Shown here piece by piece: positions 1-64,000 of a stretch of DNA of 64,000 nt; position 1 is the first letter of the stretch; each line of letters begins with the position of its first letter. The position numbers and the translations under genes were made by a program. This DNA is from an uncultured Acidobacteriaceae bacterium. Its GTDB lineage: Bacteria > Acidobacteriota > Terriglobia > Terriglobales > Acidobacteriaceae. The DNA lies in contig CAWFTQ010000007.1 of assembly GCA_963818865.1 (NCBI GenBank), positions 273,763 through 337,762 of the forward strand, in the 5' to 3' direction. The notes under the pieces were generated by a model. That model worked only from the letters and a program-made list of their open reading frames with translations. It ran no database searches and had not been told where the DNA came from.

Positions 1-278
1 CCTTCGGCGGACACAAGCCACAGGTTGTTCCGTCCGCTCATGTTCGAGACGAAGGCTATGCTCTTGCCATCGGGTGACCACGTGGGCCGGCCGACCTGGC
101 GGGTCATATAGAGCTTCTCAATGGTGAGGCTCTTAGGTTCGACTTGCGCGTTGGGCTTCGAGGCAATTTGTTTGGGGTCGGTGACGGCCTGAGGTGCGGT
201 AAGAGTCTGGGCGGCGGTGGTTTCGGCGACGACAATACTCATGAGTATGACGATAGCAAAGAGTGCATGAGTGCGCAT
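1..278 (-). CDS. N-terminal fragment of a secreted TolB-like beta-propeller / S9-type peptidase (gene runs off the left edge)
   Basis: Not in the ORF track because it is truncated. Reverse-strand ATG at 278 gives [24 protein letters not shown] (signal-peptide-like), then [30 protein letters not shown], a blade motif typical of TolB/acylaminoacyl-peptidase propellers. Confidence 0.6.
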   Translation of the reverse strand, partial: [92 protein letters not shown]

Positions 279-311
279 GAAGATAGGACCTGGATGACCA
301 GTGGAGACATG

Positions 312-746
312 TTAATGAATGATGCCGAGGTGGCGCAACAAACGCTCTGTAGTAAACAAATCAACGTTCAGATTTTCGAAGTCCCTGTCGTTTGACCAAA
401 TGGGGATGCGGAAATGGAGGGCAAGGGCAAACAGCTCGATATCTTCCGGATCACGGCGGCCAATCCGCTTCGCTGCCTGTGGAATGCTCTTGGCATATTG
501 GGGTCGGGTAACGATAGTCACTGGGAGCGCGGCCACAGCCAGAAGCAGGGAATCCGAGGCGAGGCGCTTTTTCGCAGCGAGTACTAAGGCGTATTCCTGG
601 ACCTCCGCGACGGTATGTTCGGTGGTGAATATTTCGCGAATTCGCGAATCCTTGAGAATGAGATTGGCGCGTCCGCCAATGACCGCCGACAAAAGGACAT
701 TAGCGTCGGCGGCTAGTCTCACGGCGTCTGTTCCGCCAGCGCTCAA
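312..746 (-). CDS. vapC: PIN-domain toxin (VapC-like) of a type II TA module
   Basis: N-terminal acidic motif (ADANVLL) and C-terminal SNDRDF, size about 140 aa. It lies immediately downstream of, and overlaps, a Phd/YefM-like antitoxin ORF. A GTG at 722 is an alternative start. Confidence 0.8.
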   Translation of the reverse strand: MSAGGTDAVRLAADANVLLSAVIGGRANLILKDSRIREIFTTEHTVAEVQEYALVLAAKKRLASDSLLLAVAALPVTIVTRPQYAKSIPQAAKRIGRRDPEDIELFALALHFRIPIWSNDRDFENLNVDLFTTERLLRHLGIIH

Positions 747-975
747 AGTCCTGAAGCACTGCTTTTTCGGTAACGCGTTTTTTCTTGAGCTGACGGGCGA
801 TTTCAGTTGTCAGCATGGAAAACAATTCGCGTTTGAAGTCGACGGGTAAGGTCGCTTCCCGCCAGGGGAGAAAGACTCCGGCGACTTTGCCGCGGCGGGT
901 CACGAGAATTGGATCGTCGGAGCGAAGCAAAGTCGTGGCGCGGTCGCGAAACTCTCGCACGGTGCTGATTCGCAT
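700..975 (-). CDS. Phd/YefM-type antitoxin
   Basis: 91 aa. MRISTVREFRDRATTLL...PILVTRRGKVAGVFLP matches the Phd/YefM N-terminal fold signature. It sits upstream of the PIN gene on the same strand. Confidence 0.75.
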   Translation of the reverse strand: MRISTVREFRDRATTLLRSDDPILVTRRGKVAGVFLPWREATLPVDFKRELFSMLTTEIARQLKKKRVTEKAVLQDFERWRNRRRETSRRR

Positions 976-977
976 GT

Positions 978-999
978 GGTCACCCCAGTGACCATTATA
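978..999 (-). promoter_or_regulatory. Candidate TA promoter -10 box plus operator palindrome
   Basis: On the minus strand, TATAAT (999..994) is directly followed by the perfect palindrome GGTCAC-N4-GTGACC (993..978). This ends 2 nt before the antitoxin ATG (975), and no Shine-Dalgarno is visible. Confidence 0.35.
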
Positions 1000-1039
1000 A
1001 CAAAAAACCGCCGTTCCCAGATGTGGCTAAAAGGGTAGC

Positions 1040-1951
1040 TTACGCTTTAGCGTTCTTGTGCATTTCCACCGTGCTCCAGGTCTTGTCGGCAGCGTGGCAG
1101 AGGTTTTCGAGCGGGCAATCGACGCACTTGGGCTTGCGGGCGATGCAGAGTTTGCGGCCGTGCCAGATGATCTGGTGGGAGAAGAGAATCCATTTTTCGC
1201 GTGGGATGATTCGCATCAGGTCTTGTTCGATTGTTTGCGGGTCATCTTGCGTGGTGAGTTCGAGGCGGCGCGAGATGCGGTGTACGTGAGTGTCGACGAC
1301 TACTCCTTCGGCGATCTTGAACCACGACCCCAGGACCACGTTCGCAGTCTTGCGGGCGACGCCGGGCAGGGTGAGGAGATCCTGCATGTTGCGGGGAACC
1401 TGGCCGCCGAAATCGGCGACAATCTTCTGGGCGGCACCGACTACCGATTTTGATTTGTTGCGGAAGAAGCCAGTGGAGCGGACATCGGGCTCGAGTTGTT
1501 CGGGCGTGAGCGCGGCGAAGGCTTCGACGGAGGGATATTTGCGGAAGAGTTCCGGCGTGACGCGGTTGACGTTCACGTCGGTCGATTGGGCGGAGAGGAT
1601 GGTTGCGACCAGGAGTTCCCATGCGCTGGTGTGGGTGAGGGCGCAGGTGACGTCGGGATAGAGTTGGTCGAGGCGCTTTAGGATTTCGGTGATGCGATCG
1701 GGAGCGAGGGGGTTGTAGGCCTTCGCGCGAGGCGTGGCGGCCTTTGAAATGGTCTTTTGGGGGTTCGGGGCTCGTTCTTCTTCCAGTGGTGATGACCCAC
1801 GGCTTGCTGCGCGGGCTGCAGTGTTTCGCCGCTCTGCGGCTTTCGCGGTTGGGCCTTTGGGCGCTGACTTCGCGGGCGAGAGCGTCCGCATGCGAGCGCC
1901 TTCCTGGCGGCCGGTGCGGGCGGGCTGGCGGGGCATTTGTCCGCGGGGCAT
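1040..1951 (-). CDS. nth: Endonuclease III (DNA glycosylase/AP lyase) with a basic N-terminal extension
   Basis: HhH motif LPGVARKTANVVL and 4Fe-4S motif C-x6-C-x2-C-x5-C (CIARKPKCVDCPLENLC). The first ~85 aa are a K/R/P/A-rich tail. An alternative ATG lies at 1891. Confidence 0.9.
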   Translation of the reverse strand: MPRGQMPRQPARTGRQEGARMRTLSPAKSAPKGPTAKAAERRNTAARAASRGSSPLEEERAPNPQKTISKAATPRAKAYNPLAPDRITEILKRLDQLYPDVTCALTHTSAWELLVATILSAQSTDVNVNRVTPELFRKYPSVEAFAALTPEQLEPDVRSTGFFRNKSKSVVGAAQKIVADFGGQVPRNMQDLLTLPGVARKTANVVLGSWFKIAEGVVVDTHVHRISRRLELTTQDDPQTIEQDLMRIIPREKWILFSHQIIWHGRKLCIARKPKCVDCPLENLCHAADKTWSTVEMHKNAKA

Positions 1952-2055
1952 GAGGGCAACATCTTAGCAGAGACCTCGGTAACCAGAGGAATGATTGACG
2001 CGCCGGATATCCCTCAGTAGTCTGGAGTTCAAGCATTCTTTCCAGAGAATTTCTT

Positions 2056-2280
2056 ATGGCTGTGAGTTCGATTCAACTCGGGCAGGTGTGGCGCAGCGAC
2101 GCCGATGGCCAGGATTATCTGGTCACAAAGGTGTACAGCGAGGTATTCACCCAGTACGCCATGCTGCGTCCGGCGGGAATTACGGCTCCGGACGCGCCGA
2201 CTGTCCGCATTAAGGTGTCCAAAACGCCGCAAGGCGCAGCCCTGCCCGGATACACCTTCACCCAGGAAGGGTCTTTCTAG
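2056..2280 (+). CDS. Small hypothetical protein (74 aa)
   Basis: ORF with balanced composition in an otherwise empty interval. No family recognised. Confidence 0.4.
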   Translation: MAVSSIQLGQVWRSDADGQDYLVTKVYSEVFTQYAMLRPAGITAPDAPTVRIKVSKTPQGAALPGYTFTQEGSF

Positions 2281-2342
2281 CCTCCAGCTCCACCTTACTT
2301 CTGCCGTCAGTCGTGGTACCGCACTCGGGGAGCCTTTCCCGC

Positions 2343-2780
2343 CTAGTGGGACGTCCACCCATTAAACAAGTAGTATACGCCGTGAAGAATAAGCCCCACC
2401 GCCAACGTGAAGCCATAGTGGCGCTTGTGCAGCGCGGGCGGATCAAGGTAGAGAATACTTGCTCCCAACCCGACTTCAGCGATCCGCGCGATGGGGCTTC
2501 GAGCAGCGATCAAGCCTATGAGCAGGGAAGACAACGCGTAAGCCGCAATGACACCACATGCTATGGCCAAAACGTGCACTTTGTGGGGCGTAGCCAGGGC
2601 GCAAAGCACGGCGAGGACTAAACAGCCCAGAGCAATTTTAATGTCGAAAGCCGAGGCAGCGGGGGAACGTACCTCCAGCAGCATGGCAACTCCTAAGCCG
2701 AGAGCAAGCGCAAGCAGGACTCCGAGTGTAAGATCCCGATAATGGCCGGCGGTTGCGCGTTCGCCGTTCAGAGTATTCAT
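2343..2780 (-). CDS. Hypothetical integral membrane protein (about 4 TM segments)
   Basis: Hydrophobic helices (LGVLLALALGLGVAMLL, LGCLVLAVLCALA, LAIACGVIAAYALSSLLIGLI, FTLAVGLILHGVYYL). The ATG at 2780 is preferred over the GTG at 2855. Confidence 0.55.
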   Translation of the reverse strand: MNTLNGERATAGHYRDLTLGVLLALALGLGVAMLLEVRSPAASAFDIKIALGCLVLAVLCALATPHKVHVLAIACGVIAAYALSSLLIGLIAARSPIARIAEVGLGASILYLDPPALHKRHYGFTLAVGLILHGVYYLFNGWTSH

Positions 2781-3001
2781 TAGGAAAATTGTAGGGCGCC
2801 TACCGCCATTTCTGTTTCTGACTGAAGACCCAACACCAAAGTTTGGGGTTACCACAGCCTGTTGCCACAGCCTCTGGAGGCCGGCACGCCGCTTTAAGCC
2901 AGGCTGCCCGGTTGTGGTCCAGGCGCCGTGGTAAGGTTTAAGAGGGTGCCGCTACGCACCGGACGGCATAACTACGTGCCCGAAACCAGGCACTTCACTT
3001 C

Positions 3002-3628
3002 ATGACTGAAAAACTTCTGGCTGTCATCTTCGTGTTCATCAATTCTGTAATCAGCGCGACCGGATACAGCGGCGTGATGCTGCTGATGGCGATTGAATCG
3101 GCGTGCATCCCGCTGCCTTCGGAATTGATCATGCCCTTTGCCGGGTACCTAGTCTTTACCGGCACTTTCAAGCTGCTGTGGGTGGCGACGGCGGGGGCGC
3201 TCGGCTGCAATCTCGGATCGCTGGTGGCGTATGAAATTGGATGCTATGGCGGCCGTCCGCTGGTGGAGCGTTACGGACGCTGGATTCTGATGGGGCGTCG
3301 AGAACTCGACTGGGCGGACCGTTTCTTTGCGCGCTGGGGATATCTGGCCGTGTTTATCGGGCGTCTGCTGCCGGTGATTCGTACTTTCATTGCGCTGCCG
3401 GCGGGTGTGTCGCGCATGCCGCGGGGACGGTTTCATATCTACACATTTCTGGGATCGTGGCCGTGGTGCCTGGCGCTGGCGTATCTCGGGATGAAGCTGG
3501 GCCAGAACTGGCGGGAGTTGGGGAAATATTTTCACAAGTTCGATGCGGTGATTGGAGTAGTGCTGGTGGCTGGGGTGGCGTGGTTTGTGTGGACGCACTG
3601 GCAGAATCGGATGCGGACAGCGAGCTAG
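3002..3628 (+). CDS. DedA/VTT-family membrane protein
   Basis: 208 aa. The pattern LLMAIESACIPLPSELIMPFAGYL...GR..P..R.F.ALPAG is typical of DedA (SNARE-associated) proteins. Confidence 0.85.
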   Translation: MTEKLLAVIFVFINSVISATGYSGVMLLMAIESACIPLPSELIMPFAGYLVFTGTFKLLWVATAGALGCNLGSLVAYEIGCYGGRPLVERYGRWILMGRRELDWADRFFARWGYLAVFIGRLLPVIRTFIALPAGVSRMPRGRFHIYTFLGSWPWCLALAYLGMKLGQNWRELGKYFHKFDAVIGVVLVAGVAWFVWTHWQNRMRTAS

Positions 3629-3660
3629 GCGGCAGCGGAGAGCGGGTGGGGTCGTCGGTG

Positions 3661-4035
3661 CTACGTCGGCTTCGCCAACTGCGACCCCACGATCTGCCAC
3701 TTTCCATTGCGCTTCACAACCACATCCATGTAAACATAGCGAACGGGGAAGCGTTGTCCGGCTTGCTCCACGTCGTCTTCTTCCGAGCCGTGGACGATGG
3801 CTACGTCTTCGCGCAGAATGCGGATGCGGCGGCCGGTGGAGATCATCGAGAGGTGGCGGATTTTGCCGGACTTGAGATTTTGTAGCAGGTCTTCCCTCGT
3901 ATGGGCATCGCCTGATTCATCGTATTGGATATAGTCGTCGGCGAAGATGCGCGAAAGTTCGGAAACGTCCGCGGCCATCAGGGCGCGGTCGCCATCTTCG
4001 AAGAGGTTCAAGATTTGTTGTTCGTCGCTTTCCAC
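3661..4035 (-). CDS. SnoaL-like / DUF4440 (NTF2-fold) protein
   Basis: 124 aa. The LFEDGDRALMAADVSELSRIFADDY...NGKWQIVGSQ pattern is typical of NTF2-like DUF4440 proteins. Confidence 0.7.
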   Translation of the reverse strand: MESDEQQILNLFEDGDRALMAADVSELSRIFADDYIQYDESGDAHTREDLLQNLKSGKIRHLSMISTGRRIRILREDVAIVHGSEEDDVEQAGQRFPVRYVYMDVVVKRNGKWQIVGSQLAKPT

Positions 4036-4115
4036 CTGCGTCCGCTCCTTCTTCCGACGATGCTTTTCTTTGTCGTCCTTTTAGTGTACAAGCTGGTATT
4101 TACGAGGAGGATTCT

Positions 4116-4568
4116 GTGATTCGAATGTACCGCATGTTCGCTTCGTTGCTGTTTTTCGCCATCGCTCTGCCCGTCGTTTCTCTATGTCAAGCCGTACCGG
4201 CATCTTCTGACAAGCCTTTTGTGGTTGAGTATTACTACAAAGCGAAGTGGGGGCATGCCGACGAATTTCTAAAGCTGTTCAAGAAGAATCACTATCCCGT
4301 GCTAAAGAAAGAAATGGAGATGGGACGGATCGCGAAAGTCTGGATGGATCAGCCGCGTTATCACACCACCGAGGACGGGCGCTGGGATTATCGCGTGACC
4401 ATCGTCTTCAAGAATGCGACCGTGGCCAATGAGCCGTTCGACGAAGCAGCGCTGCAGAAGCAGATGTATCCCGATCAAGAAACGTTTCAGCGGGAAGAGC
4501 AGCGCCGGTTCGAGATTCTCGACGGACACTGGGATTTGCCGGTGAAGACGGTGGATTTGGAGAAATAG
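4116..4568 (+). CDS. Secreted hypothetical protein
   Basis: AGGAGG lies 5-6 nt upstream of the GTG at 4116. Signal peptide MFASLLFFAIALPVVSLCQA. No family recognised. Confidence 0.6.
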   Translation: MIRMYRMFASLLFFAIALPVVSLCQAVPASSDKPFVVEYYYKAKWGHADEFLKLFKKNHYPVLKKEMEMGRIAKVWMDQPRYHTTEDGRWDYRVTIVFKNATVANEPFDEAALQKQMYPDQETFQREEQRRFEILDGHWDLPVKTVDLEK

Positions 4569-4728
4569 TACCGAATAGTACCCAGTACCGTGTACCGAGT
4601 TGCGAGTAGCCGACTTGACGTCCCTCTCAGCGACAACAGCAACTTTAGGTTTTGACTTTGCCTTTGCTCGGTACTCGCTACTCGGTACTCACTCGGTGCT
4701 CGGTACTCGGTACTCGGTACTCGCAACG
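4566..4728. repeat. Inverted arrays of a short GTACCGAG / CTCGGTA unit flanking a ~55-nt spacer
   Basis: Left arm 4568-4609 has four GTACC(G) units. Right arm has CTCGGTA at 4667 and 4681, then a contiguous heptamer array at 4692-4726 (CTCGGTG, CTCGGTA x3, CTCGCAA). A 10-nt complement pairs 4599-4608 with 4718-4727. Confidence 0.7.
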
Positions 4729-4815
4729 ATGCACTACCTCCGCAAAGGATGTTAAAGGACAGTGACAAGCGTGCGGAAAATTCTGCATCGTAGTCATTGA
4801 AATTTGGAATTAGAC

Positions 4816-5571
4816 ATGCGCGCGGCAAGGTCCATACTGTTGAATATGGACTCATTCCTATCAACTGAAGAATCACATGTAGATTTGCTGCACGAGATTG
4901 GCAATCGGCTGGCAACGGCGGATGGCTTTCATGACGTACTGACTCGTGTGGTCGACTTCGCCTCTGCGCTGGTCAAGTGCGATTCCTGCCTGATTTATGT
5001 GCTGGAGGGCGAAGAACTTGTCCTGCGAGCGTCGAAGAATCCGCATCCGGACGTGGTGGATCGGCTGAAACTGCGCGTTGGGCAGGGTATTACAGGATGG
5101 GTGGCGGAGCATCAGGAGCCGGTAGCGGTTGCGGAAAAGGCGGCGCTGGATCCGCGCTTTCAGTTCTTTCACGAACTGCCTGAGGATAGCTACGAGGCGT
5201 TCCTATCGGTGCCATTGATGTGCCGTGGGCGCGTAGTGGGAGTGATCAACCTGCAGCATCGCCAGGCACACAATTACCGTAGGCGGGAAATCCGGTTGAT
5301 TTCGACGGTGGGATTTCTGGTGGGTGCAGAGATCGAGATGGCGCGGCTGGAGGATGCCAACTCCAATCTGTCGGAGCAATTGCAGACGCGCAAAGTGGTG
5401 GAGCGTGCCAAGGGAATACTGCAGCGCGAACTGGGATTAAGTGAAGAACACGCCTATCTGGCATTACAACGGCAGAGCCGGCAGAAGCGCAAGCCGATGA
5501 AGGAAATTGCCGAAGCGATTGTCTTGAGTGACGAAGTGAAAGGGAACTCCCGGACTCCTGGTCCTTCGTGA
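4816..5571 (+). CDS. GAF-ANTAR RNA-binding antitermination-type regulator
   Basis: N-terminal GAF-like domain (VGQGITGWVAEH...SVPLMCRGRVVGVINL). C-terminal ANTAR signature VVERAKGILQRELGLSEEHAYLALQRQSRQKRKPMKEIAEAIV. The TTG at 4804 is an alternative start. Confidence 0.85.
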   Translation: MRAARSILLNMDSFLSTEESHVDLLHEIGNRLATADGFHDVLTRVVDFASALVKCDSCLIYVLEGEELVLRASKNPHPDVVDRLKLRVGQGITGWVAEHQEPVAVAEKAALDPRFQFFHELPEDSYEAFLSVPLMCRGRVVGVINLQHRQAHNYRRREIRLISTVGFLVGAEIEMARLEDANSNLSEQLQTRKVVERAKGILQRELGLSEEHAYLALQRQSRQKRKPMKEIAEAIVLSDEVKGNSRTPGPS

Positions 5572-5654
5572 ATCTGCTATGAAAAATGCTGCCTGAGAAA
5601 TTGTGCTGGGCTGAAATGCCGGCCCTCGATCACTCGTTGATTTATTTCAAACAC

Positions 5655-5693
5655 AAAAAACCGGGAGCAGAATCTGGGCAGATCTGCTCCCGG
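5655..5693 (-). terminator. Rho-independent terminator for the 5706-6137 gene
   Basis: 11-bp stem CCGGGAGCAGA/TCTGCTCCCGG (5661-5693), followed on the minus strand by a T6 run (A6 at 5655-5660 on plus). Confidence 0.7.
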
Positions 5694-5705
5694 TGCGCCG
5701 AGCGG

Positions 5706-6137
5706 CTATCGAGCGGAGCTTGCGGCTGCAGCGGTGCGCATCTCCGCCACTTCTTTCCCTGAGTTTGCGGGCGCTGCGAAGTGCAACGTGACTTCAAACT
5801 GGGGAAGGTCCATAGCGCTGACGTAGCTTGTGCCGAACTTCGACTGGATTACGAGGCGTGCTGTCCCGGAACTCGGGGCAGCTTCAATGTCTCTTGCGAA
5901 CAGAATGAACGACGCTGGCTTGCCTGCGGTTTTGGTTAAGATCAGCATTTCCGATGGGCCCATGGTCTGTATTGAGAACCGGTAATCTCCTGCCGGAACC
6001 ACAGCGTTCTGCCAATGTACTTCGTGGGGCAGCCTGAAAGTTCCGCCCTTGTCCTGGGCGGAGGCCAGGCTGGGTGCAAAGTTCAGGGCACTCAAAGTCA
6101 AGACAGCGGCATAGGCGAACTTGCGAATCGATTTCAT
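5706..6137 (-). CDS. Secreted hypothetical protein
   Basis: AGGAGA lies upstream of the ATG at 6137. Signal peptide MKSIRKFAYAAVLTLSALNFAPSLASA. No family recognised. Confidence 0.6.
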   Translation of the reverse strand: MKSIRKFAYAAVLTLSALNFAPSLASAQDKGGTFRLPHEVHWQNAVVPAGDYRFSIQTMGPSEMLILTKTAGKPASFILFARDIEAAPSSGTARLVIQSKFGTSYVSAMDLPQFEVTLHFAAPANSGKEVAEMRTAAAASSAR

Positions 6138-6598
6138 TGGAATCTCCTGGTGTTTTGTGGCATGTCCGAGACCTCGCACCCGGCGGTTACCGAGTGACGT
6201 GGGCTCAGATTGAGTGGAGAAACAGCGAGGTCAGGAGAATTGCAATTACCGACGGCGTGGCCGGCATGCAAACATCAGCTTCGCGGGACCGGCTGCAGAG
6301 CAGGTTTACGAAGTGATTTCACTATGAAGGATACTCGCGCTAGAGTCCAACGCAAAATATTTATTGGTCGCATCAGATGAGCGCGAGCATTGTGGCTACG
6401 ACCTCTCGGCTGCGCTTTTGCCGGACAGCCGAGGCGGCTGGCTCTACAAGAGTTGCGTCTCCGCTTGATGATGCATGTATGCCGTTGAATTGATTTTCTG
6501 CACGTTTGGCCGCGCGCGTTTGCCAAAGGCCCGCCCGATACGAGAACATACAAGGTTTGCACATCCATACAAATTCTTACTGAGGAAGCGGACAAAAA

Positions 6599-8005
6599 AT
6601 GGCGACACGGAATAAGTCTGCAAAAGCGGCAGCGAAGACACCCCACATAGAAGTGAAGTCCGAAGGGAAGGCGCGCGGTAGTTCGAAGAACAATGGCACA
6701 ATCCAGCCGGCGAAAGGGAAGCTGGGGGTGATGATCCCGGGCATGGGCGCGGTGGCAACGACGTTTGTCGCGGGCGTGGAGGCGATTCGCAAGGGGCTGG
6801 CGAAGCCCATCGGGTCGCTTACGCAGATGGGAACGGTGCGGCTGGGCAAGCGCACGGATGGGCGTTCTCCCAAGATCAAAGAGTTTGTTCCGCTGGCTGG
6901 GCTCGACGATCTGGTCTTCACTGGCTGGGATATTTTCGAAGACAACATGTACGAAGCGGCCTCGAATGCGGGCGTGCTCGACCAACGGTTGCTCGACCAG
7001 TTGAAGCCGTTTCTTTCTTCCGTGACGCCGCGAGCGGCGGTGTTCGATCACAATTACGTGAAGAAGATCGACGGGCCGAATGTGAAGAAGGGCAAGACGA
7101 AGATGGATCTTGCCGAGCAGTTGCGGGACGACATCCGCTATTTCAGGAAGACCAGTGGGGCGAGCCGGTTGGTCACGATGTGGTGCGGGTCGACCGAGTC
7201 CTATATTGCTGCGACTGAGGCGCATCAGTCGGTGAAGGCGTTTGAGAAGGCGCTGCGCGAGAACGATGAAATGATCGCGCCCTCGATGGTGTACGCTTAC
7301 GCGTCATTGATGGAGGGTGTGCCGTTCGCCAATGGCGCGCCGAACCTGACCGTGGACTTGCCGGTGATGCTCGAACTCTCGCGGCAGAACGAAGCGCCGA
7401 TCTGCGGCAAGGATTTTAAGACTGGGCAAACCTTGATGAAGACGATTCTTGCCCCCGGCTTCAAGGCGCGCATGCTGGGGCTGAACGGATGGTTCTCCAC
7501 CAACATTCTGGGCAACCGCGACGGCGAAGTGCTGGACGATCCAGGGTCGTTCAAGACTAAGGAAGAGTCGAAGCTTTCGGTGCTGGAGCACATCCTGCAG
7601 CCCGAGCTTTATCCCGAACTTTACGGTGATATGTATCACAAGGTGCGTATTAATTATTACCCTCCACGTGGTGATAACAAAGAAGGCTGGGACAATATCG
7701 ATATCTTCGGATGGCTGGGATATCCGATGCAGATCAAAGTCGATTTCCTGTGCCGTGATTCGATTCTGGCGGCGCCGATTGTCCTCGATCTCGTGCTGTT
7801 GATGGATTTGGCGAAGCGCTGCTCAGATCTGCGGGGGCTGGGAATTCAGGAGTGGTTAAGCTTTTACTTTAAGTCGCCGATGACGGTTCCGGGGTTATAT
7901 CCGGAACACGATCTGTTTATTCAGTTGATGAAGTTAAAGAACACGCTGCGGCATTTGAAGGGAGAGGAATTGATTACGCATTTGGGGTTGGAATATTACG
8001 ACTGA
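6599..8005 (+). CDS. ino1: myo-Inositol-1-phosphate synthase
   Basis: Motifs GWDIF, FANGAPN, GKDFKTGQT and STNILGNRDG correspond to conserved MIPS blocks. The N-terminal ~40 aa form a K/A-rich extension. Confidence 0.9.
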   Translation: MATRNKSAKAAAKTPHIEVKSEGKARGSSKNNGTIQPAKGKLGVMIPGMGAVATTFVAGVEAIRKGLAKPIGSLTQMGTVRLGKRTDGRSPKIKEFVPLAGLDDLVFTGWDIFEDNMYEAASNAGVLDQRLLDQLKPFLSSVTPRAAVFDHNYVKKIDGPNVKKGKTKMDLAEQLRDDIRYFRKTSGASRLVTMWCGSTESYIAATEAHQSVKAFEKALRENDEMIAPSMVYAYASLMEGVPFANGAPNLTVDLPVMLELSRQNEAPICGKDFKTGQTLMKTILAPGFKARMLGLNGWFSTNILGNRDGEVLDDPGSFKTKEESKLSVLEHILQPELYPELYGDMYHKVRINYYPPRGDNKEGWDNIDIFGWLGYPMQIKVDFLCRDSILAAPIVLDLVLLMDLAKRCSDLRGLGIQEWLSFYFKSPMTVPGLYPEHDLFIQLMKLKNTLRHLKGEELITHLGLEYYD

Positions 8006-8072
8006 GGACCGTTCTCACCAGGCCGAACGTTGATCATGTTATAATTACCATGGTTATCGCGAGGTGACCATT

Positions 8073-8306
8073 ATGAAGACAATTGCTGCGGGCGAGTTCA
8101 AGGCACGATGCCTGCAAGTTATGGAAGATGTGCGGACCAAACGCACCCCGGTGCTGATCACGAAACGGGGCAAGCCGTTGGCCAAACTGGTTCCGGCTGA
8201 CGACAAGCCTCCCGAGATCTTCGGCTGTCTTGCCGGGAAGATTGAGATTCTCGGCGACATCGTTTCTCCTGTCACTGCTCTCGAGGACTGGGAGAGCTTG
8301 AAGTGA
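8073..8306 (+). CDS. Phd/YefM-type antitoxin
   Basis: GAGGTG lies 6 nt before the ATG at 8073. MKTIAAGEFKARCLQVMEDV...PVLITKRGKPLAKLVP. The stop overlaps the PIN gene start (GTGA). Confidence 0.8.
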   Translation: MKTIAAGEFKARCLQVMEDVRTKRTPVLITKRGKPLAKLVPADDKPPEIFGCLAGKIEILGDIVSPVTALEDWESLK

Positions 8307-8698
8307 TTCTGCTGGACACGCACGTTTTGCTGTGGATGGTTTCGAGTCCAGGCAGGCTTTCGCGAGTCGCAGTGGGCGAAATCCGCAGGGCTCAACGGGC
8401 AGGCGGCTGCGCCATCGCTTCGATCAGCCTTTGGGAGTTGGCCTTACTGTTTGCCAAAGGCACACTGAGAGCTTCCGGCACGATTGAAGCGTCGGTCCGC
8501 GAGATCGTCGAGCGCGCCGCTGTGAATGTGCTCGAAATCACTCCCGATATTGCCGGGCTAGCTATGGCCTTTCCGGAATCCTATCCCAAAGATCCGGGCG
8601 ATCGTCTGATTGGCGCAACTGCGCGGGCCCTGGGACTCACACTGATTACGCAGGACGAGAGAATTCTCGCCAGCCCGCTCGTGCGTACAATTTGGTAG
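8303..8698 (+). CDS. vapC: PIN-domain toxin (VapC)
   Basis: ILLDTHVLLW at the N-terminus and a later DPGDRLI...LITQDERI block, 131 aa. Has a 4-nt overlap with the upstream antitoxin. Confidence 0.85.
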   Translation: MILLDTHVLLWMVSSPGRLSRVAVGEIRRAQRAGGCAIASISLWELALLFAKGTLRASGTIEASVREIVERAAVNVLEITPDIAGLAMAFPESYPKDPGDRLIGATARALGLTLITQDERILASPLVRTIW

Positions 8699-8716
8699 CC
8701 TCATCGCTTTCGAGTC

Positions 8717-10009
8717 TTACGCGATGCGGTTCATTTTCTTGTACTCGTCAAACTTCTCCAAAAACCATTCAATATCTTTCTTCTGCAAATAGTAAGGTGT
8801 CGACAGCCGCAGCTTGTTGGGGTCGCCGCCGCGGATACGTATCTTGTGGGTCTTCCAGATCCAGTTCTCCAGGTCCATGCGTGGGACGGGCGGGACGTTT
8901 ACGGTTACGATGGCGCAGCGCAGGGCGGGATCGGGCGAGGTCCAGGATTCGGCGCCGCGCTTTTTCATTTCATCGAGCATGTAGTCGGCGAGCTTGCGAT
9001 GGCGGCGCTCGATGCGGTCGAGGCCGATGTCATTGGCGAGCTTGATGGAGGCGCGCAGTCCATAGAGAGCGGGAACGTTCGAGCTGCCGATGCGCTGGAA
9101 GCGCTCGGCGCGGAGCTTGGGATCGTCCCAGCCTTCGGTGACGATGGTGTTCCAGAGGCGGTCGATGACTTCGTCGCGCACGTAGAGGAAGCCGGTGCCT
9201 TTGGTAGCCATCAGCCATTTGTGCGGGCTCGACGAGTACATGTCGCAACCAAGATCGTGAACGTTGAGGCGCATCATGCCGATGACATGGGCGCCGTCGA
9301 TGGCGGAGAGAATGCCCTTCGAGCGGGCGAGTGCGCTGAGTTCCTTCGCAGGCAGCACAACGCCGGTGACTGTGGTGATGTGGCTGAAGAAGATGACGCG
9401 GGTGCGGGGAGTGATGGCCTCGTTAAAGAGGTTGAGGACTTGAGCGGCGTCTTTTACCGGGAGGGGCAAGGCTACTTTCTTCACCACCACGCCATAGCGT
9501 TTGGCCTTCAGATTCCAGGGGTGCACGCCCCCGGGATGTTCCTGATCGGTCATGAGGACTTCGTCGCCGGGCTTCATGTCGATGCCGTTGGCGATGTAAC
9601 TATTAGCTTCGGTGGCATTACGGAGCAGCGCGATTTCATCGCGATGGCAGCCCACGAACGCGGCCAGGGGATCGCGAAACTCATTCCAGGCGGCGTATCC
9701 CCAGATGGGATAATCTTCGGGATCTTGCTGGTCCATTTTCTCGGTGGTGGTGTAGCCGTCGAAGATGGCGCGCAGCACGGGCGCGGGGCTGGAGCCGACG
9801 GTGCCGTTGTTGAGGTAAATTTCGTCTTCCGGGATAAGGAATTGCTTACGCATCTCGGCCCAGTAGGCGTCTTCGTTCTTGTCGAACAAAGAGGAATCAG
9901 GAAGTTTGGTGGGGGCGCTGGCGAGTTGAGCGAAGAGATCCCCGCGCAGGGCGGAAGCGGCGGCAAGGCCGGTTACGGCGGTTGAGAGGAAATGGCGGCG
10001 ATCGATCAT
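8717..10009 (-). CDS. Tat-exported class V aminotransferase / cysteine-desulfurase-like PLP enzyme
   Basis: AGGAGG lies before the ATG at 10009. Twin-arginine signal MIDRRHFLSTAVTGLAAASA. PLP-lysine block YSSSPHKWL. Confidence 0.85.
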   Translation of the reverse strand: MIDRRHFLSTAVTGLAAASALRGDLFAQLASAPTKLPDSSLFDKNEDAYWAEMRKQFLIPEDEIYLNNGTVGSSPAPVLRAIFDGYTTTEKMDQQDPEDYPIWGYAAWNEFRDPLAAFVGCHRDEIALLRNATEANSYIANGIDMKPGDEVLMTDQEHPGGVHPWNLKAKRYGVVVKKVALPLPVKDAAQVLNLFNEAITPRTRVIFFSHITTVTGVVLPAKELSALARSKGILSAIDGAHVIGMMRLNVHDLGCDMYSSSPHKWLMATKGTGFLYVRDEVIDRLWNTIVTEGWDDPKLRAERFQRIGSSNVPALYGLRASIKLANDIGLDRIERRHRKLADYMLDEMKKRGAESWTSPDPALRCAIVTVNVPPVPRMDLENWIWKTHKIRIRGGDPNKLRLSTPYYLQKKDIEWFLEKFDEYKKMNRIA

Positions 10010-10227
10010 GGGAACCTCCTGGCTATCGGAAAGACGACGGGTCATGGTACGACTGCGTTGGAAAAGGGGCAAGGGGTACCGCCAGTGTGATTCCGGATCG
10101 TGTACTTTTCCAACCCGGGATAACCTCATGGGAAGGAATATGCGTCTAAATTCTTAGGGGAAAGCTCCGCCCGAGCAGGCCGGGCGTATAATTCGGGTAA
10201 GAGCAGGTCGGGCGCAAAGGGGTATTT

Positions 10228-11445
10228 ATGAAATTGCGATGGTTGGCACTCTCTGTGGCGGTAGCGGCGTTCAGCGCGGTGCCCTGGACGATGGCGCAAA
10301 CACAGCAGCCTGGTCAGAATCCCGGTCAGACGCAGAATCCGGGTCAGACGAATCCCGGTCAAACGAATCCAGGTCAAACCCAGACACAGACGCAAACTCC
10401 AGTTCCGGTTCCAGACACAGACAAGGGCCAGCCGAAAGCCAGCGACGTGCAGAACGCTCCAGCACCACCTCCAGCCAACCTGCCGACGCAGGATGACAGC
10501 CAGATCAAGCACGACGGCGGTAAAAACGACGTAGACGCCATAGGGAACCGCAATGTGGGTTGCGGCCGCGGCGTCGGCAACTGGTACAGCATCGAGAGGC
10601 AAGTGGCCATGGGCCGCTCTTATGCGCAACAGATTGAATCGCAAATTAAGTTAGTGAACGATCCGGTGGTCACAGAGTATGTCAACCGGATTGGGCAGAA
10701 CCTGGTTCGGAACTCGGATGCCCAGGTGCCGTTCACGATTAAGGTGATCGACTCCGACGTCGTGAATGCCATGGCGCTTCCCGGCGGATTCTTCTATGTG
10801 AACTCCGGATTGATTCTGGCTGCCGACGAGGAAGCGGAGCTGGCGGGCGTTATGGCGCACGAAATATCGCATGTCGCGGCCTGCCATCTGGCCCGAGAGC
10901 AGACCCGGGGCACGCTGATGCAACTGGCGACGATTCCTCTGATCTTTGTGGGTGGAGGGATTGGTTATGGGGCTTACGAAGCCGCGGGACCGGCGGCAAT
11001 GCTGGGAATTTTGAAATTCTCGCGTGGCTTCGAAGCTGAAGCTGATTATCTCGGCGTCCAAACCATGTACCGCGCCGGCTACGATCCCTCGGCGTTCGTT
11101 TCGTTCTTCGAAAAAATTCAGGCGATGGAGAAAAAGAAACCGGGAAGCTTGGCGAAGACCTTCGATACCCATCCGCAGACACCGGACCGGATCGAGAAGA
11201 CTCAGGAAGAGATCCGCACGATTCTGCCGGCTAAGGCTCAATACATTGTGACCACCTCGGAGTTCGATGACGTGAAGGCTCGGCTGGCTTCGATTGAAAA
11301 TCGCCACAAAGTGCTGGATCAGAGAGACGAGAACAAGCCGAGTTTGCGGCGAACTTCCAGCAGCGGCAGCGATAAAACGGGAGACAGCACGAATGACGAT
11401 GATCGTCCGACTTTAAAGCGCCGGGATGATTCGTCCTCGAATTAG
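10228..11445 (+). CDS. Secreted M48-family zinc metalloprotease
   Basis: Signal peptide, HExxH (MAHEISHVAA), and the M48-type downstream block EAEADYLG. Confidence 0.85.
   Translation: MKLRWLALSVAVAAFSAVPWTMAQTQQPGQNPGQTQNPGQTNPGQTNPGQTQTQTQTPVPVPDTDKGQPKASDVQNAPAPPPANLPTQDDSQIKHDGGKNDVDAIGNRNVGCGRGVGNWYSIERQVAMGRSYAQQIESQIKLVNDPVVTEYVNRIGQNLVRNSDAQVPFTIKVIDSDVVNAMALPGGFFYVNSGLILAADEEAELAGVMAHEISHVAACHLAREQTRGTLMQLATIPLIFVGGGIGYGAYEAAGPAAMLGILKFSRGFEAEADYLGVQTMYRAGYDPSAFVSFFEKIQAMEKKKPGSLAKTFDTHPQTPDRIEKTQEEIRTILPAKAQYIVTTSEFDDVKARLASIENRHKVLDQRDENKPSLRRTSSSGSDKTGDSTNDDDRPTLKRRDDSSSN
10309..10398 (+). repeat. In-frame low-complexity tandem repeat (QNPGQT / TQ) inside the M48 gene
   Basis: Repeated CCGGGTCAGACG-like units encode PGQNPGQTQNPGQTNPGQTNPGQTQTQTQT. 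Confidence 0.6.
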
Positions 11446-11464
11446 AGGGAGTGCAAGTCATCCA

Positions 11465-11488
11465 CCGGCGGCCTCGGCCGCCGGTTTT
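11465..11488 (+). terminator. Rho-independent terminator after the M48 gene
   Basis: Stem CCGGCGG/CCGCCGG followed by TTTT(CC)ATTTT. Confidence 0.65.
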
Positions 11489-11615
11489 CCATTTTGACAC
11501 GACAGAAGAGAGGCCTCACAACTCTGCGTGACCTGAGTCACAGCGGGCCGGTTGTCGAAGGGAGTAAGTGTAAGCTACGCTAGGCGTATAGCGGAAACTA
11601 CAGGAGCAGCTTTCC

Positions 11616-12926
11616 ATGCCAGACGACACACTGACTATCACCGATAATAGAACGGGACAGACATATACCGTCCCGATTGAAAATGGTACGATCCGCGCCA
11701 TGAACCTGCGGCAGATCAAGACCAGCCCGGAGGATTTTGGGCTGATGACGTACGATCCGGCGTTCATGAACACGGCTTCGTGCCGCAGCAGCATCACCTA
11801 CATCGACGGTGACCGGGGAATTCTGCGTTACCGCGGATATCCCATCGAAGTGCTGGCGGAGCGCTGCACCTTTCTGGAAGTCGCGTACCTGCTGCTTTTC
11901 GGAGAATTGCCGACCGAGGTCGAATTAAAGAGCTGGGTACACGACATTACACACCACACCATGCTGCACGAGAGCACTAAAAAGTTTATGGAAGGCTTTC
12001 GCTATGATGGCCATCCCATGGGGATGTTTGTCAGCACGGTGGCGGCGCTTTCGACGGTGTACCCGGATGCCCGGCATGTACACGATCCCGCCAACCGGCT
12101 GCTGCAGATCAAGCGGCTGATCGGCAAAGTGCCCTCCATTGCGGCCATGTCTTACCGGCACAACGTGGGATTCCCTTACGTGTACCCGGACAATGATCTG
12201 AGCTACGCCGAGAATTTCATGAACATGCTGTGGAAGATGGTCGAGCCTAAGTATGTGGCGCAGCCGGCCATTGCTCGGGCGCTCGATATTCTGTTCATTT
12301 TGCATGCGGACCACGAGCAGAATTGCGGCACCAACGCTATGCGCTCGGTGAGCAGCGCGCAAACCGATCCCTATTTGTCGATGGCGTCGGCAGCGTCAGC
12401 CCTGGCTGGACCATTGCACGGCGGAGCCAATGAAGAAGTGTTGAAGATGCTGGATGAGATTGGCTCGAAGGATAAAGTGCCCGCTTACGTCAAGAAAGTG
12501 AAAGAAGGCGGGGGCAAGCTGATGGGATTCGGACATCGTATCTACAAAAATTACGATCCCCGGGCCAAGATCATTAAATGGACAGCGGAGCAGGTTTTTG
12601 AGGTTACGGGGCGCAATCCGAAATTGGAGATCGCTCTTGAGTTGGAGCGCATCGCGCTGGAAGACGAGTATTTTGTGAAGCGCAAACTCTATCCGAATGT
12701 CGATTTTTATTCCGGGATCATGTACCAGGCCATGGGATTCCGTCCGGAAATGTTCACCGTATTGTTCGCGATTCCACGTACGGCGGGATGGCTGGCACAG
12801 TGGCAGGAGTTGATCACAGATCCGGAACAAAAGATTGCCCGTCCGCGGCAGATTTATACAGGGCATGAAGAGCGGGAGTTTGTTGCAATGGAGAAGCGAA
12901 CATCAGGGGCCTTGGCGAGGGGTTAG
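11616..12926 (+). CDS. gltA: Citrate synthase
   Basis: 436 aa. Contains GFGHRIYK, the LHADHEQN block and GPLHGGANE. Confidence 0.95.
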   Translation: MPDDTLTITDNRTGQTYTVPIENGTIRAMNLRQIKTSPEDFGLMTYDPAFMNTASCRSSITYIDGDRGILRYRGYPIEVLAERCTFLEVAYLLLFGELPTEVELKSWVHDITHHTMLHESTKKFMEGFRYDGHPMGMFVSTVAALSTVYPDARHVHDPANRLLQIKRLIGKVPSIAAMSYRHNVGFPYVYPDNDLSYAENFMNMLWKMVEPKYVAQPAIARALDILFILHADHEQNCGTNAMRSVSSAQTDPYLSMASAASALAGPLHGGANEEVLKMLDEIGSKDKVPAYVKKVKEGGGKLMGFGHRIYKNYDPRAKIIKWTAEQVFEVTGRNPKLEIALELERIALEDEYFVKRKLYPNVDFYSGIMYQAMGFRPEMFTVLFAIPRTAGWLAQWQELITDPEQKIARPRQIYTGHEEREFVAMEKRTSGALARG

Positions 12927-12938
12927 CCGCAAGAATTT

Positions 12939-13880
12939 CTAATTGTCTTTGCAGATGGCGGAGACCAGATTGCGGATTTCCTCCACGTAGGAGTCTGAGT
13001 CTTTGACAAATTCGCTCCAACTCATGTCTTCGGCAAGAGGACAGTTCTGAGCCAGGATGCTCCAGTCCCCTTCGCTGGCATCCAAGGGGTTGGGAGTTTC
13101 CAAGTATCCCAATCCCAGGTTAGAGGCCCGGCTCAGCCGGTCAGCCAGGGAGACGATTGCCACCAAGGCGGGGTTACTGACCGCTGCGGCCAGGTTGTGG
13201 TGGCAAAGAATGACTTCCACCAGGTCCTCTGACAAGTTCCACCTGCGCCCCAGCAGTTCCCCGCTTTGACAATGGGTAAAACCCATTTCTGAATACTCGA
13301 CGTCTCCCATGAAAAGCCCCTCGTGTTCAGCTTTTTCAATGGCCGTTTTCGTTTGTGCAGGGAAGACAACTAAGTTCAGGATATATCCAATGTCGTGCAG
13401 CAATCCGGCGAGATAAGCCTTCTCGGGATCGCCAAAGCCCACGGAGCGCGCCAGTTTTCGCGCCATGATGGCGCAGGCCAGGGAGTGTTGCCAGAAAACT
13501 ACGGGGTCGAGAGCTTTGACGGAGGCCGGAGCGAGCCGCAGCAAGCCGCAGGAGACAGCGATATCCCGGATGCGGGAGATGCCTAGCGTACGCACGGCGC
13601 CGCGAAGAGAATCCAGGGCGGGGCCGCGGCTAAACAGGGCAGAGTTGGCCATGCGCAGGCATTGCGCAGCCAGAGCTTCATCGTGGCCGATGATCTCCGC
13701 CACCCTGAGCAGATTGACGTTGTCAGGAGGCTGGTTGATTTCGTTAAGCAAAGATTGCAGGACTGCCGGAGTGCTGGGAATCGCTGCCAGCAGATCGTCC
13801 TTTCCATTCAGAGCCTGGCGCAGCGCTAGATTTTCCGCTGCGGGTTCGCTGAAACATCCGGGTCCTTGAAATTCAGTCAT
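12939..13880 (-). CDS. HDOD-domain signalling protein
   Basis: LLHDIGYIL and the LAAQCLRMANSALF blocks are typical of HDOD. The longer GTG start at 13949 is possible. Confidence 0.8.
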   Translation of the reverse strand: MTEFQGPGCFSEPAAENLALRQALNGKDDLLAAIPSTPAVLQSLLNEINQPPDNVNLLRVAEIIGHDEALAAQCLRMANSALFSRGPALDSLRGAVRTLGISRIRDIAVSCGLLRLAPASVKALDPVVFWQHSLACAIMARKLARSVGFGDPEKAYLAGLLHDIGYILNLVVFPAQTKTAIEKAEHEGLFMGDVEYSEMGFTHCQSGELLGRRWNLSEDLVEVILCHHNLAAAVSNPALVAIVSLADRLSRASNLGLGYLETPNPLDASEGDWSILAQNCPLAEDMSWSEFVKDSDSYVEEIRNLVSAICKDN

Positions 13881-14181
13881 GTCTTTGCCGCGCTTGCTAT
13901 TCTGGGCAGTGTGCCGAGCGGTAATCTCCTGCGTTACAAAGGCACGCACTGGCAGAACAAGGAGTGATAGTTCAACAGTAATAGAGGTTGGATAGGATCT
14001 GGATTGGGGAAATCGAACCTGCGTTACATAAGTACATCAAGAAGTTTCAAAGTGGGAAGCTTGGTCTACTCAGGAGGAAATCATAAGAGAAAACTCAGGC
14101 CGTAACATAAAAGCCTGCCGCAGCAGATGGACCGGTCGGTGACCCGCAACAACAATCTGACTCTAGAATCTCGACCGAGGC

Positions 14182-14418
14182 TTAAGCAGCTTGCTTAGGG
14201 GCGAGCGCAGCCCTGTATTGGCGCGTTTCCGACTGGGAAGTGATCATCTTCATCTCTTGCCAATCGTAGGGGAATTCTCGTCCGCAATCCAGGCACGCTA
14301 CGTAGGTTCCGGTCAATGCGCCAGCCTGCGGACGGCGCCCCGTTCCGCGAATGGTAACTGGAAAACTGTAACGGGGATGCCTGCAACCGAAGACTGCGTC
14401 AAACAATCTTGCCATCAT
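14182..14418 (-). CDS. Small zinc-ribbon-like hypothetical protein (78 aa)
   Basis: C-x-H ... C-x2-C arrangement (GCRHP ... CLDCG). No family recognised. Confidence 0.4.
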   Translation of the reverse strand: MMARLFDAVFGCRHPRYSFPVTIRGTGRRPQAGALTGTYVACLDCGREFPYDWQEMKMITSQSETRQYRAALAPKQAA

Positions 14419-14680
14419 GGAGCACCTTCCACGAGACTTAGTTCTCTGGGCTCTACTCAGGTAGTCTACGGGAGTCTTAGCTCAACCTACCCTTAATCCC
14501 TTAGATTCAGTTCGGGTAAGATTGGTTTCGTCTTTAGGGGATTCACTCTGAGAAAGCTACTGTTTTTGCAAGTGCTTCCCGAAACAGCACTTACGGATTG
14601 ACCTCAGTCGGCACCGCAGCCAGTGGTTTACGGGCTGGAGAGTTCTCAGAAACCGGCGCCGGATCACTAGTAGAAAACAG

Positions 14681-15241
14681 CTAGCTGAGATTAAAGGCTT
14701 TCTTGATGGTACCGCGCTCTTTCTGAATTTTTTCCTGAAGCAGAGTGATGCTGTAGATGAGCTGCTCCGGGCGCGGTGGACATCCTGGGACATAGATATC
14801 GACGGGGATCACCTGATTCACGCTCTGCACCAGCGCGTAATTGTTGAAGACGCCGCCGGAGGTGGCGCACGCCCCCATGGAAATCACCCATTTCGGCTCC
14901 GGCATCTGCTCCCATAGTTGGCGGATCACGGGTGCCATCTTATTGGACACGCGTCCGGCGATGATCATGAGATCGCTCTGACGCGGGGATGGACGAAAAA
15001 CTTCCGCGCCGAAGCGGGCAATATCGAAGCGCGCCGCACCCATCGACATCATTTCGATCGCACAACAGGCCAGTCCAAACGTCATCGGCCAGATGGACCC
15101 CTTGCGCATCCAGTTCACGGCGGAATCCAGCGTGGTCAGTACCACTCCTTCCGGCGTGGGATTGCCGAAGGTCAGATCTTTGACTACCTTCTTGCCGTTT
15201 TCTAGATCAACGTAGGGGCCGAAATTCAGTTCAGGAGCCAT
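14681..15241 (-). CDS. nuoB: NADH-quinone oxidoreductase subunit B (NuoB/Nqo6-like)
   Basis: [10 protein letters not shown] and VPGCPPRPE iron-sulfur cluster N2 ligand motifs. Confidence 0.9.
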
Positions 15242-15326
15242 AGGCCTATTTTAAACCAGACCAGACTGAAGTGACGCTAGCGGCTGAAATTCGGAGCGCG
15301 GCGAACGGCTTTCTCTACTCGGGGAG

Positions 15327-16070
15327 TCACCTGAACGTGGTCTCGCTACGTGCCATTTGTAGTTCCGTCTTGCGAATCATCTCGTCCCACAAAGAATCCG
15401 GCTCCGAATTAAAAACCTCGCTGGCCGCAGCCGGAAAAACAAACCAGGCGCCCAATCCCACTTCCTGCCGTAGTTGATCTTGAGTCCATCCGGCATAGCC
15501 GAGATAAACGTGGAAAACTCGCTTGTCGGGTCGAGCCGAAATTGTTTGTTCGAAAAGCGGTTTCGCAGTAATCAAGTAAACGCCATCGAAGATGCTCTCC
15601 GCGCCTTCGAGCTTGGCCGGCGACTGGAATAACGCAAACACCGCCGGCATTTCCATCGGTCCTCCGATATAGACCGGGTCGGAACGATCTTTCGCCGCCT
15701 TCAGGCGCTCAAGCGCTCGCGAAAGCGGAACATCCGTGCGCCGGTTGAGAATGAGTCCGAGTGCGCCTTGGGCATCGTAGCGAACCAGTAGGATGACGGT
15801 CTTAGCAAAATTCGGATCGCCGAGGTTCCGGCTGGCCACCAGCAGCTTTCCTACACTCAGATTTTTGGCACTCTTGGATTGGACGGGAAAAAAATCGGCT
15901 GACAGCAGTTCACTTCTGGCATGGGATTCCGCAGCGAGTGATGGACGGTTCGCCCCGCTGTCCATCTCCGGTACATCAAATTCCTTGACGTGACGGCTTA
16001 CCCTTCCGACTGCCGTGCAGGCAAGGATTGCGGCAAGTAGTGCGTAGAGGCTTGGTTTGCGCAGAGACAT
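15327..16070 (-). CDS. YqgE/AlgH-family protein with an N-terminal signal/anchor sequence
   Basis: DPNFAKTVILLVRYDAQGALGLILNR matches the UPF0301 core. The N-terminus MSLRKPSLYALLAAILACTAVG is hydrophobic. Confidence 0.8.
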   Translation of the reverse strand: MSLRKPSLYALLAAILACTAVGRVSRHVKEFDVPEMDSGANRPSLAAESHARSELLSADFFPVQSKSAKNLSVGKLLVASRNLGDPNFAKTVILLVRYDAQGALGLILNRRTDVPLSRALERLKAAKDRSDPVYIGGPMEMPAVFALFQSPAKLEGAESIFDGVYLITAKPLFEQTISARPDKRVFHVYLGYAGWTQDQLRQEVGLGAWFVFPAAASEVFNSEPDSLWDEMIRKTELQMARSETTFR

Positions 16071-16222
16071 GACTGCTTTCCTTGCATCTCTGTACGCGAG
16101 TTTAACTGATTCAGTAACGGTTGCGAAATCGGCATAGCACTCATCGAGCGTCTATGAGCGCTAACGCCTGATAACGGCAGCAGTGGTGGAACTTTGCCCG
16201 AAGATCGGCGTAAAGTGGTGCC

Positions 16223-16684
16223 GTGAAGCTGCGATTTGCGGACGAAAATCGACCCAGCAAAACGCTGTGGTTAGTTGCGGCGATAGGCGCGTTGCTTATC
16301 GCTGCTTCTCTCGTCATTGCAGCTGTCGTCGCTTGGCAGTTTTACTCAATTCGCTCCGCCACGAAGTGGTTCGTGTGGTCGCAGCGTTACAAAAGAGAAG
16401 TTCTGGCGCAATCCGGCGGAACGGCGGGAGAGTTGAAGCATGTCGAATGGGACGGCTGGGGGTTTCCGGGAGCAGGAGACACCATTGTATATCTTGTTTA
16501 CGACCCAACAGATTCCCTCTCGGCGGCTGCCAAAGGCCATCAGCCCGGCAAATTCATTGGCATTCCATGCACCGTTTTTCTTGTGAGTCGTCTGGAAAGC
16601 GAGTGGTACACTGTTCAATTTTATACCCAGGAAGAGTGGGGCCGACGCAATGCACTGGATTGCGGCTCTGGGTCTGCTGGTTGA
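16223..16684 (+). CDS. Membrane-anchored hypothetical protein
   Basis: One N-terminal TM segment (LWLVAAIGALLIAASLVIAAVVAW). No family recognised. Confidence 0.5.
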   Translation: MKLRFADENRPSKTLWLVAAIGALLIAASLVIAAVVAWQFYSIRSATKWFVWSQRYKREVLAQSGGTAGELKHVEWDGWGFPGAGDTIVYLVYDPTDSLSAAAKGHQPGKFIGIPCTVFLVSRLESEWYTVQFYTQEEWGRRNALDCGSGSAG

Positions 16685-16742
16685 CTGTCGTAAAATCGCC
16701 CTAGAACCCATTGGCGGTCATGCGCCACATCCTTGAATGCTC

Positions 16743-16815
16743 TACGGGTTCACCACAATCTTCCCGAATATCTTGCTCTTCTCCAGATATTCATGCGCGG
16801 CGGTGCTCGATCAGC
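16743..16815 (-). pseudogene. Remnant of the 3' end of a zinc-ADH/quinone-oxidoreductase paralog
   Basis: By hand alignment, 16746-16802 matches 17352-17408 (the 3' end of the intact ADH gene) at about 51 of 57 nt. It encodes AAHEYLEKSKIFGKIVVNP-stop versus AAHEYLEKSQMFGKIVVNP-stop. An in-frame stop lies just upstream, and no upstream body is present. Confidence 0.6.
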
Positions 16816-17056
16816 GAAAGCGCGTTCCGCCAGCGGCGCGGCGCACAGCCCGTTCGACAGACTCAGGAAGACGCACGGGAACAAAATACTCTTGCGGATA
16901 GAGGTAATCCTCGCCAGACTCGTCAATGACGCGAATCTGGTGAAGCTCCGCCGCAACGCCGTCGGAAACGGCCTCATAGAGCTTACGCAACTCCAGCGAG
17001 GCAGCGTAGCCCTTGTTCTTGACGCAAACTACAAATTGAAGATGGTTTCGTTTCAT
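16811..17056 (-). CDS. Small conserved-looking hypothetical (81 aa), putative immunity/antitoxin-like partner
   Basis: The ATG overlaps the stop of the upstream ORF (ATGA). The block VKNKGYAASLELRKLYEAV...IRVIDESGEDYLYPQEYF resembles a recurrent small-protein family I recall from other phyla (unverified). Confidence 0.5.
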   Translation of the reverse strand: MKRNHLQFVVCVKNKGYAASLELRKLYEAVSDGVAAELHQIRVIDESGEDYLYPQEYFVPVRLPESVERAVRRAAGGTRFR

Positions 17057-17295
17057 TGAACTTCAAAGAAGCGCTTGATTTTGAATTCCCTCGCTCCTAC
17101 GCCGTGGGCTTCATACCAATGCACTTCGGCACATCGTATCGTACCACTCGCCAGTCGAACGGTTGCGGTTCCTCTCCGCTTTCTCCAGTGTCGACCGCCG
17201 TAGAGTTTCCGAAGGCGGCGCGCCTCCCGAATGCCTTTTCCCGAGGCTATCGTCTCAATGTCGGAGATCTTGCCGACTATCTTAAAAACACGCGC
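17053..17295 (-). pseudogene. Start-less (5'-truncated) ORF, toxin-like partner of the 81-aa gene
   Basis: An 80-codon open frame sits between an in-frame TGA (17298-17296) and the TGA at 17055-17053. There is no ATG/GTG/TTG before codon 58. It encodes ...GIREARRLRKLYGGRHWRKRRGTATVRLASGTIRCAEVHWYEAHGVGAREFKIKRF. Confidence 0.4.
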
Positions 17296-17348
17296 TCATT
17301 CTAGTCCGATCGACTACTTTGCCCTCCGCGATCTCGTCAGTAAAAACC

Positions 17349-18371
17349 TCACGGGTTCACCACAATCTTCCCAAACATCTGGCTCTTCTCCAAATACTCA
17401 TGGGCGGCACGGAGTTCACTCAGCGGAAACGTACGGTCGACCACCGGCTTCAGCCGCCCGGCAAATACATGTTTTAAGACTTCGTGGAGTTCACCCATGG
17501 TTCCCATGTAGGAGCCGAGCAGACTCAGTTGTCGCCCAAATAGATGCCGCAGATCAATGCCTACATTGGGCCCGGTGGTGGCACCGCAGGTGACCAGCGT
17601 GCCGCCGGTTTTGAGGGACCTCACACTCTCGTCCCACGTGGCAGCGCCCACATGCTCAACCACGATATCGGCGCCTTCTTTGTTCGTGATCTTTCTTACT
17701 TCCTCGGAAATCCTTTGTTGATAGTGATTGATGGCGTAATCCGCGCCCAGTTCGCGGCCTTTTGCCAGCTTCGCTTCGTCGCCGGCGGTCGTAATCACGC
17801 GGCATTGAAACAGCTTCGCAATCTGAATCGCGGCGATGCCAACGCCGGAGCTTGCCCCCAGCACCAGCACCGTTTGTCCCGGATGTATGCCGGCTCGCCC
17901 CACGAGCATGTGCCATGCCGTGACAAACACCAGGGGGACGCTGGCCGCCTGATTGAAATCGAGCGAGTCGGGAATTGGGATCACGTTGGCCGAGGGAACT
18001 GCGATGAGTTCGCAATTTCCGCCGTCCACGGCATTGCCCAGCACGGCAAATTCCCGGCACTGATTCTGTACACCAGCGACGCACTTCGCGCAGCGCCCGC
18101 AGAAAAGCATCGGAGCGATCAGGACACGCTGTCCAGCCTTGAATCCGCTGAGGTACTCGCCAACCTCGACCACTTCGCCGGCAACATCACTGCCGAGAAT
18201 GTGCGGCAGTTTTACTCCAGGGAGTCCCTTGCGCACCCAGACATCCAGATGATTCAGCGAGCATGCCCGTACGCGCACCAGCACTTGATCCTTGCGCAGC
18301 TGGGGATCGGGAATATCTTCATAGGTCAAAACTTCGGGACCGCCGAATTGATGAATGCGGACTGCTTTCAT
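17349..18371 (-). CDS. Zinc-type alcohol dehydrogenase / MDR-family oxidoreductase
   Basis: AGGAG lies before the ATG at 18371. Catalytic-zinc region ACSLNHLD, structural zinc motif C-x2-C-x2-C-x7-C (CGRCAKCVAGVQNQC), and Rossmann motif GASSGVG. Confidence 0.9.
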   Translation of the reverse strand: MKAVRIHQFGGPEVLTYEDIPDPQLRKDQVLVRVRACSLNHLDVWVRKGLPGVKLPHILGSDVAGEVVEVGEYLSGFKAGQRVLIAPMLFCGRCAKCVAGVQNQCREFAVLGNAVDGGNCELIAVPSANVIPIPDSLDFNQAASVPLVFVTAWHMLVGRAGIHPGQTVLVLGASSGVGIAAIQIAKLFQCRVITTAGDEAKLAKGRELGADYAINHYQQRISEEVRKITNKEGADIVVEHVGAATWDESVRSLKTGGTLVTCGATTGPNVGIDLRHLFGRQLSLLGSYMGTMGELHEVLKHVFAGRLKPVVDRTFPLSELRAAHEYLEKSQMFGKIVVNP

Positions 18372-18499
18372 GAGAGCGTTCTCCTGATTAGGTCGGTTGC
18401 TACACAAGCATACTTCCCCAGATCGGGAATTCCCAATCCGGCATCTCGGTGAAATTTATTGCCTCGAGCCATTTAACCTCGCGCATGGCCGGAGTAGGA

Positions 18500-18742
18500 T
18501 TCTTTTGACGGTCTAAGGTTTAGAAGGCGTTGCCAGTGGGTACTGGACTTGGTCCGTCAAACCAGTGAGTGGCTCATCAGCCATTGCAGTTCGACTCTGC
18601 CGCCTTCTGTACGGCCACTCACGAAATTAAAGATTGACTTCGACATCGAACAGAGTAATCATGGAGTTGGTTTGACGGACTAGTCTCGTACACTTTGCAA
18701 GGCCGCAAAAAGCCCCGGAGTGATGACCCGGGGCTTTTGCTC
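18500..18742 (+). promoter_or_regulatory. Structured leader / candidate riboswitch, attenuator or sRNA upstream of xdhC
   Basis: Helices: 18505-18511/18554-18560; 18533-18537/18542-18546; 18565-18573/18614-18622; 18522-18529/18601-18608. A 12-bp alternative helix 18552-18563/18669-18680 is mutually exclusive with the first. The element ends in a terminator hairpin. Confidence 0.35.
18707..18739 (+). terminator. Intrinsic terminator hairpin (possibly bidirectional)
   Basis: Stem AGCCCCGG/CCGGGGCT with a 9-nt loop. It is followed by TTTT on plus and preceded by AAAAA (T5 on minus). Confidence 0.55.
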
Positions 18743-18806
18743 GTCCGCGTTTGACTCCCTCCTGTTAACCGATTGATAATCAGGACTACGACCTAGCTTC
18801 AAGACC

Positions 18807-19670
18807 ATGGATATTTACGAACAAATCGTGCAGCTCCGACGCGAAGGGCGCCGGGGTGCCGTAGCGACGATTGTTAATGTGCGCGGCTCGATTCCTTCGT
18901 TCCGCACGGCGAAGATGCTGGTGCGTGACGATGGCTCAATCGTAGGGACGATCGGTGGAGGCTGCGTCGAGGCCGACGTCTGGCAGGCGGCGCGTGAGGT
19001 GATGGAATCCGAAAAGCCACGGACCTTGACGTTCGACCTCAATCAAGATCCGAAATACGATACGGGGCTGGTTTGCGGGGGTACGCTGGAAGTTTTTGTG
19101 GAGCCGGTTCTACCTCCAGCATTACTTTATGTTTTCGGTGCAGGTCACGTGGCTATTAATCTTTGTCAGGTTGCCGCGAATGCCGGATTTGACCTCATTG
19201 TCACCGATGATCGGACCTCCTACGCCACCAAAGAACGATTTCCTTCCGCTCGCGAAGTGCATGCGCTGGAGTTCGACGAAGCCATCCTGAAGTTCGAGCC
19301 CAATGAGACTTCCTATATCGTTATCGTCACGCGCGGACATCGCGACGACATGCGCATCCTGCGCTGGGCGGTGCAGACGCGCGCTCGATACATTGGCATG
19401 ATCGGCTCCAAGCGCAAGGTGATCGAAATCTTCAAGACGCTGCACCAGGAAGGCGTCCCCGCGCATCTGTTCGACCGCGTGCATGCTCCCATCGGACTCG
19501 ACATCGGCGCCATCACACCCGAGGAGATTGCGGTTGCAATTACGGCCGAATTGATTGCCATCCGGCGGCATGCCAATGCCGCTCTGCCTCACATGAGTTG
19601 GTTTCGTTCGCAGAAATCTCAAGCTGTGGGCGAAGGTGCGGCGGATGCGGCGCTCGATGAAAGCAAATAA
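18807..19670 (+). CDS. xdhC: XdhC/CoxI-family molybdoenzyme maturation factor
   Basis: N-terminal XdhC_CoxI-like block (ATIVNVRGSIPSFRTAKMLV...GTIGGGCVE) and C-terminal Rossmann-like block LYVFGAGHVA. Confidence 0.85.
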   Translation: MDIYEQIVQLRREGRRGAVATIVNVRGSIPSFRTAKMLVRDDGSIVGTIGGGCVEADVWQAAREVMESEKPRTLTFDLNQDPKYDTGLVCGGTLEVFVEPVLPPALLYVFGAGHVAINLCQVAANAGFDLIVTDDRTSYATKERFPSAREVHALEFDEAILKFEPNETSYIVIVTRGHRDDMRILRWAVQTRARYIGMIGSKRKVIEIFKTLHQEGVPAHLFDRVHAPIGLDIGAITPEEIAVAITAELIAIRRHANAALPHMSWFRSQKSQAVGEGAADAALDESK

Positions 19671-19803
19671 ATAAGATGAAAGCAAATAATTGCGGATTGT
19701 TAATTTCTGATGGTTGATGAAAATCGTCGTTCACTCCGGTTTCCGATCGACAATCAGCAGTCAAAAATCAACAATTTCCTGCTGTTAATGCTATCTTCGC
19801 AGT

Positions 19804-20439
19804 ATGGCACGCGCCTCCAGCTTCGCCGGTCTCATCCTCGCGGCCGGAGATTCCTCGCGCATGGGCAGGGATAAAGCCTTATTGCCGTGGCCTCCGTCGG
19901 CAACCGGGCAAGCGCCTTCCAATGACACATTCCTGTCGGCGGCGATTCGGTCGCTTGCGCAGGCTACTGAGTTTGTGCTGGTTGTGGTGGGAAAGAATGA
20001 AGCGGCGCTGGCTCCGATTATTTATGCTCACGGGGCGTCTCTGGTGGTTAACCGGGACCCCAGTCGCGGCCAGTTCAGCTCCTTGCAAGTCGGTCTGCAC
20101 GAAGTGCTCAACCACGGCCGTGACGCGGCCATGGTAACCCTAGTGGACCGCCCTCCGTGTGATACCGCGACCCTCCAAATGCTGCGTGATGCATTCGAAG
20201 TCGCGGATCACGAAATCTGGGCAATCGTGCCCGAGTTTTCGGGAGCGCATGGGCATCCCTATCTGGTGGGCCGCGAGATGATGGCAGCGTTTCTCCGGGT
20301 TCCGGCCACATCGATCGCCCGCGACATTGAACACGAGTACCAGGCGCACATCCAATACGTCCGCGTTGACGATCCTCTGATTGCCCTGAATATCAATACC
20401 TCCGAGGATTACGCGGGGCTGCTGGCGCGGTCGTCCTGA
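19804..20439 (+). CDS. MobA-like nucleotidyltransferase (molybdenum cofactor cytidylyl/guanylyl-transferase)
   Basis: GLILAAGDSSRMGRDKALLPW is the MobA/MocA N-terminal signature. Confidence 0.8.
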   Translation: MARASSFAGLILAAGDSSRMGRDKALLPWPPSATGQAPSNDTFLSAAIRSLAQATEFVLVVVGKNEAALAPIIYAHGASLVVNRDPSRGQFSSLQVGLHEVLNHGRDAAMVTLVDRPPCDTATLQMLRDAFEVADHEIWAIVPEFSGAHGHPYLVGREMMAAFLRVPATSIARDIEHEYQAHIQYVRVDDPLIALNINTSEDYAGLLARSS

Positions 20440-20539
20440 CCCGTGCCCGTCTAGAGAGTCCGCCCATCTAGACCCCGCGTCTGTCTGTACTCATAGTGCG
20501 CCATTGCGCGCTTCCCCCGAAGCACGTTATCGTCGATAG

Positions 20540-21271
20540 ATGGACGCCGCAGAGGCCCAGGCATTTCTTCCGGTTACTAACGAATTTCTCGACGCGATGG
20601 TGCGCCTGGCACCGCGGGTGGCGGCCTTTGACTGCGACGGAACGCTATGGTCGGGCGATGCCGGCGAGCGATTCTTTGATTGGGAGCTGAGACAGGGCGA
20701 CATTGTTTCTGCCGCGCTCGACCGTCCCATGCGCGAACGGTACGCCGCGTACAAGCGTGGCGAGGTCGATGAAACAACCATGTGCGGCGAAATGGTGACG
20801 ATGCACCAAGGCATTTCAGAAGAGAAGCTGATGGCCGCCGCCGCCCGCTTTTTCGAACAGTTCTTCGTCGAGCAAATCTTTCCCGAGATGCGCGAACTGG
20901 TGCGCCGCCTGTTGGAAAACGGCTGCGATGTGTGGGCTGTTTCCTCTTCGAACGATTGGGTCATCCGCGCTGGCATGAAGTATTTTGGCATCCCGGAAAC
21001 ACGCATCCTCGCCGCCAAGGTGGAACGGAATAACGGCATCGCCACAGACCGACTGCTCCGCGTGCCCTCCGGCACGGGCAAACCAGAGGCGCTGCGCGAA
21101 GCAGCAAGGGAAGACATCGACGTAGCCTTCGGCAATTCCCGTTGGGATACGGAAATGCTGGCCATGGCAAGATATGCAGTTGCGGTAAATCCGAATCCGG
21201 ACTTGGAGGCTACGGCTCGAGAACGCGTTTGGCAAATCTATTTCCCCGAAGGCACTGGTTCGCGCGGCTAG
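20540..21271 (+). CDS. HAD-IB family hydrolase (SerB-like phosphatase)
   Basis: DxDGT motif (AAFDCDGTLW), SSSNDW, and a C-terminal GNSRWD block. Confidence 0.8.
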   Translation: MDAAEAQAFLPVTNEFLDAMVRLAPRVAAFDCDGTLWSGDAGERFFDWELRQGDIVSAALDRPMRERYAAYKRGEVDETTMCGEMVTMHQGISEEKLMAAAARFFEQFFVEQIFPEMRELVRRLLENGCDVWAVSSSNDWVIRAGMKYFGIPETRILAAKVERNNGIATDRLLRVPSGTGKPEALREAAREDIDVAFGNSRWDTEMLAMARYAVAVNPNPDLEATARERVWQIYFPEGTGSRG

Positions 21272-21306
21272 CTTGCTATGCGGCTTCTCCATTTACAATT
21301 GGGCCA

Positions 21307-21666
21307 ATGTATTCCGCGCAGATGCTCGATCATTTTCAGAATCCGCGTAATGCAGGAGAAATTGCGGACGCGGACGCCGCCGCGGAAATTGAAAATCCCG
21401 CCTGCGGAGACGTGTTGCGCCTTACCTTGAAAGTAAGCGGAGGCCGAATTACCCAGGCGCAATTCAAGGCTAAAGGATGCGTGGCAGCTATTGCGTGCGG
21501 CTCGGTATTGACGGAATTGATGGCGGGGAAGACCCTGAACGAAGCTAAGAACTTGCGTCGCGAGGATGTGAGCGCAGCTGTCGGTGGCCTGCCCCAAGCC
21601 TCAACTCATGCCGTGCAGTTGGCGCTGGATGCACTATCAACCGCCCTGAACGACATTAAACTGTAA
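21307..21666 (+). CDS. IscU/NifU-N-like Fe-S scaffold protein (variant cysteine pattern)
   Basis: MYSAQMLDHFQNPRNAGE..NPACGD..KGCVAAIACGS. The internal ATG at 21307 is preferred to the 21142 ORF start, which would overlap the HAD gene. Confidence 0.8.
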   Translation: MYSAQMLDHFQNPRNAGEIADADAAAEIENPACGDVLRLTLKVSGGRITQAQFKAKGCVAAIACGSVLTELMAGKTLNEAKNLRREDVSAAVGGLPQASTHAVQLALDALSTALNDIKL

Positions 21667-21676
21667 TTTCGGATTC

Positions 21677-22516
21677 ATGCCGGACCACTCGCCACGCCGC
21701 ATCGCCAGCCTGCAGCCCAGCGCAACAGTTATTCTCGCGGAGATTGGTGAACTCGACCGCGTGGTCGCGTGCACGAAATATTGCGCCGATGTGGTTCCCG
21801 AAATTATTGCGCGGGAGTGTTTAATACTTTCCGACTCCTGGACCGCCAACGCAGAACAGATCATCGCTGCCAAGCCCGACCTCGTGATCGCCTCCGTGCC
21901 TTACCAGGAAAAAGCGGTGATCGAAATACTTAAGTCCGGAGCCCGCTTTCTTGGGTTTGCTCCCAAAACTTTAGCGGACATTTACACCGATGTCGCGATC
22001 ATCGCCGGCGTTGTTGATGCCAGCCATCGGGGCAAAGAAGTGATCGAGTTCATGCGGCAGCGAATCGAACAAGTCCGAAGCCGCGTGGCGCGGACAGAAC
22101 GCCTTAAAGTTTTCTGCGAAGAATGGGGCAAGCCATTAATCGCATCGCAAGCCTGGGTCGCAGAACTGGTCGAGGCCGCCGGAGGTGAATTTCTGGGCGC
22201 ACCGGGGCAGCAAATCTCAGCAGAAGAAGTGAGCCGCATGGATCCCGACATTTTGATTGCCGCATGGTGCGGAGCGGGCGACCGCGTTCCTCTGGAGAAA
22301 ATTGTGGCGGACCGGCACTGGCAGGGAAGTCGAGCTGCGCTTGCTTCGCGGGTCTTCTGCATTCGAGATGAGTACCTCAACACGCCGGCTCCGACGCTTA
22401 TACGCGGGTTGGAGTCGTTGGCATTTGCCATTCATCCCGAGCTGTTTGTCCGGCCGGAAGGAATCCGTCAAATTACCAGCGTTTCATCTTCTGCGGCCGC
22501 GAATCGCGCGCTCTGA
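21677..22516 (+). CDS. BtuF/FhuD-like (Peripla_BP_2) cobalamin/siderophore-binding protein without an obvious signal peptide
   Basis: RIASLQPSATVILAEIGELDRVVACT and PDLVIAS blocks. Confidence 0.7.
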   Translation: MPDHSPRRIASLQPSATVILAEIGELDRVVACTKYCADVVPEIIARECLILSDSWTANAEQIIAAKPDLVIASVPYQEKAVIEILKSGARFLGFAPKTLADIYTDVAIIAGVVDASHRGKEVIEFMRQRIEQVRSRVARTERLKVFCEEWGKPLIASQAWVAELVEAAGGEFLGAPGQQISAEEVSRMDPDILIAAWCGAGDRVPLEKIVADRHWQGSRAALASRVFCIRDEYLNTPAPTLIRGLESLAFAIHPELFVRPEGIRQITSVSSSAAANRAL

Positions 22517-22531
22517 GTTAAGATTTTTCTT

Positions 22532-23011
22532 ATGCCTGTCAAAACCAGAATGGAAGAGGTTCGCTACGAAGTTATGACGCTCGCGGAAGCGGCACCGACA
22601 GCAAAGGATGTCATGCACGGGGTCTGCAAACTGTTGCACGAGCGTATGCTGAAGTACAACTGGGTTGGTTTTTACATGCTCGAGCCCGGCACCAAACCTC
22701 CAGTGCTGGTGCTGGAAAGTTTTGTGGGAGCCATGACTCCACATACGCGTATTCCGCTGAACCAGGGCATTTGCGGCGCTGCGGCCTCGAGCGGCAAGAC
22801 GATTGTGGTGGACGATGTCAGCAAGGACTCTCGCTATCTGGCCTGTTCTCTGGAAACCAAGTCGGAAATTGTTGTGCCTATTTTCGTGAAGAACCAAGTC
22901 GCTGGTGAACTTGATATCGATAGCCATTTCTCGGCCGCGTTCGGAACTGAAGATCAGAACCTTGTCCAATATTGCGCGGAGGTTGTGGGCAAAAGGCTGG
23001 AGAAGTCGTGA
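22532..23011 (+). CDS. msrC: GAF-domain free methionine-(R)-sulfoxide reductase (YebR/MsrC-like)
   Basis: WVGFYML, ICGAAA and ACSLETKSEIVVPI correspond to the fRMsr catalytic-cysteine blocks. Confidence 0.8.
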   Translation: MPVKTRMEEVRYEVMTLAEAAPTAKDVMHGVCKLLHERMLKYNWVGFYMLEPGTKPPVLVLESFVGAMTPHTRIPLNQGICGAAASSGKTIVVDDVSKDSRYLACSLETKSEIVVPIFVKNQVAGELDIDSHFSAAFGTEDQNLVQYCAEVVGKRLEKS

Positions 23012-24048
23012 GAGTCGAAAAAGGCCAGGTGCGGGCGCCCGAGATCGGACGCGTTTGGCTGAATTCTCCGCCGCTGAGTTTCCGTCAGTTGCGCGGACGC
23101 GTCGTTCTGGTGGACTTCTGGGACTATACCTGCCTCAACTGCATACGTACACTGCCCTATGTGCAAGCCTGGCACGAGCGCTACCGGGAAAAGAAATTGA
23201 CGGTGATTGGAGTACACACGCCGGAGTTCACCTTCGCACAGTACGAGTCCAACGTGGAGCGGGGCATTCGCGAGTTTGGACTTACTTACCCGGTGGTCGT
23301 GGACAGCAATCGCGAAATCTGGAAAGCCTTTGCCAACCGGTACTGGCCCACGAAGTATCTGCTGGATAAGGAAGGCTATCTGCGCTACGGCCATTTTGGC
23401 GAGGGCGGCGGTTACGGTGAGTGCGAGCAAGTGATTCAGGAACTGATCCACGAGATCGACCCTGGCGTTGCTCTGCCTGAGATCATGGAGCCGTTGCGAG
23501 AAGAAGATCATCCGGGAGCAGTGTGTTACCGGCCTTCCGGAGAACTTTACCTGGGCCATCGACGCGGGCGGATTGGCAATGAAGGCGGCTTCAAAGAGGA
23601 CGAAGTCGCCGACTATGAGTTTGACGGTAAACTCGAAGAGAATTTGTTTTACGCCAACGGACGCTGGGCCTCAACCGGCGAGTACTTTGAAGCCGCCGGG
23701 GAGGGTCCGCACGTTTTGAAGTTGAGATACGAAGCCTCGGCGGTAAATCTGGTGATGGCCGCGCCCCGCGGGGCCTCGGCGGAAGTTCAAGTGCTGCAGG
23801 ACGGCAGGCCTCTGGCGCGCCGTCAGGCGACGAAAGACATTCGTTTCCGCAACTGCGGCGGGACCTCCGAGAGCTGTGTCGTGGTGGACTCCGCCCGCAT
23901 GTATGCCCTGGTGGACAACCATGAATTCGGCGAGCACGAACTTGAACTGGTTTGTGATCCGGGGATCGCGGCCTTCGCTTTAACTTTCATGGGATGCGTG
24001 GATCCAGTCGCCAGCGCGTTGCATGCCACCAGTAGTGCCGAATTATGA
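23008..24048 (+). CDS. Thioredoxin-fold (TlpA/DipZ C-terminal-like) protein
   Basis: The GTG at 23008 overlaps the upstream stop (GTGA). LVDFWDYTCLNCIRTLPY carries a CxxC motif, followed by GVHTPEF. Confidence 0.8.
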   Translation: MRVEKGQVRAPEIGRVWLNSPPLSFRQLRGRVVLVDFWDYTCLNCIRTLPYVQAWHERYREKKLTVIGVHTPEFTFAQYESNVERGIREFGLTYPVVVDSNREIWKAFANRYWPTKYLLDKEGYLRYGHFGEGGGYGECEQVIQELIHEIDPGVALPEIMEPLREEDHPGAVCYRPSGELYLGHRRGRIGNEGGFKEDEVADYEFDGKLEENLFYANGRWASTGEYFEAAGEGPHVLKLRYEASAVNLVMAAPRGASAEVQVLQDGRPLARRQATKDIRFRNCGGTSESCVVVDSARMYALVDNHEFGEHELELVCDPGIAAFALTFMGCVDPVASALHATSSAEL

Positions 24049-24437
24049 AACGGGTTGTAGCTGCGGTAATCGAGCGGGAGGGCAGGTTTCTCGTCTGCCA
24101 ACGGACGCGGCATCAGACCATGCCCCTCAAATGGGAGTTCCCCGGGGGAAAAATCGAAGAAGGCGAACAGCCCCGCGATGCGCTGCGGCGGGAGTTGGAA
24201 GAGGAACTGGGAATTCATGCCAAAGTTGGCGACGAGATCGCTCGCATACAGCACACCTATCCGAATGGCGCCGCGGTCGAGCTGAGATTTTTTATCGTGC
24301 GAGAATATGGAGGCGAAATTGAAAATCGCATCTTCCGCGATCTCCAGTGGTCGGCCCCCAATGCTCTTCCGTCCTATGATTTCCTTGAAGCGGATGCGTC
24401 CCTGGTGAAGGATCTGGCCGCCGGAAGGTTGCCCTGA
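24045..24437 (+). CDS. NUDIX hydrolase (MutT-like)
   Basis: Nudix box GGKIEEGEQPRDALRRELEEELGI. ATGA overlap with the upstream gene. Confidence 0.85.
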   Translation: MKRVVAAVIEREGRFLVCQRTRHQTMPLKWEFPGGKIEEGEQPRDALRRELEEELGIHAKVGDEIARIQHTYPNGAAVELRFFIVREYGGEIENRIFRDLQWSAPNALPSYDFLEADASLVKDLAAGRLP

Positions 24438-24456
24438 GAACAGGCGCTGCGCGGGC

Positions 24457-25719
24457 TTATCCTGTCTTGCCGGTAATGTAACCCACTACCAGTGCCAGGG
24501 ATAATCCGGCGACGAGGATGGTTGTTCCCCAGGCTATGGCATTGAATAAGTGCGAATTCACATACTCTCCCATCAATTCCTTCTTGTTAATCAGCAGGAG
24601 CATAAAAATCAATACAAATGGCAGGACGATTCCGTTCACAACCTGCGACCACAGCACGATTCTTACCAGTTGCGGTCCGGGGATCAGCAGCACGAGGATC
24701 GCACCAGCCAGGATTAACAGAGTGTAGAGCCAGTAGAAAAACGGGGCCTCGGCGAATTTCTTATCGACACCGGATTCAAAGCCCAGGCCCTCGCAGACTG
24801 TGTATGCGGTGGAAAGCGGTAGAATCGACGCGGCGAACAGCGAGGCATTGAACAGGCCCACGGCAAACAAAATGTAGGCATATTGCCCCGCCAATGGTTT
24901 GAGCGCTTGCGCGGCGTCCGCAGCGTACTTGATGTCGCGGAAACCGTGCACGTACAGCGTGGCTGCGCAGGCGACAATAATGAACCACGCCACCACGTCG
25001 GTGAAGATGCAGCCTGTGATTACATCCCAGCGCGAAGCTTTGAGTCCGCGACGGGTTACGCCTTTTTCAACGATGGACGACTGAAGATAGAACTGCATCC
25101 AGGGAGCGATGGTTGTTCCTATCACGCCGATTACCATGAATAAATATGCCTGGTCACGGAAGGCTTTGAGGGCGGGCGGTTTAATGGTTGCAACCGCGGC
25201 ATCTTTCCACAAGGGATGCGCCAATGCTCCGGCGAATATGTACGTAATGTAAAAGAACGACGCGGCGAGGAACACTTTCTCTACGCTCTTGTATTGTCCT
25301 TTGACCACGATCAGCCAAACGATCACGGCGCAGACCGGCACGGTTACAAAGCGGGACAGCCCGAATAATTCCAGACTGGTGGCGATACCAATAAATTCTG
25401 TCACCACGTTTCCGAAGTTGATGAATAGAATTGCCAGCATCATCAGAAACGTGATGCGGAGGCCGAATTCTTCGCGGATGAGGTCGCTCAGGCCCTTGCC
25501 GGTGACCGCGCCCATGCGCGCGCTCATCTCCTGCACGACGATCAGCGCCAGGGTAATCGGGATCATGGTCCAGAGCAGGAGAAATCCGTACTGGGCCCCA
25601 GCCTGCGAGTAGACCAGAATGCCGCCCGCATCGTTGTCGACGTTGGCCGTGATGATTCCCGGCCCTACCACTGCGAGGAACAGAAGGGTCCGGCTTTTCC
25701 AGCGTCTGAGAGGTCTCAT
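24457..25719 (-). CDS. NRAMP/SLC11-family transporter with non-canonical (NRMT-like) metal-site residues
   Basis: 420 aa with about 11 TM segments. TM1 reads VDNDAGG instead of DPGN. TM6 reads TTIAPWMQFYLQS instead of A-x-x-MPHN-x-YLHS. Confidence 0.85.
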   Translation of the reverse strand: MRPLRRWKSRTLLFLAVVGPGIITANVDNDAGGILVYSQAGAQYGFLLLWTMIPITLALIVVQEMSARMGAVTGKGLSDLIREEFGLRITFLMMLAILFINFGNVVTEFIGIATSLELFGLSRFVTVPVCAVIVWLIVVKGQYKSVEKVFLAASFFYITYIFAGALAHPLWKDAAVATIKPPALKAFRDQAYLFMVIGVIGTTIAPWMQFYLQSSIVEKGVTRRGLKASRWDVITGCIFTDVVAWFIIVACAATLYVHGFRDIKYAADAAQALKPLAGQYAYILFAVGLFNASLFAASILPLSTAYTVCEGLGFESGVDKKFAEAPFFYWLYTLLILAGAILVLLIPGPQLVRIVLWSQVVNGIVLPFVLIFMLLLINKKELMGEYVNSHLFNAIAWGTTILVAGLSLALVVGYITGKTG

Positions 25720-25936
25720 GCGCGCAATTCACGAACATAGGGATGGAACACAACAACTGCTAAGACAGGCGACGGAACAGAATAAACGGAACCCACAAAT
25801 CTGAACACCCCAAAAGTGTGAAATCAGAAGAAAGATTCGGCGGAGAGTCGTCGCCGTCGCCGGTTATCACTTTGTTAAACGGGGACGAGCGATACCGGTC
25901 CTACCGGGTTAAGATATTTCCAGGCTCAAAATCTGG

Positions 25937-26446
25937 ATGACCAAAAACTCTGCGCGCGCCATTTACCTTCTGATTGTCCTCGTGGTAGTCGTGCTTGACC
26001 GCTGGACAAAGCACGTGGTGGCGCAGCGAATCCGGCTTTACGCGCACATCCAGGTCATTCCAGGCTTTTTTCGCCTCACCCATACCGAAAATACCGGCGC
26101 CGCCTTCAGTCTATTCGCCGACTCGACTGCGCCCTGGAAAACCGGATTGCTCATTGCATTTTCCGTAGTCGCATTAATTGTGGTATCGGCCTTGCTGTGG
26201 AAAAACCACCATGCTCACATCGCCACCGGCGTGGGTTTGTCGCTGATCATGGGAGGTGCGTTAGGGAATCTGTGGGATCGGCTGGCCAGCGGGCGCGTGG
26301 TTGATTTTCTGCTGGTCTACGTAAAGCAGTATCAGTGGCCGGTCTTCAATTTGGCGGACAGCGCGATCGTGGTTGGGGCGGGGCTGTTGATTGTCGAGAT
26401 ACTGTTCGCTAAATCGCATGGCCACGAAAAGTCATCTCTCAGCTAG
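25937..26446 (+). CDS. lspA: Lipoprotein signal peptidase II
   Basis: GGALGNLWDR and FNLADSAI motifs. Confidence 0.9.
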   Translation: MTKNSARAIYLLIVLVVVVLDRWTKHVVAQRIRLYAHIQVIPGFFRLTHTENTGAAFSLFADSTAPWKTGLLIAFSVVALIVVSALLWKNHHAHIATGVGLSLIMGGALGNLWDRLASGRVVDFLLVYVKQYQWPVFNLADSAIVVGAGLLIVEILFAKSHGHEKSSLS

Positions 26447-26487
26447 TCTCGGCGGCACTCATGCGGTTGCTTCGGGCAGGTACAGCG

Positions 26488-28065
26488 ATGAACATGAGTT
26501 TGCGATTTCCTAAGGTTTGCATCTTCGCCACCGCCTTCATCGCCGGCATGCTCCCGGGGTTGGCTCAGGAATGGAAAGGCCGAGCGTTCCCGCCTTCGCA
26601 ACGATGTATGCCTCGTGAGGAGAACTCCAAAGAAACTGACTACGCCTCGTGGATCAGTAACTACAAAAAGGGGCCTCTCAAGGGAGGCCTGAATGACGGA
26701 CACAAAATTAAACTCACTGTTACTGTGATCGACGGCGACGACTTGAGACCTGCGAGTGACGACCTTTTTGTCTCCTGCAGCATGACGACGGCGATAAGTG
26801 TCTCAAGCGACGAAATGCTCCCAATGCAGCGGATTACTTCTCTCGCGGTCCAGGGAGGCGGCCAAGTTCGTCCGGAAGACCTCAAAGTTTTACAGCCTCT
26901 CGTTGAGAGCTTAAGTCTGCATCCTCCGGATGATTACTCGCGACTTCCGCCTCCAGGTCGTCGTATGGTTCTGCAGGTGAGAAACGGGAACAAAATCTCG
27001 GCGCGCGTTTACGATCGGGCGGACATGCCGGACAGCATTTTGGAGATACTGGGATTGACCGGAGCTACCCATGGGCCTCTGCGGTTGGATTTTGCGCCGA
27101 ATAAGACCGGAGCCCTCCCCGAGTTCGGTAGGCAAGGTATCCCGCCAGACGCGATGGACATTCGGATCCAAGAGCCGGTTGACCCGACAACGAAGAGGGT
27201 TCCTCGAGAATTTGTGACATTGGCGATCAGCCCAGACCGCTCCTATATCGTCAAGCGTTATCTCTGGATTAATCCGAGGACCGAAATCACTGATGTGAAG
27301 GACTCCACCGTAGTCCATGTCGTGCCAGAAACGATGTTGGATCAGCGCACGATTTCCGTCTACCACGCCTCGTTTACACCGGACGGCAGGTTTCTGTTGC
27401 TGTTGACGAATCTTCCGGCAATTCTTATTTTTGAGACCAAGGCTTGGCAACAAGTAGATCGGCTACCGGGATTGCCCTCTGGCGCGGTGGCATATTACCC
27501 ATCCTGGGACTGGAAGGATGGAGTTGTCGTTTCAGAAACTGGTAATGTGAGCCTGTGGAATGCATTTGAACATCGCACACTCGCCCTGCTCGACCTCGAC
27601 GGCAAGCTTCAGGACGTATCTTTTTCCCCGGATAATTCCCTGTTGGCGGTGACGAGCGTGCGCCAGAACGAGGACAAGTCCTCAACGTTTCACCTCCGCC
27701 TCTGGGACGCCAACACTGGAGGCTTTAAGCGAGAGTTAAGGTCGCTCTATTATTTTGAGCACGACGTATTTGGTCCTCCTCTGTGGTGGGAAAACGGCAA
27801 GTATCTCTTGTCTGAGACTAGAGAGAGTCACTGGGGTGGCTATGCAGTGGAAATTTGGAACGTGGAAGTCGGCAAACTTCGCGGCGGATTCTCTGGTTGC
27901 GCATACTCAAATGACCCGTTCGACGTGGCTCTTTCTGGGCAGCGACTTTTCGACAGATGCCGCGACGGAAAGCTTCTGGTGTGGGACGTTGCAGCTGCCA
28001 TTGATCAAATTGCGCAGTTTGAGAAGTCGCTCCCTGGCGGCACCGGCGCAGCACGTCAACAGTGA
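26488..28065 (+). CDS. Secreted hypothetical protein with a probable beta-propeller (WD40-like) C-terminal half
   Basis: Signal peptide MNMSLRFPKVCIFATAFIAGMLPGLAQE. Repeated blocks such as FSPDNSLLAV, LRLWD and LLVWDV. The start could be 26461. Confidence 0.55.
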   Translation: MNMSLRFPKVCIFATAFIAGMLPGLAQEWKGRAFPPSQRCMPREENSKETDYASWISNYKKGPLKGGLNDGHKIKLTVTVIDGDDLRPASDDLFVSCSMTTAISVSSDEMLPMQRITSLAVQGGGQVRPEDLKVLQPLVESLSLHPPDDYSRLPPPGRRMVLQVRNGNKISARVYDRADMPDSILEILGLTGATHGPLRLDFAPNKTGALPEFGRQGIPPDAMDIRIQEPVDPTTKRVPREFVTLAISPDRSYIVKRYLWINPRTEITDVKDSTVVHVVPETMLDQRTISVYHASFTPDGRFLLLLTNLPAILIFETKAWQQVDRLPGLPSGAVAYYPSWDWKDGVVVSETGNVSLWNAFEHRTLALLDLDGKLQDVSFSPDNSLLAVTSVRQNEDKSSTFHLRLWDANTGGFKRELRSLYYFEHDVFGPPLWWENGKYLLSETRESHWGGYAVEIWNVEVGKLRGGFSGCAYSNDPFDVALSGQRLFDRCRDGKLLVWDVAAAIDQIAQFEKSLPGGTGAARQQ

Positions 28066-28089
28066 TGTGGCGATCGAGAGCGCCCGCCT

Positions 28090-30492
28090 CTACGGCGTCC
28101 CATACAGCTGCCTGTACACGCTGGCATTCCGCAAAATAGCCTGCACATATTCCCGCGTTTCGGTGAACGGAATCGATTCCACGAACTCCTGCGGATCGCG
28201 ATATTTTCCCTGGGCAAGCCACTCGTCCACGCGGTCCGATCCCGCGTTGTAGGCGGCCAGCGCGTATTCGAATGATCCGCCAAACTTGTCCACCATGCCT
28301 TTGAAGTAGCGCGTTCCTAGCTGCATATTCACCGCCGGGGTATACAACTGGCTGGCGTTGAAGCGCTTCAGTTTCACTTCTTTGGCCACGGCTTTGCCGG
28401 TCTTGGGCAGCAACTGCATCAGGCCAACCGCATTCGCGCGCGAAACTGCGTTGGGATTGAACTCCGATTCCTGCCGGATGAGAGACGCCACCAGGTAAGG
28501 ATCGAGCCCATTGGCGGCAGAGCTTCGTTTCAGGTCGCTCCAGTAAGGCTTGGGAAACAGTGCCTCCCAGTATTTTCGCGGCAGGTCTGGAATGTCGAGG
28601 GCAAAGTAGTTCGGGGCCGAGTGCTTCATGTACTCGATGGCGCGGTCGTAGTGCCCGGTCTCCACATAGAGTTGCGCGGTTTCCGCCGGCGCCCAACTGC
28701 CACCGTCAGCAGCGGCGGCCGCTTGCAGTTCGCGCACGGCAAAATCGACGAGGCCGCCGTTGCCGAGCAGTTGTGCTTTCTGCACGTGGAGTTCATCCGT
28801 GGGCGGTTCCGTCTCCGTTATTTTTTCAGCGTGGCTGAGGGGCGGAACTCGGTCGAGAGTCGCGTACTGTGTCACTGCCGCCGCGTCGGTTGCAGCAGGG
28901 AGGTGCTTCATCCGCTGCCTGGCCAACTCCGCATAATAAAAGTTGCGATAGCGATCGGAAAGTTTTTCGTAGAACGCCCGCGCCATGACGAACTCATTGT
29001 CTTCCTCAGCCAGACGAGCGCGCCAATAGAGAGCCGCAGGTGTTTCCGCGCCCGAGGGATAGAGCGCAATCTGTTCCTCAAAAGCTTTTTTCGCATCCTC
29101 GTTGCGTCCCTGGCGCAGCGTGAGCCAGGCCGCTTTCCAGTGCACATAGGATGCGCGCGGGCCATCTGGAAAACGCTGCTGTGCCTCGCGGAAGGCGTCG
29201 AGAGCCTGGTCGTACTCGTGATGCACAAGGTGCAAGTTAGCCGCAGAGAGGAGTGCCTGCTCCAGCCACGGGCTGGCGGGGGCGGCGCGCCGTAAGTCCT
29301 CGACCGTCCGATAGAACGTCTCGTTGTCATTGGCCGCCCATGCGATTTGGCCCAGCAGATAAAACCGCTGAGCATTCAATTCGCCAGAGACATTGCCGAG
29401 GAGGGCCAACACCTGCTTGGCGTCTCGATTCTTCCCGCTGCGATGCAGCGCGTCCGCCAGAGACAATTGCACAGCTGGCCGCACCTCAGCGCTGACCTGG
29501 TTGGCCAGAGAGCGGTATTCGTCCGCCGCGTCCGCATAGCGCTTTCGGCTGATCAGGCCCTCAGCCCGGGTTCTGAGCTGTGCCGTTGTCGGCGGAGGCG
29601 CGGACGGCAGTTTTTTTAACTCGGCATACGCGGCGTCGGCCTCGGCGCTGGCCGGCATGGTGTAGTAAATATTCCCAAGAGTATCGGCCGCTTTCGAACT
29701 TTGACCGGACGCCGCATAGGCGCGTCCCAGCGCGAATTCAACGTCCGAGCGGATCGGTACACGAATCTTTTCCAGCAATCCCGCCGCTTCCGCCGCTTGC
29801 CCCTCGAGCAGTAGCGCATCGGCATAACTTACTTCGGCGTCCCGCACCAGCAGCGAATCCGGATGTGTTTTGGCGAAGTCAGCCAGCGTCGCCAGGGCCT
29901 CGGCGGTGTGCCCAGTTTGCAGGTAAGAGATTCCGAGATAGTAAGCAACGTAATCGCCCAGGTCCCCCGCATGGATTTTCGCACGGCTGAGCGGGTCGAT
30001 CGCCTGGGCATAATCCTTATCCAGCACGTGCGCGTAGCCGAGCACCAACCAGGCCAGTGCTCCGGCGTCTTCTTTGGCGTGGGCACGGGCGTAGGCCTGG
30101 ACTCCGGCGTAGGCCGGCAAAGTGCGATCCTGGAGGAGCTGTTGCGCCATGGGCCGCAAACTCGCCGACGCCACGAAGGCTTGGCGCATGCGCCGGACGC
30201 GCGGAGAAACCGTGTGCGGCTTTCGTGCGCTGGTGTTGTGACGCTTAGCGCCGCTCGCTGCCGGCTTGCTGCCGGCGGGCGCTCTATGGGTTGCAGGCTT
30301 ACTGGGGGTGCTCTCCTTGTTGCTGCTCGGAGCAATCTGCGCAGGCTTCACCGGGGACGTGGCTTCCTGGTCCTGCGAAGAATTAGACAGAAGTGCCAAC
30401 AGCACTTCCGCTGATACCAGCGGAGCGCCAAACAAGCTGCAGAGGAGCACAGCGACGAGTACCCACCACCCCTTGGAGACTAATCGAACCAC
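28090..30492 (-). CDS. slt: Soluble lytic murein transglycosylase (Slt70-like, TPR/superhelical N-domain)
   Basis: Catalytic block IRQESEFNPNAVSRANAVGLMQLLP plus AYNAG. Confidence 0.85.
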   Translation of the reverse strand: MVRLVSKGWWVLVAVLLCSLFGAPLVSAEVLLALLSNSSQDQEATSPVKPAQIAPSSNKESTPSKPATHRAPAGSKPAASGAKRHNTSARKPHTVSPRVRRMRQAFVASASLRPMAQQLLQDRTLPAYAGVQAYARAHAKEDAGALAWLVLGYAHVLDKDYAQAIDPLSRAKIHAGDLGDYVAYYLGISYLQTGHTAEALATLADFAKTHPDSLLVRDAEVSYADALLLEGQAAEAAGLLEKIRVPIRSDVEFALGRAYAASGQSSKAADTLGNIYYTMPASAEADAAYAELKKLPSAPPPTTAQLRTRAEGLISRKRYADAADEYRSLANQVSAEVRPAVQLSLADALHRSGKNRDAKQVLALLGNVSGELNAQRFYLLGQIAWAANDNETFYRTVEDLRRAAPASPWLEQALLSAANLHLVHHEYDQALDAFREAQQRFPDGPRASYVHWKAAWLTLRQGRNEDAKKAFEEQIALYPSGAETPAALYWRARLAEEDNEFVMARAFYEKLSDRYRNFYYAELARQRMKHLPAATDAAAVTQYATLDRVPPLSHAEKITETEPPTDELHVQKAQLLGNGGLVDFAVRELQAAAAADGGSWAPAETAQLYVETGHYDRAIEYMKHSAPNYFALDIPDLPRKYWEALFPKPYWSDLKRSSAANGLDPYLVASLIRQESEFNPNAVSRANAVGLMQLLPKTGKAVAKEVKLKRFNASQLYTPAVNMQLGTRYFKGMVDKFGGSFEYALAAYNAGSDRVDEWLAQGKYRDPQEFVESIPFTETREYVQAILRNASVYRQLYGTP

Positions 30493-30542
30493 TTTTTACT
30501 TTTTTCGCGCAACTACAACGGCCAGAGAAATTCACGCAAAAT

Positions 30543-31775
30543 CTAGCGCCGGAAATTCGGCCCCATGATGGAGAGGTCGTCTTCCGCGAGACTCCGCACC
30601 AACTCATTCTGAAAATAATCCCCGCTTGCAGCCACAGTGCTGCCGTAACGCTTCTGGAAGGTACCCCGGCTTTTATCGATATCTTCCTTCAAACGGTCGT
30701 ATAAGTCTTTGTTGCGCCGGCCCTCTGCAACCTTCGCCTGGTTGTAAAGCTTGATCTCATCCACCAGCAGCCGCGCGAAGCGCTGCGCTTTACGGTGGAC
30801 GTCTGCGTCCTCCGGTGAGAGGCCGGCCAAGGGATCAGTGGCTGCGGCTGGCGCGGCCGCGCCGGTAGAGTGCGCTGAAGCCACTTCCACCACTTCAGCC
30901 GCGGGTTCGGGCTTGACTGGAACGCTGGCGGGTACATGCTTGGGCGCGTGACTGGCGAATGGATCGGAAAACGAAGATACGGTTTGCACCGGCGGAGCGG
31001 CGCGCTCAACGCTGCTGGGCGCGTCCGCGTCTTCTCTAGACGCCGTCAGCTTGCGCAGCGAGATGACCTCTAACCATCCGCTGGTTGCAATCACCAGCAA
31101 TTCCAGGGCGTCGGCATCCAGCCTGCCGCTGTCGCCGCCGTCGGCATAAACCAGCGCTGCCACTTTGTCCTTGAGCGCCAGCGGCAATACCAGCACCTGT
31201 TCGTTGGCGGGGCCGCCGAACTGCTCGACGAATCGTCCGCCCATTTCCGCGATGTTTCCCGGCGTCGCCACACGATTTTGATAAGTGTGCGCCACCGGCC
31301 CCGCGGTAAGATCGAGGGGAAAATCCTTCACTACTTCTTCATCGCCGAAGCCGCGCGATTGCCATCCCGATGCCGCTCCCGCTTTCACCACGAATAGCGC
31401 GATGCGAGAACAATGCTCACTGCCCGCGTCCAGCAGAGCGCGCAAAATTTCTTTCTGAGTGGAACCCGCATGAATCTTGCCAACGGCATGAACCAAGGGC
31501 TTCGACTGTGCTCCGGCCGGCGCGGGAGTTTCGCCGTACTGGCTGGGCAAAGCGTCCAGCACCTGCTGCACAATTTGCGCCTGCAGTGCTGGGACCTGCG
31601 CTTGAAGGGCCTGTGAAACGGCGCTCGCGACTATCTTTTCGATCTCGATGTGTTGCCCCTCGTTCTGTTTCTGATTCCGTTCCGACATGCTGGGAAACCG
31701 TTTTTCCTTATAGAATCGCGCCTGCGCCTTGGCATCCGACCGAAATAGCGGCTCTAACTGCTGATTATACGGCAC
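30543..31775 (-). CDS. Hypothetical protein with a GAF-like middle domain and a conserved-looking helical C-terminal domain
   Basis: The C-terminus RKAQRFARLLVDEIKLYNQAKVAEGRRNKDLYDRLKEDIDKSR is a block I recall in uncharacterised proteins. The start is uncertain. Confidence 0.6.
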   Translation of the reverse strand: MPYNQQLEPLFRSDAKAQARFYKEKRFPSMSERNQKQNEGQHIEIEKIVASAVSQALQAQVPALQAQIVQQVLDALPSQYGETPAPAGAQSKPLVHAVGKIHAGSTQKEILRALLDAGSEHCSRIALFVVKAGAASGWQSRGFGDEEVVKDFPLDLTAGPVAHTYQNRVATPGNIAEMGGRFVEQFGGPANEQVLVLPLALKDKVAALVYADGGDSGRLDADALELLVIATSGWLEVISLRKLTASREDADAPSSVERAAPPVQTVSSFSDPFASHAPKHVPASVPVKPEPAAEVVEVASAHSTGAAAPAAATDPLAGLSPEDADVHRKAQRFARLLVDEIKLYNQAKVAEGRRNKDLYDRLKEDIDKSRGTFQKRYGSTVAASGDYFQNELVRSLAEDDLSIMGPNFRR

Positions 31776-31963
31776 TTGTGGGACTGTCCCAGAGTACTTC
31801 GGTACCTGTTCAACCGCGTGCCCCGCAATCTCGACTCTACCTCAATCTTATTCCGCTTCGAAGCCTGAAAGCGATTGGGCAAATACGCGGGCACCAAGTA
31901 GAATAACAGTTCGCCTTTCAGTACCGCGGTCGGTTGCCCGCAAAATACTGCATCGCAGAGAGA

Positions 31964-32593
31964 ATGGAAACCATCCAAAACAAACTAGAAGGGCCTGTCA
32001 CCGATGAGCTAACGCTGGTGCGGGCGGCCAAGCAAGGCGACGACTCAGCCTTCGAGGAGTTGGTTCGCAGATACGACCGTAACGTCTTTCGGATCGCGCA
32101 ACACATCACGCAAAACCGCGAGGATGCGGAAGATGTGGTGCAGGAAGCGTTTCTGAAGGCGTACGGAAATTTGCAGAAGTTTCAGGAGCAGTCGAAGTTT
32201 TATACCTGGCTGGTGCGCATCGCTGTCAACGAAGCGTTGATGAAGTTGCGCCGCAAGAAGCCAGAGCGCACGGTTTCGCTGGACGAGGACATTAAGACGG
32301 AAGATGATTCGCTTCCGCGTGAGATTGCCGATTGGAGCCCTAATCCTGAGCAGCAGTACACCCAGGCGGAGTTGAGAGAGATTTTGAGCAAGACGATCCA
32401 AGGCCTTCCCCCAGGCTTTCGGACCGTGTTTGTACTGAGAGACGTGGAAGGACTTTCGACCGAAGAAACTGCGGCGGCCTTGGAGTTGAGCGTGCCGGCA
32501 GTGAAGTCGCGGTTGTTGCGGGCCCGGCTGCAGCTGCGCGAACGCTTGGGACGGTACTTCCAGAAGCGCGAGAGTGGAGATGGCAACCAGTGA
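31964..32593 (+). CDS. ECF (sigma-70 family, sigma-E type) RNA polymerase sigma factor
   Basis: Region 2 DAEDVVQEAFLKAY and region 4 FVLRDVEGLSTEETAAALELSVPAVKSRLLRAR. A TTG at 31934 is an alternative start. Confidence 0.9.
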   Translation: METIQNKLEGPVTDELTLVRAAKQGDDSAFEELVRRYDRNVFRIAQHITQNREDAEDVVQEAFLKAYGNLQKFQEQSKFYTWLVRIAVNEALMKLRRKKPERTVSLDEDIKTEDDSLPREIADWSPNPEQQYTQAELREILSKTIQGLPPGFRTVFVLRDVEGLSTEETAAALELSVPAVKSRLLRARLQLRERLGRYFQKRESGDGNQ

Positions 32594-32847
32594 AATGTTC
32601 TGAATTTTTGCACGAGTTGACCAATTATTTGGACGGCGTGATCGACGAGACCACTAAGGTCGAACTGGAGAACCACCTCTCCTGGTGCCATAACTGCTAT
32701 GTGGTTTGCGATACCACGAAGAAGACGATTGAGATCTATCGCGACTCTCAACTCTACGAACTGCCCGAAGACCTGCGCAGCCGGCTCCGTTCGGCCATCA
32801 TGACCAAGTGCCAGCAGCACAAGAAGCGCGGTCCCGAAAGCGTGTGA
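32590..32847 (+). CDS. Soluble zinc-binding anti-sigma factor (ZAS, zf-HC2)
   Basis: ATGA overlap with the sigma gene. H-x3-C-x2-C motif (HLSWCHNC). 85 aa with no TM segment. Confidence 0.8.
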   Translation: MKCSEFLHELTNYLDGVIDETTKVELENHLSWCHNCYVVCDTTKKTIEIYRDSQLYELPEDLRSRLRSAIMTKCQQHKKRGPESV

Positions 32848-32933
32848 TTTCCAGCCGAAAACTTTGAAGCAGCAGCAACCCTGCAGCCTTCGACTCCATC
32901 GCATATAATGAGCATCACGCCTGGGGGTGCTGC

Positions 32934-34043
32934 ATGCTACGCTGTCGGACTACAACCCTTCTCGCTTCTCCGATTCTGTTCGCTTCGGTTCTGGTTTACG
33001 GGCAGGCGAACTCAGACGGAAAAACTCAGCCTGCTCCGTCGGCTTCCTCGACTAAACAGCCAAGTGATCCAACTGAGGCGCCGAGTCCCGCTTCGATCCC
33101 TACTAATGCGCCGCGTATATCCAGGGAAACCCGCTTACAGATTATCCGCGATTTTGAGACTCAACTGGTTTATGCGAGGACTGCCTTTCCCATGGGAACC
33201 AAGGGGCTGCAGTTGAAAGAGGGAACGATCACCCCTAATGGTATCGAATTGGAGCAGATGCTAAACCTCTGGGGACCGGCGGTAAAGCCGGGTGATCCCG
33301 CGCACATTTCCTTTGTCCAGATCAAGAACGACCACATTCACTTCGAGATCAATGGCGGACCGGTACGCAGGCAAAAATGGTATCAGCGCGTGCAGATCTC
33401 CGGAACCTACGGTCAGCCCGTGGCGGGCGGGGAAGGGCCGCAAACCAATGCGCATGGATCTTACGTGGATCTTTATTTCGACAAATATGTTCCTGAGATG
33501 ACGGGAGCTCAGTTGCGAAATCTGTTGTATCCGGTGCTCGATTTCAACGCCCGAAACAAGGAGCAAGCCTACCTCGACACCGTGCCTCCCAAGGTGAAGG
33601 CGGCGATTCAAGCGCATCACGTGCTGGTAGGGATGAATCAGGAGATGGTGCTCCATGCCAAGGGCAAACCTCCGAAAAAAGTTCGGGAGCGGGCCGGTGA
33701 AACGGAATACGAGGAATGGATTTACGGCGAGTCGCCGGCGGACGTCGATTTCGTTCGTTTTGTAGGCGATGAAGTGGTTCGGGTCGAGACCATGAAAGTA
33801 GATGGCCAAAAAATCGTTCGCACGGAGAAAGAAGTTATCCTGCAGCCGGACAAAGATAAAGATCAAGAAGCGAAAAAAGAGCCGAACGAGCGTCCAGCGA
33901 ACCCTCCAAGCCTGAAGCGTCCCGGGGAAGATTCGGACGACGTTCCCAAGCCCTCCAACGGAGCTCCGCCGCCGATTGTTATGCCACCACCAGACTTCCC
34001 CCAACCTCCAAGCGGGCCCGGAGAGTTAGTACCGGCGCGATAA
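32934..34043 (+). CDS. Secreted hypothetical protein with a Pro/Lys-rich C-terminus
   Basis: Signal peptide MLRCRTTTLLASPILFASVLVYGQA. No family recognised. Confidence 0.6.
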   Translation: MLRCRTTTLLASPILFASVLVYGQANSDGKTQPAPSASSTKQPSDPTEAPSPASIPTNAPRISRETRLQIIRDFETQLVYARTAFPMGTKGLQLKEGTITPNGIELEQMLNLWGPAVKPGDPAHISFVQIKNDHIHFEINGGPVRRQKWYQRVQISGTYGQPVAGGEGPQTNAHGSYVDLYFDKYVPEMTGAQLRNLLYPVLDFNARNKEQAYLDTVPPKVKAAIQAHHVLVGMNQEMVLHAKGKPPKKVRERAGETEYEEWIYGESPADVDFVRFVGDEVVRVETMKVDGQKIVRTEKEVILQPDKDKDQEAKKEPNERPANPPSLKRPGEDSDDVPKPSNGAPPPIVMPPPDFPQPPSGPGELVPAR

Positions 34044-34055
34044 TCGCCTCGTGGG

Positions 34056-35042
34056 CTACTTCGTAGCGACGGTCGTGCCTGCATCGGCAAACGAAAAAGC
34101 TAAAGACACATTCGGATATTCCCGCCCATCCACTTCCACGTAGGGATAAACAAAATAGTTGAGTGGCTTGCCCTCCTGCGCGGGGCTCAGGCGAAGGTCG
34201 CGGCCCATGCTGAACTGCACGCGATTCACGTCGTGCGAGCCGAAAAAGTAGTCGCGTTTTTCCGGATGCTTCCAGGCTTCTGAGATGTCCACAGGAATCC
34301 ATCCTTTGCCGTCGACATAAAAATCTGACCAGCAGTGATAGCCTGCAATTTCGGCGGAATGCTTATCGGGTGGAAGTGGGAATCCAATTTCGAAGCGCGC
34401 CGGAACGCCTTGCGAGCGGGCCATAGCAATGAACAACGAATGGAAGTCGGTGCAGTTACCCTTCTTGGCATCGCAGGCGTAGAGAACGTCGCCATGTCCC
34501 CAGCCAGTTCCCGTCTTGTCATAGCGCATGGTGGTGAAGACGTAGTCGTAGATGGCGCGAGCTTTGTCGAGGGGTTGAGTCTTGCCCTGAGTGACCTTCA
34601 CAGCGAGCTCGGCGGGTAGGCCGGTGACGGGCACGAGAACATCGGGCTGCAAGTCTTGTTGTTTTTCCGAAGATGAAAGCGAAACCGGAACTACGTGCGG
34701 CGCGGTTTGCCCCAGGGCCACGCGTTCATGGCGTATCACTTCATATTCGATATCGAAGTGCAGCTCCGGCGGAGCGGAGCCGGTCTCGGCATAATAGATC
34801 TGATTGCCGTACTTCGATTCGCTGGTCTCCTCTAATGGCAGATCGCCTTTGGCTGAGATGATATTCACCTGTTGATAAGCGTCCGACCGGGCTGCCGGGA
34901 TCCACACTCGAACCTTTTCACCGGCGGAAAGATTCTTGATGGTGAAGGCGTAGGAGAACGTGAAGTGGCGAGAATCCTGGGCGTAGATGGACACCGCAAA
35001 GACCAGAAACAGAGATGATAATACGCAAGCCTTGCGCAGCAT
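34056..35042 (-). CDS. Secreted transglutaminase-like cysteine protease-fold protein
   Basis: GNCTDFHSLFIAMARSQGVPARF catalytic Cys block. Signal peptide from the ATG at 35042. Confidence 0.8.
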   Translation of the reverse strand: MLRKACVLSSLFLVFAVSIYAQDSRHFTFSYAFTIKNLSAGEKVRVWIPAARSDAYQQVNIISAKGDLPLEETSESKYGNQIYYAETGSAPPELHFDIEYEVIRHERVALGQTAPHVVPVSLSSSEKQQDLQPDVLVPVTGLPAELAVKVTQGKTQPLDKARAIYDYVFTTMRYDKTGTGWGHGDVLYACDAKKGNCTDFHSLFIAMARSQGVPARFEIGFPLPPDKHSAEIAGYHCWSDFYVDGKGWIPVDISEAWKHPEKRDYFFGSHDVNRVQFSMGRDLRLSPAQEGKPLNYFVYPYVEVDGREYPNVSLAFSFADAGTTVATK

Positions 35043-35266
35043 AGGCGGCTTCCTTTCATTGTTCGCAGCTGAGAACTGATAACCGGGAACTGAGGACCGG
35101 TTGTAAACGACACACGGGCGTCTTAGAGGGAACGCCGTCAAGTGAAGCCGCGCTTGGGTGTGCGCATAGGAGAAAGATGCCGGGCCCGCGTTCAGCGATG
35201 CGACATTTTAGCAAAGCCGGCAGTAAGAACAAACCGCGAGCGGATATTTTTCGTTAGAATGCCTGC

Positions 35267-36199
35267 GTGCCCGTCGCTATCCAATGTCGCGATCTACGCA
35301 AGACTTACGACGGTAAGGTCGAGGCCGTACGCGGGCTCAATCTCGAGATCCAAACCGGCGAATGTTTCGGCCTGCTCGGTCCCAACGGAGCAGGGAAGAC
35401 CACGACCATAGAAATCCTCGAGGGCTTGCTTGAGCCAACTTCCGGAGAAGTATCTATTTTTGGCCACTCCTGGCGTGAGAATGCGCGTGAAATGCGCGAA
35501 TGGCTGGGCATATCGCTGCAGGAGACGCGGCTTTCCGAAAAGCTTTCGGTCCGCGAAACCGTTGAACTGTTTGCCAGCTTCTATCGCGAGCCGCGTTCGT
35601 GCGATGAAGTTCTCGAGCAACTGCAGCTTACGGAGAAAGCAGATGCATGGGTGGGCAAGCTTTCTGGAGGACAGAGACAGCGACTGGCGGTGGCCACGGC
35701 GCTGGTGTGCAATCCGAAAATTCTTTTTCTGGACGAGCCGACCACCGGTCTCGATCCCCAGAGCCGGCGGCAACTTTGGGAGATCATTCGAGAGTTTCAA
35801 CGCGGTGGCGGCACCGTCCTGCTGACCACGCATTACATGGACGAGGCGGAACGGCTGTGCGACCGGCTGGCCATTGTTGATCACGGTCAGATCATCGCCG
35901 AGGGATCGCCCGCCAGTTTGATTGAGCGCCTGGGCGGTCATCATGTGGTGGAGTTTGCGGTCAGCGGTAATTCCGATGGGGCAGCACTCGATGTTTGGCG
36001 CGCGTTGCCCAGCGTGGAGTCTGTCCGAGAAGATGATGGCATGGTATCTCTCAGCGTGAAGGAACCTCATCTGGCGATTCCCGCGCTGCTGGATGCGGTC
36101 GGGGAGCAGGGGAGTCAATTGCAGCATCTCACCACTCGTCAGGCCAGTCTGGAAGATGTGTTCGTTCGGCTCACCGGGAGGCATTTGCGGGAAGGGTGA
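35267..36199 (+). CDS. ABC transporter ATP-binding protein (ABC-2/DrrA type)
   Basis: Walker A GPNGAGKTT, signature LSGGQRQR, Walker B ILFLDEPT. Confidence 0.9.
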   Translation: MPVAIQCRDLRKTYDGKVEAVRGLNLEIQTGECFGLLGPNGAGKTTTIEILEGLLEPTSGEVSIFGHSWRENAREMREWLGISLQETRLSEKLSVRETVELFASFYREPRSCDEVLEQLQLTEKADAWVGKLSGGQRQRLAVATALVCNPKILFLDEPTTGLDPQSRRQLWEIIREFQRGGGTVLLTTHYMDEAERLCDRLAIVDHGQIIAEGSPASLIERLGGHHVVEFAVSGNSDGAALDVWRALPSVESVREDDGMVSLSVKEPHLAIPALLDAVGEQGSQLQHLTTRQASLEDVFVRLTGRHLREG

Positions 36200-37335
36200 T
36201 GCTGCAACAAAATAAATCCATGCCTATCGCACAACAAATCCCGGACACAAAGGAACCAGTAGCGCGCATTCGACCGCCCAGGCGAAATGGCCGCTGGTCA
36301 GGCTACCTTCATCTTCTGGGGGCGCGCATGCTGGAGTTGGAGCGCGAACCCGAAGTCGTCTTCTGGGTGTTCGTGTTTCCATTGTTGCTGGCGGCGGGGC
36401 TCGGGATTGCATTCCGGAACAAGCCTAGCGATGCCACCTCCGTTGCGATTGTTGCAGGTCCGGGTGCGCAGGAAGTGCAGAGATTGTTGCAAAGCTCGGC
36501 GCCACATGCATCTTTTAGGATCGACGTGCAAGACGAGCAGGCCGCCAAAAAGGGATTTCGGCTGGGAAAGTACGATCTGGTGATTGATCCCGACGATAAA
36601 GGTGGGCTGCGCTATCGTTACGATCCCGCACGGCCGGAGAGCGTGCTGGCAAAAGCCGAGGCGGACGATGCGCTGCAAACCGCCGCCGGCCGCAAAGATG
36701 TGGTGGCGACGACCGTGACGACGTCGTCGGAGCCCGGTTCGCGCTATATCGACTTCCTCATTCCAGGCCTGCTGGGGATGAACCTGATGAACTCCGGCAT
36801 GTGGGGCATCGGATTTGCGCTCGTCGATATGCGGCAACGCAAGCTGCTGAAGCGCTTTGTAGGCACCCCCATGCGGCGGGGAGATTTTCTCCTCGCGCTC
36901 CTGTCGAGCCGCCTGGTGTTAATGATCATCGAAATCGGATTATTGCTCACCCTCGGCGTTCTTGTGTTTCATATGAAAGTTCTCGGGTCCGTGCTGGCGA
37001 TCCTCTTTCTCGGTGCGGTTGGGGCTATATGCTTCGGCGGAATTGGATTGCTGACGGCCAGCCGCGCCCAGAAGATAGAAAGCGTAAGCGGGCTCATGAA
37101 TCTTGTCATGATGCCCATGTGGATTTTTTCTGGAGTGTTCTTCTCCTACGAGCGCTTTCCCGCCGTGATCCAGCCCTTGATCAAGGCGCTCCCGCTGACC
37201 GCTCTGAACGATGCGCTCCGCGCCAGCATTCTGGAAGGGACCCCACTGATTCATCAGTGGCCGCGGCTGTTGGTGATGTTTCTTTGGGGTGGAGTTTCCT
37301 TCGTGCTGGCTCTGAGGTGGTTCCGCTGGACTTAG
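36196..37335 (+). CDS. ABC-2 type transporter permease
   Basis: Overlaps the ATPase stop. Has 6 predicted TM segments in the C-terminal half. Confidence 0.85.
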   Translation: MMLQQNKSMPIAQQIPDTKEPVARIRPPRRNGRWSGYLHLLGARMLELEREPEVVFWVFVFPLLLAAGLGIAFRNKPSDATSVAIVAGPGAQEVQRLLQSSAPHASFRIDVQDEQAAKKGFRLGKYDLVIDPDDKGGLRYRYDPARPESVLAKAEADDALQTAAGRKDVVATTVTTSSEPGSRYIDFLIPGLLGMNLMNSGMWGIGFALVDMRQRKLLKRFVGTPMRRGDFLLALLSSRLVLMIIEIGLLLTLGVLVFHMKVLGSVLAILFLGAVGAICFGGIGLLTASRAQKIESVSGLMNLVMMPMWIFSGVFFSYERFPAVIQPLIKALPLTALNDALRASILEGTPLIHQWPRLLVMFLWGGVSFVLALRWFRWT

Positions 37336-37393
37336 TTGTTTCTTACCTGGAAGAAATCTGAAAGCGCAAGGCAGAATTACTTGCCGAAGCTTG

Positions 37394-37425
37394 GGCCTCG
37401 TCCGCAATGAGTTACGAACGAGGCC
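37394..37425. terminator. Hairpin between convergent genes (weak, no U-tract)
   Basis: 8-bp stem GGCCTCGT/ACGAGGCC with a 16-nt loop. Confidence 0.3.
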
Positions 37426-37456
37426 GGCTGCGGTGCTTGCGAAAGCATTACTCTAC

Positions 37457-37681
37457 TTACTTGGCTAGCTTGGCGGCGGCCTTTCGGACCTTCGCCCAGC
37501 GCAGCCTTTGTGCTTCGGCAATTCGTCGGCGGGCATCCTTGCTCAAGGTACGGCCGGTCAACTTGAGCTTCTTCCCGCCCGAATGGCCGAGGGCGTCCAG
37601 CGCTTTCCCTACCTGTCCCATCTCTTTTTCGAGACGGGAGTATTCCTTCTGTAGGGAAGCCACTACTTTGTTCATCATCAT
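37457..37681 (-). CDS. Small basic coiled-coil hypothetical protein (74 aa)
   Basis: AGGGGGTG lies before the ATG at 37681. The C-terminus is K/R-rich (RRRIAEAQRLRWAKVRKAAAKLAK). Confidence 0.45.
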   Translation of the reverse strand: MMMNKVVASLQKEYSRLEKEMGQVGKALDALGHSGGKKLKLTGRTLSKDARRRIAEAQRLRWAKVRKAAAKLAK

Positions 37682-37808
37682 TAACACCCCCTTGTAACTA
37701 AGGCTAACACGGTTAGACAAGACTAGAAATATATTAGAAATGACCTCAAGTCCGGAGAAGGGTTTGGCGGTGACAGATTTGGGGCTATCGCCGAGTTAGA
37801 TATCGTGA

Positions 37809-39476
37809 TTACTGGCCGGTTCCAATGGTAGACAGGAAACGTGGGGTTTGTCGTGCCTTGATAGTTTGCTCGAACCCAAAAGCCAGGCGGATGAGGGTCG
37901 GCTCACTCCAGGCACGTCCGAAAAACGAGATTCCGACCGGCAATCCGGAGACAAATCCCGCGGTGACGTTGATATTTGGGTAGCCCGCGACAGCGGCGGC
38001 ATTGGAGCTTCCACCGGCCACGTGATCGCCGTTGATCAGGTCGGTGATCCACGCCGGCCCGCCGGTAGGCGCGACGATGGCGTCGAGGCGGTACTTATCC
38101 ATGGTGGAGTCAATGCCCTCGGTGCGGGCGAGTCGGTGGTTTTTCTCCAGCGCGTCAAGATATGCCTTTTCCGTCAGCGGACCTTTGGCTTCGGCTTTCA
38201 CAAATAAATCCTGCCCGAAATAGGGCATCTCCTTCTGCCGATTGCGGTCGTTGAAATCGATAATGTCTTTCAGCGTTTTCACGGGGGCATCCGGTCCGAC
38301 AGTTGCGAGATAAGCATTCAAGTCTGCCTTAAGTTCATACATGAAGACGAGCAGCTCGCTTTCATCGAACTTACCCAGAGTTTCAATATCCGCCGGATCG
38401 ATCATGATAGCGCCCTGTTTTCTCATGGCATCGATAGATTGCTCCATGAGTGCGTCGACGGCATCATTGAATCCGAAATATTTCCTCGCGACCCCGATGC
38501 GGGCGCCCTTAAGGCCGTTGAGATCGCAAAACTGGGCGTAGTCCGTCAAAGACTTGCCTTGACTATTTGCGGTAGCGGAGTCTCGCGGATCGACTCCTGT
38601 AAGCGCACCCAGCATAATCGCGGCGTCCCGCACCGTGCGGCACATGGGGCCGGCGCCATCCTGAGTGTGAGAAATCGGAATGATGCCGCTGCGGCTGACC
38701 AAGCCAACCGTGGACTTTATGCCGGCAACACCATTCGATGACGAAGGACAAACGATGGAACCATCGGTCTCGGTGCCGATGGCAGCGGCGCACAGATTCG
38801 CCGACACCCCCGCGCCTGAACCTGAGCTTGAACCACAAGGATTGCGGTCAAGCGCGTAAGGATTTTTCGTGAGACCTCCGCGGCCGCTCCATCCGCTGGT
38901 GGAGTGGCTCGAGCGAATGTTAGCCCACTCGCTGAGATTGGTTTTGCCCAGGATCACCGCCCCGGCGGCGCGCAGTTTTTCAGCGACAAAGGAATCTTTC
39001 GCCGGCTTGGAGCCGACCAGGGCGAGGGAACCGGCGGTGGTCATCATTCTGTCTGCGGTATCGATGTTGTCCTTGATAAATACCGGGATGCCGTGGAGCG
39101 GACCGCGAGGTCCTTTGACTTTTCGCTCCTCATCGAGACGGTCAGCGATAGACAGGGCGTCAGGGTTCATTTCGATGACACTGTTAAGCGCAGGACCATG
39201 CTTGTCAATTTCGTCGATACGCGCCGAATACTTTTCTACCAGGGAGCGGGCTGTGAACCTGCCCGACTTCATTCCATCTTGTAGATCGGCGATGGTCAAT
39301 TCATCGAGTTCGAAGGCCTTGATATCGGAGGCCGGAAGGTCAGATTCAATCTCCCGCGCAGCGCCTCGCGCAGAATAGAAGGGAGTCAGCGCCGCCGCAG
39401 CGCTTCCGACAATGGTGGCTTTTAGGAAGGTGCGGCGGCTGGCGGCGGGCTGGGCATCGTTTTCCTTTCGGGGCAT
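37809..39476 (-). CDS. Tat-exported amidase (amidase-signature family)
   Basis: Twin-arginine signal SRRTFLKATIVGSAAAAL. AS-family block GSSSGSGAG. Confidence 0.9.
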   Translation of the reverse strand: MPRKENDAQPAASRRTFLKATIVGSAAAALTPFYSARGAAREIESDLPASDIKAFELDELTIADLQDGMKSGRFTARSLVEKYSARIDEIDKHGPALNSVIEMNPDALSIADRLDEERKVKGPRGPLHGIPVFIKDNIDTADRMMTTAGSLALVGSKPAKDSFVAEKLRAAGAVILGKTNLSEWANIRSSHSTSGWSGRGGLTKNPYALDRNPCGSSSGSGAGVSANLCAAAIGTETDGSIVCPSSSNGVAGIKSTVGLVSRSGIIPISHTQDGAGPMCRTVRDAAIMLGALTGVDPRDSATANSQGKSLTDYAQFCDLNGLKGARIGVARKYFGFNDAVDALMEQSIDAMRKQGAIMIDPADIETLGKFDESELLVFMYELKADLNAYLATVGPDAPVKTLKDIIDFNDRNRQKEMPYFGQDLFVKAEAKGPLTEKAYLDALEKNHRLARTEGIDSTMDKYRLDAIVAPTGGPAWITDLINGDHVAGGSSNAAAVAGYPNINVTAGFVSGLPVGISFFGRAWSEPTLIRLAFGFEQTIKARQTPRFLSTIGTGQ

Positions 39477-39685
39477 GGTTCGATAGATCCTTTAAGTCGA
39501 AGGAATGGTGGCAAATCGCAACGAACATACTAATCTACTTCGGTCGCGATGTGCCGCCACATCGCGCAAGGGGAACGCAAGGGGAATACGAGCAATCCAG
39601 TCGGCCGGGCAGATCCGGTTGATCTCCACTTCTTGGGCTACTGCCGGCGTGCTGCAATTTTGCTGTGCATTTTGCCGCCGCCGTG

Positions 39686-39691
39686 TATAAT
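39686..39691 (+). promoter_or_regulatory. Consensus -10 box (TATAAT) about 120 nt upstream of cspA
   Basis: An exact TATAAT would give a long 5' UTR, as is usual for cold-shock genes. No convincing -35 is seen. Confidence 0.3.
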
Positions 39692-39813
39692 GAAGTTCAG
39701 CTAAGTTTGACTCACAAGCAATTGAAGGTCGGTATCGCCAACCAGCGTCACCCCCTCACTAGCAGCGAATCTTCCATAGCACAATTCAAGAAACAGGAAT
39801 AGGACTATCAACA

Positions 39814-40017
39814 ATGGCAGAACAAGGAACAGTGAAGTGGTTTAACGACGCCAAGGGCTATGGCTTTATCAGCCGACAAAATGGCGAAGACGTCTTCGTG
39901 CATTTCTCCGCGATTCAGGCTGGCGGCTTCCGCAGCCTGCAAGAAGGCCAAACCGTGCAGTTCGACGTGACCAAAGGCCCTAAGGGCTGGCAGGCGGAGA
40001 ACGTTCAGGCTGTCTAA
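39814..40017 (+). CDS. cspA: Cold-shock protein (CspA family)
   Basis: RNP1 KGYGFI and RNP2 VFVHF. 67 aa. Confidence 0.95.
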
Positions 40018-40048
40018 GCAGCACCGCTCTCGAAGCGCTAACTAAAGT

Positions 40049-40082
40049 GCCCGTGATCCGAAAGGATTTCGGGCATTTTTTC
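40049..40082 (+). terminator. Rho-independent terminator after cspA
   Basis: Hairpin GCCCGTGATCC-GAAA-GGATTTCGGGC followed by ATTTTTT. Confidence 0.7.
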
Positions 40083-40109
40083 TTGAAAATATTTGCCTGA
40101 CCCCAGCTC

Positions 40110-40907
40110 TCAAGGCTGCTGACGCGCTTGCTGCACCATTTCCACCAGAACTTTTCTGGCTTCCATCGCATTCCGCACTTCCCGCAGGAAAGCAATGCGC
40201 GCGCCGCGCACACCCTCCGTGGTTTTCAGGCGGACATTAAAGCCCAGCCGGTCTACCGCGGTCATTGCCGCCTCTTGCGACTCGAACCCGGCGCTCGTCC
40301 GCGCCAGTAAGAGGAGCGCATCTTTGTGGTCGGCATTCATGTGTTCGATGATCCCGGCTGCCACGTCAGCCAGCGGGTCGGGTTGAGCCTGGTCGTAGTC
40401 GGATGCCTTTACCCAGCCCATCACGCCGAAGCCTCCGACGTAGTAAACGTCTATTACATCCATTCGGTAAAAGGAAAAATCTTCGAAGTCTACCCAGTAT
40501 TTACTGTTCGCGTAACGCTCCAGGTAGAGCCTGCGAGCGTCGGCTATTTCGGGCTGAGGAATGGTCAGAACATTCCCCACCAACGTAACCCTCGACGCGC
40601 CCAGCGGATCCCCATCTCCGTCGGGCTGAGTAACCAGGAGACTGGCGCGCGAATCGGCTTGCAGATTTTGAGTGTGCATAGCCATCGTGCTGATTAGAAA
40701 GATGGGACGCCCCTGCGCATCCAGCCCGTAGGGCATCACCGATCCAAAGGGAAACCCCGGCTGCCTGCGGGAAACCGTGGAGAGGCTGCCGATGCGGCCT
40801 AAATATACTAAAGTGCGTGCCCGCTCAGAGAAAGAAGGCTCAGGAGCCGCCGGCTGATTGCTGGCGGTCGCCGTTCCGCCGTGATTTCGGGGGGATGAGG
40901 AAGCCAT
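40110..40907 (-). CDS. HugZ/DUF2470-like pyridoxamine-5'-phosphate-oxidase-fold protein (possible heme-degrading enzyme)
   Basis: The block ARTLVYLGRIGSLSTVSRRQPGFPFGSVMPYGLDAQGRPIFLIS resembles the HugZ-family split-barrel domain, and the C-terminal part is DUF2470-like. Assignment is from memory only. Confidence 0.65.
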   Translation of the reverse strand: MASSSPRNHGGTATASNQPAAPEPSFSERARTLVYLGRIGSLSTVSRRQPGFPFGSVMPYGLDAQGRPIFLISTMAMHTQNLQADSRASLLVTQPDGDGDPLGASRVTLVGNVLTIPQPEIADARRLYLERYANSKYWVDFEDFSFYRMDVIDVYYVGGFGVMGWVKASDYDQAQPDPLADVAAGIIEHMNADHKDALLLLARTSAGFESQEAAMTAVDRLGFNVRLKTTEGVRGARIAFLREVRNAMEARKVLVEMVQQARQQP

Positions 40908-41049
40908 GATTGTTCTCTTCAGGCAGTCTAACAGGCTATTGAGGACTCGGCAGACGCAGATTCGAAGGGCCAAAGAAACCCGGATTTGAGGACAAGAGTT
41001 GACGATCAGGATGAAGACGAAGGCTGACCCATATCAGGTGATGCGTAGA

Positions 41050-41910
41050 TTAGTGCCCGTTGCCCGGAAGGGAATGAGTTTCCTCCGCGGTAAGGCGAGA
41101 GAGGTCGCAGTAGCCGTAGCCTTTTAGGCAAGCTATGTAATTGCGCTTATGTTCAGCGTCGGCCAAGACCTTGGACTCGGATGCGGACAGTTTTGCATAG
41201 TCACAAGTCTCTTTGCCATCCTTGCAGGCGGCCATATTGCGCTCGTGTTCCGCGCTGGAAGTGCGGGCCGCCTCCGATGGAGTGAGGTGGGATCGGTCGC
41301 AGTCGTTCCATCCGCTCTCACAGTTCTGCGCATTGCGCTGGTGCTCCGCGGCGGTGACCACCTTGGTTTCGGACGGAGTCAGCTGGGAATGGTCGCAAAT
41401 GCCCAGGCCTTCTTTACAGTCGGAAACGTTGAGTTGGCGGCGGGCGGTAGCGACAGCCTCGGCTTCCGGTGTGCTCAATTTGGAATGATCGCAGGAGCCC
41501 GCTCCATTCTTGCAGTCGGTGAGGTTGCGATTGTGGTCGGAGAGGGATGAATCGCGAGCTTCGGATGGCGTGAGTTTTGATTGATCACAGGTGTGCATTC
41601 CGTCGACGCAAGCGGAAACGTTATTCTTGTGATCGGCGACGGCTAGTGCCGTGAGCTCCGGCGGGCTGAGTTTCGAGCGGTCACAAGCGTCATTGCCGCT
41701 TCTGCAATTCGCGACGTTGCGGGCGTGGAGGACGAGAGCTAGTTCCGCCGATTCCGACGAACTTAACTGGGATGGATCGCAAGCTTCGCGGCCCGCCTTG
41801 CAGGCCTCCAGATTTGCAGCACGATCATGGGTTTGCGCGTTAGCAAGGATGCACCAAAGCGTGAAGCAGATTATCTGTGCCCAGAAATGCTTCTTCAGAT
41901 CAAGCTTCAT
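41050..41910 (-). CDS. Secreted protein made of eight 32-aa two-cysteine tandem repeats
   Basis: GAGGCGG lies before the ATG at 41910. Signal peptide MKLDLKKHFWAQIICFTLWCILANA. Repeat consensus N-x3-C-x2-G-x3-C-D-x-S-x-L-(T/S)-P-S-E-x9-H-x-R. Confidence 0.7.
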   Translation of the reverse strand: MKLDLKKHFWAQIICFTLWCILANAQTHDRAANLEACKAGREACDPSQLSSSESAELALVLHARNVANCRSGNDACDRSKLSPPELTALAVADHKNNVSACVDGMHTCDQSKLTPSEARDSSLSDHNRNLTDCKNGAGSCDHSKLSTPEAEAVATARRQLNVSDCKEGLGICDHSQLTPSETKVVTAAEHQRNAQNCESGWNDCDRSHLTPSEAARTSSAEHERNMAACKDGKETCDYAKLSASESKVLADAEHKRNYIACLKGYGYCDLSRLTAEETHSLPGNGH

Positions 41911-41971
41911 AAATGACCGCCTCGGCAAATAAACTATGCCGGAACGAAATTCTGTGACGAAAACATTCATG

Positions 41972-42006
41972 GGCTGACCGAATCTGATATGCAGTTTCGG
42001 TCAGCC
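41972..42006 (-). terminator. Hairpin downstream of the SYLF-domain gene (no clear U-tract)
   Basis: 11-bp stem GGCTGACCGAA/TTCGGTCAGCC with a 13-nt loop. Confidence 0.35.
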
Positions 42007-42028
42007 ACAAATTGATTTGCCGATGCAG

Positions 42029-42742
42029 TTACTTGTCTTCTCTAGCTTCGGCCATGTGAGCCTGATGTCCGGCTTCCGACACAGCTTTCACAAACGCATC
42101 CGCGCTTTCCGGAATTGGCGCCCTGCCGGAAAGAATGTCGCGGAACATCATGTGCTTGCCATAAATGGCTCGCGTCGAGTCGTTATCCTGCTCGATTACC
42201 GCACCTTCCAGCGTTAAACCAGCGAACACGCCTTTGGAGCGCGAGTAGGTAAGAACTTCAGTGTTCAATGTCCAGTCGGTTCCGGCGGATGCGTGCCGGC
42301 CTACCGGGCCCGCTGCAACCGAGCCTTCGCCGGTGAGTTCGAATTTGCTGGAAAGGAGATGTTGCAAACCACGGTCATTCATGACCAGCATGACCAGGTC
42401 AACGCCTTCCACGCCGATCTGTAATCCCCAGCTACCGCCGCCAACCGAGACGAATGCGGGAGCGCTCCAGCCTTCAGCTGTGCGGCACGTAGCCACGCCG
42501 CGTCCGTGCTTGGCGCCAACGATGAAGCCACCTTTGATCAAATTTGGCACGACGACGATGCACTTGGCGGCACTTAATACTTCTTCCGGGATACCTTTGT
42601 CGGGCGTCGACATGATGGACTGCAGAACATCCACCGATTTCTGCATGCGGTCAATGGAGTCCTCCCGATCCGAGCCGGCAAATGCGTAAGTTCCAACCAT
42701 GCCGAGCAAACTCATCAACAGCAGTGAAATTGTCTTTTTCAT
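42029..42742 (-). CDS. Secreted SYLF (Ysc84/DUF500) lipid-binding-domain protein
   Basis: Signal peptide. GGSWGLQIG and EVLTYSRSKGVFAGLTLEG blocks. Confidence 0.75.
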   Translation of the reverse strand: MKKTISLLLMSLLGMVGTYAFAGSDREDSIDRMQKSVDVLQSIMSTPDKGIPEEVLSAAKCIVVVPNLIKGGFIVGAKHGRGVATCRTAEGWSAPAFVSVGGGSWGLQIGVEGVDLVMLVMNDRGLQHLLSSKFELTGEGSVAAGPVGRHASAGTDWTLNTEVLTYSRSKGVFAGLTLEGAVIEQDNDSTRAIYGKHMMFRDILSGRAPIPESADAFVKAVSEAGHQAHMAEAREDK

Positions 42743-43098
42743 GAATTGTTTCCTTTGGATTGCGAACTAAGAGGAAAAGACTTCAGATGGCTGACTTAGT
42801 TCAGGGGACCTGAAAGGGCGAGAAGAAGTGCTCGTCTCTGAGGTCATGATCGCTTAGGCAGAAAAGAATAGCTGGTCTGAATTGCTCACCTTCCTAAGTG
42901 TCGCCCCCCCGCAGGGCAAGTTTTCAAGCAATGTGAGCAATCCGACACAGCGTTGCACGCCTTAGCCTGTCAAGGTTGAGTTGCTGGATATCAGGGTCGC
43001 CGAAGATGCCAAGAGCGAGTTATCACTCGCCTTGCCCCGGCAGCCGTCCCTTTACAGCGGTTGCTACCAAATTGGGAAGAAAGGGTGCGGAAAGTTCA

Positions 43099-43314
43099 AT
43101 GGCTCGTCGTCGCATTCGCAGCCGGATCGCTGTCATCCTGGGTTCATTCACGAAGTTGTTCGGGATGGTTAAGCCCGCGGCCCCAGCCTTCGGGACGCAA
43201 AGGATGTGCCCGTCCTGCGGCCTGATCACTCCGCGAGGCAAACCATTGTGTTTGGAATGCGGCAAACCGCTCCGGGTCATGCAACTCGAGCGGAAAGACG
43301 CGAGGCGGGGATAA
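43099..43314 (+). CDS. Small zinc-ribbon protein (71 aa)
   Basis: C-x2-C ... C-x2-C (MCPSCGLITPRGKPLCLECGKPL). The start is uncertain. Confidence 0.35.
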   Translation: MARRRIRSRIAVILGSFTKLFGMVKPAAPAFGTQRMCPSCGLITPRGKPLCLECGKPLRVMQLERKDARRG

Positions 43315-43346
43315 GGACGAGAACGGAATCGTAAAAGGAGAAAATC

Positions 43347-43496
43347 ATGCTTTGGACAATTTTTGTTGTGCTTCTTATTCTGTGGTTACTGGGTTTCAGC
43401 CTGCATATAGCTGGAGGTCTGATTCACCTGCTGCTGGTAGTGGCCTTGGTCATCCTGGTCATCAACTTGTTCAGTGGTCGCCGTTCGGCATTGTGA
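43347..43496 (+). CDS. 49-aa membrane peptide (lmo0937/DUF5670-like)
   Basis: Not in the ORF track. AAGGAGAAAATC precedes the ATG. MLWTIFVVLLILWLLGFSLHIAGGLIHLLLVVALVILVINLFSGRRSAL matches the remembered family pattern. Confidence 0.65.
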   Translation: MLWTIFVVLLILWLLGFSLHIAGGLIHLLLVVALVILVINLFSGRRSAL

Positions 43497-43541
43497 TTAT
43501 CTTTTGAGAAACCAAATGTCGTTGAGTTTCTCAGCCTGCGG

Positions 43542-43778
43542 CTATTTATGTTGAAATAGCAGGCGCAGGCCCCGCTTGCCGGCGTTCATCACGATTCGAA
43601 TCGCGGCATGGGAGGAAGTTTCCGGACTGGAAACCTTGGCAGCTGCCTGCTCCCGGGCGAGGTGGGTCTTGGCGGAGGGGTGTCCTGTGCTAAGCGTGCA
43701 TTGCTCTTTCGCCTTAGCCCGGCACATAGGGCAACGGACGGACAATATATGTCGCAGCTTGAGCTTTGCAGTTTCCAC
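43542..43778 (-). CDS. Small zinc-finger-like hypothetical (78 aa)
   Basis: CPMCRAKAKEQCTLSTGHPSAKTHLAR resembles small CxxC...C...H proteins. Weak call. Confidence 0.35.
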   Translation of the reverse strand: METAKLKLRHILSVRCPMCRAKAKEQCTLSTGHPSAKTHLAREQAAAKVSSPETSSHAAIRIVMNAGKRGLRLLFQHK

Positions 43779-43878
43779 GTCTCATTGTTCAACATCGCTG
43801 GTTGGAAAAATGGTCAATTGTGCTCTCTCCTGGATATCGAAAGTATGGATATCGAAGGTATCGGACTCGGGAAGGCGC

Positions 43879-44562
43879 CTAGTCGTGCAGAACTACGTTA
43901 AGAAGAGAGCTGTGGACTTGTAGATTCCCTTCAACTCCCCCGGCATAATGAATGAACCCCAATTTCCTGAACCGGTTCATGAAGAAGCTGACCCGCGAAC
44001 GAGTGGTCCCGACCATCTCCGCCAAAGTTTCCTGGCTAATCTTGGGGACAACGGTCTCCGGGATGCCCTCTTTGCCGAAATGTGCGAGCAATAGAAGGAC
44101 CCGCGCTAGTCTCTTTTCGCTGGAGTTAAACAGCTGGTCGACCAGGTCCTCTTCGTAACGGATATTGCGCGCCAGCAGATATGCGACAAACATCTCAGAA
44201 AAAGCGGGCTCACGGTGAAGCGCCTCCATCATTGTTATCTTTTCGACTCGTAAAATCTCGCAATCGGTCATAGCTGCCGCGGAGCCCATCCGAAGTAATT
44301 GCCCAGCCAGGGAACCTTCGCCAAAAAAATTGCCTTCGCTGACGATCGCGATGGTCGCTTCCTTACCCGCCTGGGAAACGACGGTGAGCCTCACTTTGCC
44401 TTTCTGAACATAAAAGACCGCGTCGGCCCCGTCACCTTGGGCGAAGATGACTTGCTTTTTTGAAACAGACAGGATTTTTCTACCGTCTCCAATGGTGGCG
44501 AGGAAAGTGTCGGAGTCGAACTCTCTGTTTTTCTTGCTCAGCGCTGGGAGACGCATCAACAC
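43879..44562 (-). CDS. Crp/Fnr-family transcriptional regulator
   Basis: cNMP-binding block FFGEGSLAG...RMGSAAA. C-terminal HTH SQETLAEMVGTTRSRVSFFMNRFRKLGFI. Confidence 0.9.
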   Translation of the reverse strand: MLMRLPALSKKNREFDSDTFLATIGDGRKILSVSKKQVIFAQGDGADAVFYVQKGKVRLTVVSQAGKEATIAIVSEGNFFGEGSLAGQLLRMGSAAAMTDCEILRVEKITMMEALHREPAFSEMFVAYLLARNIRYEEDLVDQLFNSSEKRLARVLLLLAHFGKEGIPETVVPKISQETLAEMVGTTRSRVSFFMNRFRKLGFIHYAGGVEGNLQVHSSLLNVVLHD

Positions 44563-44863
44563 TAATTATAGTCTGGCGCAGGAAGCGAATCTTACAAAAC
44601 CTGGCGATGTACAGAATTTTCGCAAGTGAGCTATTTTGCACAGTATTTCGAACCGGAACGACCGAACCGGGGCGGCCACTTTCTAGAACACAGTTATCCG
44701 TCGAAACATAAATCCCGCGACAGTGGTCAATTTTGAGCAGTTTTTTCTTTCCCATCCGTTCCAATATGGGCACGGTAGCGGACAGGCAATCACTAAGACT
44801 GACTGATCCGCCGCTTCTCACGAATTCTTCCTAGGATCTCGTGATCACCCAGGAGACTACAAA

Positions 44864-45478
44864 ATGATCAAGAACACCTTTTTGCTTGCCATTCTATGCA
44901 TAGCCGTTCCGTTCACCGCTTTTGCCCGCAGTAGTGTTGACTTCACTAACAGCGGTGGCACTCTCGCAGGCGCCAGCAGCGGCCTGACGCTTACAGGATC
45001 GTCGCTTATCGCCGTCAATGGTCTTAACGGAGGAGGCTTGATTACCGGGAATGATCTGGGAACGTTGAGCTTTAGTACGAGCGGCCTCAGCGGCGGTAGC
45101 TTGCAGATGGGCGGAACTTTTGCCGCGGGTGGCACGTTCAACATCACAGGCAACGGCACCAGTGGAATTCCAAATGGCACGATCTTCAGTGGCTCCTTCA
45201 CCGGGCCCGTAACTTGGACCTTGGTGACTCTGGCCAATGGAACCCACAACTACACACTGACCGGCTCTTTGGCTGGGACGTGGTACAACGGCGGTACCGT
45301 GGATGGCGCCACCGTTCAGCTGACAGTTAACACCGGTAAGGGCTTCTTTAACGGCAGCACGAACATTTCGAGCGGCGATACCAACATCACAGTTCCGGAG
45401 CCCGGTACCCTCGGCCTTTTGGGCACGGGTTTAATCGGTATTGCGGGCGTTATTCGGCGCAAGCTAAAGCTGGCATAG
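44864..45478 (+). CDS. PEP-CTERM sorting-domain secreted protein
   Basis: Signal peptide, Gly/Thr/Ser/Asn-rich body, and C-terminal VPEPGTLGLLGTGLIGIAGVIRRK. Confidence 0.85.
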   Translation: MIKNTFLLAILCIAVPFTAFARSSVDFTNSGGTLAGASSGLTLTGSSLIAVNGLNGGGLITGNDLGTLSFSTSGLSGGSLQMGGTFAAGGTFNITGNGTSGIPNGTIFSGSFTGPVTWTLVTLANGTHNYTLTGSLAGTWYNGGTVDGATVQLTVNTGKGFFNGSTNISSGDTNITVPEPGTLGLLGTGLIGIAGVIRRKLKLA

Positions 45479-45505
45479 CAGAACCATTGCAAATTGTTTC
45501 AACTA

Positions 45506-45541
45506 GACCCCTGTGCAGCTACACACGAGGGGTCTTTTTTG
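45506..45541 (+). terminator. Rho-independent terminator after the PEP-CTERM gene
   Basis: Stem GACCCCT/AGGGGTC followed by TTTTTTGTT. Confidence 0.75.
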
Positions 45542-46063
45542 TTCCCAAAAGTACTTGGCGGCAGGACTCTGATGAGGGTTAGCCGCCAACTTCCAGAAGA
45601 CTGCGACACGTTGATTCCTGGTATTCGGATCCCTGCCACACAATGCTCCAAGGGCTCGGCGAAAGGCTATCACTTTTGACCAGCCCGCAAGTCCGCTGGC
45701 TTGCATTGTGTGCCTGATGAGCCTCAGGCAGCGTCATCTGGCGGAATGTTCGCGCATGTGAGCTATGTTGCTCAGACATGAAGTTCTGAGTCTGTCATTC
45801 TTCAGTTCGGAGAGTGGTGGAGGAGCAACGAACGCTGATTCGTAGCTCTCATTCTTTAGGTCGCAACGCGCTGGGCTCGATTCAAGTCCGGGCGGAGCGG
45901 TCACGTCCAGCCAATCAGCGTTTGTTCATCCGTGTGTATGCCGTGAAAGTTTCGGCGGGCACGATCCGACCCTAAACTCTTGAAACTCGAATTTGGGCGA
46001 CGCCTCGCTTGGACCAGGGGCTGCCTGCGACAGTAAAGAACAGTAAAGAAAGGTGTAAAGCAA

Positions 46064-46255
46064 ATGCCTCTAATTCAACTCCTGGAAGTTCTCGTCGTGG
46101 TGGGTGTTCTGTTATGGCTGGTAAATCGGTTCATTCCGATGCAGGGATCCATCAAGTCAATTCTGAACGGCGTCGTCGTAATCGCCGTGGTTCTGTGGCT
46201 GCTGAATGTGTTTGGACTGTTTCATTCGCTTACGCACATTCGCGTCGGTACTTAG
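46064..46255 (+). CDS. 63-aa two-TM membrane peptide (Thivi_2564-like family)
   Basis: MPLIQLLEVLVVVGVLLWLVNRFIPMQGSIKSILNGVVVIAVVLWLLNVFGL matches a remembered small-membrane-protein family pattern. Confidence 0.65.
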   Translation: MPLIQLLEVLVVVGVLLWLVNRFIPMQGSIKSILNGVVVIAVVLWLLNVFGLFHSLTHIRVGT

Positions 46256-46331
46256 AGCCAAGCAGCCATAGGTCCGAATACACCGATCGATACAAAGCAA
46301 CACGGCAGACATCTGCCGCAAAGGAGGTAGT

Positions 46332-47996
46332 GTGAAGAAAATGCTTTTGTTCGCCGCTGCAATCGTGCTGAGTGTACCCGCGGTAGCTCAAACCAATTCT
46401 CAAAATCTAGCCGTCGAGCAGATGAGTCCCACGCCGACGTTCCGCGTGGTTGTGATCAGCCGCAGCGTGCAGGCGGTCAACTATCAGCATCGCAGCGGAT
46501 CTTCGAAACTGGACTTCGCGGGCACGGATCTGATGCCCGGAGCAAACGGGGTAGCGCAGGTTAACAGCAAGCGTGGATCCATTGAGATAGAAGCAGAATT
46601 TGGAGATCTGCTCAAGCCCACGACGTTCGGCAATGAGTATCTGACCTATGTGTTGTGGGCGATTTCTCCCGAGGGACGGGCCGTGAACCTGGGCGAAGTG
46701 CTGCTCGGTGGGAATCATCGTAGCAAGCTTCGCGTAACCACGGATCTTCAGGCGTTCGCTCTGATTGTTACGGCGGAGCCTTATTATGCGGTGCGGCAGC
46801 CCAGTAACGCAGTAGTGCTGGAGAATGTGGTTCGCGACGACACCAAGGGAACAACCGAAGCGGTGAATGCAAAGTATGAACTGATGGAACGCGGGGGCTA
46901 CATCCCCACGGGCTACAAGTTCGATCCGGTGGTGTTGAACGCGAAATTGCCATTGGAATTTTTCGAAGCACGGAACGCGCTCCGCATTGCCCAATCCGAA
47001 GGAGCCGAAACCTATGCGAGCGACAGCTATAAGCGTGCCGTTGAGTTGATGGACACTGCTGATGGCTATGCCATCAACAAACATATCGACCGGAAGCCGC
47101 TGATCGCGGTTGCCCGCGAAGCGGTGCAGACGGCGGAAGATGCGCGCGCCATCGCGGTGAAGAAGATGGACGACGTGCGCCTGGCGAACGAACGTCAGGA
47201 TTCAGCGGATGCGCAGGCACTATCGCAAGAGCAGGCGGATAACGCTCGGCGGCAGACCGCGCAAGCCGAATCCGACACGGCGCGAGCCCAGGCGGCAAGA
47301 GATCAGGCGGAATCCGACACTTTGAATGCGCAAGCAGCCAAGACTCAGGCCGAGTCCGACGCAACCAGAGCACGGAACCAAGCGATGGATGCTCAAGCTG
47401 CAACCGCGCAGGCGAACGCGGACTTGGCGAACAGCCAGGCTGCATCCGCCAGTGCACTTTCCGCAGCGCAGGCTGATGCCGAGCAATCCCGCCTGGCGGC
47501 GCAGCAGGCGCAGTTAAGCGCCCAACAGGCTGAGACCGACAAAGCGGCCATGCGCGCGAAATTGTCGGAGCAGCTGAATTCCATTTTGCAGACTCGCGAT
47601 AGTGCGCGCGGGCTGATCGTCAGCATGTCCGATGTTCTGTTTGACACGGGGAGGTATTCGTTGAAGCCGGGAGCAAGGGAGAAGTTGGCGAAAGTCGCTG
47701 GCATTCTGCTGGCTTATCCTGGCCTCAACATTGAAGTCGGCGGCTATACCGACAATGTTGGCGGAGATGCGATGAACCAGACTTTGTCCGAAAATCGAGC
47801 CGACTCAGTGCGCGATTATCTGGTACAGGAAGGCGTGGCCAGAAATTCGGTTTCGGCCAGAGGATTCGGCAACACTTTGCCGGTCTCCTCCAACGATAAT
47901 TCTGCCGGACGGCAGCAGAACCGGAGAGTGGAACTTCTCGTATCCGGCGACGCCATCGGCAGCCCGGTAAACCCCACCACAGGAAATTTGCAGTAA
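46332..47996 (+). CDS. OmpA-family protein with an N-terminal secreted domain and an A/Q-rich coiled coil
   Basis: AGGAGG lies before the GTG at 46332. C-terminal OmpA block GYTDNVGGDAMNQTLSENRADSVRDYL...NRRVELLV. Confidence 0.85.
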   Translation: MKKMLLFAAAIVLSVPAVAQTNSQNLAVEQMSPTPTFRVVVISRSVQAVNYQHRSGSSKLDFAGTDLMPGANGVAQVNSKRGSIEIEAEFGDLLKPTTFGNEYLTYVLWAISPEGRAVNLGEVLLGGNHRSKLRVTTDLQAFALIVTAEPYYAVRQPSNAVVLENVVRDDTKGTTEAVNAKYELMERGGYIPTGYKFDPVVLNAKLPLEFFEARNALRIAQSEGAETYASDSYKRAVELMDTADGYAINKHIDRKPLIAVAREAVQTAEDARAIAVKKMDDVRLANERQDSADAQALSQEQADNARRQTAQAESDTARAQAARDQAESDTLNAQAAKTQAESDATRARNQAMDAQAATAQANADLANSQAASASALSAAQADAEQSRLAAQQAQLSAQQAETDKAAMRAKLSEQLNSILQTRDSARGLIVSMSDVLFDTGRYSLKPGAREKLAKVAGILLAYPGLNIEVGGYTDNVGGDAMNQTLSENRADSVRDYLVQEGVARNSVSARGFGNTLPVSSNDNSAGRQQNRRVELLVSGDAIGSPVNPTTGNLQ

Positions 47997-48006
47997 TAGG
48001 CAAAAG

Positions 48007-48029
48007 GCGCGGGCGAGTTGCCCGCGCCC
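48007..48029 (+). other. GC-rich hairpin between the OmpA-like gene and the next gene
   Basis: 9-bp stem GGCGCGGGC/GCCCGCGCC with loop GAGTT and no U-tract. Confidence 0.4.
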
Positions 48030-48057
48030 ATACGAACAGTAACGGAGGCAACACCGA

Positions 48058-48642
48058 ATGAAACTAATTGGATTAGTCAGCACAGCAGTATTGTCCTTGG
48101 CCATCGCGGCTCCGGTCTACGCACAGCAGGAGCAGCACGACCAACAGGAAGAGAAAGATAAGCCCGCGGAAAAGAAGGCTCAACCCGACAAGTCCGCCAA
48201 GCCAGAGGAAAAAAGCGCACAACCGGAGAAGAATGCCAAGCCGGAGGAGAAGAGTGCGCAACAGCCGGAGAAGAACGCCAAGCCCGAAGAGAAAAAGGCC
48301 CAGCAGCAAGATCAAGATAAAAACAACAAGCCGGCAGAAAGAAATGCGCAGCAGCAGCAAGCCAAGCCGCAGGAGCAGCACGCGAGTGGCAATCGTGGCG
48401 GCCGCATTCCCGACGATCGTTACAAGGCCAACTTTGGACAGCAACACACGTTTCGTGTTTCCCAAGGCGATTACAATAACCACCGCTTCCAATACGGCGG
48501 CTATTCGTTCGCATTCGTCGGCGCGTGGCCGAGCAACTGGCTCTACTCGCAAGACGTTTATGTGATCGACATCGATGGCGTGTATTACCTATGCAACCCG
48601 ATGTATCCCGGCGTGAACATTGCACTGGACGTCAACCTATAA
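48058..48642 (+). CDS. Secreted protein with KPEEKSAQ-type charged repeats and a globular C-terminal domain
   Basis: Signal peptide MKLIGLVSTAVLSLAIAAPVYA. Repeats KPAEKKAQPDKSAKPEEKSAQPEKNAKPEEKSAQQPEKNAKPEEKKAQ. Confidence 0.65.
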   Translation: MKLIGLVSTAVLSLAIAAPVYAQQEQHDQQEEKDKPAEKKAQPDKSAKPEEKSAQPEKNAKPEEKSAQQPEKNAKPEEKKAQQQDQDKNNKPAERNAQQQQAKPQEQHASGNRGGRIPDDRYKANFGQQHTFRVSQGDYNNHRFQYGGYSFAFVGAWPSNWLYSQDVYVIDIDGVYYLCNPMYPGVNIALDVNL

Positions 48643-48674
48643 CGAGCTACATTGAGCGCACTGTCTTGCGCAGG

Positions 48675-48706
48675 CGCGGGTCCACCGCTGGACTCGCGTT
48701 TTTTTT
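48675..48706 (+). terminator. Rho-independent terminator
   Basis: Stem GCGGGTCCA/TGGACTCGC followed by T8. Confidence 0.75.
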
Positions 48707-48806
48707 GACTGCATCGCTGCGCGATGAGTCACTCCCGGCGATTCACAAGCGCCAGCTTAAACGAGTTAGGCGTCAATAGAGGCAATAAAGGCAATAAGGA
48801 GAAAAT

Positions 48807-48962
48807 ATGCTTGGAACTGTATTAATCGTGATTCTAATCTTAGCGCTCTTAGGCGCGCTACCCAGGTGGCCGCATAGTCGAGGATGGGGATATTATCCAA
48901 CCGGAGGAGTAGGGCTCATTCTCTTCGTCGTGGTCGTTCTCCTGGTTCTCGGACGCATTTAA
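48807..48962 (+). CDS. 51-aa membrane peptide (DUF3309-like)
   Basis: Not in the ORF track. AAGGAGAAAAT precedes the ATG. MLGTVLIVILILALLGALPRWPHSRGWGYYPTGGVGLILFVVVVLLVLGRI matches the remembered DUF3309 pattern. Confidence 0.65.
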   Translation: MLGTVLIVILILALLGALPRWPHSRGWGYYPTGGVGLILFVVVVLLVLGRI

Positions 48963-49242
48963 ATTACACGGCACGGCCGCTATTTTCCACGACCAAGCGC
49001 GGCTGAGGAAGCACCCCAGGCCTCCTCAGTTGCGCTGACGCCATTCCTTTACCCCTTAACTCTCCGCCGGTGCACTCATCCTTCCTCCATTTACCTGCAG
49101 TGTTTTCCGGTGTGCGGGTTGACTTTCCATCGACTTTCGGTTGACATAAGCGTGGGTTCAGCGAGAATTGCCTGGCAAACACCCACGTTGAAGCAAGGCC
49201 TCCAGATTCAAATGGGGCTCGAATCATTCGCGAGGGAGAGCG

Positions 49243-50652
49243 ATGTACTTCGAACAGTTTTACCTGGGCTGTTTAGCGCACGCGTCCTACATGATGGCGT
49301 CTGAGGGTGAGGCGATTGTGGTGGACCCTCAGCGTGACGTGGAGATTTACCTGAAGGCTGCGGAGGCGAATCAAGTTTCTATTCGCCACATTTTTGAAAC
49401 TCACCTGCACGCTGATTTCGTTTCCGGGCACAGGGAACTGGCGTCGAGGACGGGCGCGAAGATCTATATCGGAGCACAAGCCGGCGCGACATTTCCCCAC
49501 ATAGCGGTGGAAGATGGCTTTCAATTGCAAGTAGGGAAAATGCGAATCACCGCTCTCGAAACTCCGGGACACACTCCTGAAAGCATTTGCCTGGTGGTTG
49601 CAGATGAAGAGAAGTCCACCGGCGATTCGTCTTCTGTAAAACCGTGGGCCGTGCTGACTGGCGATACGCTTTTTCTGGGAGATGTGGGTCGTCCGGATCT
49701 GTCGCGGCGATATACTCCCGCGCAACTGGCGGGCATGCTCTATGACAGCCTGCATAACAAAATTCTCAGGCTTCAGGACGATGTGCTGGTTTATCCCGCG
49801 CACGGGGCAGGCAGTTTGTGTGGACGGAACATGCGGGCCGAGAAAGTTTCCACCATTGGCACGGAACGCCTTACGAATTACGCGTTGCAGATCAAGAGCA
49901 GGGAAGAGTTCATCGAGCAGTTAACCTGCAACTTGCCGGCACGTCCGGAATATTTCTTGCGCGATGCGGAAATCAATCGTGCCGGAGCGGCAGCACTGTC
50001 GGAACTGCCGGCTTTGCCTCCGCTCGAACCGGCGGAGCTGAAGACCCTGCTGGCAGAAGGTGGAATCGCGCTCGATGTTCGTCCAGGCGAAGCGTTCGCC
50101 GCTGGCCACGTGCCCGGATCAGTGAACATAGCGTTGTCTGGACAGTTTGCCTCCTGGGCAGGAGCGCTGTTGGGTTTGGATTCGCGTCCAGTGTTGATCG
50201 CAGAGTCGGAGGCCGCAATGGCGGAAGCGCGAATGAGGCTGGCGCGGATTGGACTCGAAGATGCGCGAGGATATCTAAAGGGAGGCGTCGACGCTTGGAA
50301 GAAAGCTGGATTGCCTCTCAGCGCACTGCCGCAGATTACCGTTGAAGCTCTGAGCCAACGGTTGCAAGGCACAGGCATGCAGGTGTTGGACGTCCGTCGC
50401 GAGCGGGAGTGGGAGGACGGCCACATCGCGGCCGCTTCCTGGTGGCCGCTGGATAACTTCAAAGTTGCGCCTCCGGAGATCGATCGCAACGTTGCGATTG
50501 CGGTGCACTGCAAGGGCGGATACCGGAGCATGATTGCGTGCAGTCTGCTGCAGCGGGCTGGTTTCGAGAATGTGGTGAACGTGGTGGGCGGCTTCGACGC
50601 CTGGCAGGCGGCAAAGCTTCCGGTGGCTGCGGAGAAGCCAGTTGGGGCCTAG
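49243..50652 (+). CDS. Metallo-beta-lactamase-fold (persulfide-dioxygenase-like) protein fused to two rhodanese domains
   Basis: THLHADFVSG and TPGHTPES MBL motifs. C-terminal rhodanese active-site loop CKGGYRS. Confidence 0.85.
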   Translation: MYFEQFYLGCLAHASYMMASEGEAIVVDPQRDVEIYLKAAEANQVSIRHIFETHLHADFVSGHRELASRTGAKIYIGAQAGATFPHIAVEDGFQLQVGKMRITALETPGHTPESICLVVADEEKSTGDSSSVKPWAVLTGDTLFLGDVGRPDLSRRYTPAQLAGMLYDSLHNKILRLQDDVLVYPAHGAGSLCGRNMRAEKVSTIGTERLTNYALQIKSREEFIEQLTCNLPARPEYFLRDAEINRAGAAALSELPALPPLEPAELKTLLAEGGIALDVRPGEAFAAGHVPGSVNIALSGQFASWAGALLGLDSRPVLIAESEAAMAEARMRLARIGLEDARGYLKGGVDAWKKAGLPLSALPQITVEALSQRLQGTGMQVLDVRREREWEDGHIAAASWWPLDNFKVAPPEIDRNVAIAVHCKGGYRSMIACSLLQRAGFENVVNVVGGFDAWQAAKLPVAAEKPVGA

Positions 50653-50847
50653 AGGTCCGCGACGCAATCACAAACCGTGCCAGTTCCTGCGGATGCGACA
50701 TCGGCCTTACTCTCACCGTCCGGATGCTGTGTGATGTCGGCCTGCTTAAGTCAACTAGGAGCTACAATCCTGATGTAGCGCGAACAATCGATCCCTCTTC
50801 GCAACGGCGAGAAACTTCAATCCAGCGAAGCGCGAGGAATTAACGGT

Positions 50848-51141
50848 ATGGCTATCTCAATAAATCCGTCTGTCATAGCCTTTGCCGGAATGGGATGGAA
50901 ATCGGTGGGGGGCCAATTGCTGGCTTCGGGTGTGCTCCTGCTGAGCGGTTATCAAGACATAGGATTGCGCGCCCGCATGGGAGCGGCCTTCGGGTTTTTT
51001 ATGGCCATAGCCTTCGGCATCTCCGCCTTGATTACTGCGATCCGTGCGAACCTTTCGTATGCAGCCGCGATCTGCGCTGTGGTTCTTTGCTCCGAAACCT
51101 TTTTGATCCTGCGCTGGTGGTTTCGGAGGACCTCCGCGTAG
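50848..51141 (+). CDS. Hypothetical membrane protein (3 TM segments)
   Basis: Hydrophobic segments only. No family recognised. Confidence 0.4.
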   Translation: MAISINPSVIAFAGMGWKSVGGQLLASGVLLLSGYQDIGLRARMGAAFGFFMAIAFGISALITAIRANLSYAAAICAVVLCSETFLILRWWFRRTSA

Positions 51142-51303
51142 GCACATCGGGTGAACGCGGTGGGGCTGGTGCCCTTAATGGTGAAAAATCGTTTTATCAC
51201 CCACTGGCCGGGTTGCGAGTGAACCCGACCGACCCCCATAACCCAATTTTCCCTGCGGAATGCGATAAACTTCCTATCAAGGCCGCTGAGCGCCTGACGA
51301 ACA

Positions 51304-52179
51304 ATGAAAACCGCCAAACTGGCAAACTCCTACCGCGTTAACGATGGAAAACATTTCCGGTTGAAGGACTTTGATCCGGCTGACACTGGGCACTGGCACT
51401 CCGTCGAAGAAGCCAAAGACCAGGTACAGAAGGACATCCAACGCATGGAGGAGTTGCAAGCCATGCTTTATGCCCAGGATCGATGGTCGCTGCTGCTGAT
51501 TTTTCAGGCCCTGGACGCCGCCGGCAAAGACGGTACGATTAAGCACGTCATGTCAGGAGTGAATCCTGAAGGTTGCCAGGTGCACTCGTTCAAAGCGCCC
51601 TCTGCGAGGGAATTGCAGCATGATTTCCTATGGCGCACGACATGGGATTTGCCGGAGCGCGGCCACATTGGGATTTTCAATCGGTCTTATTACGAAGAGG
51701 TGCTGGTGGTGCGGGTGCATCCTACGGTGCTCGAGAGCCAGTTGGTGCCGCCCTCTTTGATCACGAAGGATATTTGGAAAGAACGCTTTGAAGATATTCA
51801 CTCGTTTGAGCGTCACATGGCGCGCAACGGCACCGTGATCCGCAAATTCTTTCTCCATCTTTCGAAGAAGGAGCAGAAGCAGCGATTCCTGGCGCGGCTC
51901 GATGAACCGGAAAAACATTGGAAGTTTTCCGAAGCGGATATTCACGAGCGCAAATATTGGGACGATTATCAGCAAGCCTATGATGAAATGATTTGCCACA
52001 CCGCCAGCAAACATGCTCCGTGGTATGTGGTTCCGGCGGACAATAAATGGTTCACACACCTGGTGGTCGCGGCTGCGATAGTGGAAACGCTGGAAGAACT
52101 TGATCTGTGCTATCCGAAGGTGGACGCGGCGAAGCTCAAGGAAATTCAGGCTGCCCGCAAACTGCTCGGGAAAAAGTGA
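51304..52179 (+). CDS. ppk2: Polyphosphate kinase 2 family (polyphosphate:nucleotide phosphotransferase)
   Basis: Walker-A-like ALDAAGKDGTIKHV and the IFNRSYYEEVLVVRVH block. Confidence 0.9.
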   Translation: MKTAKLANSYRVNDGKHFRLKDFDPADTGHWHSVEEAKDQVQKDIQRMEELQAMLYAQDRWSLLLIFQALDAAGKDGTIKHVMSGVNPEGCQVHSFKAPSARELQHDFLWRTTWDLPERGHIGIFNRSYYEEVLVVRVHPTVLESQLVPPSLITKDIWKERFEDIHSFERHMARNGTVIRKFFLHLSKKEQKQRFLARLDEPEKHWKFSEADIHERKYWDDYQQAYDEMICHTASKHAPWYVVPADNKWFTHLVVAAAIVETLEELDLCYPKVDAAKLKEIQAARKLLGKK

Positions 52180-52304
52180 AAGCGGCGTACTGTGGCCGGG
52201 CTTTCTATTCTGGCTGGGCCGCGTTACCATAGCAATGGTTCCGTATTGTTTGCTTTCTTTCTCTTTACTTTCGTTCCATATTCTCTAAATTGGGGGCTTC
52301 GAAC

Positions 52305-55300
52305 ATGGGTGGTCGAAACACGTCTTGCGGGAACAAATCTGGAAAGACTCTGGTAGCGTGGTTGCCGGCATTGTTTGTCACCATACTCGTGCTGTGCCTG
52401 CAGAGTGTGGCGTTCGCGCAAACCAAGCCGGAGCGGCAATCGAAGGCTGTAAAGCCAACCCAATCGACGCCGTCGTCAACTGCGAATGCGGCTAACCAGA
52501 GCGCAAACCCCGACGACAAAGATTCCGGCAAGCCGGAAGACAAACTTTTCAAGGGCATGAAATATCGCATGATCGGCCCGTTCCGTGGCGGACGCTCACT
52601 GACTGCGGCTGGAATTCCCGGCGATCCCACCACCTATTATTTCGGCGCGACCGGCGGGGGTGTGTGGAAGTCGACTGACGGAGCGATGACCTGGTCGCCA
52701 ATATTCGATAAAGAGGGAAGTGGAGACATTGGCAGTCTCGCCGTCGCCAACTCCGATCACAACACGATTTATGTTGGAACTGGCGAGGCCTGCATTCGCG
52801 GAAACATTTCTCATGGAGATGGAGTCTACAAATCGCTCGACGGCGGCAAAACCTGGAAAAACGTCGGCTTGCACGACAGTCGCGCCATCGGCAAAGTTAT
52901 CGTGAATCCGAATAATCCTGACATCGCGTTCGTGGCCGCGCTCGGGCATCCTTTTGGACCGAACACCGAACGTGGCATCTTCCGCACAACCGATGGCGGC
53001 AAGAGCTGGGAAAAAGTTCTTTACAAAGATGAGAACACCGGCGGCATCGATGTGGCCTTCGATCCTCACAACCCGAATATTCTTTTTGCTGCGCTGTGGC
53101 AGGCCCGGCGCACCTCGTGGAGTATGGCAAGCGGCGGCCCGGGCAGCGGACTTTACCGCTCGAATGACGGGGGGACTACCTGGAAGCGGCTGCAAGAGCA
53201 TGGTTTGCCGAAAGGTCCGTATGGACGCATTGGCATCGCCGTGGGTGCTAACTCTGATCGAGTTTATGCGCTCATCGAGGCACACAATCCTGATGGCGGC
53301 CTCTACCGCTCCGACGATGGCGGCGAAACCTGGGAGTTCATTAATCCCAGCCACAGCCTGTGGCAGCGGCCGTGGTACTACATGCACATCATCGCCGATC
53401 CGAGAGATGAAAATGTCGTCTACGTCATGGATGTCGAAACCTATAAATCGACCGATGGCGGCCACTTGTTCAATAGGATCAGAGTTCCGCACGGCGACAA
53501 TCACGGACTATGGATCGATCCCAGAGATACGCGGCGAATGATCGCATCCAACGATGGTGGAGTCACGATCACACTAGATGGCGGCAAGAACTGGACGCGC
53601 GAAGATAATCAACCGACGGCGCAGTTCTACCACGTCATCACGGACACGGCCACGCCGTACCGCGTATACGGTTCGCAGCAGGACAGCGGAACGGTGGCTA
53701 TCGCCAGCCGCAGCGACGATGGCGCCATCGATCGCTCGGACTGGTATGACGTTGGCGGAGGCGAGGCGGGCTACATCGCGCCGTATCCGCCGGACCCGAA
53801 TATTGTTTATGCCGCGGATTATCAGGGCAACATCACGCGCTTCGACAAGCGTATCGGACAGGTCAAATCGATCACCGAGCAGCCTGAGCTTTCCGATGCT
53901 CACGGCGCCGGCAACCTGGAACACCGTTTCCAGTGGACCGCGCCCGTATTGATTTCGTCGCACGATCCCAACACGCTGTATCACGCGGGCGAACGCCTGT
54001 TCAAGACCACGGACGGTGGCGTGCATTGGCAGGCAATCAGTCCGGATCTGACGCGCAATGACAAGACCAAGCAGAATGTTTCCGGGGGTGAAATCACTCT
54101 GGACGATTCTGGTACCGAATACTACGACACGATTTTCGCGCTCGCCGAGTCGCCGATCACCAAAGGGTTGCTGTGGGTGGGCACCGATGACGGTCTGATC
54201 CAGATCACGCGCGATGAAGGAAAAAACTGGACCAATATCACCCCCAAAGATTTGCCGGAGTGGAGCCGCATAAGCCAGATCGAAGCCTCGCCCCACGATG
54301 CCGGTACGGCATACGTTGCCGTGGATCGGCATCAGAGCGACGACCTTAAACCTTACATCTATAAAACCAGCGACTACGGCCAGAGCTGGACGAGACTCAC
54401 CAACGGAATTCCCGATGGTAGTTTTGTTCGAGCCGTCCGCGAAGATCCGAAGCGGCGCGGACTACTTTACGCGGGAACCGAGAACGGTGTGTATGTTTCG
54501 TTCAACGATGGGGCGGCGTGGAAGTCGCTCAAGTTGAATCTACCGACTACGCCGGTGCACGATCTGGTCGTTAAAGACAACGACCTGGTGGTCGCCACGC
54601 ATGGGCGGGCGTTCTGGATTCTGGATGACATCAGTCCGTTGCGGCAGTTCAATGACGACGTGGCGAAGAAGGATGTCCATCTCTACACTCCGGATGCGGC
54701 TTACCGCATTCAAGCGGGTGAAAGCGGCGAGCATCATCCTTCCAAACGGACGGGACAGAATCCTCCGGCGGGTGCTGTGATTTATTACTACTTGAAAGAT
54801 GCGCCCAAGGCGGGGACAGAAACGAAGCTGGAAATTCTTGACTCGACGGGAAAGTTGATTCGTAAGTATTCAAGCACCGAAACGGAATTGCTGGACGAGC
54901 CTCTGGGACCGGACGATAAGAAGCCCGAAAAGGAGATAAAACCGGACGCTGGCTTGAATCGGTTCGTGTGGGATCTGCGCTATGAAGAAGCCCATCGTAT
55001 TCCCGGTTACTACCTTTGGGAGTACAACGCCGGGGCGAAGGGACCGGTAGCGGCGCCCGGCCAATATCAAGTGCGACTGACGGTTGGATCAGAGAGCCAG
55101 GTTGCACCGTTCGAGTTGAAGCTGGATCCGCGGGTGAAGGTGAGCCAGGCAGATCTGGCGCAGCAGTTCAACCTGCAGGCGCAGATTCATGAGGAACTTA
55201 ACCGAGTTTATGACGCGGTCAACCAGATACAGGATGTGCGCTCGCAAGTGGCTGGCCTGAAGCGTCGGTTGCCGGAGAACGCCAGCACGAAAGCCATTTC

Positions 55301-55649
55301 TGCGTCGGCCGACGATCTGGAGAAAAAGCTGGTAGCCGTACGCGATCAAATGGTGAATCTCACCATCAGTGCGAACGAAGATTCACTGGCTTATCCGCCG
55401 CAAATCGATGCGAAGCTCGCCTACCTTGCCATGGACGTAGGCAGCGCGGACTCCGCGCCCACCGAGGCGGAGCAGCTTGAGTTCGAGAAGCTGAAGCGCG
55501 AAAGTGGAGAGTTGCTGAGCCGCTGGGATGATTTGCAGCGTCGCGATCTGGCGGCCTTCCAAAAACTGACGGCGGAGGGCAGCCTGTCCACCGTGGTGGT
55601 TCCACCCGCAGGTCGCGCCGGGGATGCGGAAAACATTGATGCTCACTAG
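52305..55649 (+). CDS. Large secreted Asp-box (BNR)/sortilin-VPS10-like repeat protein
   Basis: At least 10 S-x-D-x-G-x-T-W Asp-boxes (STDGAMTW, SLDGGKTW, TTDGGKSW, SNDGGTTW, SDDGGETW, and others). A TTG at 52290 is an alternative start. Confidence 0.85.
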   Translation: MGGRNTSCGNKSGKTLVAWLPALFVTILVLCLQSVAFAQTKPERQSKAVKPTQSTPSSTANAANQSANPDDKDSGKPEDKLFKGMKYRMIGPFRGGRSLTAAGIPGDPTTYYFGATGGGVWKSTDGAMTWSPIFDKEGSGDIGSLAVANSDHNTIYVGTGEACIRGNISHGDGVYKSLDGGKTWKNVGLHDSRAIGKVIVNPNNPDIAFVAALGHPFGPNTERGIFRTTDGGKSWEKVLYKDENTGGIDVAFDPHNPNILFAALWQARRTSWSMASGGPGSGLYRSNDGGTTWKRLQEHGLPKGPYGRIGIAVGANSDRVYALIEAHNPDGGLYRSDDGGETWEFINPSHSLWQRPWYYMHIIADPRDENVVYVMDVETYKSTDGGHLFNRIRVPHGDNHGLWIDPRDTRRMIASNDGGVTITLDGGKNWTREDNQPTAQFYHVITDTATPYRVYGSQQDSGTVAIASRSDDGAIDRSDWYDVGGGEAGYIAPYPPDPNIVYAADYQGNITRFDKRIGQVKSITEQPELSDAHGAGNLEHRFQWTAPVLISSHDPNTLYHAGERLFKTTDGGVHWQAISPDLTRNDKTKQNVSGGEITLDDSGTEYYDTIFALAESPITKGLLWVGTDDGLIQITRDEGKNWTNITPKDLPEWSRISQIEASPHDAGTAYVAVDRHQSDDLKPYIYKTSDYGQSWTRLTNGIPDGSFVRAVREDPKRRGLLYAGTENGVYVSFNDGAAWKSLKLNLPTTPVHDLVVKDNDLVVATHGRAFWILDDISPLRQFNDDVAKKDVHLYTPDAAYRIQAGESGEHHPSKRTGQNPPAGAVIYYYLKDAPKAGTETKLEILDSTGKLIRKYSSTETELLDEPLGPDDKKPEKEIKPDAGLNRFVWDLRYEEAHRIPGYYLWEYNAGAKGPVAAPGQYQVRLTVGSESQVAPFELKLDPRVKVSQADLAQQFNLQAQIHEELNRVYDAVNQIQDVRSQVAGLKRRLPENASTKAISASADDLEKKLVAVRDQMVNLTISANEDSLAYPPQIDAKLAYLAMDVGSADSAPTEAEQLEFEKLKRESGELLSRWDDLQRRDLAAFQKLTAEGSLSTVVVPPAGRAGDAENIDAH

Positions 55650-56261
55650 ATGGATGCTCACTAGCAAGTTCTCGCTTCTCAGCGAACGGCGCTTTAGCCT
55701 GCCTTCTCGCTGAGAGCCGGGAACTTGTTTTGAGTCTGGCCGTCCGCGGCTCCGTTCGGTGGTATTACTTCCGTGCCACTCCGATGGCACTGTTGTGCCC
55801 TGTACAGCGTGTCCTCAGACTGATAATTTGCCGATAGTGATGCTGATCCTCCCCTGAGGTGATGGCCGATTTGACACGGGGGTGTCTATGAGGTTCATGC
55901 ATCTTTGCTACGCAGCTGTGGGCTTCGCGGTGGCTCGCTGGATATTTCGTCGCCAGCCAGTGGTCGATCCTGTTACGCGGTTGCGTTCTTCGGGCCTTCT
56001 GTAAAAAGTTCTGGCTAAGTATTGGGCGTGCGTGCCCGTTGCGCTTCCATTTCGTCAGCGCACGCCCACTTCCTTTTTTCCGCGCGGAAGTTCTAGCACT
56101 AAGGTTTGCCGGAGTTATCTCTGTTTCGTCCCTGCTTCTCACTACAATTCTGGAAGGACCTCTGCGGTTCGTGGTGATTTACCGCGCGCCTGCAGTTCGC
56201 GATATCTTCTGGCGTCATAGCGCATTGCGCCGGATAGTGATCGGGTCCATGGGAATTCCAG

Positions 56262-57128
56262 GTGCGAACACCGACCACAATCCGCTGGACCACGGCCCTG
56301 CTGGTCGCGGGGCTTCTCGTGCTGGCTCTGCCGCAGCGCGTTCATGCGCAGGACGATCCCAACGAAGCACCACTCGGCGATGTGGCGCGCAGTTTTCGCA
56401 AGAAGGTCGCCTCGCCTGAAGAAGTCGTTATCGATAACGACAATTTTTCCAAAGTAGTGGAAGACGCCGAGAGCCGCAGAGTATCGGGCTCTACTATGGT
56501 GTTCTCGCTCGATCCGGGAGCAAAGAGCTTTCAAGTTTCCTCCCCTGACGTTAGTTGCAGCTTTTCTTTTAGCGCCAGGACCAGTTCGCTGCTCTCCGAT
56601 CCGATTGCACTGGATGAGTTGCCGCGGAGCGAATTGGCCAAATTGGATGGGCCGGCCACGATCGATGGAGATTCGCTGCAGGTCTCGATGCATAACGGAA
56701 CCGCATGGGAGCTGCGCGAAGTAGTGATTGGGCTAACGATCCTGCGGCGCCCTGGCCCCGGCGATGCGGCCGCTTCTTATGGCGCGGCGCGAATTGTGCC
56801 CGCGGTGGCAGATGGTTCTGCACCGCCGGTACAAGACTCTTTTCAGAAACAGCCTGATATCACCGTGCTGTTGCGAGTGAAAGGGTCGGCCGCTCCCTCT
56901 GCTACGGCGTTATTTCGCACCCAACTAAACTTTGCCCTGTTCCCCGATCAGGAGTGGCACTGGGCGATCGTGAGAGCCAAGGGAGTTCCACCGCAACCTC
57001 CAGCTGAAACAACGACGCAACTCGATCAAGTCCCCGGCCAGCTTCCAGTGCCGCCGCTAACCGACCCAGGCCCGCAAACCGCGCCCTTGACTCCGACTCC
57101 TCCTAATCCGGACGCTGCGGTCCACTAA
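56262..57128 (+). CDS. Secreted hypothetical protein with a Pro-rich C-terminus
   Basis: Signal peptide MRTPTTIRWTTALLVAGLLVLALPQRVHA. No family recognised. Confidence 0.55.
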   Translation: MRTPTTIRWTTALLVAGLLVLALPQRVHAQDDPNEAPLGDVARSFRKKVASPEEVVIDNDNFSKVVEDAESRRVSGSTMVFSLDPGAKSFQVSSPDVSCSFSFSARTSSLLSDPIALDELPRSELAKLDGPATIDGDSLQVSMHNGTAWELREVVIGLTILRRPGPGDAAASYGAARIVPAVADGSAPPVQDSFQKQPDITVLLRVKGSAAPSATALFRTQLNFALFPDQEWHWAIVRAKGVPPQPPAETTTQLDQVPGQLPVPPLTDPGPQTAPLTPTPPNPDAAVH

Positions 57129-57207
57129 GACTTCTGCTACCCGCTGCCCGACCCTGCTCAAATCTCACGTGTTAAACTGGGCACGAATCCCACATTAAGG
57201 ACAGGCG

Positions 57208-57903
57208 ATGAAATTTGGAGTCATCATCTTCCCCGGTTCCAACTGCGACCACGATGCTTTCTGGACCATTCAGCAAGTGGCCAGGCAGCCCGTCACGTTT
57301 TTGTGGCACGAATCGCGTGATCTGGAAAATTGTGACGCCATCATCGTCCCGGGAGGATTCGCGTTTGGGGACTACCTGCGGACTGGCGCGATTGCGAAGT
57401 TTTCTCCGGTGATGGAATCTGTGCGTCGCTTTGCCGATGGCGGAGGCCTGGTGTTGGGAATTTGCAATGGCTTCCAGATTCTGTGCGAATCGGGGCTGCT
57501 GCCGGGGGCCCTCATGCGCAACGCCGGGCTGAAATATGTTTGCAAACCGGTGCAGGTGCGGGTGGAAAATGCTCTCACTCCATTTACCAATGCCTGTTCG
57601 AAAGGAGAAGTGTTAACCATCCCTATCGGCCACATGGAGGGAAACTATTTCTGCGATCTGGAAACACTGGATGAGTTGCTGCGCAGCAATCGCATCGTGT
57701 TTCGATATTGCACCGCTGCCGGTGAAATCTCAGGGTCGGCCAATCCAAACGGTTCTCTGGAGAATATCGCTGGCATTTGTAGTGCAGGCGGCAATGTGGT
57801 CGGCATGATGCCTCATCCCGAAAGATCTGCCGAACCCGAACTGGGCTGTACCGACGGAATGAAGATCTTCCAGTCCATGGTGGGTGCGATGGCGAGCAAG
57901 TAG
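57208..57903 (+). CDS. purQ: Phosphoribosylformylglycinamidine synthase, glutaminase subunit
   Basis: FPGSNCDHD, catalytic GICNGFQIL, and MMPHPER. Confidence 0.95.
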
Positions 57904-58056
57904 AACGTCCCAAGGCGGAAATTTCGCAGGTCTTTTTTTCCACAAGATATTCTGCTTGCAAATTGTCCGATTTCTGCTAGTGTCTGCGCAAAGCGCTTCC
58001 CATTTCGACCCTTAGGAACTAAAACGTTCAAAAAACTTTAGGGAGGAGTGTGTCTA

Positions 58057-59304
58057 ATGACATCGAAACAAATTCTTGACGCCTTTTCCGAGACTCTAAT
58101 GCAGGATGAACGCATTCTGAGCCCTCGCGAACGGGAATTGCTGACGAGTCTTTTGCAAAATGCGAAGGCTGCAGCCGGTAATCTAGAAATTCAATCGGCT
58201 GTAACTGCTGCCATCGCTCGGTCCGTTGGTGAGACGGTGGCACAACGCGCTTTCGCATTGCTGGGAAGCAGCATCGTGGAGCAGATTGTGGCACGTGGTG
58301 CGGCACCGTCTGCTACGGAAGAAAACATTCCTGCCACCGTGTTTGGCGGTCCGCAGCCCCCGAGCGGCCCGCAGCCGCCTTCCGGGCCTCTGCCTAAACC
58401 GGGGCCGCAGCCTCCTAGCGGACCCCAACCCCCAAGTACGAGTATTAATCTGCGCCGCAAAAGTACATACGGCACCGAAGAGGGAATTCCTGCGACCGTG
58501 TTCGCTGGCCCGCAGCCCCCGAGCGGACCGCAGCCACCTTCTACAGCACCGAAGGGCCCACCATCAGGCCCGCAGCCTCCCAGCGGACCACAGCCTCCCA
58601 GCCTCAGTCTCCGGCGCGAAAACGCATCCGTGACGCGGGGAGCGCAGGAAAGCGAACCTGGCTCGGGGAGCGGTGTCGCGGTGTTGGAGGAACCTGCGGT
58701 CGTTCGGGCACAATGCGTCGTCTTGGATGAGTTCCTGGCACCGCAGGAGATGGCACAACTGATTCGCTATTCGCTGGAGCACGAAGCGCAGTTCACCACC
58801 AGCGAAGTGATTTCTCCGAGCGGCGAACCCGGAGTAACCGATTACAGCCATCGTCGTTCGCGAGTGCTGATGGAGCTGGGACCGCACGAGGAAGTCATCC
58901 TCAATCGAATTCGTGGAGTTCTTCCAAGGGTGCTGCAGCAACTGGGGATGGAGGAGTTTCCGGTCACCCACACGGAAGTGCAGATCACAGCCAGCAATGA
59001 TGGAGACTTCTTCCATGCACACTGCGACGATGCGCAAGAGATGATTGCCTCTCGCCGGTTGACGTTCGTGTATTTTTTCCATCGCGAACCAAGCCAGTTT
59101 GAGGGAGGGGAGCTGCGACTTCACGACTCGAAGAAGACCGGCGCACATCCCCTCAGTATCGGCAGCTATCAGGCGGTTGTGCCGCAGCAGAATCAAATCG
59201 TGTTCTTCCCATGTTCGACACTGCACGAAATCACCCCTGTACAGTGCCGGTCACGGGCCTTTGCGGACGGCCGCTTCACGGTGAACGGATGGCTACACCA
59301 GTAA
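58057..59304 (+). CDS. Fusion protein: helical N-domain + duplicated (GPQPPS)n proline-rich segment + C-terminal 2OG-Fe(II) oxygenase (prolyl-4-hydroxylase-type) domain
   Basis: AGGAGG lies 9 nt before the ATG at 58057. HxD in FFHAHCDD, distal His in STLHEITPV, and Arg in GRFTVNGW. The block RLTFVYFFH...FEGGELRL is typical of the 2OG-FeII_Oxy_3 type. Confidence 0.8.
   Translation: MTSKQILDAFSETLMQDERILSPRERELLTSLLQNAKAAAGNLEIQSAVTAAIARSVGETVAQRAFALLGSSIVEQIVARGAAPSATEENIPATVFGGPQPPSGPQPPSGPLPKPGPQPPSGPQPPSTSINLRRKSTYGTEEGIPATVFAGPQPPSGPQPPSTAPKGPPSGPQPPSGPQPPSLSLRRENASVTRGAQESEPGSGSGVAVLEEPAVVRAQCVVLDEFLAPQEMAQLIRYSLEHEAQFTTSEVISPSGEPGVTDYSHRRSRVLMELGPHEEVILNRIRGVLPRVLQQLGMEEFPVTHTEVQITASNDGDFFHAHCDDAQEMIASRRLTFVYFFHREPSQFEGGELRLHDSKKTGAHPLSIGSYQAVVPQQNQIVFFPCSTLHEITPVQCRSRAFADGRFTVNGWLHQ
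58318..58617 (+). repeat. In-frame tandem duplication (2 x ~50 codons) containing eight exact GPQPPS hexapeptides
   Basis: Copy 1 is EENIPATVFGGPQPPSGPQPPSGPLPKPGPQPPSGPQPPSTSINLRRK. Copy 2 is EEGIPATVFAGPQPPSGPQPPSTAPKGPPSGPQPPSGPQPPSLSLRRE. Confidence 0.85.
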
Positions 59305-60335
59305 AAGACACGGCATGGCTTGAGTGGATTGCAGGCCTGATGGCAGCAGCATCGCGGCAACGACACACCGCGGTGCTGCCTCCGCAGCAGTTTCATTGCC
59401 TGCTGGAAGAGTTGCCGCTGCACTTGATTCCGCAGCATAGTTTAGATCGCCAGTTCCTCCGGGCTGACCCTCCTCATCCGCTAGTCTTCAACCCCGAATG
59501 TTTGGTTCTGCCCGCCGGGCAGATGCCGCCAGACTTGGAAGCGCAGCGCGAACTGCTGGAAGGTTTCAGTATGCAAAGCACTATAGCCTGGGTTCGTGAC
59601 CCTGCAACCAGCTCGTTGCATCCGTTCTGGCTTGGTCCCCAGTTCGAAGCGGTAGTTTCAAGTCTGCATGCGGGGAAACTTGCTCCAGCGGCGTTGCCGC
59701 AGGCGCAGCGGCTTTTGCTTGCGGCGGCTGGCATCCTGATGCCCGCGGATTATGCGCAACGCCGGCGTGCGCGGTGGGCGGAGATAGTCAGCACCTGCAG
59801 ACCAGTTTTTCGGGAAAGGAATTACGTTCCCCTCAGTGACTTGATTCACCCCTTCAATCTCGCTGCTTTGCGGCGCTACTACCGGCATGCGATCCGGCGT
59901 GGAGGGATTTGGCTGGGGGACGAGCAAAGCCCGCGGCGTTATGTTGCCCATAATGAGCCTGTGGCCCGCTACTTCCATCATCAGATCACGAATGCGCTTA
60001 GCGGCATCGTGGGCGAACCAATCAAACCTTCCTACGTTTATTTGGCGTCTTACTTGAGCGGCGCCGAGCTGAAGAAGCACACCGACCGGGAACAATGCGA
60101 GTTCAGCGTGACGCTGTGTCTGGATTATTCTCCCGAACCCGAACTGGCAACCCCGTGGCCGATTCGTCTGGACACCTCCGAAGGCACGGTTGTTGCTTAT
60201 CAGGCACTGGGCGATGGCTTAATCTACCGGGGAACAAAGGTACCTCATTACCGCGATGTTCTGGCCCCCGGGCATACCTCGACATCGATTTTCTTCCATT
60301 ATGTTCCGGCGGATTTTTCTGGGCCTCTCGACTAG
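59289..60335 (+). CDS. Second 2OG-Fe(II)-oxygenase-like / cupin-fold hypothetical protein, translationally coupled to the upstream gene
   Basis: The ATG at 59289 lies 16 nt before the upstream stop. Candidate facial triad HTD (LKKHTDRE) plus a distal His (KVPHYRD). Confidence 0.6.
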   Translation: MATPVKDTAWLEWIAGLMAAASRQRHTAVLPPQQFHCLLEELPLHLIPQHSLDRQFLRADPPHPLVFNPECLVLPAGQMPPDLEAQRELLEGFSMQSTIAWVRDPATSSLHPFWLGPQFEAVVSSLHAGKLAPAALPQAQRLLLAAAGILMPADYAQRRRARWAEIVSTCRPVFRERNYVPLSDLIHPFNLAALRRYYRHAIRRGGIWLGDEQSPRRYVAHNEPVARYFHHQITNALSGIVGEPIKPSYVYLASYLSGAELKKHTDREQCEFSVTLCLDYSPEPELATPWPIRLDTSEGTVVAYQALGDGLIYRGTKVPHYRDVLAPGHTSTSIFFHYVPADFSGPLD

Positions 60336-60348
60336 GAGGAGAGCTGCC

Positions 60349-62892
60349 TTATTGCAGTCCGGAAATTACATACAGCCCGGATTTGACTTGGTAATAACTG
60401 AAGGCAAAGCGCGAACCGTCGCGGGTTACGACCACCGGGGCTATGGATACCAAACCGGTAGTCGTGTCGGGCTGCAGTTCCCGAACCTTCGTTTGTTCGC
60501 CAGAGACTATATTGACTTTGTACACCGTAGCCGGAATCTGCCCCCCACGATATCCATAAATTGACGATTTGTCTTCGGTCCACTGAAGCGGGATGAAATC
60601 GGCCTGAAGGTTAGGAATGGAATGGGGAGCGCCCCCTGCGATGGGATAGAGATTAAGTGGTTTGTTGGCCAGAATGAATTGACCGTCGGGCGAAACCAAC
60701 CCGCCAGTAATTCCTTCCGGGGTGATAGGCGTCGGTTTTCCTCCATCCAGATTTACCAGATAGCAGCGGACTCCGTGGCCAGGCTCGTTGCCATTGATCG
60801 TGATTCGTTTGCCGTCGGCCAGAAAGTGAGAAGAGCCGTTATGGATGCGTTCCAGCCCAGTGACTGGAACTGAACGGGGTGCGCCGGGGCCGATCGGGTA
60901 GAGCGTGATTCGGCCTGGGCTGCCCACGATAATTGCGATTGCCCATTTGCCGTCCGGAGAAAGGCCGCCTGCGCTGCCCTCGCCGAGTTGCACAGGAGGG
61001 GATCCGTCGATCCTACGAATGTCGACCAGGTAGTTTGGCGGAGCCGCCTCGCTGGCATCCTCAAACAGGACGGATTGCCCGTCAGGCGAAATGTCTTTGG
61101 CGATATCCCAATCGTGCCAGGAAATTTCAACGGCCTTGCCTTCGCGCGCGGCGGTCGCCATGGCGGTACGTTCGGAATCGAGGCTCACCAGGACGCGGCC
61201 GTCCGGGGCCATGTCCTGTAAAGTCATCCCGACCGGAATTCTTAGAACAGTGCGAATGTTCCCCTTGGCATCTGAGGCACGCAAGCCCCGGGTATAGCCA
61301 TTTTCGGCGGCGGTGAACCAGATTTCTTTGCCGCTGGAACTCCAAGCCAGACCATCTGCGGAGTCCCACTCCTGAGATAGCGTTGTGACGTGTCCGGAAA
61401 GATCAACCAGGCAAACCAGGCCGCGATCATCCCACAGCGACGGATGGTTGATGAAAGCAATCTTATCGGCTTGGGGCGACAGCCGGACATGACTGATCCA
61501 GCCATTGCTCTGATACAAGACCTTTCCTAACGGGTACTCGACCCGGTCGCGTCCCTCCGCGTGGTGAACCACGGCGAGTTCACCGCTTGGGCTCCAGTCT
61601 GCCCAGCGAACATCTTCAAGGACTTCTCTGGGAGAACCTCCAGCCAGAGGCGCACGAGCCAGCGTACCCCCTTCAATTTCCAAGTGAGCACCGTGTGCGC
61701 CGTGAAGCGCGAGCGCCATTTCGCCCGTACTCGAGATGGCCAGCAAGTTTGCGTCTTCGAGGTTCATGGCTTGAGTTGAATTCGACTCGCCAATCGTGGA
61801 AAAAAGCTGCAACGGCTTCCCATTCCAAGCGGCGCCGTAGACGACCGAACGAAAATCGGGCGCAAAGCGCGCCGAGTAGACGGTACCTTCCCCAAAAGTT
61901 ACGCGGCGGTAGGCGGGAGATCGTATCTTCGGTGGCGACGGTTTACCCAAAAGCAGCAGCGCTGCAAACAGAAGCGCTCCCGCTGCCGCCCATGGAAGCA
62001 TTTTCGCTCTCCACTTGGGAGGCGCGAGTTTTGTTATTCGTTCACCGGAAGCATTGGAAAGGGTTTCCAGGGCGAACCCGAGGTCGCGCGCCGATTGAAA
62101 GCGCTTCTCGGGATCTTTCTCCAGGCAATGCCGCACGATCTGTTGAAAGGATACGGGGATTCCGGCCTGTTCCAGATCGATCTCGGGAGGGGTTTCCCGC
62201 AGGACCGCAGTGATAGTGTCGACTTCGGTCTCGCCGCGAAACGCTCGTCGACCGGCCAGCATTTCGTAAAGAATCGCGCCCACGCTGAAGATGTCGCTGC
62301 GGTGGTCTACCGGCTTACCCCGCAGTTGCTCCGGAGCCATATAAGCCACGGTGCCGAGTACCATGCCACTTTTGGTAATCGTGGTTAAGTCTTCCACCGT
62401 GCGGCCGGATTCATCAGGCCCAGATTGCAGCTTGGCCACACCGAAGTCGAGAATCTTGATGCGGCCATCGCTGGTCACGAATAAATTCTCAGGCTTGAGA
62501 TCCCGATGAATAATACGGCGGTCATGCGCCGCTATGAGACCTTGTACGATTTGAAGCGAGTATTCAACCGCCACGCGAACTGGCAATGCGCCTTCCCATA
62601 GCCGCTTGCGCAGAGTCTTGCCTTCCAGCAACTCGCAAACAATGTAAGGAGCTCCTTCGTCGAGACCGAAGTCATAAATCGCCACAATATTGGGATGATT
62701 CAGAGCCGCAGCAGCGCGGGCTTCCAACTCGAAACGACGGAGATGATCGGGGTTGCCGCTGGAGCCTGGACGAATCAGTTTCAGGGCGACGTCGCGGTCC
62801 AGCCTCTCGTCCCGGGCTCGGAAAACCTCACCCATGGCTCCGGCCCCAATTTTATCGAGGACTCGGTAGTGACCTATGACTCGGTCAGTCAT
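60349..62892 (-). CDS. Ser/Thr protein kinase with one TM segment and a C-terminal TolB-like beta-propeller
   Basis: GAGAMGEVF, HRDLKPENL, DFG and APE motifs. TM segment MLPWAAAGALLFAALLLLG. Repeated SPDG blades. The ATG at 62892 is preferred to 63042. Confidence 0.9.
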   Translation of the reverse strand: MTDRVIGHYRVLDKIGAGAMGEVFRARDERLDRDVALKLIRPGSSGNPDHLRRFELEARAAAALNHPNIVAIYDFGLDEGAPYIVCELLEGKTLRKRLWEGALPVRVAVEYSLQIVQGLIAAHDRRIIHRDLKPENLFVTSDGRIKILDFGVAKLQSGPDESGRTVEDLTTITKSGMVLGTVAYMAPEQLRGKPVDHRSDIFSVGAILYEMLAGRRAFRGETEVDTITAVLRETPPEIDLEQAGIPVSFQQIVRHCLEKDPEKRFQSARDLGFALETLSNASGERITKLAPPKWRAKMLPWAAAGALLFAALLLLGKPSPPKIRSPAYRRVTFGEGTVYSARFAPDFRSVVYGAAWNGKPLQLFSTIGESNSTQAMNLEDANLLAISSTGEMALALHGAHGAHLEIEGGTLARAPLAGGSPREVLEDVRWADWSPSGELAVVHHAEGRDRVEYPLGKVLYQSNGWISHVRLSPQADKIAFINHPSLWDDRGLVCLVDLSGHVTTLSQEWDSADGLAWSSSGKEIWFTAAENGYTRGLRASDAKGNIRTVLRIPVGMTLQDMAPDGRVLVSLDSERTAMATAAREGKAVEISWHDWDIAKDISPDGQSVLFEDASEAAPPNYLVDIRRIDGSPPVQLGEGSAGGLSPDGKWAIAIIVGSPGRITLYPIGPGAPRSVPVTGLERIHNGSSHFLADGKRITINGNEPGHGVRCYLVNLDGGKPTPITPEGITGGLVSPDGQFILANKPLNLYPIAGGAPHSIPNLQADFIPLQWTEDKSSIYGYRGGQIPATVYKVNIVSGEQTKVRELQPDTTTGLVSIAPVVVTRDGSRFAFSYYQVKSGLYVISGLQ

Positions 62893-63145
62893 GCAAGAAC
62901 GCCCCGGAAGGCATGTTAGGGGTGCATGTGCACTGCAGTCAATCACCGAATAACAAACTTTCTGGATCCGTCTAACATGAGAAACTTGCCCTAGGCAGCC
63001 CCGCTGTTTATTATCAAGGCAGTTCGGGGCCGGATTCACCATGTCGTGCTATAATTTCTGTTCGCCTGATTTATCGAGGCAGCCTGTGATTCCCTCTACG
63101 GGCGAATCCCGCGCCAATCAAGATCATTAAATACGAGGTCTAGCT

Positions 63146-63895
<750 letters not shown>

Positions 63896-63916
63896 TTGCT
63901 TGCGAAGAATTCATTG

Positions 63917-63945
63917 GAGCCGCCTTTTTGGGCGGCTCTTTTTTT
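63917..63945 (+). terminator. Rho-independent terminator after yebC
   Basis: Stem GAGCCGCC/GGCGGCTC followed by T7. Confidence 0.8.
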
Positions 63946-64000
63946 ATTTTTATTCTTATTGGTTGGAATCGTTTCTTGGAAAGTTTTCAACACAACCGTG

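Follow-up and report, generated by a model that had tools for sequence, protein, structure and literature searches.

Several protein prolyl hydroxylases of the double-stranded beta-helix (DSBH) fold have been assigned a substrate. PPHD acts on EF-Tu, PhyA of Dictyostelium and Toxoplasma acts on Skp1, and Tpa1, Ofd1 and OGFOD1 are prolyl 3-hydroxylases of uS12. The enzymes CrP4H and PBCV-1 vCPH accept proline-rich repeat peptides and hydroxylate short tandem proline-rich units in substrates that are separate secreted or viral proteins. To our knowledge, very few cases of protein prolyl hydroxylation are known in bacteria, such as PPHD on EF-Tu and the collagen-like P4H of Bacillus. The P4H active site is described by a Tyr that precedes the first His by three residues (PHD2 Y310, CrP4H Y140) and by a conserved Arg where the site opens (PHD2 R322) (PMC4396695). 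In Tpa1 two DSBH units cooperate within one polypeptide, the second being non-catalytic. A heterodimeric Fe(II)/2-oxoglutarate (2OG) oxygenase is represented by TlxI-J, where TlxI has lost its catalytic residues (PMC11880133; PDB 7vbq). Literature searches revealed no description of an oxygenase fused to a proline-rich repeat of the kind reported here, or of an acidobacterial prolyl hydroxylase.

The open reading frame analysed here lies in a 64,000-nucleotide stretch of DNA (the window) from an uncultured Acidobacteriaceae bacterium of soil. The features of the locus, in window coordinates, are as follows.

57915..57937, plus strand: terminator-like hairpin and T-run 3' of purQ, a consensus match only
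58040..58048, plus strand: Shine-Dalgarno-like AGGGAGGAG, read from the sequence, with GGGAGGAG about 9 nt upstream of the ATG
58057..59304, plus strand: ORF of 415 aa (ATG at 58057), N-domain, Pro-rich repeat and prolyl-hydroxylase-like Fe(II)/2OG oxygenase
58057..58299, plus strand: conserved 4-helix N-domain, aa 1-81, motif D-E-R-I-L-S-x-x-E-R-E-L-L ... G-E-T-V-A-Q-R
58315..58473, plus strand: repeat module A, aa 87-139 (53 aa), TEENIPATVFG-(GPQPPS)2-GPLPKP-(GPQPPS)2-TSINLRRKSTYG
58474..58632, plus strand: repeat module B, aa 140-192 (53 aa), TEEGIPATVFA-(GPQPPS)2-TAPKGPPS-(GPQPPS)2-LSLRRENASV
58633..58704, plus strand: non-repetitive linker, aa 193-216, predicted disordered (pLDDT below 50)
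58705..59301, plus strand: DSBH catalytic domain, aa 217-415, from PF13640 and Foldseek
59020..59028, plus strand: H322-C-D324, first two Fe(II) ligands by invariant columns and alignment to Dictyostelium PhyA (DdPhyA)
59224..59226, plus strand: H390, distal Fe(II) ligand by its invariance (LHEITPV)
59272..59274, plus strand: R406, probable ligand of the 2OG C5-carboxylate, invariant (RFTVNGW)
59289..60335, plus strand: partner gene D, 348 aa, overlapping the stop of the ORF by 16 nt, C-terminal half DSBH
60349..63042, minus strand: Ser/Thr protein kinase, listed as context; it has a large C-terminal domain, converges on D and ends 14 nt away from it

The reading frame is open, and identical ends were called in three NCBI MAGs. 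Its architecture is real and unusual. The Pfam search, the AlphaFold2 model and the sequence together recovered the three parts that the initial annotation had proposed, and the downstream oxygenase-like gene that it mentioned was found as D. The claim that a signal peptide is lacking also stood, as the hydropathy scan gave no hydrophobic N-terminus or transmembrane segment (maximum 19-residue Kyte-Doolittle mean 1.21), and the protein is predicted to be cytoplasmic. The hairpin after purQ suggests that the ORF and D form a two-gene unit with its own transcript. A promoter scan found no sigma-70-like promoter upstream of the ORF, a result that is uninformative for Acidobacteria. The antisense ORFs over the repeat (58191-58475 and others) are a Gly-rich mirror image of the Pro codons and were not taken as genes. 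A role in anti-phage defence was discarded, as the PADLOC matches were limited to generic 2OG and kinase domains.

The catalytic domain was matched by PF13640 (2OG-FeII_Oxy_3) over aa 309-414 with 64.7 bits against a gathering cutoff of 27, and aa 217-415 were modelled as a confident DSBH with pLDDT up to 96. The best Foldseek matches were PHD2 (E 4.5e-10), Pseudomonas PPHD (TM 0.68-0.71, normalised to the target), Dictyostelium PhyA, Tpa1 and vCPH (5c5t). The family profile matched PhyA with an E value of 3.7e-6 and Tpa1 with 7e-4 at 22 bits. The residues H322, D324, H390 and R406 were invariant in 48 homologues and kept in the active homologues of four other lineages, and in dead paralogues the counterpart of R406 was lost along with the His and Asp ligands. 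The proposal of a prolyl-hydroxylase-type C-terminal domain was confirmed by these results at the level of the fold. Model and sequence indicate that the domain is active-looking and belongs to the PHD/PPHD/PhyA/Tpa1 structural class. It shares with PHD2, PPHD and PhyA the fold, the H-x-D...H...R ligands, the S-R-R after the HxD (in the PhyA alignment) and the cytoplasmic location; the identity is only 14-19%, and the residue corresponding to PHD2 Y310 is the invariant Phe319. This Phe lies three residues before H322, where DdPhyA has a Tyr (Y-I-K-H-R-D), so that the Tyr of a strict-sense P4H is not found in the family. The Arg at the active-site opening does have a counterpart, since S332 and R333 do not vary in the family and the S-R-R aligns with DdPhyA and Tpa1, by sequence alignment only. 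The highest structural-alignment identity, 21-23%, was obtained with Tpa1, Ofd1 and OGFOD1, which share GDF...H-x-D...SRR[IL][ST]F with the family. Unlike PHD2, PPHD and PhyA, the family has a helical domain at the N-terminus, a Pro-rich repeat, and a second DSBH protein encoded by an obligatory partner gene.

Of 86 acidobacterial loci, 85 have the partner D immediately downstream, mostly with an overlap of 13-16 nt, and D is translationally coupled to the ORF. It was also paired with the hydroxylase in Gloeobacter, Myxococcus and the loci L087, L088, L092 and L093. Foldseek placed D among PHD/PPHD-like DSBH proteins, with 7vbq among its best structural matches, and the model was of low confidence around the putative metal ligands. 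H264-x-D266 and H320 of D are invariant, and the H-x-D with a downstream H was kept in every lineage inspected. Pfam, NCBIfam and PDB sequence searches gave nothing above noise for D, and it therefore has no detectable similarity to the C-terminal domain of Tpa1 either. The idea that D descends from a duplicate of the catalytic domain was rejected, because the hhalign probability was 0.6%; the two have no detectable sequence homology and are related by fold only. The arrangement differs from Tpa1 in that the ORF contains a single DSBH, the two units are separate polypeptides, and D retains H-x-D...H. It resembles TlxI-J in the two adjacent DSBH genes and in the dead member of the pair in some lineages, the dead hydroxylase-like partners of D being L088 gene C, Myxococcus Mx_188 and one in L092. 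TlxI-J itself comes from a fungus, acts on a small molecule (meroterpenoid) and has no sequence relationship to the present module, which is known here from genes and monomer models.

The N-domain was modelled as helices over aa 3-81 with pLDDT 64-79 and has 20 invariant columns in the homologue alignment. It gave nothing above noise in Pfam, NCBIfam and PDB sequence searches, and only 151 clusters at 50% identity were found among 1.84e9 representatives. Between this domain and the catalytic domain, aa 79-216 were predicted to be disordered (pLDDT 30-40). The eight exact GPQPPS units of the initial annotation were found at aa 98, 104, 116, 122, 151, 157, 171 and 177, and its degenerate units GPLPKP and GPPS likewise, in two tandem modules. 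Its description of the repeat as collagen/extensin-like did not hold. Gly occurs at every sixth residue and not at every third as in (Gly-X-Y)n, and the Ser-(Pro)3-5 and signal peptide of extensins and other HRGPs have no counterpart, with no SPPP and no hydrophobic N-terminal region; a secreted protein of either type is ruled out by these features. The recent expansion it had seen was also not supported. The modules are 71% identical at the nucleotide level (82% in the best stretch of 68 nt) and use different codons at 18 of 37 conserved residues, so the duplication is not recent; with only a weak 8-nt array from Tandem Repeats Finder, recent slippage duplication was ruled out. Within the GPQPPS units all 24 residues are identical between the modules while 11 of the 24 codons differ, compared with 13 of 27 identical residues in the remainder of the module (Fisher p = 1.7e-5). 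This comparison indicates that the hexapeptide is under purifying selection. The repeat resembles the swinging arms of the 2-oxoacid dehydrogenase E2 and the linkers of TonB in being disordered, extended, length-tolerant and repetitive, and its composition weakly matched the region that links the domains of 2-oxoglutarate dehydrogenase E2 (E 0.26). It differs from them in that the hexapeptide is exact despite synonymous divergence, and in relatives where the repeat is a C-terminal tail there is nothing to link.

More than 2000 homologues with the same architecture were present among the matches listed. A relative is encoded by 295 species genomes, and the best 80 of these 295 are all Acidobacteriaceae or Sulfotelmatobacter-type MAGs. 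In source databases the relatives are labelled 'Tpa1-like', and one was automatically named TonB. The close relatives of the ORF have one repeat module. Among 115 close homologues, the length of the middle part ranged from 64 to 169 aa and its PQPP units numbered 0-12; distant members have other repeats, rich in Pro but unrelated, for example PRPPSP, PLPPSPAPGPPG, GPGPRPP and AFPPPPP. The initial annotation had held that a freely variable or absent Pro-rich part would count against its reading, and to a large extent this was the case, with length, copy number and motif varying freely. The repeat is absent from several active members. L088 gene A and P0454 have a non-Pro linker in its place, and Myxococcus Mx_P4H236 (236 aa) has no N-terminal extension and hence neither N-domain nor Pro-rich part; the repeat is missing in others as well. 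In the catalytic domain, identity is 44-48% with homologues in Myxococcus, Gloeobacter and L088 that stand alone or have a different fusion, and the catalytic residues and the D-Y-x-x-R-R-S-R-V-L finger loop are conserved where the repeat is variable, replaced or absent. The repeat also occurs without an active domain in cis. L088 gene C carries N-domain and Pro-rich repeats on a paralogue that has lost all catalytic residues and adjoins an active repeat-less paralogue, and L093 encodes a standalone protein of 162 aa with N-domain and Pro-rich repeats as C-terminal tail. After the latter come first a glycosyltransferase of GT8/glycogenin-like type (PF01501, 25.0 bits with the cutoff at 24.3) and next the hydroxylase-D pair. 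The short matches of the representative search with N-domain and repeat were mostly contig-end fragments or frameshifted reads, and among them only L093 and L091 were convincing standalone proteins. Ser/Thr kinases adjoin the module in three of seven independent contexts, in two of them together with an ECF sigma factor; in Gloeobacter and L093 the neighbours of the pair include kinases similar to the 60349..63042 product. Comparison of these members indicates that the core common across phyla is the hydroxylase with D, and that the N-domain and Pro-rich part are optional. The repeat is thus not an obligatory companion of the catalytic domain, and the comparison did not identify it as the substrate of its own enzyme.

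The explanation preferred here, to which we assign about an even chance, is a two-subunit protein hydroxylase acting on a substrate in trans, with the repeat as a polyproline-II tether or docking element. The ORF would encode the larger of the two proteins that make up a conserved Fe(II)/2OG oxygenase module, and the C-terminal domain of this subunit, jointly with D, would most likely hydroxylate a prolyl residue of a separate cytoplasmic protein. A hetero-oligomer with D is likely, comparable to the TlxI-J heterodimer or to the way the DSBH units of Tpa1 are paired. The N-domain of 80 aa may be a portable unit that serves oligomerisation or targeting. The repeat would form a disordered, extended tether of polyproline-II type, growing and shrinking by module duplication, and in the acidobacterial clade the [AG]-P-Q-P-P-[SNQG] units are probably also short docking motifs for a partner. 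A pure tether leaves unexplained the exact conservation of the hexapeptide, as well as the presence of N-domain and repeats on the standalone protein of L093 and on the dead gene C of L088. The lack of detectable homology between the profiles of the two subunits and the low model confidence near the putative metal ligands of D also count against the preferred explanation.

These same observations favour the reading in which the Pro-rich units are themselves hydroxylated, which was considered possible though on the unlikely side. The N-domain would then be a leader or recognition element, and the repeat a substrate built into the enzyme or presented in trans to the catalytic domain in cis, to a second copy in an oligomer, or to D. 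Hydroxylation would switch the conformation or binding of the repeat in dependence on O2, 2OG and Fe, and in some lineages glycosylation might come next. The purifying selection on a hexapeptide whose synonymous sites have diverged, the P-x-P-P core that recurs in most lineages, and the L088 repeat on a dead paralogue beside an active repeat-less one are consistent with it. So is the L093 row of repeat protein, glycosyltransferase and hydroxylase-D pair, which recalls the pathway of PhyA and the glycogenin-like Gat1 that works on Skp1 hydroxyproline (10.1101/764241). Algal and viral P4Hs do accept Pro-rich repeat peptides (PMC4396695). Against it, the presumed substrate-binding loop is unchanged in active members without a repeat, the motifs differ widely among lineages with no visible co-variation of the enzyme, AlphaFold2 left the repeat undocked from the active site, the P4H-specific Tyr is an invariant Phe, and the arrangements of L093 and of L088 were each seen at one locus. 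A more elaborate form was regarded as improbable: N-domain and repeat as a leader-and-core substrate cassette on whose prolines the hydroxylase-D pair would carry out hydroxylation and, in some lineages, subsequent glycosylation, and which would serve as a bacterial cytoplasmic O2/2OG/Fe switch that feeds ECF-sigma and Ser/Thr-kinase signalling, with enzyme and substrate fused in the acidobacterial clade. Such a cassette would be a prokaryotic counterpart of the PhyA-Skp1 and PHD-HIF logic.

Neutral low-complexity expansion, giving a spacer made by slippage with no sequence-specific role, was judged quite improbable. The free variation in length and copy number, the non-Pro linkers that can substitute and the E2 linker match agree with it, but the GPQPPS residues did not change between the modules when about half of the other positions diverged, PQPP was found 441 times in the 115 homologues with biased flanking residues, and the module flanks IPATVF and [IL]SLR are conserved. 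The repeat as a translational sensor, whose X-P-P codons would make the synthesis of the catalytic domain and its partner depend on EF-P and YebC, factors of polyproline rescue, was given very little credence. The protein has at least 16 consecutive Pro-Pro pairs, D is coupled downstream, and a yebC-family gene lies 3.8 kb from the ORF; YebC promotes translation of Pro-rich stretches (PMC12234827). However, in Gloeobacter, Myxococcus, L088, L092 and L093 the pair has no yebC in its neighbourhood, and synteny kept within one clade is no evidence of a functional link. As far as we know, PQPPS is also not among the strongest stalling motifs.

The locus defines a widespread, uncharacterised module of a prolyl-hydroxylase-fold enzyme, a DSBH protein outside Pfam and a portable N-domain that may or may not carry Pro-rich repeats, present in Acidobacteriota, Gloeobacter, Myxococcus and other lineages. 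If the repeat is not hydroxylated, it would still be a clean case of a selected short linear motif within a disordered linker of a bacterial protein. If O2-dependent hydroxylation of the repeat or of another protein does take place, the module would be a testable candidate sensor of oxygen or of a metabolite in bacteria that are abundant in peat soil.

The open reading frame at 58057-59304 (+) is real; the same ends were called in three NCBI metagenome-assembled genomes, and a strong Shine-Dalgarno sequence, GGGAGGAG, lies 9 nt 5' of its ATG. The translation contains eight exact GPQPPS hexapeptides along with GPLPKP and GPPS variants, carried by two tandem modules of consensus T-E-E-x-I-P-A-T-V-F-x-(GPQPPS)2-spacer-(GPQPPS)2-x-S-[IL]-x-L-R-R. 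Hydropathy of this protein and of its partner D revealed no hydrophobic N-terminus or membrane segment in either.

51304-57903: upstream neighbours, comprising a PPK2 polyphosphate kinase, a 1119-aa sortilin/VPS10-BNR protein with signal peptide, a 288-aa secreted hypothetical protein and purQ
58315-58473 (+): repeat module A, aa 87-139, 53 aa, in tandem with module B
58474-58632 (+): repeat module B, aa 140-192, 53 aa, in tandem with module A
59289-60335 (+): partner D, 348 aa, overlapping the stop codon of the focal ORF by 16 nt
60349-63042 (-): large Ser/Thr kinase, convergent with the hydroxylase-D pair across a 14-nt gap
63146-63895 (+): YebC/TACO1-family gene, 3.8 kb from the Pro-Pro-codon-rich focal ORF

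The descriptive statements of the initial annotation (the ORF, the eight GPQPPS units, the two modules, the 2OG-FeII_Oxy_3 match and the absence of a signal peptide) were all borne out. The duplication it had called recent is instead old or strongly diverged, because the modules are just 71% identical in nucleotides, codons differ at 18 of 37 conserved residues and Tandem Repeats Finder gave next to no signal over the repeat. Alternative-frame and antisense ORFs at 58226-58633 (+) and 58191-58475 (-) were rejected as genes, being by-products of CCN/GGN-rich sequence; the antisense of the repeat is a Gly-rich mirror of the Pro codons.

The effect of selection on the hexapeptide was analysed. 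Any two of the eight units differ, on average, at 4.4 of 18 nt, every difference being synonymous, and their serine codons switch between the AGC and TCC families. Modules A and B were compared position by position, so that units were not picked by identity. At GPQPPS positions 24/24 residues were identical despite 11/24 differing codons, compared to 13/27 identical residues at the other aligned positions (Fisher p = 1.7e-5); the peptide motif itself is thus constrained, beyond mere Pro-rich composition. That the repeat is neutral low complexity is accordingly improbable, even with the variability of the segment among homologues described below.

The C-terminal 200 aa matched Pfam 2OG-FeII_Oxy_3 at 64.7 bits (cutoff 27). 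The AlphaFold2 model, built from 48 homologues, revealed four N-terminal helices (aa 3-81, pLDDT 64-79), an unstructured stretch (aa 79-216, pLDDT 30-40) and a confident double-stranded beta-helix (DSBH, aa 217-415). The top Foldseek matches against the PDB were without exception protein prolyl hydroxylases, namely PHD2 (E 4.5e-10), Pseudomonas PPHD (TM 0.68-0.71 on target), Dictyostelium PhyA, Tpa1 (21-23% identity) and the chlorovirus collagen P4H; by sequence, the family profile reached PhyA at 3.7e-6 and Tpa1 at 7e-4. H322-x-D324, H390 and R406 were invariant in the homologue alignment. Prolyl hydroxylases have been characterised by an Arg at the active-site mouth, and all 4-hydroxylases by a common Tyr (PMC4396695). 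The focal protein has the Arg, within an S-R-R motif that lines up with those of PhyA and Tpa1, whereas the Tyr is replaced by an invariant Phe319 in its family. The prolyl-hydroxylase fold is therefore supported, while prolyl specificity and regiochemistry are presumed. As the catalytic domain falls within a known superfamily, of which it is an ordinary member, there is nothing categorically new here.

The protein search gave at least 2017 relatives with the three-part architecture (335-440 aa); organism-named relatives among the matches listed were annotated as Sulfotelmatobacter, Acidoferrum or Acidobacteriaceae. When one genome per species was scanned, 295 genomes had a relative, the best 80 being Acidobacteriaceae, Sulfotelmatobacter or Aquilonibacter MAGs and no others, several with isolate names like bog, palsa and SPRUCE. 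The N-domain is highly conserved yet rare: 1.84 billion representatives yielded 151 clusters at 50% identity. It matched no Pfam family. Among 115 close homologues the middle segment spans 64-169 aa with 0-12 PQPP cores (median 3), whose flanks are biased towards [AG]-P-Q-P-P-[SNQG]. Close relatives carry one module, IPATVF-G-(GPQPPS)2-APKDRPA-(GPQPPS)1-3-[IL]SLR, of which the repeat studied here is a whole-module duplication. Full-length members at greater distance retain both the N-domain and the oxygenase, with very different tandem Pro-rich units, including PPRPPSPGPPSPG, PPLPPSPAPGPPG, GPGPRPP, AFPPPPP, GPHPGTPGTP and LPGVPMRIHPPDA; another member, P0454, combines a clear N-domain, a linker with just 6% Pro and a predicted active hydroxylase.

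In the closest species-representative genome (L030), a 1-nt insertion near 4290, equivalent to window ~58345, shifts the frame inside the repeat, and about ten metagenomic clusters (P0241, P0242, P0245, P0259, P0263 and others) give an out-of-frame Arg/Ala-rich translation past the N-domain. These frameshifts are probably assembly errors at C-homopolymers, though phase variation could also produce them. The PQPP core was also observed in the Pro-rich tails of two hypothetical proteins of the window, 56262-57128 (+) (VPPQPPAE at nt 56991) and 32934-34043 (+) (DFPQPPSGPGE at nt 33999), against a chance expectation of ~0.1 for such a motif; both have signal-peptide-like N-termini and no Pfam match.

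Searching partner D by sequence against Pfam, NCBIfam and the PDB gave no match; its homologues number more than 2200 and are 70-93% identical to it. Its model (pLDDT 73.7) showed a well-predicted N-terminal domain of ~200 aa without fold assignment and a C-terminal DSBH, for which Foldseek returned PPHD, PHD2, TlxI-J and SnoK at E ~1e-5. H264-x-D266 and H320 are invariant, and the signature H-x-D-R-x-Q-C-E...H-[YFW]-R...TS[TA]S..FHY is kept across phyla. A complex of two DSBH proteins has precedent in TlxI-J (PMC11880133), and a DSBH pair in Tpa1, there fused in one chain.

D lies immediately 3' of the hydroxylase gene in 85 of 86 acidobacterial loci, and the pairing is also present in a distant acidobacterium (L087). 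Gloeobacter kilaueensis has a tight operon of ECF sigma factor, Ser/Thr kinase-TPR, N-domain-repeat-hydroxylase, D and cpYpsA. Myxococcus stipitatus encodes a 236-aa hydroxylase that lacks both N-domain and repeat, next a 'B-type' DSBH protein, then a degenerate 188-aa hydroxylase-like protein and D, a layout shared by locus L092. In locus L091 the hydroxylase precedes a separate 108-aa N-domain that carries no repeats. As the pairing recurs across lineages with the N-domain and repeat variously absent, replaced or standalone, the conserved core is the hydroxylase-like protein and D, with the N-domain and Pro-rich element as separable accessories. A four-gene cluster adjoining a Mu-type transposase was observed in L088 (2265-6364). 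Its gene A (N-domain, 40-aa non-Pro linker, putatively active hydroxylase) is partnered by a B-type DSBH protein, and its gene C (N-domain, (AFPPxPP)n, oxygenase domain lacking the His, Asp, His and Arg) by D; the arrangement looks as if the gene that is single in acidobacteria had undergone subfunctionalisation.

The neighbourhood suggests a link to signalling, since a Ser/Thr kinase adjoins the pair in 3 of 7 independent contexts: the window, Gloeobacter kilaueensis (L090 1379-4987, the kinase within the operon and preceded by ECF sigma factor PF07638) and L093, where two kinase-TPR genes (1-279 and 8056-10954) and an ECF sigma factor flank the cluster. The upstream neighbours are kept in all related genomes, and between purQ and the hydroxylase gene lies a terminator-like hairpin (57915-57927). 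YebC proteins were recently found to aid ribosomes at polyproline stretches (PMC12234827). The nearby yebC gene is all that suggests a role for the repeat as a polyproline-stalling translational sensor, a very improbable reading; the synteny of yebC is conserved solely within this clade, so the proximity may be coincidence.

The initial annotation had proposed the repeat as a candidate built-in substrate of the fused enzyme. Among homologues the Pro-rich part proved largely a freely variable or absent linker, which counts against this proposal. Members with and without repeats share the same catalytic domain, and with it the loop D-Y-x-x-R-R-S-R-V-L, which stands at the position of the substrate-enclosing finger loop; this points to a conserved substrate distinct from the repeat. 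Hydroxylation of the repeat, in cis or in trans, is nevertheless a tentative alternative, favoured by the selection on GPQPPS and by two arrangements. In L088 the repeat is kept on the apparently dead paralogue beside the putatively active one. In L093 a standalone 162-aa protein (3296-3784) joins an N-domain homologue to a C-terminal tail of Pro/Gly-rich repeats (GGDPSTIPPA x4) with nothing to tether, and a GT8/glycogenin-like glycosyltransferase (3789-4862; PF01501 25.0 bits, cutoff 24.3) lies between it and the hydroxylase-D pair. This layout is reminiscent of Skp1 in protists, whose hydroxyproline-linked glycan is extended by a member of the GT8 family (10.1101/764241). However, each of these two arrangements comes from one locus, and either may be a coincidence.

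The explanation we favour, at about even confidence, is that the focal protein and D would form a two-subunit Fe(II)/2OG protein hydroxylase acting on a substrate in trans; the N-domain would serve as an oligomerisation or targeting module, and the repeat as a disordered polyproline-II tether also bearing short docking motifs. No description of the three-part architecture was found in the literature searched; three features are undescribed, namely the obligatory Pfam-less partner D, an N-domain that is portable, and a Pro-rich cassette under selection. Should the repeat turn out to be a hydroxylated switch tied to kinase and sigma-factor signalling, the case would gain considerably in interest.
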